This document shows positions 1 to 64,000 of a stretch of 64,000 bases of DNA, in pieces; the first letter of the stretch is position 1; each line of letters begins with the position of its first letter. The notes below the pieces were generated by a model that ran no database searches, was not told where the DNA came from, and saw nothing but the letters and a program-made list of their open reading frames with translations. This DNA is from Narcine bancroftii (taxonomy: Eukaryota), in assembly GCF_036971445.1 (NCBI RefSeq), contig NC_091482.1:58280001-58344000 (forward strand). Reading direction: 5' to 3'. The translations under genes were made by a program, and so were the position numbers.

Positions 1-869
1 AAATGGAGGAGCCACAGAGAATGTTCTGACATTTCCTATTGAACATCTAACAATGTTTTAATGGCTTGTAACAATGTTTAGCAACTTATAATAACATTAA
101 CAATGTTTAATATCGTTTAATAAACATTGGAAAACTCAACTTGACTTTAGTACGAGTTTGTTTGAACAAGTCATGGATAACATCGTTTTTTTATCCTCCA
201 AGTGACTATAAAGGAAAGTAGTCGCTACACTTAAGCAAATAGGAAGTTTGGAATTTGAATTGGATCGATTGGGCTCTGTTTAGAACATTTCAAACTCATG
301 GAAGCACGATTGTCAACAGCAGCATCAAGATCATTGAAAGCGGTAAGCCTTATTTAAGGATATCTTCTGTGAGTTTACTGCAAGTTTGAACACTGTTTGG
401 AGATATAGTCACTCAGACATCGGACAGATGTCTGGAGGATGCTATCCAATCCATAATTTTCCTTTTACAAAGGTTACCTTGATTAGGGGAAGGTGGTAGA
501 TTAGATTTAGTTTTTAGGGGTTTTGTTTAATTTCTATCAATTTTTATTTGGATTAATTTGGCAAATATAAGTTTCAACATAGTTTCAACCAATTCAATAA
601 TTTGTTTCTCATGTGGATTAAGGAACTGTCTAATTTAGTTCCATCCATTTTTTTGGTACTTGTATGTATATGAGATGATGCATGTTTTCCTTTAAATTTT
701 GCAAGTTTATGTGTTAAACTCAATAAAAATATTTTAAAAAGAGAAGAGAAATAGCCGCTTGTCCTTTGAGGACTGCGTTGGTTTTAGAGTTGTTACTGTG
801 CAAGCAAGGTGCCTGTGAAAGGCGGTCGGCTGAATGGAGAAGGGTAATTATGTTAGCTGCCGCAGAAGC

Positions 870-3800
870 TGTTGCTCCAAGGGGTGAGGTACCAAGGAGA
901 TGAAGGTCAAGGTACTGAGAGAAGAATTACAACATCAGGACATAGATACAAGTGGAAACTGAACTGCACTTCAAACAAGACTGAACGAGGCCAGGAAAGC
1001 AGAGAAGGGTTTGGATGCTGGGAATACAAACCCCTCAGAATTGCTGCAAAAAACATCAACAGAATTAAAGATGAGCCACAGAAAATGGATGAAGGATGTG
1101 ACACAAGATGGTGATGAAGATGCAAAGGATGTGCAATTCCAACTGGGGTAAGATATTAAGGCAACATCTGAAGTACTGAATGATATGCAACCAAGTGATA
1201 GTGTGTCAAATATTGGAAGCAGAAGAAGTTCTAGAGCAATCTCCAGAACTTCCCATACTTCAAGTGCTGCATCTGCAAGTTTGAAGGTTCAGGCAGCAGA
1301 GCAAGAATTGCTTTAAAATAAGATGGGCTTAGAAGAGCAGGAGGAGCACCCAAGGAGCAGCTATGGAGAGAAGAGGAACCGAGAAAGGAGCAGCTACAGA
1401 GAGAAGAGCAGCTGCGGGTGGAAAAAGAGGCGAAAGGATCAACTGGAACTGGATGCAAAAATTTGCTGTGATTCAGGCCAGGGCGAAGGCACCTGGAGGC
1501 TCAGCTATTTGGTGTTCAAAGTAAATTATCAAAAGCGTTTAATGTTATGGAGTCACATTTTGAGGAAGAACAACAGAAAAAGAAAAAAATATTTAATCCC
1601 ATGGCAGAGCCAGTGCCATGGTTACAAGACGTGTATCTACCCGAACAAATCATGTTAAGGCATAATGGTACCAAAGCTCAAACCCCAACAATGACAGTGC
1701 AGAGATGTGAGCCAAATACCATCTGAGTAGAGTATTTGAATCTCCTGTCAGGTAACAGAAATCCAGGCAAACAAAGTCACGTACAGTCAGGCATGAGAAG
1801 GCAAGATGAAATAGCTGCATTGTTTATCCAGTTACAGTCTCTCTGCCCAAGAGAGAGAGATTCAAGTTTTAATGGTGACCCACTTCAGTTCCCAGTATTC
1901 ATGAGAAACTTTGAATGCAATTTTGAAAGTAAGAGCCAAAACTCAGAGGATTGTCTATATTATTTGGAGCAATTCACGAGTGGACAACCACAAGAACCTG
2001 TAAGGAATTACCATCATGTGCCCCTGAACGAAGGATTCGAAAAGGCAAAATTTTTACTAAAGAAGCATTTTGGCAATGATCAAAAAATTGCAACAGCCTA
2101 TATATAGAAGGCTCTTTCATGGCCGTTAATAAAACTGGATGACATGGAAGATCTACAAGCTTACACCCTCTTTCTGAGAAGATGTCATGGCTGAGATGGG
2201 CCATCTACAAGAGCTTGACATGTCTACTGTTATGCTAATCATTTAAAATAAATTACCCTACCAGCTACTTTTATGGATTTAGTAGAGCTCATTGAAGGGC
2301 AAGTGGACGTTGTCACAGATCCAGTGTATGGAAATATCAAAGGTACTCAGACAATAAGCAAAGACGTTGAGAGGTCCAAATCACACCCTCAACCAAAATT
2401 GAAAAAAGTGCATTTGCCACCACCATTGTAGTTGCAGATGAGGAAATTAAGCAAAAGGAAAGCTTGCCTGCTGTGAAGAAATAAATGTTAGTTTGGTAAA
2501 GATAATCATGCTTGAGTGTTTCAGTTGGAAAGTGTGTCAGTTGGAAAAGAAGACATTCTGAGAAAATGGAATATGTTTTGGCTGTCAGTGTAAAGGATAC
2601 ATCAGCAAGAATGACTCAGCTGTGACAAATGCAGTCAAAAGCATCCAAAATGCTACATATCTTCCAGGAAAAGAAGAATGCGGAAAAGGAACAAACAGGA
2701 AGAAAAGAAGCAGATGAAAACAGTGCTGTAGCCTCGGTCTTACTGGGGCCAGTGAGGATGACTGCAAACTTTTAATAAAACCTGTGCAAGGCCAAGCAAG
2801 GAAGTGTAATCGTATGTTCTTGCGCATTTCTTGACCCAGGAAGCACTGTGTCATTTTGTTTAATCTTCAACGAAGAAGGTTAAAAATTCTATTGAGAACT
2901 ATAGGTCGAGTGTAAATAATTGAAACCAACGTTGTTTTGGGCTTGGAAACTGCTGGGCTGGATAGTAAGGATTTTTGTGAACTCCAAGGCGTACACGCTC
3001 AGAAAACTATGCCTATGCAAAAGGGAAGCATCCCACATCAAAACAACATTGAACTGTGGACACATTGAAAAATGTTTATTTACGTGAAGTCAACCCTGAG
3101 ATAGAGCAACAGATTGGTTCAGATGTACCAAAAGCTCTGGAACCACTAGATATGGAGTGTGGGAGATGGACCTTATGCTGTCAAAACTATGCTTGGATGG
3201 ACGATTAATGGACACGAGGAGGAAGAAATGAGGTTCAGGACCAGTTGGCTATAAGAGTCAACAAGATATCAATTGTTAAACTTGATGAGCTGTGGGAGCA
3301 GCAGTTCAAGAATGACTTTCCTGAGGGCCTCGGGGACGACAAAGAATCTTCAAAGGAAGACCAGCAGCTCTTGGATTTGGTGTCAAAATCTGTCAAGCTG
3401 GTTAATCCAAGCATTGGATTACCTTTAAAGAAAAGGGAATTCTGCATGGCCTGATTAATAAAAGTGTTGTCAAACAGCATACACTGAGCTTAAAGAGAAG
3501 ATTCAAGAAAGATCCTTTCATTCAGATTACACTGAGGCGTGTTTTGCATGATATTAAAGGTTATGCGGAGAAAGTACCAGAGGATACCTTGGAATGTGGT
3601 GATGGCAAAAAAAAAGGGGTTTGAGTGGTATTGGACCGTGGAAAAATCTTTGGGGGGGGGTGGAATTCACTAAATTCTCAGCTCTTACAAGGTCCAGATT
3701 TGACCAGTACATTGATAGAAGTCTTAACTAGATTCTGTAAAGAACCTGTTGTCATCACTGCAGACATTGAAGCAATGTTCCACCAGGTGAAAGTACTGAA

Positions 3801-5493
3801 AGAAGACCGTGACTTCCTTTGGTGGCCTGATGGAGACTACAGTCAGAGTATGGTGGAATACAAAATGACAGGGCATCTATTTGGAGCACCTCATCACCAG
3901 ATTGTGCAAATTTTGCTCTTAGGAAGAGTGCTGAGGACAGCATGAAACAGTTTAGTTCTCAAGCTATAAGCACCATCAGGAATAACTATGTGGATAATGT
4001 CTTCTATAGCTACAGAAGAAAAAGCAATAGCTCTTTATCATGAGCTTCAAGGGAGGCTTTCTACTTACTGAATGGATAAGTATCAGTCGCCATATATCGG
4101 CTGCCATACCTGAAATAGAGGGAAGAAGAAATAAAGAATCTAGACTTAGACCATGACAACCTTCCCATAGAGAGGGTGTTAGGTATACAATGGTGTATTC
4201 AGTGTGCGGTTTTTAAGTTCAAAATCATTTTGAAGGACCGACCTCTCACAAGAAGGGGGATTCAGTCAAAAGTCAGTTCAATATATGATCCCATAGGAAT
4301 ATTGACACCAGTAGTCCTGACTACCAAGAAGATCCTACAAGATTTGTGTAGGAAAGGGATTGGTTGGGATGATGAGATACCAGACTCCATTGTACAGGAA
4401 TAGACGTGTTGGATTCAGGATCTTCATAAGCTGGACGACTTCAAGATTGATGGATGCTTCAAAACCATAAATTTTGGAACTGTGACATCTGCTCAATTGC
4501 ATTATTTTGCTGATCCATGTGAAGACATTACAGAACTGTTTGTTACCTGTTACTGCCTGATAACCAGATTCAGGTACATTGTGGATTTGCAATGGGACAA
4601 GGCCAGAGTGGCTCCATTAAAAACAGCCACTATCCCTTGAATGGAGTTGACGGCTGCTACCATGGTGAGCAGAATGTTGAAAAGAGAGCAACAGATGGAA
4701 CTAACATACTCTATATTTTGGACTGATAGCACCTCAGTGCTCAAATACAATAAAACCACAAGGTTTTGAACTTTCGTGGCTAACAGAATCACTGAAATTG
4801 ATAAAGTCTCGTATCCAATACAGTGGAGATGTGTTGATGCAGTTGACATTCCTGCCGATCTGGCTTCCTGAGGTTTAAAAAGTCGAATCCTTTCTGAAAA
4901 AAGAAATGTGGGTGTCCGGGCCTCAATTTCTTCTACAGCCTCAGGAAGAGTGATCTCAAAAATACTGATAAATTCGAAGAAATCTGACCAGAAGATCTTG
5001 AAATCAAGAGTAAGACTGCAAATGCTGTTCTGATACTATCTGAATAAGGGGACCATGTTACCCACTTAATCTATTACTTCTCATCCTGGACATGTTTGAA
5101 AAAGGCAACAGAATGGATGCTCAGACTTAAGACTGCTTCTGTATCGTAGCAGAAAGGAAAAACAAACAAGCAGTTCTTGCTCAGCCTCATCTCAATTACA
5201 TTAAACAAAGAGATCCACCAAAAAGGAGGCAGGAAATCTTGAGACTCCAGGAAATCGAGGTCTCATGGTTGAAAAACTGGCTAATGGTGAGGAGGAGATC
5301 CTGTTTTTTTTTCTGTCAGGGGAAGAGATTTGCAGATGAAATTTCAAGTCTGAGCAAGGGAATTAATATTTAAAAAGACAAGCCACATTTGTAAATTCAG
5401 CCCCATTCTGGTGTATTGAGAGATGGGGGGTTGGGGGGAGGGGGGGGATTCGACTTAGCAGAGCAGCAATGTCAGAAGAGATTAAACTTCCTA
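870..5493 (+). mobile_element. Decayed BEL/Pao LTR retrotransposon internal region (gag-pol), cut by the gap
   Basis: Gag-like FNGDPLQFPVFMRNFE...LYYLEQFTSGQP (1736-2107); RT LNSQLLQGPDLT...ADIEAMFHQV...FLWW (3625-3945); LGIQW...SSIYDPIGILTPV (4176-4403); many stops and frameshifts; start approximate, no LTR seen. Confidence 0.9.
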
Positions 5494-5693
5494 NNNNNNN
5501 NNNNNNNNNNNNNNNNNNNNNNNNNNNNNNNNNNNNNNNNNNNNNNNNNNNNNNNNNNNNNNNNNNNNNNNNNNNNNNNNNNNNNNNNNNNNNNNNNNNN
5601 NNNNNNNNNNNNNNNNNNNNNNNNNNNNNNNNNNNNNNNNNNNNNNNNNNNNNNNNNNNNNNNNNNNNNNNNNNNNNNNNNNNNNNNNNNNNN
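5494..5693. other. Assembly gap (200 N)
   Basis: Run of exactly 200 N, which looks like a placeholder for a gap of unknown size. Confidence 0.99.
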
Positions 5694-8548
5694 TGACCAG
5701 AACTCTCCTCTGTGTCTAATTACAGTCATTCAATATCTCTCTTTGGAATTTATACCTTAAACTCTGCTATTTCACATTCTGTTCTTTCTTTTAAAACCAT
5801 ATTTTAAAATTATTGGTCATGGTTCCAAATATTTCATGGTTTAGTTAGTGTTGATTTATTTCTAATTTCAACTTACGTAATGCATTAAAATATTTTCCTG
5901 AGTTGAAGGTGCTAAGACTACAGACTGAACGAGCTGGTTTCCTGCTGAGTTGTTCTGACTGCCATTATCAGTGCGTAATGCCACAAAGACAAGCTTAGAG
6001 AATGTGTCAGTTTCAAAGAAGGTCCACACCCAACAATGTAAATGAGTGTGATTTCAGTCTGTCACACATTTGATTTTCATTTCTCGAGACGCGTTTTCTC
6101 TGCACATTTTGGCCCATAAATACCACAGTACAACTCCAATTATCCGAAATGGTTGGGACCAGGCCTATGTTGGATAATCGTTTATTTTTGGAGAACTGGT
6201 CATTTTTTAAAAACAGCCCAGTCGCAACAGCAAATCACTTGTATCAATGTTTAGGGGAGATTTTTTAAGCATTAAAATAATGTATAATTCTCACCAATAA
6301 AATGCTGGCTGCTGTACATCCCTGACATGTCCCAACCACCACCGCTGATCACCGAGACCTCCCAACCGCCGCTGTGGCCGAATCCTGTCACGTCCCCACC
6401 ACTGCTGTCGATTCGCAGGGAAGCTTCCCGGGCCAGTGGAACACTCACTGGTGAGTCGGCGGGCCTCTCCCCGGTCACCGGAGCTCCTGATGCCTGAGTC
6501 CGAATCCTCCCCTTAGCCTACCGCACACGTACACTGGGTGTGAACATCTCTGAGGATCTGTTTGGGGAAATCATGAAGGCTCACCAGTGGCTATATTTTT
6601 GTGAGGAATTTGAGGAGATTCATTATGTCACCAAAGACTCAAAATTTTCTACAGGTGTACTCTGGAGAGCATTTTGACTGATGTGGACAGGAGTGAAGAA
6701 AAAAAAACCTCCAGAGGGTTGTTAACTCAGCCAGTACATCACAGGCATCTGTTTTCACTCTATTAAGGACAGCTACAAGAGGGGGGTGTCTTAAGAAACC
6801 AGTCTCTATCCTCGAGGACCCTCACCACCCGAGCACCCAAATGACACAAGACAGCTTCTTCCCCTCTACCTCACTTGCTCCTATTTTTTTTGTTGTACCA
6901 TTTATTTATTTTGAAATGTAATTTTATAGCAATATATGATGCTCCGCAAAACAGCAAAATTTTGTGACCTGTTCATGACAATAAATTCTGATTCTGGTGT
7001 TCACTGCCCCAATGAACTCCAGTTGGAGTCCATTGAGCACAGTCCTATGGGCCCTGGGCCAACACAACTACATTGTAGGGCTGAGCCCACCTGGGTGAAG
7101 CCAACAAATTCAAGCAGAGACTTATTTTTTTAATGTGGGCTACTCAGTCATTTTTCTTTCATGTTTCTTTTTATCTGTTAATATTTTGTTACCCTGCTTC
7201 AATTTTATCAGATATACATCTTTAAATGTTTAAATGAGTCTTAAGATTCTCATAGGCTAAATAATTAGTTAAAAGAATGCCCAAGCTGGTTTCGGACATA
7301 ATGTCACCTGATTCAGTTTGAATGAACAGTGTAAAGATTAGCAAGGTGCCAGCTGTTATTCCTCATTACCTCATCGTGGCCTATTTTTAAAATCTGAATA
7401 GTTACCATGGTAATAAATAAAGATTGGAATTCAATCAGGCCATCCTTGTAAATATTAATACGAGTTAGAGCATAGAGTATCACAACACAGTACGTCCTTC
7501 AGCCCACGATGGGCTGACCTATATAAACCTATTCAACCTCTACCTCACACCCATATTGCACTATTTTTCTTGCATCCATGTTCCTGCCTAAGAGACTTTT
7601 AATGATGCAACCTTTTCTGTCTGTGATCTGACAGACACTGATAATTCCATTCATCTGGAGATATAGCGGAGGTGGTTTCTTTCAACTGTGGCAATTATCC
7701 ACCGAGATGTGGAGAGCAAAGCCAACAATGGCTTTCTCGATGTCACAACAGCTTTCAACTTCATCGAAGGGAAAGGAGGAGGAAAGTTTCTGTCTCATTC
7801 TCTCTCTTTCGTGAGAGAGAGATAGTGAAAATGTACTTAAATTTGCCCAGCCTTGGATGTTGGTTACTATTCTACCCTACCAATCCCTGATCCTGGGTGT
7901 GTAACAGAAACAATTGTACTGCAGACTGGAACTGAGCAAGACAACATCACAGTTCTCAACCTTCCTCCTTATAGTTGATCTTCTCACCTCCAAACAACTT
8001 TCCACCAGAGTGGAGTTCATATATCTATCTAAGTGAGATGTTTGTTATGCTTTATCATCTTCCCTCCAGAGTCTAGGTCACCCCAACCCTAGTCATTAAT
8101 GGACAGCTTATTCAGAAGCAAGGCTTTGTCAATTCATTCGCTGAAGCATCCAATAGGCTAAATATCTAGGAGTCAAATATCTTCTACCAATCTGCTTCTG
8201 CCTCTTAGCACCCACTGTCCCACTCCCAACAACACCCTGGAACACCTGGATCGCATTCTCCATCCTGAGAGCCACTTTCAGGAAAGGCAAACTTTGAAAG
8301 TGAAATTTAGCAAAAGGCCTAAATTTGGTTGGCTACCACAGGCTTTGGACAACTAAGAAAAATGAATATTCAAAGACCAAGACCTCAAACCGTGACCTGA
8401 CTTTCAACTCAGGTATGAGGTATCATCTCACTCATGAGTTGGTGACAGCTGATCCCGTCCCATCTATCAAAGTTCAAATTTATTGTCAGAGTACGTACAT
8501 GACCACACACAACCCTGTGATTCTTTTGCCTTTATAAAGGCCCTCAAC

Positions 8549-9018
8549 CACTGTTCCCTCGAAGCTGTGCGCCTGTGCGTGCACACACGAGTTTTGCAAC
8601 CAAAACACAAAGGAAATTAATGTGTGCATAAAAGGTTAGTTACCAAAATTAATCCTTTAGCTAACTGTTTCTGTTAACTAGTTAGTCAGATTTCCAAGTG
8701 CCACATTTGCACATCACCGATTTACGTCACCTCACCTGTTCCTGTCCTTTGGTTTGCACGACTGCAGCCATGTTCGGTGGACAGTGGCCAAATGGTTAAG
8801 TTTACAAAAAAATCTGCTTCAAATTCTGTAGATAGCTTACTGAGTTTTTATTGAATACAGTTTTAAGAGAGAGAAGCTGTGCCAAAATGACCTTAAAAGA
8901 ATATCGAGTTTACATTTGCACAAGCATTCAGTGCGCACATACTTTGGTCACAGGGAAAAAAATTGGCACCACTTAAGATTTTTGTGCGACTGATTACTAA
9001 AAATTTGAGGGAACTTTG
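8549..9018. mobile_element. hAT-like MITE
   Basis: TIRs CACTGTTCCCTC / GAGGGAACTTTG; 8-bp flanks CCCTCAAC / CCCTTAAC (1 mismatch). Confidence 0.75.
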
Positions 9019-10196
9019 CCCTTAACCTTCCTTTTATGAAAATTGCACCAATTTGACGGTCTGATTCTTATGCAAATGCTTATAGTTACTTAGGGGAAAT
9101 GAGCTAAATAATGTAGTCAAGATGGAAGAAATCCTGCCATTTTTTGAATCCAGGCATTGGTAGATTTTTTTTTAATCAAAGCTACAAAACACCACAAAAT
9201 TTTTCTATTTAAAAATAGTAATTTACCAAATGATACTGGGGAAATTAATGTTAAGGATGTTTGAATAAGACAATAGTAGAAACCTTCCATGACCTTTCAC
9301 ATTGATCTGATATGAACAAATGCCTCTTTGTTAGTTAAGAGTAAAGAAGACTAATTTTCATGAATGCTGAGACTTGGAGCTGCTGTGTAATTAGGCAAGT
9401 CAGAGAAAGTTGAGGAATGTGCACAGATGAGGTGAACTGGAACAACTGAATAATCTCTGCATGTTAAATATGGGCATTTCTGAATCTAAATTTGTTTAAT
9501 GGAGGTGAATGCAGAACCTAGAATAGATACTAACATTGGATTTATTCCAATCCCCAACGTCAAACTCAGTAGATAATGAGATAGTTGGCATCTGAAGCCA
9601 AGTAAATGATTTCTTCAGCACGAGTTAGAATCAAATCTCTCAGAATTGGTATTTAAATATTTATAATATAAAATAATCTGTGGAAGCTGGGGAAACTCAA
9701 TGTTTAAAAAAAAGACACCAGTTTTTCCTGATTCAAGAAATCAGTGACTGGCTGAAAAAGAGACAAAATTAAAACACATTGTAAATGATTTACTAATGGC
9801 AAATAAAAAGCCTTCAAGAGACCTAACAAGAATGGATAGGGCAGAAATAAGAGGGAAATGAACACCAGTGGGGTCGGGGAATCCGGAAGGGAACTGAACT
9901 TCTGGCATTTGCCAGTGAAAAATTAGGTAATGAGACAGGTGATAGGTTCTCCCGAACAGAGGGCAAAGTCAATCCATAAAACATGTCCTTGTTGCACAGG
10001 AGTCGGACAAGAAAGCGATAGCACAAAATATTGTGGGGAATTTTAAGAACTCATACTCAGGACAGAACAGGTTTGTATGGATGGAGGAAATTAACCAAAC
10101 TGGTAAGATTAAAAAGAAATCACATGCATATTTACATGAGGCGTACACTGACTACATTCCAATAATTTTACTCTGTAAGAATATCTGGTTATCCTT

Positions 10197-10460
10197 CAGT
10201 GGTTCTTAACCTTTTTCTTTCCATTCACACATCACTTTAAGTATTCTCTATGCCGTAAGTGTTCTGTGATTAGTAAGGGATTGCTTAAGGTGATAGGTGA
10301 TTGGAAAGAAAAAGGTTGAAAACCACTGTTTTAATCGTACCTAATTGACTCGTTATGTGCACGGTTTCAGAACTCCAATGACAATTTTTCTCAAACAAAA
10401 CATTTGTGTCCAGAGCAGTAATTCTCAACCTTCCCTTCTCACTCACGCACCACCTTAAGT
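10197..10460. mobile_element. hAT/Charlie-like composite MITE, truncated copy
   Basis: Starts CAGTGGTTCTTAACC; similar to 13456-13779 and 30998-31373. Confidence 0.75.
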
Positions 10461-11314
10461 GTCTTTGGTTTGTTGATTATTCAAGAATCCGATGGCAGCG
10501 GGGACATTATGTGATTGGACTGAGGGCTACTGGCTTCATGTTTATTTGGAAACAAAAGTAATTTGGACTCGGGGCCAAAGGGGTTAATTGCATGAAAGCA
10601 AAGAACAAGACTCAGACCTGATGCAAGGTCTGAACACAAAACATTGACCATCACCTTGTGCTCATGTGCTCTCCTTGACTTGCTGAGTTAGTTCAGTGTT
10701 TTTTTCTCCCCTCCTGATTCTTGTGTCAACATTTGGTCTTAAGAGACAGCCAAGCAGCATTGAGTACAACTCCGGTTTTTGAATAGAATTTTAAATAATA
10801 CACCTGCACTTCCTTCCCTTCAAAACAACAGCTTGCGTACAGATCTTAGCTCAAAGCCACACATACAGAGGTGCCTCCTGTCTAGGGAGAATGCAAATCA
10901 AAATGTGATGCATCAATGTTACAGCTCTCAAGTTCTCATTATCTCAAGAATTACTCTCTGATGTAGCAACATTATTGAGTGTTAACTTAAGGTTAAAATA
11001 ACGTGAACATATGGAATGGATAACCCAGAAAGACATCGTGGAAGCTTCAAAATGTTAAGAGCCAAAGAGGCTCTAAAGGTAAAGTTGCAGAAAAAATAAT
11101 GCCAATCCCAGATGATATTTCTGCTTTAGCAGTGATGGTCATATTCACTCCAACCTCAACAATTCGCTGGGCTCACAGGAAGGGAGAACCATGAGGAAAC
11201 CACCTCAATGTGACATCTTTTAACTTCATGTGGCCAAAATGCACTGCAAGGGGAGAAATAGGGTCTTTTGCAGGTGAAAAACGCTGACGCATGGCTCTGT
11301 TTACTCCTTCGCAG

Positions 11315-11425
11315 TACAATAGTGTTTGGATTCCTGACCCTGATGAGATCTGGCAGTCGGCAGAAATCACCAAGGACTACAAGAAGGGATCCGATGTACT
11401 ACATCTGCAGTTGGAAGATGGCACT
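11315..11425 (+). CDS. MYO5C: MYO5C exon 2 ([18 protein letters not shown]...LEDGT)
   Basis: cttcgcag|TAC ... ACT|gtaagt; 111 nt; N-terminal SH3-like region. Confidence 0.93.
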
Positions 11426-11542
11426 GTAAGTTGGCAAAAAAATATAAATATGTACTTATTCAAAAGCTTGCCAAATCACTCAGCTAATGCTGTTCTCATT
11501 AGAAATTCATGCCTTGTCCGCAGTATATTCTGGGATGCACGA

Positions 11543-11790
11543 GGGACATAGTTACGGTTAATGTAGCGGTTCGTGGAATTCTATTATAGCACCAGCGACC
11601 CAGGTTTGAATATCCAGCACCGTCTGTAAGGAGTTTGTACGTTCTCCCAGTGCCTGCGTGACTTTCTTCCAGGTGCCCCGATTTCCTCCCGCTCTTCAAA
11701 ATGTACCAGGATCGTAGGTTAATTGTTGTATTTGGCCGGCACAGTCTCATGGCCCGGAAGGCCATCTTACCGCGCTGTGTTAAAATTTAA
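11543..11790 (+). mobile_element. tRNA-derived V-SINE (HE1-like); related copies near 13790-13955(-), 25000-25205(-), 28110-28340, 29940-30110(-), 34006-34190, 48118-48345, 53495-53730, 55800-56025
   Basis: tRNA-like head followed by V-domain-like core GTAAGGAGTTTGTACGTTCTCCC...TTTCCTCCC; boundaries approximate. Confidence 0.8.
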
Positions 11791-11929
11791 AATTAAACTT
11801 AAAAGTAAAATTAAGGTAGTTACTGGGAGTAATGAAAGGCACTTCGTTCCACTGGAGATTCGCTGTGCAAATGGCCACCTCATAAAATGGAATATTGTCA
11901 CATCACCTTTCTGCAATTTCACCCTTATC

Positions 11930-12230
11930 CCCGTCTCAGTTCCTCTCCAAGTAGCTGGCGATTCCACTGTGGGATGCTCAGACTCTGAGGAGGTGGAGTG
12001 GGAGGTACTTGATAATGCTGGTGGTTGTATAGTTTGGGAGGTGGTGCACTCCTTTTGTTGCTTGTGCAGAGAACTGAGCCTCTTTTGATGAGCCCTCAAC
12101 CTTCTCCGTCCGGCAGGAGCTGACTGCTTCTCCCTCCCTGATGAGCTGTCCTCCAGTCTTGCCTTGCAGTGAGGTGAGCCCTTGAATGTTTGGTCAGAGG
12201 ATGCTTGACAGGACAAAAGAGCTCATGTGG
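11930..12230 (-). mobile_element. RTE-clade LINE 3' fragment
   Basis: Minus-strand translation KECTTSQTIQPPALSSTSHST resembles RTE ORF C-termini; degenerate. Confidence 0.4.
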
Positions 12231-13455
12231 TGATCAGGGAGCCTCTGGATCTTTTGTGCCCTTTCTTGCAATAAATATATTTATGGATAGATTTTTACAT
12301 AGTTGGGGAATTAAGGGATATGGGGGAAAGGCAGGTAGGTGGAGATGAGCCGATCAGCCATGATCTCATTGAATGGCGGAGCAGGCTTGACTCCTGCTCT
12401 TATTTCTTGTGATACAACTGGAGCTATTCCACAAACATCACAGATAGTGGGTAGTTCATTGATATTTATGCAGTTCCTTAAAATGCTTTTAATGTTTTGG
12501 GCCTCAAATTACTCAAGTCAATGAGTACAAATCTTTTGTTGAATTGATGAAGTAATGGAATATAATAGCTTGTAGGTTTGGCATGGAGGTAAATTTTCAA
12601 GCTGACACTTGATAGACATAGGATACGTGTTAAGTTTCTTTTGAAGTGTTTACAGTACATTGTTCCTTTTGCTCTGTCAAGCATGAGACTGCGGTGTTTG
12701 ACAGAGCTTTCGCAGAGCTGCAGACTGCCTGGAGTACAACTACTGTAATGTGGGAGTTTGGACTGAATTACTTCCACTCTAAAATAGATGGCATTAAATA
12801 TTCAACATGCTAAGAAAAAAACAAGCCTGCAAAGGTTTAAAATAAGGAGGAGAGCCAACAGCGGTATGAACAAAATAGACAGAATGTGTCACTTCATATG
12901 CATTCCTGAAAACAGTCACGTCAATTAATCAAGATAAATCATGGAAATAAAAACACAAAATGCTGGAGAAGCTCAACTGGTCAAACAGTGTCCTTTATGT
13001 AGCAAATATAGAAGCGATGTTTCAGGCTTGAGCCCTTCATCAAGGTGTGAGAGGATGTCAGCAGGCATCCGAACAAAAAGGGGAAGGGGGGGCTGTGGCA
13101 AAGGCAGGAGATGATGGGTGGAGGAAGGAGGGAGGGGACAGCAGCGATCAGGGGAGGAGGGATGGCTGGGTGGGTAGAGGGGGAAGGGAGGGGAGAACTG
13201 AAAGGAGGAGGGGAAAGAAAAGGCGAGCAAGTTTAACAGAAAGTTGACAGTGCCCAGGATGAATAAACTCGGTCTCTTCGTTTTCTTTGAGTGACATAAA
13301 AGGACGGTGTAAAATCTCGATTTTATCCTGACCCCAGTTCCCCATCTCTGTGATACTTGCACAGTCTCTCTTTTTGTGCTGCCTGCACTTCTCTGGTTTC
13401 CTCTCGCATCTGAAGAGCACACAAGGTTAACTTTTTTAACATTTTCAATTTAGAT

Positions 13456-13779
13456 CAGTGGTTCTCAACCTTTGTCTTTCCACTCACAGACCACTTTAAG
13501 TATTCCCTATGTCATCAGTGCTCTGTGATTGGTAAGGGATTGCTTAAGGTAGGATGTGGGTGGGAAGAAAAAGTTTGAAAACTGCTGTTGTAATCATCCT
13601 TCATTGATTCGTGATGTGCACGGTTTCATCACTCCAAAGGAAATGGGCCGACTACCATTTTTCTCAAGCAAAACATTTCAGTAACAATTGGTTCTCAACC
13701 TTCCCTTCCCACTCAGATCCTACCTTAAGCAATCCCTTACTAATCACAGAGCACCGATGACTTAAAGTGGGAACCACTG
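13456..13779. mobile_element. hAT/Charlie-like composite MITE
   Basis: Termini CAGTGGTTCTCAACC ... GAACCACTG; two inverted sub-units around a spacer. Confidence 0.8.
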
Positions 13780-14599
13780 CTTTAGCCGTACAGCTCAGCA
13801 TGAGGTCCATGAGCCTGGGCCACCCAAATACCCCAATTAACCTACAGCCCCATACATTTTGGAAAGTTGGAGGAAACCCACATGACGTGGGGGGGAACTG
13901 GACAGCGCCATATTCTAACCTGCAAAAGTGTTGCACTAACTGCTACGCTAGCCAATTGTCCACTGAACATTACCTCGACTGTCAGGCTGGTGGCAGATAA
14001 GGGTTACAGAGAAATAAACGAGGGAATAGGATTGCTCTGAGAACCCACAAAGACTTGATGGGTCAAATGGCCACCTTTGGCCGAAGAGACTATATAAATC
14101 CAAGAATTCTGAGCATGCACAGTTGGAAACAAACGCAGGTCAGGACATGATTGCGCTGCATTCTCTGTGGATCCCAGGGATGGAGCTTCATCTTACTGGG
14201 TCCATTCCTGTGCCAGGTTGAAGTTGGTGCTGTGCCCATGAGTAGCGATGAGAAGGAGGTACGGAAGGGCTGCCAAGAAAATGGCAAATGAAGCAAGTTC
14301 CTTTTATTTATTCCACTTTCTGATTTCAATTTTAGCTTAATTTAATTTCTTGTTTATTTCATTTTTATTATTTCTAACACGTGTTTAAAGGTCTGCTTTG
14401 CCTGTATCCAAATATGGATTTGCTATTCAAGCCAGTTTTCCTACTTTCTTGCTCTCCCTTATTTGACTGAAGTTATTTATGTGGATAGAGTCTATAAGAG
14501 GGAACACTAATCAAATTCCTTTTCAATTTTGAAATAATGTGATATTTGTTGCATGTGGAATGTTTGTACTTTAGATCAAAGTAATATTACCAGTAAGAA

Positions 14600-15930
14600 G
14601 TAATTAAATATGGCCAAACTCATCCTTTGAACAACTTTTCTCTCAACTCCCCTCACCTTCTCAGAATCTATGGGATCTGTTTGAGCCTGAGCTGGTCCTG
14701 ACTTCAGTGGGATGTTTAGAACTGTTTTTGTTGCACTTCCCCTCAAACCCACTCCCTCAGCTTGATTAATTGCGTTGGAGCTAATTCACACCAAGGTCAA
14801 ATTTCCGCACAGTTCCACCCGGCTCCCACTTTCACACCATCCCCCTCTGACTCTTTCTGCTCATTTCCAGAGATTTCTCCCTCTGTGTCGGGAGAAGTGC
14901 TGTCCACAAACATCTATGGCAAAGCTACCAGCTCCCACTACATTTGGTGTTAACGATGTGGTTTCCTCTATATTAGAGAAGTCAAATGAAGATGGGACGA
15001 CATCTTTCTATAGCCCACGTGTTCAATCTGCAGCACTGACCCTGAACTTGCTATTGCCTGCCACTTGCACGCTGACTTATCTATCAGCACCTCCTTCAAG
15101 CTTGAGGAACAGCACCTCATCTTTAAACTGGGCATGTTGCAGCCTTCAAATTCTGCAACTTTCCCCCATCTTCATCAGAACTGGCTACTTCTGCTATAAA
15201 TCCTCCTACTGTGATATTGGAACAGGCCTCAGCCCTGTTGTTGTTAACATGTTACACTTTTTATCTGTTTTATCCCCCCTCTACAACTTACCTTTGCAGC
15301 ATCCCTGGCCCCACCTACCATAGATACTCCCTTTGTACTATCCCCCACCCCCACATTTGCCTACAGCATAAAACCAACTTTTGTTTTCTATTTCCCAGTT
15401 CTGTTGAAGGGTCTTTGTCCTGAAATGGTAATGCTCTAGGCCCTTTCAAACTGCCATGTACAATGGGGTTAATCGGGCAATTTGCCCGGTTAGTGCCCCA
15501 GTTATGCGGCAGTTAGAAAGGATCTGACCCGGTCAACCCCATCGGAATCCAACTGGATCCCTCAGAGGGAGTCAGGAAACCTAGTTACACTTACCTATAG
15601 GTCGCGTCCACAGGCGATTTGAAAAAGAAATTGGCCGACCCGTTTTATTCTGGTGATGTCAGCGCTTGCCTGCTTGCATCACTTGGCAGCCAGCACCCGA
15701 ACATCTGGTGGTGCCTCCGGTGAGTACGTGACGCATTGTTGTGGGGGTGGGATCCCCCTTAAATTGCCGGGTTGGCAATTTAATGGGTAAATTCCCCCTA
15801 CCCTTGCCCTAGTAATTGCTCCAGGGTCCCAGGAGGGCGACCCAGGTGCTGCAGTTTAAAAGAGGCTCTTTCTCTTTTACAGATGCTGCTTGAAAAGTTC
15901 AGTATTTTCAGTATTACCACTTTTATTTTA
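14600..15930 (+). mobile_element. Penelope-like element relic (RT and GIY-YIG remnants plus terminal repeat), interrupted by a MITE
   Basis: STNIYGKATSSHY resembles PLE RT TDIYYKPTDSHSY; TTGAGGAACAGCACCTCATCTTTAAACTGGGC encodes LEEQHLIFKLG; hammerhead-like CTGTTGAAGGG...GAAA near 15401-15426. Confidence 0.7.
15439..15866. mobile_element. PIF/Harbinger-like MITE
   Basis: TIRs GGCCCTTTCAAACTGC / GCAGTTTAAAAGAGGC; GC-rich interior. Confidence 0.6.
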
Positions 15931-16742
15931 AATAGTCTTTTTAACTCTGATATAAGGACAGCATTTCCTTTTGTTAATCAAGCAGAGCATAACATTTGAG
16001 ATCTATCTTTGATGCATTATGTAATGAAAAAATTCTTATTGATGATCTAGCATTTTGGGGATAATGCAAAGTTTAGAAGTGATTTTAAATCTAGTTAAAA
16101 GAAGCAATGACTGCTCATGTGGTGACCTGGGGAACTATGTTAAAGGATTTGACAATGAGCAATGGCTAACATTTTAAAAGTTTACAAGCCATCAGTAAAA
16201 GGATTATCTTTAGCATTCAGAATGTGCCTCAGTCTCCGTAGCAACTGAAACTGTATTGGCAAGTGCTGTAGAGTTCCCATAGAGATTCGGATCAAATGTA
16301 AAGTCACTAGAAGTCAGGCTGGATTGGGACATGATGGCCCTTTGCTTGGATCTGTGAATGTTCTCCTTGACCCAATCCGAGGTAGTCGGTGACCCTGACC
16401 AGGCCTGGGGCAGCGGCACTCGACCTTGGAGTTGCACTAAACCTTGACCAGTCAAACTAGCTGGATAAAAAAATTGAGCTTAAATTATTCCTTGACCCTG
16501 ACAAAGTGTGAAAATAAGTAAAATGTATGTTGATTATATGATTTATTATTAATAATAAATAACTATCTGCATTTAAGCCTCAAGCAATACTTATTCTTTA
16601 TTTGGTAAAACGTTGTTGGCATGAAATTGTCTTCAAGATACAAGCTTTCTGTCACTGTAAGGCTACCTCAGTGCTTAACTGCAGCAAATACATTTAACAA
16701 GTAAACATTACTTTCATTTCTCATTTAATTTGAATTTTTTAG

Positions 16743-16914
16743 GAACTAAGCTATCCCGTTGATGCCATTAAGACCCTTTTACCACCACTGCGGAATCCTG
16801 ACATTCTCGTGGGTGAAAATGACCTCACAGCACTCAGTTATCTCCACGAACCGGCGGTTCTGCACAACCTCAAAGTGCGCTTCATGGATTCCAAACTCAT
16901 CTACACTTACTGTG
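16743..16914 (+). CDS. MYO5C: MYO5C exon 3 (ELSYPVD...[35 protein letters not shown]...YTYC)
   Basis: tttttag|GAA ... TGT G|gtaaga; 172 nt. Confidence 0.95.
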
Positions 16915-16989
16915 GTAAGAAATAAAAACCACAAAAGATTGGACTGCATGCAAATCTCAACTATGTAAATCTTGACTATGTAAATAAGA

Positions 16990-17320
16990 CACTGGAGCAG
17001 AAACAGGCTATTTAGCCCATTGAGTCTGCCCCACCATTCCATCATGAGCTGATCCATTTTCCCACTCAGCCCCACTGTCCGGCCTCTTCCCCATATCCTT
17101 TGATGCCCTGGCTAATCAAGAGCTTATCAGTCTCTACCTTAAATACACCCAATGATTTGGCCTACACAACCACCTGAGGCAAAAAAAATCCACAGATTGG
17201 CTGAAGAAATTCCTCTGTATCTCTGTTCTAAGTGGATGCCCTTCAATCCTGAAGTTGTGCCCTCTTGTCCGAGACTATCCCACTGTGGGAAACAACCTTT
17301 CTGCATCAACTCTGATCATC
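16990..17320 (-). mobile_element. CR1-clade LINE 3' fragment
   Basis: Reverse complement resembles the 3' end of the CR1 copy at 47600-47890. Confidence 0.75.
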
Positions 17321-17367
17321 CACATCTTGACTCTATAATGAGAACAACTGTTTCCGATTTATTTCAG

Positions 17368-17512
17368 GTATTATTCTTGTGGCTATTAATCCATACAAAG
17401 AAATACCAATCTATGGAGATGTCATCATTCATGCGTATAGTGGGCAGAATATGGGTGACATGGATCCCCACATCTTTGCGGTGGCAGAAGAAGCTTACAA
17501 GCAAATGGCCAG
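17368..17512 (+). CDS. MYO5C: MYO5C exon 4 ([10 protein letters not shown]...[19 protein letters not shown])
   Basis: tttcag|GT ... AG|gttaat; 145 nt. Confidence 0.95.
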
Positions 17513-19510
17513 GTTAATTTTTCCAATTGTTGGCTTCCAGGTCCATAAGTTACTGTTTCACGCAATAACTTTTTAGTGTAAAGTTTACTTGCACCACAAA
17601 TATTCCGTCAAAGTCATTTCACTTTTTAAAAAGAATACCAATGCAGGTAAAAAGAGAACTGTGGTTTTAAGGAAATGCAAGGTGTATGAATGAAGTTGGC
17701 TCTAGACTGATTCCAATGCGTGGAGTCCAGCGGCAGAGGGTTGCAGGGACGGGTTCCCTTCAGTGACTGGATGAGAAAGGCTGGAGCCAGTGAGGGAGAT
17801 TCAGTGCATTGCAGCCCAATGCAGTTGACCGCCCATTGTCCAGGAGAGAGAGAGGTGAAAAATTGCTCTAAATATTGCCTAGTATAAAACACAGAGGAAA
17901 ATGGGACCACCCCCCACCATCTCATGAAACTTTTAAATATTTCCTTCTTTGACCATGTTGGTTTTAGTATGATTACACTTCGGACAACATTTTTATGACA
18001 TTTAAAAGATATTAGATCAGTTCAAGCTTTTGCTTTATTCTCCAAGTACCTTCAAATACAAAATAGCTAACCTTTCTTGTTGGGCTGTATTCAGAAACAG
18101 AATAGTCCTGAAACTCCCTAGATCTGTGGGGAAAATGAGAATTTAAATATGAATGATATTTGATATGAGTTCAAATATATATTCAAACTAATTTAACACT
18201 GTATTCAGTGAAGATAATGCAAAGATTGAATACGCCGCAATCTAATAACCACTGGTGGAGTTTATATCATCACATTACAAAGTGTCTCAGGAATTTGGAA
18301 CAACCTGACCCTTCTTTTCATTAATCATCTTCCGTTCTGTATGTAACTGATGTTTCTAAATTAGATTAAATTAGAACATATTTGCCTTGTAAATCCAGTC
18401 AAGCGATGCCAGAGTAGACTGCATGCAAGGATGTATTTGTATAGGGGCATATAATCCCAGAAACGGGCCCTTCAGGGCACCATGTTGACCATCAAGTACC
18501 TATAGGCTCTACACTCATGCCATTTCCCTTGCCTCCTCTGCCCTGGCAATTCAAGTGCTCATCCAGAAGTCGTGAGAGTACATCATCATGACCTCAGATT
18601 GCAGCCCACTCTCAGTGAGCATGTGCTCTTCCTCAGTAAACCTCTTATTTCTCACCAGAGCCCAATCCCTCTGACATTAGATGCCTCTGCCACGGTGATA
18701 TTGTCACAACTAATTTTATCCATCTCTATCAGGTCCCCCCTCTGGTTGCTCTGCACCAAGGAAAGAAAGTGCAACCTGTCCGGTCCCTTCTGATAACAGA
18801 AACATTCCATCCCAGGCAAATGTCCTGCTCATTCTCCCCTGCACCCTCTCCAGTGTAGAAACATAGTGTAATTGAAAGTAGACGCCAGGCGTGGAACCAG
18901 TAATGGCAGAGGATAAAGTGAAGGTAGGAAATGAGAAGAGGCAAAGTGCTCCAAGTAAGGAATAGCAAATTTTAGATTAAATTTAACAGAATGTGTCCAT
19001 TAACATATTGAATACTCATGTAACGTTTCTGTGCTAGCCATGTGAAAGCATTAACCCCATTAAAACAGGCACCTGTGTAAAGTCAGAGAGTACAAAAGCA
19101 GTGGGAATGTGATATGTCTACACCCACACTTCTCAATACATTTTGTTCAAGTTGGCAGACATCAAGGGTTGATGTCAAATTGAAAGATTACAATAACTTT
19201 TTTTAAATAATAACAATGGCAACTGCTGATTACATGTCAAGAGGATTTAGTTCTTGGGGTTTTTCTGTAGAAATATTTAGTTTAGGATATAGAAAACTGT
19301 TATTAACTAAGAAATATTTCAATCTGATGTTCTTGAGTCAAACAAGTTTACGGGTTGTTATACAAGTCAAATAAAATGACGGTGCTAATCTTAAATTCAT
19401 GTTTAACATTTGTATTTTTTCATCTCTTTGGTTTATTAAATGTTTCCTCAAGGAGTCATGGAATTTTAATTTTAGTTTGATCAAAGACTCTTCAAAGAGG
19501 AACTGTTACA

Positions 19511-20629
19511 GAGAATGGGAGAGAAAAGGGATTAAAAGAATAGAAAATTGTTTTTTGGGAAATAATTTATTATCATTTGAACAAATGAAGTACAAATATG
19601 GTACAACTCACGGTACAAAGTTTGCATACCACCAACTGAAAACCTACTTGAAGGACAAATTGGGAAGCAGGCTGAGGTTACCAGAAGGAAGCAGCTGTGA
19701 ATATGTGATTTCAGACACAATGATAATTAAAAGATTTATAACAAACATGTACATCAAACTGCAAGAGAAAGAGAACAATGAAATAAGCTGTAAACCCAAA
19801 CAAAAGTGGGAACAAGATCTAAACATAAAGATAAAAAATGAAATATGGGAAAAGCTATGCTCCGGAACTATGAGATATGCAATAAACACGAGGTTACGCA
19901 TGATACAATATAATTCGTTACACAGGCTATATATCATGCCCCAAAAGTTAAATAAATGGGAACCAACGGTATCAGATAGATGTTTTTGCAGTAAGAAGGA
20001 AACGGGAACAACAGTACATGCAATTTGGTCATGTGAAAAAGTGGAAAAGTTTTGGGAAGATCTAAATCAGATCTAAATAGACAAATCACAAAAAATAACA
20101 TAACAAAAAATCCAGAGATCTTTCTTCTAAGTAATATAAGAAGTAAAGAATTAGGCCTCAAACTGGATGAAGCACAAAAAGTATTTATTATGATAGCCTT
20201 AGCTGTAGCAAAAAAATGTATAATGTCAACCTGGAAATCAGAAGAGAGCCTGAGAGTACAGCAATGGTACATGGAAATGAATAAATGTATTCCATTGGAA
20301 AAAAATAACATATAATTTAAAAAATAAAGTCACATTATTCGAACAAATTTGGGAACTGTACATGGAACACAACAGAGAGGGCCTACCGCGGACCTCCACC
20401 CCCTAGAATGAGAAGAAGATGAAATGAACTGACGCAGTGTGTAAAAGTAGATGACACAATTTTCTTGTTTATTTTCATTGTGTGATGACATTGTTTATTG
20501 TATATGTTGAACTTTTAGTGGGTTTGGAAGGGGGTGGGAGGGAAGGGAGGGGTAAAAAGGGGAGAAAATGACATTGTGTATTTTGGTTAATATGGTTCAT
20601 AGTGTGAAAAATAAAAAACTTTAAAAAAA
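19511..20629 (+). mobile_element. 5'-truncated L1 (ORF2 C-terminus, 3' UTR, poly-A) with 17-bp TSD
   Basis: TSD AAAGAGGAACTGTTACA at 19494-19510 and 20630-20646; zinc-knuckle-like CFCS...HAIWSC; AATAAA at 20610-20615 then an A-tail. Confidence 0.93.
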
Positions 20630-20679
20630 AAAGAGGAACTGTTACAATAATCCTTCATGCTATTGACCCCTTGCATTAG

Positions 20680-20836
20680 GAAGAATCGGAACCAGTCTAT
20701 CATTGTGAGTGGCGAGTCCGGAGCAGGGAAGACCGTGTCTGCCCGTTATGCTATGAGATATTTTGCCACAGTAAGCAAATCCAGCAGCAAAGATTGTGTA
20801 GAAGATAAAGTCCTTGCATCGAATCCTATAACAGAG
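20680..20836 (+). CDS. MYO5C: MYO5C exon 5, P-loop ([28 protein letters not shown]...ASNPITE)
   Basis: cattag|G ... GAG|gtaaga; 157 nt. Confidence 0.96.
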
Positions 20837-20855
20837 GTAAGAAGTCTGTAAATAT

Positions 20856-21050
20856 AGTAAAGCCCTTAGTATCTGGCACTGGATTGATAGATGCCAGTTA
20901 AGTGAGTTTTCCGGTTGCTTGAGTCTGTGTGAATGGATAACTAATAGCGAGGTGTGCCAATTTTAACTTGTATTTTTTTTTAACCTGTTTATTTTATGCA
21001 GTTTTTTTTTGCCAGTTGCTTGAATTCTGGATAACAGAAATTTTACTGTT
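20856..21050. mobile_element. Tc1/mariner-type MITE; further copies about 25805-26010 and 49212-49412
   Basis: TIR-like CAGTAAAACCC(C)TGGTATCC / GGATAACAG..TTTTACTG shared by three copies. Confidence 0.65.
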
Positions 21051-21124
21051 TCTGCAATAACCAGAATAAAATTAAGAGCCCTGCCAACTTTGAAGGGTTA
21101 ATGAGGTTAATCAATAGTTTATGC

Positions 21125-21337
21125 CAGTTATTCTCAAAGGAGGCCATACAGGACCCACCCCTACCCAACCCGGAGGCCATAGCACATTAGCACATTTAAG
21201 TGTGGTGGGGGGGGCACAGTCTGAAATCATAATTTTTAAATGTTTTTGTTTTATGTAGTCAGGAGGGAAGGGGGGGGGGGCATAAACTTTGAGCTGTCCT
21301 AAGGGGGCCATAGCCAAAAAACAGTTGAGAATAGCTG
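21125..21337. mobile_element. hAT-like MITE
   Basis: TIRs CAGTTATTCTCAA / TTGAGAATAGCTG; no clear TSD. Confidence 0.6.
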
Positions 21338-22705
21338 GTGCCAATAGAAAATAATTTTGATGTTTCACAATTATGTCCACCATCCCAAGTTTAATTAATT
21401 TTAGCCTGAAAATTGTTGCATGCCCTTCCTCTGCTATTTACGTACCACTTTAACTCTGACTCTCTTTCACTTACCAAAGTTACCGTGCACTCTGGAGATA
21501 TTAGTATTCATTTCAATTCAGATTTCCTGTCAGAGTACATATATGATATCACATACATCCCTGAGATTCCTTTTTCCTGCAGGCGCAGCGCCGCCTATTG
21601 GCAGTGCAGAAAAAAACTGTAGACAGCGTTTACGTGTAAACAAATAACTGTAAATAGACAATGAACATAAACTGTGCAGTACAGAGAAGATGAAAAGATC
21701 AATAAAGTGCACAAGAGTCCTGAAATGAGTCTCTGATTGAGTTTGTCCTTGAGGAGTCTGATGCTGTTCCTGAACCTGGTGGGGCGAGTCTTGTGACACA
21801 AATAACTCTACCCTGACAGCAGCAGTGAGAACAGAGCGTGTACTGGGTGATGTGGATCCTTGATGATCGCTACTGCTCTCCGACAGCCGTGTTCCCGTAG
21901 ACGTTCTCGATGATTAGTTGATGTACAATATTATTCATAGCTTAAGGCACAGTGATTATTGCCATGGAAATGGGTTCCTTACACTGTTTACATTCAGAAT
22001 GTATTGCAATTGACAGAGATAAAGCCAAGTTTAGGATATGAAGGCCTTCAAGTGGATGTAGATGAATAACTCCTGGGAGGAAAGGTCAGGGGTGAATTCT
22101 TGTGCCATGAGAAGAGGCCAGTAAAGCTGAGATTATTATCCTTGCAGCAAGTTGAGGAGAGATATCTTAAAGGTATTTCAAATAATGGACCATCGCAACC
22201 AAAAAGAAACTGGGTGAAAGGCAGAGAAGATAGATGATAGGTAGTCAGCAAATAACCAAAACCGTTGAAGCAAAGCATTTTCGTGCAGGGTATTTAGCAT
22301 CTGGAATGTGTTAGCTGATAGTTTGATCGAGACTGATCTGGTCCTTACTTTTGAAAGGAAACCAGATCAGAATTTGAAGCAGGGAAAAAAAATCTTTATT
22401 AATAAATATTCGGAAGGACAAGCAGCCTGCTTTGGTTGAAGTCCCTGCAAAGAAACAGTCAACTTTTTTTTACTTCCGAGCAGTTTCTAACCGTTGGGAT
22501 CTATAGTTGGAATAAATTGCATTTGGCCAATGCCATTCTTCAGTCAGCAAACGTCAATGCCTTAATTCAAAAATTTTCTTCATTAAATTGATAAAAAGGC
22601 TTTCACAAATGATGCTCATTGATTTAATTTTGAGCTATTTCCCATAAATAGTTCACTGCAGGATTACCTAATGCATGTTCTGCCTCAATATCTCCTTGTT
22701 TCCAG

Positions 22706-22849
22706 GCTATTGGAAATGCAAAGACAACACGAAATGACAATAGTAGCCGTTTTGGTAAATACACTGAGATCAGTTTTGATTACCGCTATCGAATCATTGG
22801 GGCAAATATGAGAACTTACTTGCTGGAAAAGTCTCGGGTGGTGTTTCAG
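22706..22849 (+). CDS. MYO5C: MYO5C exon 6, switch I ([19 protein letters not shown]...[11 protein letters not shown])
   Basis: ttccag|GCT ... CAG|gtaaga; 144 nt. Confidence 0.96.
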
Positions 22850-23251
22850 GTAAGAATCACACTGGGTGCGGACAAGTTTCTAAAACACGGCCCTGTATGA
22901 ATTCCACAGTGCTCATACGCCTTTATAATTTGTCCTTTCCTCTGAGATTCAATATTGGCCATGATCAGCATGCGCATGGCCAATCACACACTTCAAAATC
23001 CTGTTCCTCTTTCTTTCCATCGCCATAGATCCCTTTGACATGAAGGAAACGTACCAATCTGACCCCTGGAATGTAGTTATTGATTTTGCTTCCTGCACTT
23101 TCTGTGGTAGAGATCTCTAGACATTCTCCACCTGCTGGATAAACAACTTTCCCCCGATCTTAGTTTTAAAAAGTATCCCATATACCGAGACTTTCCAGAC
23201 ATTGGGAATTCTTCCTGCATCCATGGCGTGAGTTGCTCATACAATTGATTA

Positions 23252-23873
23252 CCATATTTGCCGGCATGTAAGACAACTGGTCCATAAGATGACCCCGGAA
23301 TTTCCACTTAAAATGCAAGTTTTGAGCTAAACTCACTGAATAAAACTACCCCGTGTCTGACACATGCCGCTGAGAGCTTAATGTTCATTCCTGCTGCAAG
23401 CTTCTCCAGAATGGGCTTCCTCTCATTGCACATTTATTCCTGGATATAAGGTAATTGCAAGATGTTTTGTGATTGGCCCAATGAGGGAGAGGAAGCAGGG
23501 ACCCTGGCTGATTGTTAACTGTTGGACAACTGTTGCAAATGGTATCTGTTAGCTTCATTTACTGTGTGGTTATTTTAAGGGTCGTTAGCCAGGTTTATAA
23601 TACATTTTTATTGTTTTAATATAACATTACTATTAATCCAGCCTCCCAAATATAAGCTTCAGCAGAAAAATATTCAGTGGTTGGAGATATGCAAGTGTTT
23701 TATGCTGTTCTCCATCACCACGGTAGAGGGGGGGTGCGGGGATGGGGCATTGTAAACCACAGGATATTAAGGTTTGGATATTATATTTGGCATAACAGAT
23801 GACCCCCCTGTCTGTGGGGGTCTGGGGTGACATTTTTAAGGTTCAATGCTGTCTTGTACCCCGACATATACGG
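23252..23873. mobile_element. Mariner/Tigger-like non-autonomous element
   Basis: TA|CCATATTTGCCGGCATGTAAGAC ... GTCTTGTACCCCGACATATACGG|TA. Confidence 0.7.
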
Positions 23874-24152
23874 TAGTTCTAAATTCTAAAATTCCCTGTT
23901 GACTCACTGATCCGATCCACCTGATAGGACCCAACTGAGCATTGTTTCCATCTGCTCTCCATGTTCTCATCATGGAAAGTCAGTCCAACATCGATGCTTT
24001 AGATAATCAGATTGCTGGATCAGTTTAAAACAAAAAAAGAGATTAGTTGTAATCTAATATTTACCTTTGTAATCGGTGGGCATGGTGAGTAATTTTCCTT
24101 CAGCCACTTACTTAAATGGCTGCACTTCCTGTGTTGGACATATTCATTACTA

Positions 24153-24551
24153 CCATAGGTACTTGTGTAAAAGTCGACCTCTCCACTTCCCCAACTACCC
24201 ACGTGTTCAAGCTCACAACACCCTGATCGTGAACCCTCACCTGGGCCATGCCCGTCCAAGCTCCCAATCCCCTGGCTGCCCACCCAGCAGAGCTCCCGAA
24301 GCCCTGACAGCAAACCCTCGTCTTGGCCGCCTGGCCATCCGAGCTCCTGATGCCCTGACCGCGGATCCTCACCCCGGCCACGTGCCTACCAGAGCTCCTG
24401 ATGCCCTGAAAGCAGACTTCCACCCGGTTCTGGCCATCCAAGCTCACGATGCCTCGAAAAATGCAGGTACTTACTTTGGTCAAAAGTATGTCCTGTGTAA
24501 AACCCAAAATAACCTGAAAAAAAATCTTGACTATTGCACAGGTGTATATCG
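24153..24551. mobile_element. Mariner-like MITE with GC-rich internal repeats (GAGCTCCTGATGCCCTGA); second copy 54126-54510
   Basis: TA-flanked termini and a shared internal repeat unit and right end in both copies. Confidence 0.65.
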
Positions 24552-24854
24552 TAATATTGAGCAGAGTACCCGGTATTAAGTCTGGCCTCAATTAAATAGG
24601 TTAACTGTGAGCACTTCAGCAGGCCTGGGATGCTGACTGAAGTAGGATTGATCAATCAGGTTATACTCTCCTGCAGTCCACCACCCCAAATAAACTCCCC
24701 ACTTTGCATCGTAACATCATTGCTTGTTCACCACCTTCCCTGGGCTTATTTCAGGGTCAACATCGACTTGCATCTCCAGTGACAGGGCATATCAATGTTC
24801 CATTCTTACTACCAGTTTTGAAATAACATTACAACATTTATTTGTTGAATTTAG

Positions 24855-24936
24855 GCAGAAAACGAAAGAAATTATCATATATTCTACCAACTCTGTGCAT
24901 CTGCTGATAAATCTGAGTTCAAGCACCTGAAGCTTG
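24855..24936 (+). CDS. MYO5C: MYO5C exon 7 ([27 protein letters not shown])
   Basis: atttag|GCA ... CTT G|gtaggt; 82 nt. Confidence 0.95.
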
Positions 24937-25331
24937 GTAGGTATTTTGACGATTTCCTGCTTTGAAATCCTGTTCATTTCAATTTAGTTTTTTTTTTGAT
25001 GTACAGCACAGTGACAAGCCCTTTTTGCCCACGATCCCGTGCCGCCCACTTAACCAACAAACCCTGTACGTTTTGAACGGTGGGAGGAAATCGGTGCACC
25101 TGAAGGAAACCCACGCCATCATGGGGTGAACGTACAAACTCCTCACAGACGGTGCCAGATTCGACCTCCAGTTGCTGGTGTAGTAACTGCGTGGCACTAA
25201 CCTTTTGTCCTACTGATGAGGAATCTGCGACGCAATTGGGGCAACGCTTGCGAAGGAGGGTATTTTTCTTCTGAGATTCAACAGTTTTCATACAATTTTT
25301 TTCTAATGAGATCAATTTAAATTACTTGCAG

Positions 25332-25439
25332 GTGATGCGGAAAGCTTCACTTACGTGAGCATGGGTGGAAATGCTGTAATTGATGGTGTTAATGACCGAG
25401 CGGACTTGAATGAAACGCGAAAAACGTTTTCGCTTCTGG
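25332..25439 (+). CDS. MYO5C: MYO5C exon 8 (GDAESFTYVSMGGNAVIDGVNDRADLNETRKTFSLL)
   Basis: ttgcag|GT ... CTG G|gtaagt; 108 nt. Confidence 0.94.
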
Positions 25440-26232
25440 GTAAGTGAAGGGCATTCGACAGAACTGGCTCAGTTGGTGGATGTCCTGGTGCTCAGTCCTG
25501 CAGCCCATAAACTCGTCTGTTCTGGGTTCAGAAAGCTGAGTAGGAGTCTGGCTCCAGGAGACAAAAATGGCTTGGCTTTGGCTGAAAATGATTAGTCACT
25601 TAGTTCTGATTCCCATATTTATTCCCTTTATATTGAAAATCCTAACTTGATGAAGCAAAAGTACAAATCTTAAATGTGAGGCTTTGTATTGCATAACTAC
25701 CTTCCCATTGCCCGTGAAGTCATGGAGAAAGTCTTTACCAATCAGCAAAGCTTCACCTCCAGCCTTTCAATTTCTTCAGTTTTTCTGAATGTTCAAAGAT
25801 AAGTGCACCAAAACTCCTGTTATCTGGGATTGAAGCAACTGGCAACTTCAAGCAACCAGCAAAAAAAATCATGGAAAATAGGTGTAAAATACAGGTTTTA
25901 AATTGCCGTGTCGTTAGTTCTCCAATCCATGAACTCTCAAGCAACTGGAAAATTCACTTATCCGGCATCCACCAATCCCCATAGGTACGGGATACCAAGG
26001 GTTTTACTATGCTTGTATTTTTCAAAAAGAATTAATTTTAATTTGAACACATTGAAGCAAACAAAATAATTGAAGAAACAATGAAACTTGCCTTTATTGT
26101 ATCTTTCTTCCTGGGAGAATAAAATTTCCTTTAGAGTGAATTGGAGGAATCTGTCCCAGGGCTCACGTGCAGGATTAGTGATTAGATTCTCCAGTGTCAT
26201 ACAGGGAATTCTACTCCGCTGATGCTGCACCA

Positions 26233-27140
26233 CTAAACTCTAACACCAATTTGACCACTGAGTTTATTCCAAATTGTAATAACATGTTTTAGTAAAGGGG
26301 CTTCCTTGGGACCAAATAGTAATTTGGAATTCCATTTGTATATAAACATTTTGGCTATCTTCTTATGCAGTCCCAATTTTACCCAAGAAGACTTGTCCCC
26401 TCCATCAAAGAGGGAGGAGACAAACTTCATTTGGGTTCCCCAATAATAAAGTCTGGGAACTTTAATCCTCCCAGATCATAATCCAGGTTAATTTATCGAT
26501 AGAGACTGTGGAAAATCACCCTTCCACAGAAACTTCATAATATATTTATTTAAATTCTGAAAGAATTGTTGTAGTACTAAAACAGGTAGGTTTTGGAAAA
26601 GATACTGTAATTTAGGCAATATAATTCATTTTTATACAGAGCATTATTCATTTATTCATTTCAAAGCAGGAAATCATCAAAATACCTACCAAGCTTCAGG
26701 TGCTTGAACTCAGATTTATCATCAGATGCACAGAGTTGGTAGAATATATGATAATTTCTTTCGTTTTCTGCCTAAATTCAACAAATTGACCCTTTCAATC
26801 AAAGTTATCCATTTATTTAAATCATCCTTAACTTTATGAAGCGAGGGAAGATAATTCAACTTGTATAAATTTGATAAATTATTATCTATTACCAAAATAT
26901 CTTATCCCATTAATTGAGAGTCTCTTTTAACGTAATCATAATTCCCACCCGTAAGTGGAATAACTTTGCTTTTATCCCAATTAACTTCATAGACTGAGAA
27001 AATCCTGAAAAATTCCAATTTAGACTACAATTTTTGTAATGAACCACTGGGTCAGTCAGATATATCAGAACAATATATCGATTGTCAGCAAATAGATTGG
27101 TTTTATGTTCTTCCTGGTTAACCATGAAGCCTTTTATGTT
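26233..27140 (-). mobile_element. Old L1 ORF2 (RT region) fragment, interrupted by an inverted copy of exon 7
   Basis: HKTNLFAD...YLTDP (RT catalytic motif region), WITLIERVN, LPKLQYLFQNLP, KFLWKG in decayed frames. Confidence 0.8.
26658..26786 (-). repeat. Inverted duplicate of exon 7 plus flanking intron (copy of 24840-24968)
   Basis: Reverse complement matches 127 of 129 nt by manual alignment. Confidence 0.95.
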
Positions 27141-27893
27141 CTACAACTTAACGAGTCATGGGACAGGCTGAGAAAATGGTTGCTGTTGATTTAACTCTTT
27201 AATCCCACTGCTGCACCAGCTCTTACGAGCAGTCAAGAGGAGCAGAGAGCGATGGAGAGAAACAGAGACTGACACAGACAGAGGGGAGAGAGACAGACAG
27301 TGGGAGAGAGAGAAAGACAGAGGGGGACAGAGGGAGAGGAGGAGATGGAGAGAAACCAACGGGCCAACACCAGTTGGGAAACAAATTTGGATGAATGTAC
27401 AGAGCGAGGTGCCTCAACCGGAACACTCTTGGTCTTCCAACTGATTCATGTCATTGGGAGCAAAGATTGCTTGGCTGGGATCTTTCTTAGGAAATGGTAC
27501 TCAGATGATCTCATACATCAAATGTATGGCGAAGTGCCTCTGATCAGCTTTTCAAATTGAGCAATAAAGACACTTTAAAAAGACACTGACAAACTAAAAT
27601 TCTAATTGGTTGGTGAGAGCTCTAAGATTTGAATTAGCAGTCAATAGCGGGATGTTAGCCACATTTTTTCCAAACTTTTAACCTTTGTTGATAATAGACT
27701 TCATATCTATTGTAAAACCAATGATCCTTTTCCAAATTGTAATACTGCTTATTTCCACTTGTACAAAGTCTCGCCTTCATCCAATTGTTTTTCACCAAGC
27801 AAAGGGTGCATCGCTTCTGCTCTCTGTAATTCAGGTCCTTCTAATATGACAGAAGAAATCCAGGAACTTTCAATATCAAAATCTGTGTTTCAG

Positions 27894-28000
27894 GTTTGAA
27901 ACAAGACTTTCAAATGGATGTCTTTAGAGTACTGGCAGGCATTCTACATTTAGGAAATGTAGAAATTAGAGCTCTGAACGAAGAGAAGTCTTCAGTCCAA
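27894..28000 (+). CDS. MYO5C: MYO5C exon 9 (GLKQDFQMDVFRVLAGILHLGNVEIR...SSVQ)
   Basis: tttcag|GT ... CAA|gtaagt; 107 nt. Confidence 0.94.
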
Positions 28001-28606
28001 GTAAGTTTGCAACTTTTAAATCTTCAGTAAATCGTGATGTACATAATTTCAGTAAATGTTTATTAGCTTTGGATAGAGGGCATTTTTTTTAGCTGCTTTT
28101 TTGAAAAAAGGTTAAGGTAGCAATTAGTGCAATGCTGTTACGGCGCCATCGACACCCATTCGAATCCCGCGCTGTCTGTAAGGAGTTTGTACGTTGTTCG
28201 CGTGTCTGCATGGGTTTCCTGTGAGTGCTCCCCTTTCCTCCCACTATTCGAAAAGTACAGGGGCTGTAGGTTAATTGGGTGTAATTGGGTAGCTTGGGCT
28301 CGTGCTGGAAGGGCCTGTTACCGTGATATATGCCTAAATTATAACATAATAGTTTGAATATTTATTTAATTTCTATTTTGAATAAAACATTGAGTTTAAT
28401 GCTTATGTTCCTGCTCTTATGAGCATGGGAAATAGAAGCATCTCTTGGCCCCCACGCTTGCTTAACAATTCCACGTTCAAGGCTCATGCTGTCTCTTAGA
28501 CCACATTCCTGCACAATCCTATCCTTGTTTTCTTTCATTTAAAAAGACGATTCATCTCTGTTGTCAACATGCCCAATGTCTGAACCTAGGTAGAGAATTA
28601 CAAATT

Positions 28607-28816
28607 CATATCGCAGAAATGCTGGAGGAGCTCAGCCGGTCTCACAACATCCATGGGAGGGAACGATATATTACCGAAATTTTGGGCCTGAGCCCTTCCT
28701 CTAGGTAGTAATACATCTTTCTTTCTTATGGACGCCCACAAGACCAGCTGAGTTCCTCCAGCATTTGTATGTTTTAACTACAATCACAGCATCTGCACAT
28801 TTTCATGTTTCACCTC
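28607..28816. mobile_element. Fold-back Penelope-derived mini-element with 15-bp TSD
   Basis: AGAGAATTACAAATT at 28592-28606 and 28817-28831; arms ATGCTGGAGGAGCTCAGC / GCTGAGTTCCTCCAGCAT are inverted. Confidence 0.8.
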
Positions 28817-29483
28817 AGAGAATTACAAATTTGGGGAAAGAAATTCCTCTCACCTCTGTCCTGAATGTCCCAACATTAATCTTGAATCTGGTTCCAAATC
28901 CCAAGACAAGGGGAAACATCAACTCCACATCTATAGGAGAGTAAAGGGAGATTTAATTGAAGAAAGCTGTGTGTACCTTGAAGTTGGTCTAAACAGTGGA
29001 TTTGGATCGGACATAATTGCCAAAAATGGAGATTTTTTAAAAATAACTTCATGAGTTGTATTGGGCTGGAGTGGACTGTCTCCAAAAGTGGTGGACGTTG
29101 ATTGAATGGGAACTTCAGAAAACCCAAAGAAAACATTTGAGGAGTGTGGCAGTCTTGAGTTTTCGGCAGGTAAACGAGAAATTCTGCAGATGCTGTGGTC
29201 CAGTGCGGAACACGTAAGTGCTGGAGAAACTCAACAGGTCACGCAGCATCCATAGGAAGTAAAAGGCAGTCAATCTTCAACAAGAATGTGGGAAAATAGA
29301 CGGGCACCTGAATTAAAAATTTGAGGCAGCTGCTCCAGAGTACAGGTACAGGTGTAAAGTCACCAGTCATGGTAGTTCGATAAAATGTTCATATTCAATT
29401 TAAAAACATTAATAAATTAATGTGTGTCAGCTACAGAATTTTGAACCCTTGTAATGATGTTCACCCACTTTGTTTACGAACAG

Positions 29484-29749
29484 AATGATGATCATCACCT
29501 GACAGTATTTTGTGAACTCCTTGAGTTAATGCCAAGGGAGATGGCTTATGGATTGTGCCACAGAAAAATAGCCACTGCCTCGGACACAGTGATCAAACCC
29601 ATGACCAGACTTCAAGCTATCAATGCCCGGGATGCTTTGGCCAAACACATCTATTCTAATTTGTTCAGCTGCATTGTGAAACACATAAACAAGGCTCTAC
29701 AGTTTTCTGGAAAGCAGCACACCTTTATTGGTGTATTGGACATTTATGG
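29484..29749 (+). CDS. MYO5C: MYO5C exon 10 ([13 protein letters not shown]...[10 protein letters not shown]...FIGVLDIYG)
   Basis: gaacag|AAT ... GG|gtaatg; 266 nt. Confidence 0.95.
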
Positions 29750-30997
29750 GTAATGTCTTGATTCTGCAGGAACTGCCAGAAACGCTATCTTAAATTTCAA
29801 GTTTGTGGATAGTTGAAATTGTATTTCACTTCACAAGGAAAGAACCTCAGATTGAGAATCTGGTTTATTGTCATGAATGTATCAGGAAAGTTGTTGTTTT
29901 GCTTTGTGAAATTAAACCTTTGATGCTGTGGCATGAGGTTTCAGACCAATTAAACCTACAAGCCCTAGTACACTTCGAACGGTGGGAAGGAACAAGAGCC
30001 CCCAGAAGAAACCCATGCAACATGGGCAAAATGTACAAACTCCTTACAGATTGCACAGGATTGGAACCCGGTCCCGATCACCGGCACTGTAGGTTTTGCA
30101 CTTACCGTGTCTCCCCCTCCCCCCACCCACCCCAAGAAGGCTGTGAATTTTGAACATACTGATTGCTATCTATTGGATCTCTGGGTCAAACAAGTGCCCA
30201 GATAGTGTTTGGCAGAGAGGTGGGGGGGGGGGGGGGGGGCCACCAAAACTTAGTTGCTTTTGGATGTAGTGCAGAATTTTCAGTTTGAGGTTTCTTTCTT
30301 GATGAAGGAGGAGTGTGGGGAAATGGGAGTTGGGTGGAGGAACTGTGAATGGCACAGTTAAGACGACACCTGGATTTTATTTTGTTTGCACCCTTTTTTG
30401 GAGACCTGTCAGAAATTACGGACAATTTTGACTCTCACTGCTCCACTGGGAACAAGGTGACAATGTCTTGACTGTGAGGCCATTCTCAGTGCCGGGCTGG
30501 TCAAGTTAAACTCAAGGCCAGCTTTGAAAGGAGGAAGATTATTTTTAAAAAGCCCGTGGGACACTGAATCCAGTTCGTCAAAATGCTAAGGATGTTCAGT
30601 TATCCCATCCAAACTGGACTTCATTTAAAGAGGCCTGGATATTCTCATTAAACTATGCATCTGTGGAGACATCATATCTATTTTTATCCTTAAGACATTC
30701 ATTTTGGGATGGCCCACCAACCCTACCATAGGATCCTCCCTGTGTTTGCTCAGTAGTCCTCAGTACACTGGGTGTTGCAGAGGACTAAAGTGGACAGTTG
30801 AAACATATCACTGGACTTTATCCAGCTTGAATAAATTATTGAAATAAAAAACATTCAGTTTTATTTCTCCTCAAATCCTGATATCTAATGTGGAGCCCCA
30901 CTTGGTGTTGAACTAACAGGCTTGTGCTCCAAGTTGGTGTTCGAATGGGTGTCGATGGGACCGTAACAGCATTGCACATAACGAGGCATGATTAAAC

Positions 30998-31373
30998 CAG
31001 TGGTTCTCTACCTTTTCCTTTCCACTCACATACCACTTTAAGTAATCCCTATGCCATTGGTGCTCTGTGATGAGTAAGGGATTGCTTAAGGTGGTATGTG
31101 AGTGGAAGGAAAATGTTTGAAAACCACTGTTTTAATCGTACCTCATTGACTCATTATGTGCATGGTTTCCTAACTCCAAAGGAAATGGGCCAATGACCAT
31201 TCATCTCCAGCAAAATACTTCCATAACAATTGGGTCTCGAGCAGTGATTCTCAACCTTCCCTTCCCACTTACATCCCACCTTAAGCAATCCCTTACTCAT
31301 CACAGAGCACCGATGGCATAGGGATGACTTAAGGTGGTGTGTGAGTGGAAAGAAAAAGGTTGAGAACCCCCTG
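30998..31373. mobile_element. hAT/Charlie-like composite MITE, complete copy
   Basis: Unit 30998-31129, spacer 31130-31241, inverted unit 31242-31373. Confidence 0.85.
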
Positions 31374-31526
31374 CTCTCGCCCCTTAGTCTGCACCTGGGC
31401 ATCAAGTGTTTCTATTGTGTCAAAAAGCAAAGATAACTCTCACTGTTTGAGTTGGGTTTTTACAGTAAAGTGTTGTTTGTGTTCAAATTTTAAAAAAAAA
31501 CAAGATTATTGTTTGAATCCCTTTAG

Positions 31527-31608
31527 GTTTGAAACCTTTGAAGTGAATAGTTTTGAACAATTTTGTATAAATTATGCCAATGAAAAACTGCAGCAACAAT
31601 TTAATTTG
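31527..31608 (+). CDS. MYO5C: MYO5C exon 11 ([27 protein letters not shown])
   Basis: ctttag|G ... TTG|gtgagt; 82 nt. Confidence 0.96.
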
Positions 31609-31762
31609 GTGAGTATTTGCCCTGTTGCCACATAAATTCAGTTCATTGTGTTGATTAGAATTTTATCCTTGCTGGACAATGACCATGACTGAACTTGGCT
31701 ATTTGTGAAGTTACCTTAATTGCAATGAAAAATTAAACCTTAAAAATTTAACATCTCTCCAG

Positions 31763-31903
31763 CACGTGTTTAAACTCGAACAAGATGAATACATGAAAGA
31801 AGACATACCGTGGACTTTGATAGAATTCAACGATAACCAACCTTGCATTGATTTGATAGAAGCTAAAATGGGTATATTGGAATTGCTGGACGAGGAGTGT
31901 CTG
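31763..31903 (+). CDS. MYO5C: MYO5C exon 12 ([47 protein letters not shown])
   Basis: ctccag|CAC ... CTG|gtgagt; 141 nt. Confidence 0.96.
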
Positions 31904-32202
31904 GTGAGTGTTTAAATAATTACGAGCCATTAGTTGTACCATTAGCAAGTAAAAGGGTTGAAGGCTGACAATGCATCATAATATTTATTCTCTTTTCTCG
32001 GTTAATCATCATTCTTTTATATAAACTACCTTTTGTTCATTTAGATACAGTGCCAGAGGATCATTTAAATTATCCCGTCTTGAAGCAGAGCCAACAGTGC
32101 CAATCAATCACTATTTATTGGAATGTAGATTGATCTAGAAATTATTTTTTTAAAATGAGCATATCTTGCATAATCTGTACCTGCCTAATCAGGAAGGTGT
32201 AT

Positions 32203-32863
32203 TGTTACAAGCCCAGAGGACTCCAAAATCCAGCAGCAATAGAAATTCACCAAGACAATAGATATTTAAACAAAAGTTGCCTTTAATTTTCGTTAAACAT
32301 AATAACAGGATCAATCATTAACTTAGTACTATTAATTTAACTTAACTCCTTTCTAATTCTAAGTGCCCATGTATGTAATGTGTACGTGTTCAGGAAAGTT
32401 CTCTGTTTCACTGTCCAATCATTCACTTTTCACTTCTCCAAGTTCACCGGTATCAGGTAATTCTCATACTGTGCTCAGAATTTAACATTTATATTTTCCA
32501 CCTGGTGCTTAAAGGTAAATGTTTACCGCTCAGGAAGATTCATGTTGGTTTCAGAGTGAAATTTGTTGCTCGTTGGATGCACACAAACTGATTTCCTCCA
32601 ATCAGTCGCTTCAGCGTCTTGCCGAAGAAACTTGCCTCATCGTGGATTTTTCCAAATGATCACCTCTTCTTCCAGGTCACCACAGAGTTCCTCTTGTTTC
32701 CCTTGTTTCAGGAGAAACGCTCTATCCAGCCATTTCCTCTTGTAAGGATTACAAGGAGTTTCAACAGGCTGAACTCAGAACTCACAACCTAATTTTAAAA
32801 TGGTATTTTTCAACAAGCCTGCCAGCTTGCCATTTTGCAGCCTCAACTGCTGCTGTAGAACTG

Positions 32864-32896
<33 letters not shown>

Positions 32897-33243
32897 CAAA
32901 AGAGAAATCACGTGTTTGTTTTTTCTCTCTCTCTCACTGTAAAAACCAAATTATCTCTCCCAAGGCGCCAAACCCAATTTTTGAAATATCTTATCAGTAT
33001 CTGAGCCTAGACAAGGTCAACATGATGTTCCATTTGGACCTCCTTTTGAAGCCCTTTCCAAAGCAGTTCCATTGTCTCTGCAAAGTCACAAGGTCTCACT
33101 TCCGCAAAGCTCTTGCATTTTGAAGCAGATGTCCTTTGTGAAGTGTTACTCTGTTTGTGAAGTGTAACCCAAGTTAAACCCCCACAATTGATCTCTTTTA
33201 AAGGCATATTTTACCCATAACTATTCTAACACATCCTGTAACA
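32203..33243. mobile_element. Solo LTR (Gypsy-like)
   Basis: Termini TGTTACA ... TGTAACA; 4-bp flanks GTAT / ATAT; about 1.04 kb with no coding remnant. Confidence 0.7.
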
Positions 33244-33808
33244 ATATGAAAGAAATGAACTTCAAAAACTGCACTGGAAAATAGCTGAGACTAAAGTTGA
33301 AATGGGCTGTCTTTATTTTATCCATAACTGTTACGAAGCCTTGAAGGCAGAAATTAAATTATGTTCTTAATCATTCTTTCTAGGTTTCCAATTATCTGTT
33401 CCTATTCGAGCTATAACGGTGACATGCACAAATTACTCCTCCCATGGGTTTACCATCCATGGGCTTTCCAAGATGAAAACTTCATGACCATACAAGGCTG
33501 CATTATTTTAATGGGGCTGTAAGACATTTTCCTTGCTAGTTATTGTAGGGCATTTACAGAAGGAGTATTGCACACTGGGGATTGAAGGGATGTGTTTTAA
33601 CAATAGAGATTTTGCAAAGTTGGTCGGGAATGTGTATTCGAAGTATTTCTGCAGGTTAACCATTCATTTTCTCATAAAACTTGTAATTAATCCTCATGGG
33701 AGTGAAAAATTGATGCAAGATATTGTACTAATAATCAAGAAAAAAATAATGTTTTCTAAGTAGTTGATAACATACTTTTAAAAAAAAATCAAATATTTAT
33801 TTATGCAG

Positions 33809-33934
33809 TTGCCGTTAGGAACAGAGGAGAACTGGCTTCAGAAACTACAGAATACTTACTTAAACAAAAACCCTCTCTTTGAGAAGCCCCGAATGATGAG
33901 CAAGGCTTTCATCATCCAGCACTTTGCTGACAAG
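33809..33934 (+). CDS. MYO5C: MYO5C exon 13 ([13 protein letters not shown]...FEKPRM...FIIQHFADK)
   Basis: atgcag|TTG ... AAG|gtaagt; 126 nt. Confidence 0.95.
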
Positions 33935-34255
33935 GTAAGTGACAGTCAGGACAATTCTATTTCTGCCTTGAATCGTTCCATGAATATCATCGTATCAGGA
34001 TACCAGGGGCACGGTTAGCGCAACGCTGTTTACAGAACTAGTGACCCAGCTTTGAATCCGGCACAGCCTGTAAGGTTTCTCCCCGTGTCCGCGTGGGTTT
34101 CCTCTGGGTCACGGGTGCTCCGGCTTCCTGAAAAAAATGTTGCACGTCAATTGAGTGGCACTGTTACCATGCTGTATATCCAAATTTTAAAAGAAAATTA
34201 AAAATAAAACTTAGATTTGTACAGTGGAGTAATGATAGCTTCTCTTTTCGACAAG

Positions 34256-34339
34256 GTGCAATATGAATGTGATGGATTCTTGGAGAAAAACAGAGATACA
34301 TTGTATGAAGAACTCATCAATGTACTGCGGAAAAGTAAG
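34256..34339 (+). CDS. MYO5C: MYO5C exon 14 ([28 protein letters not shown])
   Basis: gacaag|GTG ... AAG|gtttgt; 84 nt. Confidence 0.94.
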
Positions 34340-36109
34340 GTTTGTGACCATCACTGTAATATGATAGTTTATACTAACCCTAACCCTTACCGCAGAGCCC
34401 ACCTCACTGACAAAAAACAACACCCAACCCCAACCCACCAATTTTCCACTGCAACCGTGTCTACCTGTCCCGCATCGGACTTGTCAGCCACCATCGAGCC
34501 TGCAGCCGACGTGGACATTACCCCTCCATAAATCTTTGTCCACGAAGCCAAGCCAAAGAAAGAAAAGAAGAATGTTATGGTAAGAAAAGATGGCCTTTCT
34601 AAAACTTCACAGACTGCTGTTCCAGTTTTGCATCATCTGTTCCCTCCAACAATTTCCATGTACGGATGCTCATTATTTGCTGAGCTGGAGATAGTATACT
34701 GCTGCATTGTTTGCTCTCAGTGAACCCATTTATTTTCTCCTCTTCAATTACAATATTACTGGGCTGACTATACCTTGTGCGGAAGTATCTTTCTTGCTGA
34801 TAATGACACCTTGGAGAAGGGGGTCAGGCCCGGAACATTGGTAACATTATCTTTACCTCCTCTGGTTGCTGAATACCTGCTGAGTTTCTCCGGCGTTTCT
34901 GTGTTTTTTTACGACAATTACAGCGACTGTGGCCTTTTGTGTTTCACCTCTTTTCTGCTGATGTCCAGAAATTGTCTCATCTTCAATGCTTCCCGCTGAT
35001 TTTAAGCCATCAAATCCATAGGCAGTCACTGGTTAGCTGCAAGGCAGGCATCAAGGCATTCTGGGCTTCCTTGTTCTAGGCAGTGTGAAACATGATGGGA
35101 GTCGTACAGGAGCTATTTTGTCTTCCACTCTCACTGATGTCACAAAATTATGTTTTTAATCTTTAGCTACTATATTTTTTTTAATAAAGTTGTGTTTATG
35201 GGTTTGGAAAATGGGGATGCATTTACAGGCACTCACAATCACACTCAGAGAGAAGCCATTTTCGGAGATTCAAGTCTGGTACACAACCCAATAAAATCAG
35301 AAGTGATTGTTCAGTGAAATTGCTGGAATGATGGTGTTTTCTAAGGAGGAGTTTGTGCGGACACAGTCATTCTGCTGGTTGAGCTGTGCAGACAACTCAG
35401 AAGCACATTAGCTCATAAACCTTTGGAAGAGATAAACTTCAAACACTCAGGAAAATACTTGAGTCAAACAAGCAGGTCAATATTGATGGCCTATTGTTTC
35501 AATAGGCAAGAGGCCATCTGTCATGATTCATGCTTTTGGAAGAGATGAAACTTCAAAGACAGCAATGATGCCATGTCGCATGATTTTAGACATTCTCAGA
35601 GAACACTTTACTGAAACAGACATTTTGAAACCAGGAAAAAAAGTGATTGACCATCCTGTAAGTCACACAGGATTGAAATGCAGTAACAATCCTTTGGAGA
35701 AAGAAGGTTGCTTGTGTTCTGCTTATGACGAGGAGGAACACCAAAAAAGTGGTTTTGAAGAATTTAGCCACTTCAACCGTCTCTTTGAAAAGAGGACAGA
35801 TTCACCGTGACCATTTCTACACGGTCACTTCATGAAACCCTTGCCTGGGTTTGTGAAATCATCATGGAAGATAAACAAATTCTGAAACTTTCATACAAGA
35901 GAGGAAAATTATTCATATGAAGAAACAATTATTTGAAAACAACTCTACAAGAAATTTGTGAGTTTTGAGAAGTTTGATGCCTCACAATTAATCCATAATT
36001 GCTTTTGAACAGCAGTAAAGATTTTGAGTTTCAACACATAAGCTTACTGAGACTGAAATTTAAAACCATCTTTTCAGAATTAAATTTAAACTGTAATAGT
36101 TCCCCCCCC

Positions 36110-36111
<2 letters not shown>

Positions 36112-36182
<71 letters not shown>
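36112..36182. repeat. (CA)n microsatellite, about 35 units
   Basis: Direct reading. Confidence 0.99.
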
Positions 36183-36185
<3 letters not shown>

Positions 36186-36599
36186 TAGTGGGATTAAGTT
36201 AGAGTTAAGTAAAAAGTTTTATGTTAATAATTAATAATAAAAATTATTGTTTTTGAAAACACCATTGTCTGGTGAATTTCTATTGCTGCTGGACTGGTTC
36301 GTAACATTGGATTTGTTACCAAGTCCAAGAGCAGCTTCTATTTGTGATGTACTGAGGGGTTTGTCTGGCATACCGAGTGTTACCCTGTTCATATATTCAT
36401 ATTATATTACAGAAAGAGAGGCCTTTCAGCCCCTTGAGTTGATGCTGGCTCTCATTTCCCCCCCCCCCTCAGCTTCCTGTTCTTTCCCACATGTCCATTG
36501 ACACCTCACTGAATTCTTCAACCACCCACCTGTATTGGGCATTTTATACTGACTCAACAGCCAGCACGTCTGTGGGATGTGGGAGGGAAGCATAGCACA

Positions 36600-37750
36600 T
36601 GGCAAACCTTGGAAGTACAGGGGATTGCAGAATCTGGAGTGAAAACGAATCCATCAAGTGAACTCAGTGTTTTGGGCCAGAAGCCTTCATCAAGACTGAG
36701 AGTGCAGAGGGGAGTCCGCTGGTATAATAAGAGGGACAGAGGGCTTGGACAGGGGACAGTAGAGGACTGGTGAACCAGGGAGGGGTGAAGGGTGACAGAC
36801 AGGTGGAGTTGGGAGGCAGAGGCAGATAATTGGAAGGCGTCAGACAAAGGAAAAGCGCACGGAAATTCTAGAGGATCTCACAGCGTCCATAGGAGGTAAA
36901 GATATATTACTGATGTTTCGGGCCTGAGCCCTTATTTAAAAACATACAGAAGTCCTGGAGAAACTCCGTATTTTTAAAATTCCTCCAATTGACCCTGTGA
37001 GACCGGCTGAGTTCCTCCACTGTTTCTGTGTTTTTACTGCAACCTCAGTATCTGCAGACCTCAGTGTTCCACAGGTGTCATACAAAGGCAGGGAGAGGCA
37101 AGAAAATCAGAAGAGGAGTCAGGTGAAAGAAGATGTCATGTAGGGTGCAGCTGAAGATGGCTAGATGGAGGGTGATGATTGGCGACAAAGACTGTCCGTG
37201 CTGGAACGTGATAAAGGTGAGATAATGGAAGCCGATTGGGACGAGGTGAAGGACAGATAGGGCCAGATGGAACCGAGGGGAGGCCCAGATGGGAAATCCG
37301 TTACAGAAATGTGGATAGAAGAGGATGGAACCAGAAAGGGGTGAAATTGTGGAAAAGGGGAGCTTGGAAGTAGGAATGGGGAAGAGAGGGAGAATGGGGA
37401 GTGGTCTAGCAGAAACTGGAGAGATTGATGTTGATGCCATTCGGTGGGAGAGTGCCCAGATGGGAAATCCCCGTTCCCCATCTTTTTGTCTTCTTTCCTC
37501 CAGCTATCCATCCCCTTCATTCACTAAGCCTTCCCTCCCTTATCCACCTATCATCTCCTGCCTTTGGGACTGTGCTCCTCATCCTGCCCTTCCCCACCAC
37601 CCCCCACCCTGCCCCACCACAACATTTTGTTTGGGCACCCGGCTGCATTTTTCTCATTCCTTCATGAAGAAATCAGGCCCAACACATTGGTTATGTATCT
37701 TTATCTTTGCTGTTTGACCTGCAGAGTTTCCCCAGCGTTGTGCGTTTAAT
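36600..37750. mobile_element. Cluster of Penelope-like terminal repeats in both orientations with a GIY-YIG C-terminal remnant
   Basis: Minus strand near 37425-37465 reads HLGTLPPNGINI; several GAAGGGCTCAGGCCCGAAAC-like and CTGAGTTCCTCCA motifs. Confidence 0.65.
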
Positions 37751-38039
37751 TGATGTGTGGATTTGGGTTGTAAGTGAAGGTAAAGAGCTTTCACCAGGAA
37801 ATAAGAACTTGTCCTGCCTCAAGCATGCCTAGAAGTTAGTTAGTTACACACAATGGAGTCTGTATATGATACAGACGTGTAGAAACTGCATTTCAAATCA
37901 TGCAAATTAAAAGATGAGTAAAATTATTCACAACAAAACAATTTTTTCATCATTTCTCACAAGATCTAGGAGCAGAAATGGGATCATTGCCCCATCCAGT
38001 CAATATGAGAGTCTTGGATGGTTAATGTGAGCAGTTCCT

Positions 38040-41000
38040 TTAGTCATTCAGCATTCTCACTGGCCCATGGGAAGAAGCTGTTCCTCAGCCTGGTGGTGCT
38101 GGCTCTGATCCTCCTGTATCTCGTTCCCGACAGGAGCAGCTGAAAGATGCAGGATTTTTGTGCACCCTCTTCAGACAAAGATCCCGGTAGATCATGTTGA
38201 TAGGGGCGAGAGAGACAGCAGTGACCCTCTTTGCCGCTCTTATGGACCTGTGGAGTGAGAGAGACGGCAGTGGCCCTCTCTGCCACTCTTATGGTCTTGT
38301 GAATTGACCTCCTATCCATTTCTCTGCAGCAACCATACCACATTATGATACAGCTAGCCAGGACACTCTCAATAGAGCTCCTGTAGAAGGTTTTTTTTAT
38401 TATTTTTTATTTTTTACACTGTGAACCATATCAACCAAAATTTATACAAACGTTTCTCATTAAATATACACAGTGACATTTTCTCCCTTTTTTGCCCCCT
38501 ATCCTCCCTCCCCCCTTCCCACCCCCCTCCAAAACCAATAAATATTCAACATATACAATACAATAAAACAATCTCTTCACACAATGAAAAATAAACAAGA
38601 AAAATGCATCATATACTTTTACACATTGAATCAAGTCGTTTTGTCTTATTATTTTAGGGGGTGGAGGTCCGAGGCAAGCCCTCTCTGTTGTGTTCCATGT
38701 ACGGTTCCCAAATTTGTTCGAATAATGTGACTTCATTTTTTTAATTATATGTTATTTTTTCCAATGGAATAATTTGTTCATTTCCATGTACCATTCCTGT
38801 ATTCTCAGACTCTCTTCCATTTTTCAAGTTGACATTTTACATTTTTTTGCTATCGCTAAGGCTATCATAATAAATCTTTTTGCGCTTTATCCAATTTGAG
38901 GCCTAATTCCTTACTTCTTATGTTACTTAGAAGAAAGATCTCTGGATTTTTTGGTATGTTTTTTTTTGTGATTTTATTTAATATCTTATTTAGATCTTCC
39001 CAAAACATTTTCATTTTTGTGCATCCCCAAATTGCATGTACTGTTGTTCCCAACTATCTGATAATGTTGGATCCCATTCTTTTAACTTTTGAGGCGTGAT
39101 ATATAACCTGTATCATGCGTAACCTTGTGTTTATTGTATCCTTTATAGTTCCAGAACATAACTTTTTCCATGTTTCATTTTTTATCTTTACACTCAAATC
39201 CTTTTCCCAGTTTTGTTTAGGTTTATAGCTTATTTCATCATTTTCCTTATCTTGCATCTTAATGTACAGTTTATTATAAATCTTTTACCATTGTGTCTGT
39301 AATCACATATTCAAAGCTGGTAATCTCAATCTGTTTCCCAATTTATCCTTTAAATAAGCTTTCAGTTGACGATATGCAAACATTGTACCATGAGTTATTC
39401 CATATTTGTACTTCAACTGTTCAAATGTTAATAAATTATTTCCCAAAAAACAATTTTCTATTTTGATTCCTTTTCTCTCTCATTCTTTAAGGGAAAAGTT
39501 ATTTATTGTAAAAAGGATTAGTGGATTTTGAGTCAATAACAATTTTGGTATTTGGTAATTTGTTTTTTTCCTTTCTAAGTGGATCTTCTTCCCTATATTA
39601 AGTAAATGATGCAGTACTGGTGAGCTTTTATATTGCACCAGCTTTTCATCCCACTTATAAAGTATATGTTCCGGTACCTTCTCCACCATTTTATCTAGTT
39701 CTATCTTAGTCCAGTCTGGTTTTTCCCTTGTCTGGTAAAAATCTGATAAATACTTTAATGGTGCGGCTCTATAATAATTTTTAAAGTTTGGTAACTGCAA
39801 ACCACCATGGTTATAACTCTCTGTACATTTAACTAACGCTACCCTCGGTTTTCCCCCCTTTCCACAAGAATTTCCTTATTATTCTCTTTAGTTCATTAAA
39901 GAATTTCTCTGTTAAGGGAATTGGTAATGATTGAAATAAGTATTGTATCCTTGGGAAAACATTCATTTTAATGTAATTTACCCTCCCTATCAACGTTAGT
40001 GGTAATTCTTTCCAATGTTCTAAGTCTTCCTGCAATTTCTTTATTAGTGGCTGATAATTTAGCTTGTATAAGTGGCTTAAGTTATTATCTAACCTGATAC
40101 CTTATGTAATTCTTTTATTGATATTTCTAATTCTGTTAGGTATACTATGATGTCATCTGCAAATAAGATGATTTTATACTCCTTCTCCTTTATTTTTATC
40201 CCTTTTATTTTATTTTCTGTTCTTATCAGTTCTGCCAATGGTTCTATTGCTAAGGCGGACAATGAGGGGGATAATGGACATCCCTGTCTAGTTGACCTAC
40301 TTAATTTAAATTGGTTCGATACATATCCATTTACTGTTACCTTTGCCAACGGTCCATTATATAATGCTTTAATCCAATTAATATATTTTCTGGTAGAGTG
40401 AACCTCTGTAATACTTTAAATAAATAGTTCCACTCTTCTCTGTCAAAGGATTTTTCTGCATCTAAAGCAACAGCCACTGTTGGCTTCTTATTTCCTTAAA
40501 CAGCATGAATTAGATTAATAAGTTTACAGACATTATCTTTTCTTAATAAATCCAGTTTGATCTTGTTTTACTATTTTTGGTACACAATCAGCCAATCTGT
40601 ATGATAATAATTTTATTATTTTATAATCTGAGTTAAGTAGAGATATTGGTCTATATGATGCTGGTGTTAATGGATCTTTCCCTCTCTTTGGTATTACTGT
40701 AATTATTGCTGTCTTACATGAATCTGTCAAGTTTTGTGTTTCTTCTATCTGGTTCATTACTTCCAGGAGTGGACGAATTAATAACTCTTTAAATGTTTTA
40801 TAAAATTCTATTGGGAATCCATCCTCTCCAGGGGTTTTATTGTTCTGTAGCTTTTTCAATATATCCTGTACTTCCTCTATTTCAAATTGTTTTATTAGTT
40901 TGTTTTGTTCCTCTTCTTGCAATGTTGGCAGTTCAATTTTAGCTAAAAACTCTTCTATTTTATCATCTTGCCCCTCGTTCTCATTAATCTCTATTGTGTT

Positions 41001-43230
41001 ATATGTAATTTGTTTGTCCTTTTTCCTTGATGCCAATACAGTTCTTTTAGCTTGTTCTTTTGAATTATATGATGCTGCCACTATGTGTCCTACCCAACTC
41101 TTTTTAATTTGTTACGTTTCACTTCAGTTAGATGCGTTTCCTGCACAAATGCTATATCTATTTTTTCTTTTTTCAATAAATTTAATAGCCTCTTCCTTTT
41201 AATTTGGTTATGTATTCCATTAATGTTTATAGTCATATAGTTCAACATGGCCATCTTATATCTTGTTTAAACCTCATTTCCGCTTCCTCACCACCTCCAT
41301 CCCCCTTTTCCCCATTTTCATCTTTCAGTTTTCCCTTTTTAAACTCAATGTAAGACAACACATTTAAAACATAAAATACTCCAACAATTCCCACATCCAA
41401 TATTCCCTTAGCCCCAAATGTTCCCCCCCCCCCTCTCTGAGTTGCCCTTTATCCCTTGCCGGGCAACCACAACTCCCCTCTCCATTTGGATTGCGAACCC
41501 GCTCGCAAGCGTCAACTGATTTTGCAGTGATGGTTATTCTCTCCCTCCCAACCCAGAAAAGACTTTTTTTTTTACACACGTATAACAAAGCTCTCCCTTT
41601 TTTTTCCCTTACTTCCTTCCTTCTCTTTTCCCTCTTTAGTTCTTTACATATACATTGCTTTTACATCTTTATATATACTTTATCGCCTTTCTTCATTCTT
41701 GTTACATCTCTCCTTCTGTCCTGCAAACATTCTGCGAATTCTTGCACTTTCTCTGGATCTGAGAACAGTCTATTTTGCTCCCCAGGGATAAATATTTTAA
41801 GCACAGCTGGATGTCTTAACATGAATTTATAACCTTTTTTCCATAGAATCGATTTTGCTATATTAAATTCCTTCCTCTTCTTTAAGAGTTCAAAACTTAC
41901 GTCTGGGTAAAAAATATTTTTTGACCCTTGTATTCCAATGGTTTATTATCTTCTCTAATTTTATTCCTTGCCTGCTCCAGTATATTTTTTATTGTCATAT
42001 ATCTCAAAAATTTTACTCAGATGGATCTTGGTTTTTGATGTGTCTGCGGTTTCGGAGCTAGTGCTCTGTGTGCCCTTTCTCTTTCCATTCCTTCCTGCAT
42101 TTCTGTTGTTCCCAGGACCTTCGGGATTCATCCTTTTATAAATTCCTTTATATCTGTGTCTTCTTCACCCGCCTTCAGGTCCACTGTTTTTATGTTGTTT
42201 TGCCTACTATAATTTTCCAACATATCAATTTTCTGAGCTAACAACTCTTGTGTCTCTAATTTTTTTGTCACTTTCTTCCAATTTTCCTCTCAAGTCATTT
42301 ACTTCCATTTCTACAGCCGTTTCTCGTTCTTCCACCCTTTTCCCCATTTCCGCCATGACCAGTTCTAATCTTTGCATTTTATCTTCTGTTCTTTTCATCT
42401 TTCCCTTAATTGCACTAAATTCTAATGACAACCATTCTTTTAATGCTCTCATTTGTTCTTCAAAAAAAGGCTTTATCTATATTCTGTCCATCTGTTTTAC
42501 CTTCTATTTCTCTGTGAAGATCTTGGCCTTCTTCTGTGTCTGTACCTGTTTGTGTCTTCTTCTTCTTCTTCTCCTCTTCTTTGTATCTGTATCTCTTCTG
42601 ATTTTCCTGATGAGTTGCTTGTATCACTTTGTCGGGTCTCTTCTTTCTGGGCCTCTTGCTGTTGGTCCTCCCCTTCTGGGCTGCTCATCTGTCGGGCCTC
42701 CTGCTGCTGCTCCTCTTGCCATTCACCCCGTCGACTTTCTTCCTCGTCTGGTACCTCACTCTCTCTCCTGCTGCCTTCCTCATCTTTCAGCTGAGAGACC
42801 TGGTGTCGGGCGTCCCTCAGCTGGTCGCACCGTGGTTGCCCGCTCCTCGGCTGAGCCCCCCTCCCGTTGATGTTTTCTTTTACCGGCACCAACCTCGGAG
42901 AGCGGACATTCTTCACCACCACGGCTCCCTGTTCCTTCGTGCAGGTAAGGCCTTCTTACTTTTCCGATAACTTTTTGTCTTTTTTCCCGTTGTTTATACT
43001 TATTCCTTCTTGGGTGCCATCTTCTTTCTCTTCTCTGCAACTTTATCTTCTAGTTCTTATATTTTATATTTGTTGAACTTTGTCTTTTCTTGACTTTTTT
43101 TCTGGAGAGGGCTGGTTTTACCCTACCGGCCACTTCGCCATCACGTGACTCCTCAGCTCCTGTAGAAGCTTGATGTGATGGTAGCTGGTAGTCTTGCCTG
43201 CTTCAGTCTTCTCAGGAGAAGGGTACAAGA
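38040..43230 (-). mobile_element. Older L2/Rex-like LINE fragment split by the L1 insertion (parts about 38040-38389 and 43169-43230)
   Basis: RYRRIRASTTRLRNSFFP C-terminus; sequence continues across the TSD; related fragments near 6530-7000, 21480-21910 and 58290-58880. Confidence 0.65.
38390..43154 (-). mobile_element. L1 with both ends present (5' UTR, ORF1, internally deleted ORF2, 3' UTR, poly-A), decayed; 14-bp TSD
   Basis: TSD AGCTCCTGTAGAAG at 38376-38389 and 43155-43168; ORF1 remnants about 41720-43040; ORF2 start MAMLNYMTININGI at 41254; RT motifs PGEDGF, YRPISLLNSDYK, RQGCPLSP, LFADD. Confidence 0.93.
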
Positions 43231-43328
43231 TAAAATCAAGTCCAGGAGCAGAAATTGCAGCATGGAAAATATAAATGTACTGCCATATATCGAATATTTG
43301 TTCTTTTATTTTCTTTTTAACTACACAG

Positions 43329-43463
43329 TTCCATCTACTTGCTGATTTCTTTCAAGACAATGAATCGTCCACAGGGAGCCTCAATCCAAACATTAAAATC
43401 AGGTCTGCAAAGCCAGGGTTTAAATCCTTTAAGAAGGAACATCGGACAACAGTAGGCAGTAAG
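43329..43463 (+). CDS. MYO5C: MYO5C exon 15, loop 2 region (FHLLADFFQD...KEHRTTVGSK)
   Basis: acacag|TTC ... AAG|gtacag; 135 nt. Confidence 0.93.
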
Positions 43464-43554
43464 GTACAGTTGCGCAGGGATCAATTTCCTGCAGTTGATA
43501 TTCTTCTAACATTGCAAGAAAAGTGTGAATTTCTAATGCTACTTAAATTGTTAA

Positions 43555-43659
<105 letters not shown>

Positions 43660-43780
43660 TAAGTTCTCTTACATTCTCAATGATACTTCCAAATTGAAAA
43701 TATAACACACAGTGCCACCCAAGCGAAGTAAGTTTCGTGCTGATAAACTTCAAGTTCACTATTGTAACTTCTCATTTTAG

Positions 43781-43867
43781 ATATGATTCAAAAAGAGTTG
43801 TTCAGCAGCTGAGAGCCTGTGGTGTTCTGGAAACGATTAGGATCAGTGCCCAGAGTTATCCTTCCAG
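43781..43867 (+). CDS. MYO5C: MYO5C exon 17 ([29 protein letters not shown])
   Basis: ttttag|A ... AG|gtgagt; 87 nt. Confidence 0.96.
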
Positions 43868-43947
43868 GTGAGTACCAGCTTTTGCCTTTCTGTTATTATG
43901 CCAGGAGAAGGCAGTCCAAAACATAAATACTGATTTCTCATTTTCAG

Positions 43948-44059
43948 ATGGACTTACTTTGAGTTCTTCAGCCGTTACCGTATTTTGATGTCGCAGCACG
44001 ACTTGGCAATAAATGACAAAAAACAGATTTGCAAAGAGGTCTTGCAACGTTTAATTCAG
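43948..44059 (+). CDS. MYO5C: MYO5C exon 18 ([14 protein letters not shown]...[15 protein letters not shown])
   Basis: tttcag|A ... CAG|gtcagt; 112 nt. Confidence 0.95.
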
Positions 44060-45182
44060 GTCAGTATATTAAGGGAATGCAGTTTAAATCGCTGCGCCCC
44101 CAACTTGGTATTAACCATTGCCGTTGACAACACTTAGTCAACTGATCACAATTCTGATGCTTTCTACATTCACCTCAATTTGAAATGATTGAAGCCTGAG
44201 TTTTTAATACTGTGATGTAACATACTCTCTTCTTTCTTCCTCTGCTATACATGGTCAAGAATATTATTGTGACACACCAATATGCCAGGTAAAATACTTA
44301 ACAATGGGCAATCTTTTTTTTTCCTCCCCAGAGAGGAATGCACTGGTTCTGAAATCCATTGTGTCCATGTGCACTGAATTCTACTGCTGAAATGTAGCTC
44401 CATTGATTAATTTGTACTGGGTTTCAGATAAGGATTTCACTGCAGCACATTTAGTTCCTGCAACAGAAGAGATTCCCACCCCCACCCCAGTTATACCTTG
44501 AGGTAATATGGAAGAAGCTCCACAAACAGAAATTGTGAAATCACTTCCTGGAAGGATGTGGAATGATTGATTATTGTACAGTACATTAGCTGTAATTTGA
44601 ATGGTGGAGCGGATTTGATGGGCTGAATGGCTCAACTCTTATGGGGTGAATCCTGCTGGTTGGAATTTCAATTCCGGCTGAACACCTCAGTCGGCTTGAA
44701 CTTCATGCATGTGAGACTCACCGAGAGATGCCCACATTACTGCTGCCGCTATTGGAGGCCAGAGGCAAACGCAGTCTGAAACTCCCCAATATTTGGGCTG
44801 AGAGATTAACTTGTAGCTCCCACTCCAGGCCTGTCTCAACATGCAGTCAGGGACCCAATGGTGTCTTTGTGGATCCTTTGCATGCAAAAGGTTTCTGAAG
44901 TATTTTCTAATCGTTTTACTTTGATACCTTAAATTATTTGTCCCTTGCCTAGTCCCCACAAACACCTTGTGACCAAGCTTGAGGGTGCAAACGACACTTT
45001 GATCCCAATGCCCGGACAATCTGGCCATGGGATGTGCTTTGACTACAAAACCATGTGCGATCTTGCCCCAGTGTACATCATTGCCATTTCTACCATTTAA
45101 CAAGGAGCCACTGTGATCCAAGCATTTTGAGGCCTTAGTTTTATTACTTTACTTGAGTAAGTAATTCTTTTGTTTTCTGCAG

Positions 45183-45394
45183 GATCCAAACCAATATCAC
45201 TTTGGTAAAACAAAGATTTTCTTCCGAGCAGGGCAAGTGGCCTATTTGGAAAAACTTCGAGCAGATAGACTTAGGGCAGCTTCTGTCACCATTCAGAAAA
45301 ATCTGCGCTGCTGGATTCAGAGAAAGAAGTTCCTTGAGCTCAAGCGAGCCACTACTATTATACAACAGTATGTACGTGGGCAGCGCGCCATACG
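45183..45394 (+). CDS. MYO5C: MYO5C exon 19, converter plus IQ1-2 ([26 protein letters not shown]...IQKNLRCW...IQQYVRG)
   Basis: ctgcag|GAT ... CG|gtagga; 212 nt. Confidence 0.95.
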
Positions 45395-45459
45395 GTAGGA
45401 ATCTTTCTTAGATCGCTGCAATTGATTGCATTATAAAATAATCACCACTGCTATATAAT

Positions 45460-45461
<2 letters not shown>

Positions 45462-45496
<35 letters not shown>
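45462..45496. repeat. (TG)n microsatellite
   Basis: Direct reading. Confidence 0.98.
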
Positions 45497-45498
<2 letters not shown>

Positions 45499-47019
45499 AC
45501 ATATACACACTTAAAAAAGATTCCACCCCCCCCCCCCCCCCCCCTCACCACCCCAGATTGTTGAAGTTTTTGATTGCCAATAAATTACAGTGGACATGTA
45601 ATCAATAATGATCTGTAGACAAATGCTGAAGCTAGAAATTGAGATAGATGGTGAGCTAATCCCCGTATCGACATGGTCTCCAGTGAAGCAATGTGATCTT
45701 CTGCAGGTTTTCAGCCGTCCAGATATTCACAAGCATTTGGTGGCAGTGGCAGCTCTTGCCTGAAGTGCTGGGAGCTGGTTACCAATTAGAAGGGCAAAGG
45801 CTAAACTGAAATGGGAGAGAAATTTCGGAGGTCTTAGAATATCTGACCCTTTATTTCATAAAAGTCCTGTGGACAATTATAAGTTGTGATATCATCCCAC
45901 CACTCAGTATTAAATGATTGATATACTGCTGGTTTGTTGTGTTTAACTATGGTAAATTTAACACTACTACATTGCACCCAACGATAGATTTACCACGCAT
46001 TAAGTAAAAACACAAAATGCTGGAGAAACTCAGCAGGTCAAATGGTGTCCTTTATGTGGCAAAGGCAGAGATACGTAACTGACGCTTCGGGCTTGAGCCC
46101 TTCAATACTTTGTTGACATGTCAGTTTAAATACTTAGTTTCACACTGAAGCAGATTTAGTGTAATCAGTAAAACACACACAAAGCTGGAGAAACTCAGCA
46201 GGTCAAACAGTATCCTTTATGTTGCAAAAGTGCTGAATCTACATTTTAAGATGCCAAAAAGAATATCATTTTGAGGTTTTCATGGGTAGCTTTGTGTCGA
46301 GGTTTGAGATTCTAATCGAGTTCACCGTTCATTTGTGTTTCAGTGGTATGAATGTCACGTTCAATCCTCTTTAAAAAAACTTCATTTTCTGTGGATTTTG
46401 AAGCTTTCATATCGTAGCTGACTTTTTAAAAATCCTTTCTCATATATTCAAAGTGGGGGATAAAATGTCTTTCCACTCATTTCCTTCAGAAATATGTTTT
46501 TGGTTGTGACCAATTTTTAAATAGGAAATGTGACTGCATTAAGATTTCTAATGGATTCCAACATCTGTGGTCAATTATATTAAATCAGGAATTATTGTGG
46601 AAAGGCACACATGTTTACCTCTAATCCTTATCTGATATGAAATCGTAAAATTAATAACCTTATTTGCATGCCATCCTCAAAGATTCGCAATCTTAAAAAG
46701 AATAGAGACAAAAATAGATCCTTTTTATGTTTATTTCTTATGTTGACCATTTCCTACTGTGGAAACTCATTAATTTTGGGATCTCTTCCTTGTGGAAATG
46801 AAGATTACAGTGGAGAGAGTTGCATCACACCCCTTTTGGACAAGGAAAGCCTGTATTTTGTTATTTGCAAAGGGACAGCATTTAACAGCCCAATCGCTGT
46901 TCATTGGACTTCATCAAATGGATTAAAATGTGATTTCATTTCATGAATTAGACAGAATAATTGCATGTAGGAGCCTCTTCTTTTTATGTTGTATATATTA
47001 ATGATTTGAATTATGCGAT

Positions 47020-47900
47020 GAGAATGGCTTTGAAGCCAGTTTTGCAGATGATACGCAGGTAGTGTAGCGGAAACACGAGGCTGCAGAAGGACTTGGACAG
47101 ATTAGGAGAATGGGCGGAGAAAAAAATAATGTCTCAAAGTGTCCGGTCAAGCACTTGGGTAGAAAAAAATTAAACAGGCAGACTATTTTTTCAATGGGGA
47201 GAAAATTGAATATATACAGATGCAAAGGACCTGGGAGTCCTCGTGCAGGATAGCCTGAAGGTCAACTTTCAGGTCAAGATGGTGGAGAAGAAGGCAAATG
47301 CGATGCTGGCGTTCATTTTGATAGGAATAGGATACAAGAGCAGGGATGTGATGTTCGGGCTTTATAAGGCGCTGGTGAGACCTCATTTGGAGTATTGTGA
47401 GCAGTTTTGGGCTCGTCATTTAAGCAAAAAAGCAGGTGCTGACGTTGGAGAGGGTTCATAAGGATGATTCCAGGAATGAAAGGGTTATCATAGGTCAGCT
47501 CTTGGCCTGTATTCATTGAAATTTATGAGAGTGAGGGGAGATTCATTGAAGCATTTGGAATGTTGAAAGGCATGGATAGATGCAGAAAGGTGGTTTCCCC
47601 ATGGTGAGAAAGGCCAGGGCAAGAGGGCACAACCACAGGATTGAAGGGCGTCCACTTAGAACAGAGATGCATAGTAATTTCTTCAGCCAGAGGGTGGTGA
47701 ATCTGTGGAATTTGTTGCCACAGGCGATTGTGGAGTGTTTAAGACAGAGATTGATAGGTCCTTGATTTGCCAAGATTATGGGGAGAAGGCCGGGCAGTGG
47801 GGCCGAGTGGGAAAATGGATCAGCTCGTGATTAAATGGCGGGGAATATTTGATGGGCTGAATAGCCTACTTCTGCTTCTATGTCTCCTTTTATGGTCTCG
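47020..47900 (+). mobile_element. CR1-clade LINE 3' part (RT C-terminus and 3' UTR)
   Basis: FADDT; LYKALVRPHLEYCEQFW; RGHNHRI...FFSQRVVNLWNLLP; ends about 40 bp before exon 20. Confidence 0.9.
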
Positions 47901-47937
47901 TATCTGCTAATTAAACTTTATATTTGTTTAATTTAAG

Positions 47938-48103
47938 GCATGTATTGAATGCCACATCTCTAAAGCAAGCATGGGCAGCAGTCATCATCCAGAAACACTG
48001 GCGCCGATTTTTGGTGCAACGCCTGTACCAGCTGATTCTGGCAGCCACCATTACAATCCAATCGTACACCCGCGGCTGGCTCGCCAGACGATGCTACAAA
48101 ACG
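47938..48103 (+). CDS. MYO5C: MYO5C exon 20, IQ3-4 (HVLNATSLKQAWAAVIIQKHWRR...IQSYTRGWLARRCYKT)
   Basis: tttaag|G ... ACG|gtaggg; 166 nt. Confidence 0.93.
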
Positions 48104-48539
48104 GTAGGGCTAAAACTGGGCGGCGTGGTTAGCGCAATACTGCTTCAGCGCCAGCATTCGAGGCCGAGGTTGCACTGCCTGTTAGGAGTTAGCACGTTCT
48201 CCCCGTTTCTGCATGGGTTTTTTCCTGGGGCTCCGGTTTCCTCCCTCCCTTCAAAACGTACTGGGATTATAGTTCAATTGGGTGTAATTTGGCGGCACAG
48301 GCTCATGGACTAGAAGAGCCTGTTCCTGTGCTGTATGTTTAAAAAAATTTTAAACCAGCAAAAATGTAGCCCAACCAGCTCCAAAAGAAGAGCATGGTTA
48401 AGCAACATCACTCACAAAAGAGCAGGCCCTGTTAATTACAAGGCACTAAACAACCACAGTATAGGAAGAGTGGGTGTGAAAAGGGCAACGTAAAGAATGA
48501 TTAGATGGCTGGAAAATTGTGTAACTGCAGACACTAAAC

Positions 48540-48984
48540 CAATGGTTCTCAACCCTTTTTTTTCCACCCACATACCTCTTTAAGTCAGGTATTCCCCGAC
48601 TTACCATCTATGTGACTTAAGGCCATCCGTACATATGACCAAAAAAAAAATTTTTTAAGTAAAAGAAAAAATATAAAAATTATGCTTTTACAGTGAAAAT
48701 TATATCTATGGAAAACAACGCTGCTCGTGAAGTGGTTGGCAGTAGTGGCCAACCCCTCGTGAGAGCTGGCAGATGGCCGCCATGTTGTATTTGACGAACT
48801 ATAACAAGGACATTTCTGACTTGTGTCCATTTTGCGATGTGTCAAGTCGGTTAGATCAAAACACAGACGCAAGTTGAGGAGTACCTGTAATTATTAACCA
48901 CTTCCTATGCCGTAGGTGCAGTTTGGTTAGTAAGGATCACTTAAGCTGGTGTATACGTGGAAAAAAAATGGTTGAGAACCACGA
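48540..48984. mobile_element. hAT/Charlie-like non-autonomous element with perfect 8-bp TSD
   Basis: CACTAAAC at 48532-48539 and 48985-48992; TIRs CAATGGTTCTCAACC / GGTTGAGAACCACGA. Confidence 0.85.
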
Positions 48985-49540
48985 CACTAAACACAGGATT
49001 AAGGCATTACTTCAGTGAACATTAGTAAAGGTGATGATGGAAGAATTTTAAATGCTGGTCATGGTACCAAAATCAAAGATGAGCAAATCAGTTGGCTAAG
49101 TGAGTATGTTCATGAGACCAGCCATACCTTTCCAATTAGCAATAATCCAAGATTAAATCCTTGATAATAGAGCCCCAGAGAAATGACTCCTATGTTTTAA
49201 GAAATACATAATACAGTAAGACCCCTGGTATCCAGCATCTATGGGGATTGCCAGATCAGTGAATTTTCTAGTGGTGCGAGATTGTGTGTGGCACGAATGA
49301 CAAACTAACAGCGAGGCGCACCAATTTTACCTATTTATTTTCAGCCATTGTTCTGCCGGTTGCTTGCGGCTGCCGGTTACTTGAATTCCAGATATCGCGG
49401 GTTTTAATGTACAAAGTTGTGAAGGAGTCAGTCAAACCTGTGAATTCTTGCCAGGTTGGGAATGGTGCAAAGTAGTGACTAATCTCAAAGATGGTGGTAA
49501 GACAGACAGACCTATGCAAGCAGATTGATTTCTCCTCATT

Positions 49541-49746
49541 TAATACACAAAAGTGCTGGCAAAAAGACTCAGCAGGTCCCACAGCATCTCTAGAAGGCAA
49601 AATTATATAACCAATGTTTCGGGCCTAAGGCCTGCATCATACCTTTGTCATTAATTTGCATCCTCTAGCTGCTGTTTTTTGAGTTTTTCCAACACTTTTG
49701 TGTACCAACTACAATCAGAGTTTGCAGAATCTCTTGTTTCACTCCC
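49541..49746. mobile_element. Fold-back Penelope-derived mini-element
   Basis: Flanks TTCTCCTCATT / TTCTCTTCATT; inverted arms ACACAAAAGTGCTGG / CCAACACTTTTGTGT. Confidence 0.7.
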
Positions 49747-49825
49747 TTCTCTTCATTGCTTCCTGAAGAATCCTAGTATTGATCTCATATAAGATCAGAA
49801 GGTAGAAAAGGATAAAGAAACATAT

Positions 49826-50633
49826 CACTGGACAATGAAGATTTTGCTTCCTGAACACTCTTGGGTGTATTTTATGAATTTTGGGCTGCTGATCACAAAA
49901 ACAACCTTAAAAAATTTCCTATCTCATACCATTTTTAAGATGTAACCTATTTTTGTGATTTCCTGTCATTTTTTAAGTCTACAAGTACATTGCCCACAAA
50001 GCAAGCTGTTTTGGTCAATCCAAGCATGCTTGGGCATACACTCAGTCTGGGTGCTATGCAAATGTTGCCTGGGCATGCTTAGTCAGGGTAGATGCAGCCA
50101 AGCTTTAAAAGCAGCTCACATACACAGATGCTGTGCATTACATTGATTATAGAATTAACACATGTTGATGCACATGTTCTTCCTGCAATAGCTCAGTGAC
50201 TGGACTTAGCAATAGCATTTACTGTCTTCACAAAGATTCAATTCAGCAGAAATGTCTCATCAATGTTGCAATAGCTGTGATACATTCTGTTACATTTGTG
50301 TTGAATATATGGTTAAGGCTCAAAGATGCACCAGGACTGCACTTGTTCAGAAAACCTATGAGCTCTACTTCGGTTGTAAAATTGGTGATCAAGACAAGCT
50401 CTGGACTCCTCACATTTGTTGTGCAACATGTGCATTCAACCTGAGAGCTTGGCTCAGAGGTACATTATGTGATTAAACATGCTAAATTCAATAACAGTTA
50501 ATTTAATGTTTCTCCACCTTCCTTCGTGGTACAGCAAATCTGAAATTATCTTGGTATTCAGCTTGAAGTTGTCTGCCATTATCCCAATTTTTTTTCAGGA
50601 AGCAAACCTTTTGAAAAATTGTGTTGTCCAGTG
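49826..50633 (+). mobile_element. Internally deleted DNA transposon, probably Chapaev3-like (CMC)
   Basis: TIRs CACTGGACAA / TTGTCCAGTG and subterminal TTTGCTTCCTGAA / TTCAGGAAGCAAA; ORF 50252-50476 with FCYIC...YFGCKIGDQDKLWTPHICC..C. Confidence 0.65.
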
Positions 50634-51557
50634 TCCATTTCAGCTCATCCCCCTAAAAATGGTTTGTAGGCAATCAATAAAGCATTCTGTGGTTTCACTT
50701 CAACCACTCCAGTGCACATGTTCAGTCATTGGTATGGGGAAGAAATTCCTGGCATGAATCTAACATTTGCTCGTCCTGCTATGAAAGTTTAATTGATTTA
50801 TTGCTCAGGCTTCCTCTTCCCTCAAACCACTTAATGTTTTCAGTTGGATGGCAACGCATTCGCCTCCTTTCAAAGCTCCCAGAAGATTTCTGGCTGAGGT
50901 GGTTGAAGAAAAATGAAGGAATGCTTCATTGATTGCCTGGAATCAGTATTTGGTGGTTGTGCTAAAATTACCTGATTATATTTATTTATCTACCTTCAGA
51001 ATTTGAATTACAGTCGTGCACCACTTAATGTCCACGATACCTTCTGTGAAATAGGACATTATGCGATTTGGACATTGTGCGAACGCCATTTTGTCCGCTA
51101 CGACCCATTCTCCGATCAGAGAACGGGCCTTAGCCGGAAAATTGTTTTGTTTCATTTAAAATAATTCACTCATACTGATTTCAATTTGCAACATAAAAAC
51201 ATGCCCACCATAAATACAGATATAGGAAATCTATTCTAACCTTATAGGACGACGAGTGTATATGGAGTCGCACGTTGCCCAAACGGATTTTGTGCGGAGT
51301 GTGACTTTTTATCAAAATTACCCCTTTTTTAAAAAAACTATAAACTCTGTAGTTGTAAACTAAATTACCCAGAAACTGCTCTTAGAAAATGACATCTATG
51401 ACTTGGCAGGCAAATGTTCCAGTTTGTATTAGCATTTATAACTGATAAAATATAATGGCTATTTAAATTTATCTCATTTTCTTAAGCAAGCAGTGGAATA
51501 GGTTTTATCTAAATTGCTAATATAGTCCATCATAACTTTGTCCAATATTTGTTCTAG

Positions 51558-51704
51558 ATGGTGAAAGATCAGAAAGCATTAATAATTCAAAAGCATGTCC
51601 GTGCCTGGTTGGTAAGACGCCGGTACCAAAGCATTCGGCGTTTTGTTTTGAACATCCAGCTCTCGTTTCGTGTCAAACAACTCCACAAGAAACTGGAGGA
51701 GCAG
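51558..51704 (+). CDS. MYO5C: MYO5C exon 21, IQ5-6 (MVKDQKALIIQKHVRAWL...FVLNIQLSFRVKQLHKKLEEQ)
   Basis: ttctag|ATG ... CAG|gtgagt; 147 nt. Confidence 0.94.
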
Positions 51705-52508
51705 GTGAGTTACCAGACTATCAGGCCACTGGAAAATTAGCACCGATTTCTGATGAACTGCTTGAGTTTCCAAACCAGAATTAGATGCTTCTCGTCGATA
51801 CCCTGATGGACTTTGGAGAAATTCCGCATCGAAGCTCTGAAAGACGCCACAAAGGCTTCAGGAAGTTACCTCATGGGTCACCTGTTGACTCCCAGCCTGC
51901 AGGGAGCCAGAAAGCATTGGTTTTATGAAGTAATGATGTAAGAACATGAGAGCATAAGAAATAGGACCATCCGGCCCATCGAGCCTGCTCCACCATTCAA
52001 TGGGATCATGGCTGATCTGATGGTAGGCTCGTTTCTACCTACCTGCCTTTTCTCCATATCCCTTAATTCCCCTACACTGTAAAAATCTAGTTGACCTTGC
52101 TTTAAATATAACCACTGAGGAAGCTTCCATTGCTTAACACTCTCAAATTCTCCAGCATTTCCTTCATTTTAAGCAGAATTCCCATGTTTGCATTTCACAT
52201 TTGCAAACAGCAGTACCCTTTACCCAGCATGCCTCTCTGCTCTCTTTGTCTGGATACAGGATACAACTGGGCATTTGTATCCTTGCGAAGCCAATGTCCT
52301 TACCGACGCCATAAAAGGCAAGGCAACACGACTCAATTGTAGAGAAAGGGAATGGAAGAGTTGGGCAGTGTACAGTCATACATCCAGGATGAGACAGCAC
52401 TGGGAAAAAAAAATGCAAGAGTTACAAGGATGATACAGGTCGAACCTCTTTAATCCAGCGACTTTGGGGCCTGGCCATTGCTGGACCACAGAAATTGACC
52501 CCCTAAGG

Positions 52509-52735
52509 CAGGGGTTCCCAACCTTTTTGTTCTTCTGTACCCCTTGGGCATTTTTATAGGTTCCTGTGTACCCTTAAAAATTAAAGATTAAAAAAAACAC
52601 GACATTGTGCAATCTGACTGCAGATTACAACACCATGTATTGTACAGTAGTGGTTATTCTCTCAGACCCAATGTACCCCCTGAAAAGTGCAAATGTGCCA
52701 CTGAGGGTACATGGACCCCAGATTGGGAACCCCTG
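52509..52735. mobile_element. hAT-like MITE with 8-bp TSD
   Basis: CCCTAAGG|CAGGGGTTCCCAA ... TTGGGAACCCCTG|CCCTAAGG. Confidence 0.85.
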
Positions 52736-53927
52736 CCCTAAGGGAACCCCTGCCCTAAGGGAACCCCCTATGTAAACATATCAAAGATAGAATAAAACAG
52801 GAAATAAATACTGTGGGGCAGCATGGCTGACGTAGCGGTTAGCGCAATGCCTTTGCACCACCAGCGATCAGGACTGGGGATCGAGACCCGCACTGTCTGA
52901 CCAACGGCGGCAGATTCAACCATGCCGAACCACGGGAGTTGCCAGACCATAGAGTTCCAGATAAGAGACGTATAACCTGCACCAGGATCACCATTAGAAA
53001 TAAAGAAACCGTCTTGGCCCCCATTTCAAATGATAAAAAAATGCGGAGATCTGGCCTGGCAGTCGATTATGCATTTGGACGTGGATTGGGAGGATGTGGA
53101 TGGAGAAGGTGCTTTCACATGGTGTTGGTGGAAGCTCGGAGACAAAGAGCGAAGATATTTAGGACAATATATGGCTCTCAGGGTGATGAGGATGTCAACT
53201 TGTCACTACATGGATTGACCCCACTCTGAGGAAGCAGGTGATGCATAATAATAGCATGGACTTTGATCCAACTGGTGGCCTTGTGTGTTGTAAGTCCATA
53301 CTCGTATCCGTGTATTTATAAATATCATGGTACTGTGTGTGTGTGATTTTTTTTTCAGAAATTTTGAGGAATTCATTGATGGGCAAGTTTGAGCCATGGT
53401 TCTGTTTATCTCGATTATTCACAGTTAAGAGTTATTGTGTGATTTCTATGCAAAAATTGGAAAGCTTACTTGTTAACCCAATTGGGTTAGTGTAGGGGTT
53501 GGCACGATTGACATTATGATTAGCACAACGTGGTTACAGCACCAGCGTTCCCCCCCCCCCCCCCCCCACCCCACGATTAGAATCTGGTGCTGTCTGAAAG
53601 GAATTTGTACATTCTCCCTGTCCCTTGTGGGATTCCTTCTGGAGCTCTACCAGTTTTCTCCCACCCTTCAAAACATACGGGGGTTGCAAGTCAATTGGGT
53701 GTAATTGGACTCGTGGGCCAGAAGGGCCTGTTATTTTTTTTAAAAAAGAATGTAATGTTCAGTCAGATTTACGTACAAAAGTTTAAAATGACTTGCGCAC
53801 AACATTTAAAGAAAATTGACTTGCTGTGATTCCTCCTTGTGTAGATTGATGCACGGTAACTCAGTTATTAATGCCAATAAAATAACCTTTGAATGTTTGT
53901 GAATCTGTATTTGCTGTGCTGTTCCAG

Positions 53928-54092
53928 AGCAGAGAGAACAAAGGGTTACTGGAACGTTTGACTTCTTTGTCCACAATTCATTCTGCTGATATGGGTAAAT
54001 TTCACAAAGTTGAGGAAACGTTACAGAAGACGGTGACGCAAAAGAAGTTCGTTGAGGACCAAATGAAGAAAAACAAGGCACAAATGGAACAG
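53928..54092 (+). CDS. MYO5C: MYO5C exon 22, coiled coil (SRENKGLLERLTSL...KAQMEQ)
   Basis: ttccag|AGC ... CAG|gtgctt; 165 nt. Confidence 0.92.
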
Positions 54093-54573
54093 GTGCTTTT
54101 TTGTGGAAGAGTATAGAGTTGACTACCATATGTACATGTATTGGTCTATTTTTGGCCCCGCCCACTGGAGCTCCCAACGCCCCGACTGCTGCCTCTTGCC
54201 TAGGCCCTGGCCGCCCACCCATCGGAGCTCCCGATCCCAAGACTGCGGACGCCCACCTAGGTCCCGGCCGCCTGCCCGCCCATCCTACCTCTCAACACCC
54301 CAAATATGGACTTACCACCCGGTCCCGGCCACCCACCCTGCTATCTGAGCTCCCAATTCCTTGATTGCGGACTTGCGACTTGCCTGCTTGTTGGAACTCC
54401 TGACACCTCAAATGAAGCGGGTACTTACCACGGTCAAATTAGTGTGCATGTAATAGTCGATCCCCAAAAAATTGGTGCACAAAATTTGACTATTACAGGA
54501 ACATATACTGTAATTGTTTTCTACAAAGAAATTCTTGGCTCAATTTTGTTCTTTCATTTTCTAATTCGAGCAG

Positions 54574-54667
54574 ACATTGTCGGAGTTGAGAAAAGAAACA
54601 TTATCACTGCAGACACAGAATGAGAAACTGAAGAAGCAACATCTGGAACAGATGCAAGAAATTAAAG
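54574..54667 (+). CDS. MYO5C: MYO5C exon 23 (TLSELRKETLSLQTQNEKLKKQHLEQMQEIK)
   Basis: gagcag|ACA ... AAA G|gtttgt; 94 nt; phase fits both neighbours. Confidence 0.88.
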
Positions 54668-55409
54668 GTTTGTATGGTTTTTCTTTTAGTTGAAGTAGAT
54701 TTCAAAGAGCGAGACGTTATATCACCAGGAATCATTCTTGCACATGAAGTAAAATGGTGAGAATTCGGGATAGATCATCAACAATCAGGCCCAGAGGACA
54801 GTCAAAATGTCAACATTGCTTCAGAGCAGCAGAACAGGTAGGGGTTGAAGGCAGGGGATGGTGTGGAAATTATTTTGGTGTCAAGGATTAGGGCATTAGT
54901 GGTTAAGGGTAATTGGGGAGTTGAGACCTGAATTGATCAATAAATCAAGATGGGCTTGTGGATGGAGAGAACTGGGACCTGATGATTTCAGGGTTAAAGG
55001 GAGAATTCAACTTTGGCACTTGATTGGACAGTGCAGGATGAGGGTACAGAGTGTTTAAAAAAATATACGAGGCCGTTGGAAACCAAATTTACGTGCAAAA
55101 AATGTCGAAAATTTCTCTGTCAAAGCACTTGTTTTGTGTTCTGTTATTTTTAAATCTGAAATTGTTAACCAAAAGGATGTTTGACAGCGTGGAAGAACAG
55201 GGGGACCTTGCAGTTCAAATCCTTGAAGCTCTCAATGTTGCTTTGCAGGTTGACAGGACAGTTAAGTAGGCCTATGGTATGCTGGGCTTCATTAGTCAGG
55301 GGATTGAATTCGTGAGTCCTGAGGTGTTGTTGCAGCTCTACAAATCTCTGGAGAGTCCACACTTAGAATATTGTGCTCAGTTCTAGTCACCTCATTATGG
55401 GATGTGGAA

Positions 55410-55655
55410 GCTGTGGAGTGGTTTGAATACCACTGTTTTAATCATGGACTCGTTATGTGCATGGTTTCATAACTCCAAAGAAAATGGGCCAATGACCATT
55501 TTTTTCAAGCAAAACATTTCAGTAACAATTGGGTCTAGAGCAGAGGTTCTTGACCTTCTCTTCCCACTCAAATACCACCTTAAGCAATCCCTTACTAATC
55601 ACAGAGCATAAGGAATACTTAAGGTGGTGAGTGAGTGTGGAGAGAAAAAATTTAA
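55410..55655. mobile_element. Partial copy of the composite hAT MITE
   Basis: Shares the spacer and right unit with 30998-31373. Confidence 0.75.
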
Positions 55656-56972
55656 AAGCCTTTGCTGTTATAAATACTGCAACAATTTGAACAGTCATTC
55701 CCAAAGCTCATTCTAAGGATAGGGTCCTAAACAGACGGAGAGGTGGCAATGAGTCAGGATATGATGTCAGGGTCCCCACCACTGAAGGTTTGTCGAACAG
55801 GCAGCAACGTTAGCATAGAGGTTAGTGTAATGCTATTACAGTGCCAGAGACCCGGGTTTGAATCCAAAGCTGTCTATGAGGAGTTGGTACATTCTCACTG
55901 TGTGTTTCCTCCGGGTGCTTCAGTTTCCTCCCATCCTTCAAAACATACAGGGATTGTAGTCAATTGGGTGGCACGGGCTTCTTGGCCTGAAGGGCCTGTT
56001 ACTGTGCTGCATGTCTAAATTTAATTTAAAATGGAGCTGACTCAAAAAGGCCATCACTGGGAAAGTGAGAATATCTTGAAGGGTGTCGGCGATGGTTGTG
56101 ATTAACGAGACCAGGAGGAGGAAGATAAGGAAGGATTGAGAAACAATATTTAGATGGAGGTGTTCCAATCGGAATGATGAAGTGAATAAAGCAACATCTC
56201 AAGTTTGAGATTACATGCTGGGACAGATGGATATCGTCCCTTCTGAATAGATGGACCTTTTAGCAACAGGTGAACAACGAGCGAGGTAGTGATGAGCCAA
56301 GTAGTGGAGGTGGTGCGTTTAGTGATTGTGGAAATTGATGCGTGTTGGCATTTTTGACAGTAGTCTGTCTGACTAGGATTGATTATACCTTTAGAAGCCA
56401 GTCAGGATTCTCCACAAATTGATAGATGTAATGAGCTCAAGCCTGCAAAAATTGTCTGTACACTCTTATTGAATGATTGCTTTGGAGAAAAGTATGGGCA
56501 ATGTAGTTGGATGCAAAGACCCATAATTGGTCAATAGTGCTCATTCCAAATGTAGAAATTTTAAAAAATATGTTTATCTTGAAATGATGGCGATGGGCCT
56601 TTAAGATCTTTTATGTAAATATTGCATCAGGTTTTCTATCAGTCTTTCTGCACAAACATACCAACTATTTTACCCTCATCCCTGACACTGTAATTAGTTT
56701 GTTTGGATTATGAAAGGATTAGAACGAACCAGAGAAAATTCCCGGAATTTTCACTCTGAAGAGAAGATGAACCAAATCACTGCAATTGCTCTCAGGAAGA
56801 TCCCACTGAAACTTTGAAATTCAGTGAAATTTCTGTCCTTGATCGCGCTCAAAGTTGTTAATACTGATTATTGACATTGTTGATTGGACTGTTCCCAATC
56901 TGTTTGCTCTGGAGGCCATTGGGCCCACTGTAACACTGCTGTTCATTAAAGGTTTGATCATTTTATTCATAG

Positions 56973-57036
56973 GAAAAATGGATAAAATGACACAGGAGCA
57001 TCTTAATGATTTAGAAAGGGAGGAGCGTCAAAGACG
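56973..57036 (+). CDS. MYO5C: MYO5C exon 24 (GKMDKMTQEHLNDLEREERQR)
   Basis: tcatag|GA ... CG|gtaaga; 64 nt. Confidence 0.9.
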
Positions 57037-57129
57037 GTAAGAAACATCGTATCAAATTGTGCCTGACTTGTGCTTTCCAAATAAAAAATATGCTTACCTC
57101 AGCATGAACACAATTGCAGAGTCATTTAT

Positions 57130-57421
57130 GGATTTTAGACTGTAGGTGTGTAATGGCACAATCGCGGAATTTTGCCGCTACACGGGATGTGCAGGAATAT
57201 TGAGTCAATTCCTGCATCGCGATTTATCCTGCAGAGCCCTCTACAGGAAGCCTGCAGCGTTAATCGTACCGGAAAAATTTGTTGACGGTCATCCACTCTA
57301 CTGCACGTCCAACCATCAGGACTGTTGCACTCAGGTACTTGCTGTCTAAAAAGGCAGTAATTATGTTAATTTTTTAGGCAATTATTTCCACCCCCCCCCC
57401 CAACATTGCAGTCTAAAAACC
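57130..57421. mobile_element. PIF/Harbinger-like MITE
   Basis: TIRs GGATTTTAGACTG / CAGTCTAAAAACC. Confidence 0.55.
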
Positions 57422-59639
57422 ATAATTGATAGTCTAATCAAGGAATATATGATCTCAGTCCCTGTTCCATAGATTGCATGCATATCCAGGACATATTTTT
57501 TAAGCATGTGTGATCACATCATCAACATTTGTTGACGAGAAAAATCTGCTCAATATTCTGTAGCTCAATGACAGGAAGGTATTTTGGCACCTATGCAGAG
57601 TTGTATGTTAACAAATTGTTGCATATTTGTGCTGAGTTTATATTTCAAAGCAACCAGGATGTTAAGTCTCTTGAGTTACTTGGGAGGCTTCCTAGAGATG
57701 CAAGATTTCATTAACAGAAAAGACTTTACTTACTGATGCCTTCCACCATCTAGGGAAACCGTTCACTCACACAGTGGTACACTACAGTAACTATAGTGAG
57801 AAGGGTGTATTCTTCCGTGGTTCACACTATCCCGACTATATAGCACCGGTATTTTGAAGTAAAGCTGCTAATTAATTGATTGCACACCATGAAAATTGTA
57901 TCTTGAAAAGCTGCAGGTTTTTGAAGGATTATTATTCTTATAATGTCTGATACAGGCTGGGTTGCAGTAACAGCCTCTTTCTGTAGCAGATCAGTTTGAA
58001 TTCCATGTTAGATTCTGTGAATGCTTCAACTGAAGTAGGTGTCATATTTACTCTAAGGACATCATTCACAGCTGTGAGTTTATAACTGGTTTACAGTATA
58101 AAATAGATCATCTATCATTTATTCCTTTATAAAACACAGTGTCTGCAGACACTGGTTGAAGTAAAAACACAACGCTGGAGAAACCCAGCAGGTCAAACAG
58201 TATCCTTTATAGAGCAAAGTAAATATACATAACTAACATTTCAACCTTGAGCCCTTCATAGTCAAGGTATCTTTGCTCTATAAAGTATATTGCATTTGGG
58301 GAGATTTGGTATGACACCAGAAACCCTGGTGAATTTCTACATAAGTGTGCAGACTGGCTGCATCACGGTCTGGTATGGGGACACCAATACCCCTGAGTGT
58401 AAAACCCTCAAAAAGGTAATGGACACAGCCCAGTACATCACAGGCAAAATACCCTCCCCACTATTGAGTACATCTACAAGGAACGCTGCTGTCAGAGAGC
58501 ATGGCAATCATCGAGGATCCACACCACCCAGCACACCCTCTGTTCTCACTGTTGCCATCAGGAAAGAGGTGTCGGTGCCACAAGACTCACCCCACCAGGA
58601 GCATGAACAGCTGCTTCCCCTCCACCATCAGACTCCTCAACAATGAACTCAATCAGAGACTCATTTAAGGACTCTTAAGCATTGATTTTTTAAAAATTCT
58701 CTCTGTATTGCACAGTTTGTGTACATTCGTTATCTTTTTACAGTTCTTTGTTTGTATATGTGCTGCATGTATAGTTTTTTTGCACTGCCCAATAAGTGGT
58801 AATTCTGCCCTGCTTGCAGACAAAAGAATCTCAGGGTTGAATGTGATGTTGTGTCATGTATGCGCTCTGACAATAAATCTAAACACGGTTTAACCTGCTG
58901 AGTTCCTCCAGCATTGTGTTTCTCTCTATTTTTTTTCATAATTTAACACATTTTTTAGAGATCTCCTCTCATTCTTCTAAATTCCAGCAAGCATAGTTCA
59001 AGGTGACTTAATCACTTCTCATCAGTTAACCCCTTCATCTCAGGAATCAACCTGGTGAACCTCCTCTGCAACCACTTCCAAGGCCCACATACATCCCTCC
59101 TCAAATAGACTGGAATTGCACGCAGCTGTGGCACGTCCACTGATGCAATTGTCCACTTGCATCAGAACCTCCCTGCTTTTAAATCCACTCCTTCCAGCCC
59201 TGAAAGGCAACAGTCCATTTGCCTTCTCGATCACCGCCAAACCGACCTTTGATATTCAGCTGAAAGAGAAACGGAGTGTACAGCTCAGGTCAAAAGACTG
59301 GAGAGTTTTAGACGTGAAACATTGACTCTGTTTCCCTCTCCATAGAGGCTGCCTGATCTCCTCAGTGTTTCCATCATTTTTTTTTTGCTTTTATTGGAGT
59401 TTCTTGGTCCCTATCTGAGCGACATGGTTGATATTTATCATAAACAACAAACAGTAACTGCAGCTGAGGGATGGAATTAAATAAAGTCCATATTTGTCCA
59501 GCACGGATGTAATTGGCTGAATAGCCTCACTCTGATCTGTAAATTTCGATGCAATCGCACAAGAGAAAGGAATTTTGTTACAACTGCGGGTGATGGTATT
59601 TTAAGACTAATTGTTAATCTTTCTCCTGTGTCCCTGAAG

Positions 59640-59820
59640 AAAATTGGAAAATAATTTTCAGATCCAGAAGGAGGAGTATGAGAATCAAATTAAGGCACTA
59701 AATGATGAAATTAAACAGCTGCAAGAGGAAAGAATTCAGTTGCAGGAACAGGTTCAGGAAGAGTATCTGGCAAATGAGAGTCTACGGAAGGAAATGGCAC
59801 AAGTAACTAACGAAACACTG
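59640..59820 (+). CDS. MYO5C: MYO5C exon 25 (KLENNFQIQKEEYENQIKALNDEIKQLQEER...VTNETL)
   Basis: ctgaag|A ... CTG|gtacgt; 181 nt. Confidence 0.9.
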
Positions 59821-60372
59821 GTACGTGAATCGAGCTCCTCTTGCCTGGAAATTAGATCAAGCGCTTTAAGAAGCTTATCGCCAAGTAAGATACATCTGTA
59901 AACACTGGCAAATTGTCTCTCCACGTTATGTAGAGCAAGAGGGTATTTTGCATCCAGAAGGAGGTGGTACTGAGTTCAATATAGCAATAACAAAAGGGCC
60001 TCCATCATTAGAGGGATCCTCTCCATGGCAACCAGAATAATGCAGGAAGGGAAATATTGGTCAGCACAACATTGAGGGCTGAAAGACCTGTACTTTGCTG
60101 TTCAATGGTACTCTGTGATTGGTAGGGAGGAGATAGGGATTGCAGGAGAGAGGGACGGAGTTCCCCGATTGATTCAAATGCTCCAAGGGGCCTGGAAATC
60201 TTAATCAATAGAATATACAGCAGGAGGGTGGTATGGCATACTAGGGAGGCCAGGAGACCTACCAGCACCATAACAACATGAGAGCTGGGTAAAAGTACAT
60301 TCCTCTTTTTCTCTTCCATGTGTGAGCATGCCTTGAACATCAAACAATGAAATAAGTAACATAGAATTAGAG

Positions 60373-60704
60373 CAGTCGTTCCCAAACTTTTTCAGGCTGC
60401 AGCCCCCTTGGCTCTCAGGCCACATCCCTAGCGCTCTCCCTCACCACCACCCCCCATTTACATACACCTCTTTCTTGGTATTAAGTCTCCTGCAAATTTA
60501 AAACAACAACTAATCTAATACTATAAACAGGTGGTCCCATCCCGGGCCATCCTGATCAGTCACCGTCCCTAGCAGTCACGATCCTGGGTGGTCACCCCCA
60601 CCCCCCTTCTCACCTGACTGCCGGAAACGTTCGGGCCGCCCCCTTTTTACTCCCCCCACCCACCCAGGGGAGGGGGGTGGCACTGCCCACTTTGGAAATG
60701 ACTG
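60373..60704. mobile_element. hAT-like MITE
   Basis: TIRs CAGTCGTTCCCAAA / TTTGGAAATGACTG. Confidence 0.6.
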
Positions 60705-60817
60705 AACCATCATTTCGTTGGATATCTGGATCAATACCTTGATCTGAGTTATTAACTAGCAATAATCATAGCTAAATGATCTGTATATGCATTAATAGGT
60801 AACTCATCTATCCACAG

Positions 60818-60911
60818 GTAATTCCAAAACTTAAAGGGGACATTGCAACACTTGAACTGAAGAAACAAGGTTTAGAAATGTGCCTGCAAAATCAAAGAAA
60901 AGAAATGAGAG
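60818..60911 (+). CDS. MYO5C: MYO5C exon 26 (VIPKLKGDIATLELKKQGLEMCLQNQRKEMR)
   Basis: ccacag|GTA ... AGA G|gtaaaa; 94 nt; ends like the QKREMR exon I recall from MYO5C. Confidence 0.88.
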
Positions 60912-61820
60912 GTAAAAACGGTTTAGGTCCTTATGGGATTCAGCGTACTATATACCAACTATTCTGATCAGATAGTGTTGGAAATGTTCAGTTGCGCTGG
61001 GGATTGGGGTTTTTTTTCCAGATATCTCTTTAAAAAACAATGAGATTATCAAATTTAGGGTAACTGTTAAATGTGAGTCATGTCTGATTTCTGCTTCAAT
61101 CCCTTGTTCTCTGTATATTTCACGGCTGTCAGCAAATTCAGTTTATGGTCGCCTCACATGAAATCAACAAATACTGGTATCTGCTGAGCGTTGAACACGT
61201 AACATCTGTCGAAAAATGCTGCATGTACTCAACAGGTCGGGTAGCATCCATTGGGAGGGCGGCGGCATTGATGCTTTGGGTCAAAGGCCCTTTATCTGAA
61301 CTTGAAAAGTGAGAAAGGAGGTGTGTTTGAATTTGCAAAGTATGGGGGGGTGGGGGGGAGAATGAGGGAGAGGGAATGTCTGTGGTAGGATGCAGACCAA
61401 AGGTCTCCAGATAAAAGCTACCTTGTTTTTAAAAACGAAAGGACTGGCAAGTTTAAGACAGAAAAACAAAAAGGAGCATTGATATAGATAGGAACGGTGA
61501 TATCTGAGGGCAGAAAGAAGTGCGAGTGAAAGAAGTTACCTAAACTTGTTAAATTCCATCTTGTTCTGCTGCTGGCTTTGAGTATCATTGGAACAATGCA
61601 GGAAGCCAAAGAACAGAGGTCACAATGCAAGAGGCATAGAGAAGTAACACAAGAGGCAATTGGAAGCTTGGGTTGCCCTTGCAGACTGAACAGAGATGTT
61701 CTTGAACAAAACTTCTGTAAAACATGGAAGTCTGCAGACACCATGACTGAAGTAAAAAGACAATGCTGGAGAAACTCAGCAGGTCAGACAGTGTCCTTTA
61801 TATTAGCAAAGGTAAAAATG

Positions 61821-61862
61821 CATAACCAATGTTTCGGGCTTGAGCCCTTCATCAAGGTGTAC
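61821..61862 (-). ncRNA. Minimal hammerhead-ribozyme-like motif in a Penelope terminal repeat (best-preserved copy)
   Basis: Minus strand ACC-TTGATGA-AGGG-CTCAAG-CCC-GAAAC-ATT-GGT; a GIY-YIG remnant (CLICIGESK) lies adjacent at about 61880-61960. Confidence 0.55.
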
Positions 61863-62585
61863 TTTCTCTTCTATGCTGGAGAAGGCAAAAACTTGTATTT
61901 GCTTTCTCCAATGCAGATGAGACAGCACAGTGAGCCCTGCATTAGGTTGAACGAGTGGTGAGTGAATTGCTGCTTCACCTTGAAGAACAGTTTGCGTCAT
62001 GGTTGGTGGGACGGGAAGGGGTAAAGAGTAGCATCTCCTGTGTTTGCAGAATCTTTATAAATCACCAGTCCAGGCTCCTCTGGAATATTATCTTCTGATT
62101 GTCTTATTCCAAGAAGATGTGAGGGCAATGGGTAAGATCCAATAGAGATGAAAGCGAAAGTGACTTGTATTCCCACCGATCACTATTTTGATCCTTGACT
62201 TCATCAATATTTTGCATCACCTGTTAACGATGTAGAGCAAACAATTTCTCAACAATGCAAGATGTGTTAACTTTATTTTCCTGTGCTGTGCAAATGAATC
62301 CCATGCCGAGTATTTGGCGTGTGGAAGTTATTTTTAATTTGTGTTTAGTTTGGGCATTGGGGAAGTATTGTCGTTGCTTCATGCTGATATGTTGGGTCAG
62401 ATATAACAAGTGAGATGTACACAGTAAATATTTCTTCCTTGCAACCACCTGGGATTAACTTCAGTGCACGATTACTGAATGAAAATAACACCTCCCAGCT
62501 ACCTAAAATGTTCTGGAATCTCGAATTTCTAAGATTATGTTCTATTTTGAAATAGAAGAATGATTTTGAACCATGTTCTTGCAAG

Positions 62586-64000
62586 TTTTTTTTTTAGTTT
62601 TTTATTTTTCACACCATAAATCACATTAACCATGGTACACACTTTTTCCTTTTCACACATATAGAGTGCCATTTTCTCCCCCCCCCCCTCCCTCCTCCCA
62701 TCCCACCCTCCCTACCTCCCCCCTCCCGTCCATTTAAGGTATACAATCTAGGATACATTAAACCAGTCAGACAATGTTGTCATTCAATAAAAATACACCA
62801 GAAATTCTACTGAGTCCATTCTTTCCATTTCCTTTTCCTTCCGTTAACTTAGGTAATGATTGTCCCCGGTAGGTTTTCGCTATTGTATTTAATGTAAGGC
62901 TCCCATATTTGTTTGAATATTTCAATATTATTTCTTAAACTATATGTTATTTTTTCTAATGGAATACATTTATTCATTTCTATATACCATTGTTGTATTT
63001 TCAAATTACCTTCCAATTTCCAGGTTGACATAATACATTTTTTTGCTACGGCTAGAGCTATCTTAACAAATCTTTTTTGTGCATCCTCCAAATCAATTCC
63101 AAATTCTTTGTTTTTTATGTTACTTAGGAGGAAGATCTCTGGATTCTTTGGTATATTGTTTTCTGTTATTTTATTTAATATCTGATTTAGATCTTCCCCA
63201 AATTTTTTTACTTTCTCACATGTCCAGATTGCATGAATTGTTTTTCCCATTTCTTTTTTACATCGAAAACATCTATCAGATACTGTTGGGTCCCATTTAT
63301 TTAACTTTTGAGGTGTAATGTATAGCCTGTGTATCCAGTTATATTGTATCATACGTAACCTCGTATTTATTGTATTTCTCATCGTTCCAGAGCATAACTT
63401 CTCCCATGTTTCCTTCTTTATCTTTATATTTAAATCTTGTTCCCATTTTTGTTTAGTTTTACCATTTGTTTCCTCATTCTCCTTTTCTTGCAGTTTAATA
63501 TACATATTTGTTATAAATCTTTTGATTATCATTGTATCTGTAATCACATATTCAAGGTTACTTCCCTCTGGCAAACTCAAACTGCTTCCTAATTTATCCT
63601 TCAAGTAGGATCTCAATTGGTAATATGCCAGCGCTGTATCTTGAGTTATATTGTACTTATCTTTCATTTGTTCAAAGGATAGGAATCTATTTCCTGAAAA
63701 ACAATTTTCTATTCTTTTAATCCCTTTTTTTTCCCATTCTCTAAAGGAAAGGTTATCTATTGTAAAAGGGAGTAACTTGTTTTGCGTCAATATTAGTTTT
63801 GGTAATTGATAATTTGTTTTATTTCTTTCTACATGAATCTTCTTCCAAATATTGAGAAGATGATGTAATACTGGAGAATTTCTATGTTGTACCAATTTTT
63901 CATCCCATTTATATAATATGTGTTCAGGTATCTTTTCCCCTATTTTATCTAATTCTAATCTCGTCCAATCTGGCTTTTCCCTTGTTTGATAAAAATCTGA
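62586..64000 (-). mobile_element. Young L1, 3' part; ORF2 C-terminus uninterrupted and running off the window edge
   Basis: 348-aa ORF 62849-63895 with CFRC...HAIWTC knuckle; G-rich 3' UTR; poly-A read as a T-run at 62586-62609. Confidence 0.93.

What the first reader, a model, noticed from the sequence alone, without database searches (positions are those of the whole stretch)
24840..26786. Antisense copy of MYO5C exon 7, with both splice sites, inserted 1.7 kb downstream inside an L1 relic
Seen: 26658-26786 is the reverse complement of 24840-24968 with 2 mismatches in 129 nt. It covers the 15-nt acceptor side, all 82 nt of exon 7 and 32 nt of the donor side. It splits a decayed L1 ORF2 between ...WITLIERVN and IKMN..., next to about 19 nt of filler (GAATAAATGAATAATGCTC on the minus strand). 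It keeps intron sequence, so it was copied from DNA or pre-mRNA, not spliced mRNA. It is far better preserved than the host L1, so it is probably recent. Inference: this is a templated insertion from break repair. In the pre-mRNA it could form a stem of about 129 bp that masks both exon 7 splice sites and loops out exon 8. Skipping exon 7 (82 nt) or exons 7+8 (190 nt) would shift the frame. That would make it a built-in cis-antisense splicing/NMD switch, an ADAR substrate, or a driver of an exon 8 circular RNA.
Basis: partly seen in the sequence, partly recalled or inferred. Interest (0 to 1): 0.8.

Follow-up and report, generated by a model that had tools for sequence, protein, structure and literature searches.

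The report
Backwards exon copy in MYO5C intron
An electric ray's myosin-Vc gene carries a backwards 129-base copy of one of its own exons in a nearby intron; it is likely a tolerated DNA-repair scar, because RNA assemblies from the species show the exon spliced in and similar backwards copies are common in this genome.

Summary
26658-26786 is the reverse complement of MYO5C exon 7 plus 15 and 32 intron bases (127 of 129 identical). With a 19-nt filler it splits an L1-type relic without losing a host base. Read-derived contigs carry one junction and the copy's own variant; the filler junction was not covered. A 2-3 nt microhomology and a filler repeating an 8-mer from the flank fit template switching in break repair. 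The switch idea gains no support. RNA contigs from 2 of 2 samples laid join exons 6-7-8 and show no A-to-G change at 29 adenosines, though these animals are not shown to carry the copy and rare forms would be missed. Both differences break pairing. A 1.0-Mb sample of the genome held 7 comparable local inverted copies, so tens holding a whole exon are expected by chance. Human CHM and MANBA disease alleles show that longer inverted exon copies go with exon skipping, so a minor effect is not excluded. The scan noted the same class in at least four other genomes. Verdict: real, known kind, likely near-neutral.

The parts
24840..24968 (+). Source segment: last 15 nt of intron 6, MYO5C exon 7, first 32 nt of intron 7
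24855..24936 (+). MYO5C exon 7 (82 nt, residues 252-279 of P0001); joined to exons 6 and 8 in RNA contigs
25332..25439 (+). MYO5C exon 8 (108 nt, in frame), lies between the two arms
26658..26786 (-). Inverted copy of the source segment in intron 8; differences at 26722 (Ala to Asp codon) and 26676 (CpG transition)
26639..26657 (-). 19-nt filler; with the last 4 nt of the copy it holds the 8-mer AAATGAAT twice, which also lies 7 nt into the adjoining host flank
26784..26786 (-). 2-3 nt microhomology shared by host and source at the acceptor-side junction
26240..27139 (-). Decayed L1-type LINE ORF2 fragment that hosts the insertion; 88.6% mean identity to 29 related copies over the downstream flank
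22706..22849 (+). MYO5C exon 6 (upstream partner of exon 7)
27894..28000 (+). MYO5C exon 9 (end of the 2454-nt intron 8 that holds the copy)

Best explanation
The feature is a backwards 129-base copy of MYO5C exon 7 with its splice-site flanks, set into an old LINE fragment in intron 8, and it is likely a tolerated scar of DNA repair with little or no effect on the main mRNA. Inferred origin: a broken or stalled DNA end in the LINE fragment paired through 2-3 bases with the opposite strand 1.7 kb away and copied 129 bases. It then made one or two short false starts on its own flank (the filler) and rejoined without losing a base. Since then the copy has decayed by two substitutions. Inferred reason for tolerance: exon 7 and the 395-nt intron 7 are engaged by the spliceosome before the copy is transcribed, 1722 nt past the exon 7 donor, so the predicted stem forms too late or too rarely to matter.
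For: Shown: host sequence is continuous across the site in related copies (19 of 29 read AAT|TGTA). Microhomology at one junction; filler with two 8-mer matches to the first 30 nt of flank (shuffle P 0.026; 0 of 660 other 30-nt windows of the relic give two). DNA contigs of 3 of 3 same-sample runs run 26757-27023 with 0 differences, across the acceptor-side junction, and the collapsed contig carries the copy's A at 24904. RNA contigs X6 (4659 nt, depth 54.7) and X8 (1338 nt, depth 23.1) continue from exon 7 into exon 6 and exon 8 sequence, carry the source allele and show no other difference over 29 adenosines. The copy's Asp replaces a residue that is Ala in 113 and Ser in 3 of 116 homologues with the motif (120 examined). 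Both differences give mismatches (C.U, C.A), not compensation. Base rate: 7 local inverted copies not explained as repeat-family pairs in 1.0 Mb; 4 of 4 tested are two-copy in the genome search. That scales to about 13,000-23,000 per genome and some 30-100 whole-exon captures by chance, assuming 150,000-200,000 exons (the exon number is my assumption).
Against: The predicted duplex is very stable (-216 kcal/mol). Human inverted exon duplications go with skipping: CHM exon 12, and MANBA exons 8-9/8-10 with no normal transcript (PMC8756506, PMC6549551; passages read). The RNA contigs come from one study, are only guessed to be RNA by the tool (the exon joins argue that they are), drop rare forms, and are not shown to come from carriers. 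Frameshifted skip products would be removed by nonsense-mediated decay (general knowledge), so their absence is weak evidence. No contig covered the filler (depth 0 at 26640-26654 in X1). The junction contig has 30 letters on the copy side, one short of the tool's bridging rule. The microhomology is short enough to be chance. The timing argument was not tested.
Confidence: 0.75

Rival explanations
1. Leaky by-product. The stem forms in a minority of transcripts and causes low-level exon 7 (or 7+8) skipping with decay, or scattered A-to-I editing. This slightly lowers myosin-Vc output but is not selected for.
For: 127 of 129 bases complementary, covering both splice sites; -216 kcal/mol. Long-range intronic stems can change splicing (PMC2724269, passages). 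Human CHM and MANBA alleles. Contigs cannot show rare forms.
Against: No skipped or edited form in the contigs laid on the copy in 2 of 2 samples. The stem is 129 bp with a 1689-nt loop, against about 1.65 kb with a 274-nt loop in CHM. A nearby ordinary inverted repeat pair (25045-25200 / 28124-28279) gives a predicted -186 kcal/mol, so strong predicted pairing is common background here.
Confidence: 0.17
2. Private or polymorphic allele with a real effect. The RNA-sampled animals lack the copy, and in carriers it causes strong skipping as in CHM.
For: No RNA-sample contig covered either junction, and only one DNA sample shows the copy.
Against: The DNA sample looks heterozygous nearby (runs differ at 24687 and 24781), yet its junction contig runs unbroken at single-copy depth (7.9 against 7.1-8.1) and no exact empty-site contig was listed. 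This suggests both haplotypes carry the copy (inferred). Two substitutions in 129 nt, one a CpG transition, suggest age.
Confidence: 0.04
3. Selected cis-antisense switch. The copy is kept to couple exon 7 masking to decay, editing or an exon 8 circle, for example by tissue.
For: It covers the whole exon and both splice sites; skipping 7 or 7+8 gives early stops; identity is high.
Against: Whole-exon capture is expected tens of times per genome by chance. Both changes break pairs. High identity fits a young age (1.6%, 95% interval 0.2-5.6%). Main RNA contigs include the unedited exon. A 108-nt single-exon circle is short for back-splicing (recalled, not from a call).
Confidence: 0.03
4. Assembly artefact: the copy or its filler junction was created by misassembly.
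For: The filler junction was not covered by any contig in X1, and X1-X3 may be the sample the assembly came from.
Against: Independently assembled short-read contigs hold the acceptor-side junction exactly, break at the repeat edge and carry the copy-specific base. The host is split without loss. The copy has its own differences and a structured filler.
Confidence: 0.01

Closest known systems
Templated insertions from microhomology-mediated template switching (MMB-TI, MMBIR-like; Osia et al. 2021, PMC8421209, passages read)
   Same: Germline insertion copied from an intact template, short microhomology, more than one template in one event; such events are reported as ordinary germline variants (about 100 per person).
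   Different: Here the template happens to be a whole coding exon of the same gene, 1.7 kb away; the pathway cannot be assigned from sequence.
Polymerase theta templated insertions (TINS; Carvajal-Garcia et al. 2020, PMC7165422, passages read)
   Same: The AT-rich filler repeating an 8-mer from the near flank looks like aborted rounds of synthesis.
   Different: That paper finds first-round tracts rarely over 10 bp and locally templated; the 129-nt piece from 1.7 kb away does not fit.
Class 2 templated sequence insertion polymorphisms (Onozawa and Aplan 2016, PMC5110952, part 1 of 4 and passages read)
   Same: No target-site duplication or poly(A); microhomology and added bases; size within the 73-414 bp range of experimental inserts.
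   Different: Those donors are distant and proposed to pass through RNA; this donor is local, and polymorphism is not shown.
Pathogenic intragenic inverted duplications with exon skipping: CHM exon 12 (PMC8756506) and MANBA exons 8-11 (PMC6549551); passages read
   Same: An inverted copy of an exon and its splice sites downstream in the same pre-mRNA, made by template switching, predicted to form a hairpin.
   Different: Those copies are 1,752 bp and 13.1 kb, and skipping is seen in patient RNA (the hairpin itself was not validated in CHM). Here the stem is 129 bp, the loop 1689 nt, and the main RNA contigs keep the exon.
Conserved long-range RNA structures and inverted Alu loop-out skipping (PMC2724269; bioRxiv 10.1101/2025.03.07.642063; passages read)
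   Same: Complementary arms over 1 kb apart that could mask splice sites or loop out an exon.
   Different: Those are defined by cross-species conservation or by intronic repeat pairs flanking the exon; here one arm is the exon itself and no conservation is shown.

Membership tests
Templated insertion by template switching (MMB-TI type) | Insert copied from an intact template elsewhere | tested here: met
   Source exon intact, copy 127 of 129 identical, two copies in the genome search
Templated insertion by template switching (MMB-TI type) | Microhomology at resolvable junctions | tested here: met
   2-3 nt at 26784-26786; copy end AAAT matches the flank 8-mer used in the filler; short enough to be chance
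Templated insertion by template switching (MMB-TI type) | Made by the MMBIR machinery | not testable with these tools
   Needs genetics; sequence cannot separate pathways
Polymerase theta TINS | Short insert repeated from flank near the break | tested here: met
   Filler only: two 8-mer matches, shuffle P 0.026, 0 of 660 control windows; a 10-nt match to the source's opposite strand at 24973-24982 is a rival template
Polymerase theta TINS | First-round tract rarely over 10 bp and locally templated | tested here: not met
   Main piece is 129 nt from 1.7 kb away
Class 1 TSIP (L1 ORF2 retrotransposition) | Target-site duplication of 5 bp or more, poly(A) tail, TTTT/A site | tested here: not met
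   At most 1 shared base, no poly(A), site reads AAT|TGTA
Class 2 TSIP | No duplication or poly(A); microhomology and added bases | tested here: met
Class 2 TSIP | Donor from a distant region | tested here: not met
   Donor 1.7 kb away in the same gene
Class 2 TSIP | Polymorphic in the population | tested here: inconclusive
   One DNA sample only; no exact empty-site contig listed
Skipping-causing inverted duplication (CHM, MANBA type) | Inverted copy of exon and splice sites in the same pre-mRNA | tested here: met
Skipping-causing inverted duplication (CHM, MANBA type) | Skipped form dominates the mRNA | tested here: not met
   Exon 6-7-8 joins in contigs of 2 of 2 samples laid; carrier status of those animals unknown and decay could hide skipped forms
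Conserved long-range splicing structure | Arms conserved across species | not testable with these tools
   No related genome is offered; run X5 of another organism had no contig on the copy at 95%
Conserved long-range splicing structure | Changes keep or restore pairing | tested here: not met
   2 of 2 differences give mismatches
ADAR editing-complementary sequence | A-to-G changes in the paired exon | tested here: inconclusive
   0 of 29 adenosines changed in 2 contigs; majority editing not seen, low-level editing invisible in contigs
DNA transposon terminal inverted repeats | Repeated family with target-site duplication, arms bounding an element | tested here: not met
   Two copies only, one arm is a coding exon, exon 8 lies between

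The most novel reading that the evidence does not exclude
The copy is a working, self-made antisense element: in some tissues or at some transcription speeds it pairs over exon 7 and both splice sites and sends a measurable share of MYO5C transcripts to skipping and decay, or has exon 7 recoded by ADAR. Local inverted insertions at 4-7 per Mb would then seed tens of such exon-masking elements across ray genomes as a standing source of new splicing control.
Probability: 0.1. Interest if true: 0.6.

Novelty: new member of a known kind. Interest (0 to 1): 0.2.

Why it matters
As it stands it matters little: it is one more repair scar. Its modest value is as a natural counter-example to the CHM and MANBA disease alleles. 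A near-perfect 129-bp antisense copy over a whole exon seems tolerated at 1.7 kb, which helps bound the stem length and distance that exon masking needs. That matters for interpreting small inverted duplications in patients. The sampled rate of local inverted copies (4-7 per Mb) makes a genome-wide test possible: are whole-exon antisense copies fewer than the 30-100 expected by chance?

Tried and rejected
Run search listed no holder on record as RNA; four small-share runs were guessed RNA, of which 2 of 4 (X6, X8) were laid. The filler junction was not covered in X1; the tool says a hole proves nothing. The two joints across the site in X1 (26599-26784 and 26623-26803) were rejected as empty alleles: one has 26 diverged letters between, the other breaks at the host's private 1-nt difference, so they look like other LINE copies. 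Run X5 (another organism) had exact 122-166 nt pieces elsewhere in 24000-28000 at depth 2-5 but nothing on the copy at 95%; uninformative. The second lay was placed on 26520-26940, so exon 6-8 and 6-9 joins and exon 8 back-splicing were not directly examined. Retrotransposition and transposon-end origins were rejected (membership table). In the base-rate count, 66 local pairs outside the window were listed. Tandem arrays, direct pairs and pairs covered by repeat-family hits were dropped. 9 inverted pairs were inspected and 2 dropped as repeat-family pairs, leaving 7; 3 further inverted hits among repeat copies at B1 105-112 kb and 2 in B3 and B4 were dropped without inspection. 4 of the 7 were searched genome-wide, and that search skips common words. 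Which arm is the insertion was not established for these. The five blocks were chosen by round coordinates, not at random. Direct Pfam scans of the host flanks failed on stop codons; family was inferred from tblastx to the RVT_1-positive element at 38-43 kb. Searches for this case in print: 'MYO5C + exon skipping + inverted repeat' 0 papers; 'inverted + antisense exon + duplication + exon skipping + secondary structure' 0; searches gave nothing closer (listings only). Solnick and Lee 1987 was not held; Solnick 1985 and Eperon 1988 were seen only as citations. No supplementary files were read; they are unlikely to bear on this locus.

Full report
Observation. The longest near-perfect inverted pair in the window has arms 24840-24968 and 26658-26786, 129 nt, 98% complementary, 1689 nt apart. 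The arms differ at two places: 24904 C against A, and 24950 C against T. A search of the window's genome with the exon region gave 3 matches: the source, the copy and an 82% identical exon of a paralogue on C8.

The gene. The exon 10 peptide is 100% identical to P0001, named myosin-Vc of Narcine bancroftii by NCBI; its best matches among solved structures are myosin-Vc motors. Intron 7 is 395 nt and intron 8 is 2454 nt. The copy starts 1722 nt after the exon 7 donor and 1219 nt after the exon 8 donor. Skipping exon 7 or 7+8 gives a stop within 9 codons; skipping exon 8 alone keeps the frame.

The host and the junctions. The flanks match a family of repeats whose copies align continuously across the site. 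They are 41-59% identical in translation to the element at 38-43 kb, which carries a Pfam RVT_1 match; the L1-clade label rests on recalled ORF2 motifs. The relic spans about 26240-27139 and is 88.6% identical on average to 29 relatives over the downstream flank. Of the 29, 19 read AAT|TGTA at the site, so 146 nt were added and none lost. There is no target-site duplication or poly(A). Host and source share 2-3 nt at the acceptor-side junction. At the other junction, the copy's last four bases plus the 19-nt filler contain AAATGAAT twice, and this 8-mer lies 7 nt into the flank. Shuffled fillers reach two such matches in 2.6% of 20,000 trials, and 0 of 660 other 30-nt windows of the relic do. 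A 10-nt match to the source's opposite strand at 24973-24982 is a rival template. This anatomy fits template switching with aborted synthesis (PMC8421209 and PMC7165422, passages). The pathway is inferred.

Is it real? In three runs of one DNA sample, which may be the assembly's source, a contig runs 26757-27023 without differences across the acceptor-side junction. Another ends 30 nt inside the source arm, and the collapsed contig carries the copy's A at 24904. The filler junction was not covered. The runs differ at 24687 and 24781, which suggests two haplotypes, while the junction contig is unbroken at single-copy depth; I infer that both haplotypes carry the copy.

Age. Two differences in 129 nt are 1.6% (95% interval 0.2-5.6%). 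If the copy were as old as its host (5-6.5% per branch), two or fewer changes would have probability 0.01-0.045. It is therefore younger than the host, as any insertion must be; this is no sign of selection. One change is a CpG transition. The other puts Asp where 113 of 116 homologues have Ala and 3 have Ser, so it arose in the copy. In the predicted RNA stem both are mismatches.

RNA. Two of four guessed-RNA contig sets were laid on the copy. In both, one contig matches the exon part only (26688-26773), continues into exon 8 sequence on one side and exon 6 sequence on the other (compared), and carries the source allele. X6 runs on for about 4.1 kb past exon 7 without a break. Neither shows an A-to-G difference at the 29 adenosines. 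Limits: one study, carriers not shown, rare forms dropped, skip and back-splice joins not directly examined, and decay would remove frameshifted forms. The single NCBI protein model also includes exons 7 and 8.

How common? In five 200-kb blocks of the same genome I listed local pairs (60 nt or more, 93% identity or more, 50-10,000 nt apart). After dropping tandem arrays, direct pairs and repeat-family pairs, 7 inverted pairs of 67-318 nt remained. The 4 of 7 searched genome-wide had only the two local full-length copies. That gives 4-7 per Mb, or 13,000-23,000 per genome (Poisson interval for 7: about 9,000-48,000). With their lengths and an assumed 150,000-200,000 exons, 34-99 would hold a whole exon with both flanks by chance. 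The estimate is rough, but it removes the surprise. The scan's earlier notes list the same kind of feature in at least four other genomes (unchecked notes, not evidence).

How it most likely works. Shown: a templated inverted insertion; exon 7 included in the main RNA contigs. Predicted: a -216 kcal/mol duplex if the arms meet; an ordinary inverted repeat pair nearby scores -186. Inferred: exon 7 is committed to splicing before the copy is transcribed, in line with the view that pre-mRNA folding is mostly local, though long-range stems do act in some genes (PMC2724269, passages). I put 0.75 on a near-neutral scar, 0.17 on a leaky unselected effect, 0.04 on a harmful allele absent from the RNA samples, 0.03 on a selected switch and 0.01 on an artefact.

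Comparison with what is known. It works like, and meets the sequence features of, a microhomology-mediated templated insertion. It is not a class 1 insertion, and it fails the distant-donor feature of class 2 (PMC5110952). Its layout matches the human CHM allele (1,752-bp inverted copy of exon 12, 274-nt loop, skipping seen, hairpin not validated) and the MANBA allele (13.1 kb, no normal transcript), but the skipping that defines those was not seen. This locus was not found in print.

Verdict. Real; a new member of a known kind; likely tolerated. Interest 0.2. The boldest reading left open, a working self-antisense element, has probability about 0.1 and would deserve about 0.6.

Noticed in passing
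window about 26803-26810 (minus strand), and L005-L033: The host lacks 12 nt about 19 nt upstream of the insertion, removing one arm of a short inverted repeat seen in most relatives; 8 of 29 relatives also have small deletions in the same 40 nt. Possibly a break-prone hairpin; no baseline computed.
   Followed up: partly
G000:C29:57025650-57027877; C29:57159905-57161864; C1:200130457-200131315; C8:100037569-100041919: Four other local inverted two-copy duplications (318, 82, 176 and 67 nt; 96-100% identical), of the same kind as this finding.
   Followed up: partly
window 25045-25200 and 28124-28279: Inverted pair of a common short repeat (72%) in introns 7 and 9, flanking exons 8-9; predicted duplex -186 kcal/mol.
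   Followed up: partly
window 16743-16914 (exon 3): Both RNA contigs stop 471 nt upstream of exon 7, which would be 25 nt inside exon 3 if they follow exons 4-6; may mark an alternative path or a word shared with a paralogue.
   Followed up: no
window 11291-11425 and the N gap near 5500-5700: The NCBI model starts MALFTPSQ directly in front of exon 2, unlike the MAVAELYTK start of two relatives, so the true first exon is probably missing from the model; the window has 200 N.
   Followed up: no
window 19510-20400, 38400-42900, 62862-63742: Larger LINE copies in opposite orientations form long inverted pairs (up to 584 nt, 82%) across the gene.
   Followed up: no
window 1727-5035: Decayed frames with a weak DUF1759 match (E 0.045), probably an LTR retrotransposon relic.
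   Followed up: no
window 25094-27360, run X5: A run labelled as another organism holds five 122-166 nt pieces identical to this intron DNA at low depth; unexplained.
   Followed up: no
window 26667-26741: On the sense strand the insertion brings CAG sites (the first after a pyrimidine-rich run) and one weak GT donor; no pseudo-exon was seen in the RNA contigs.
   Followed up: partly
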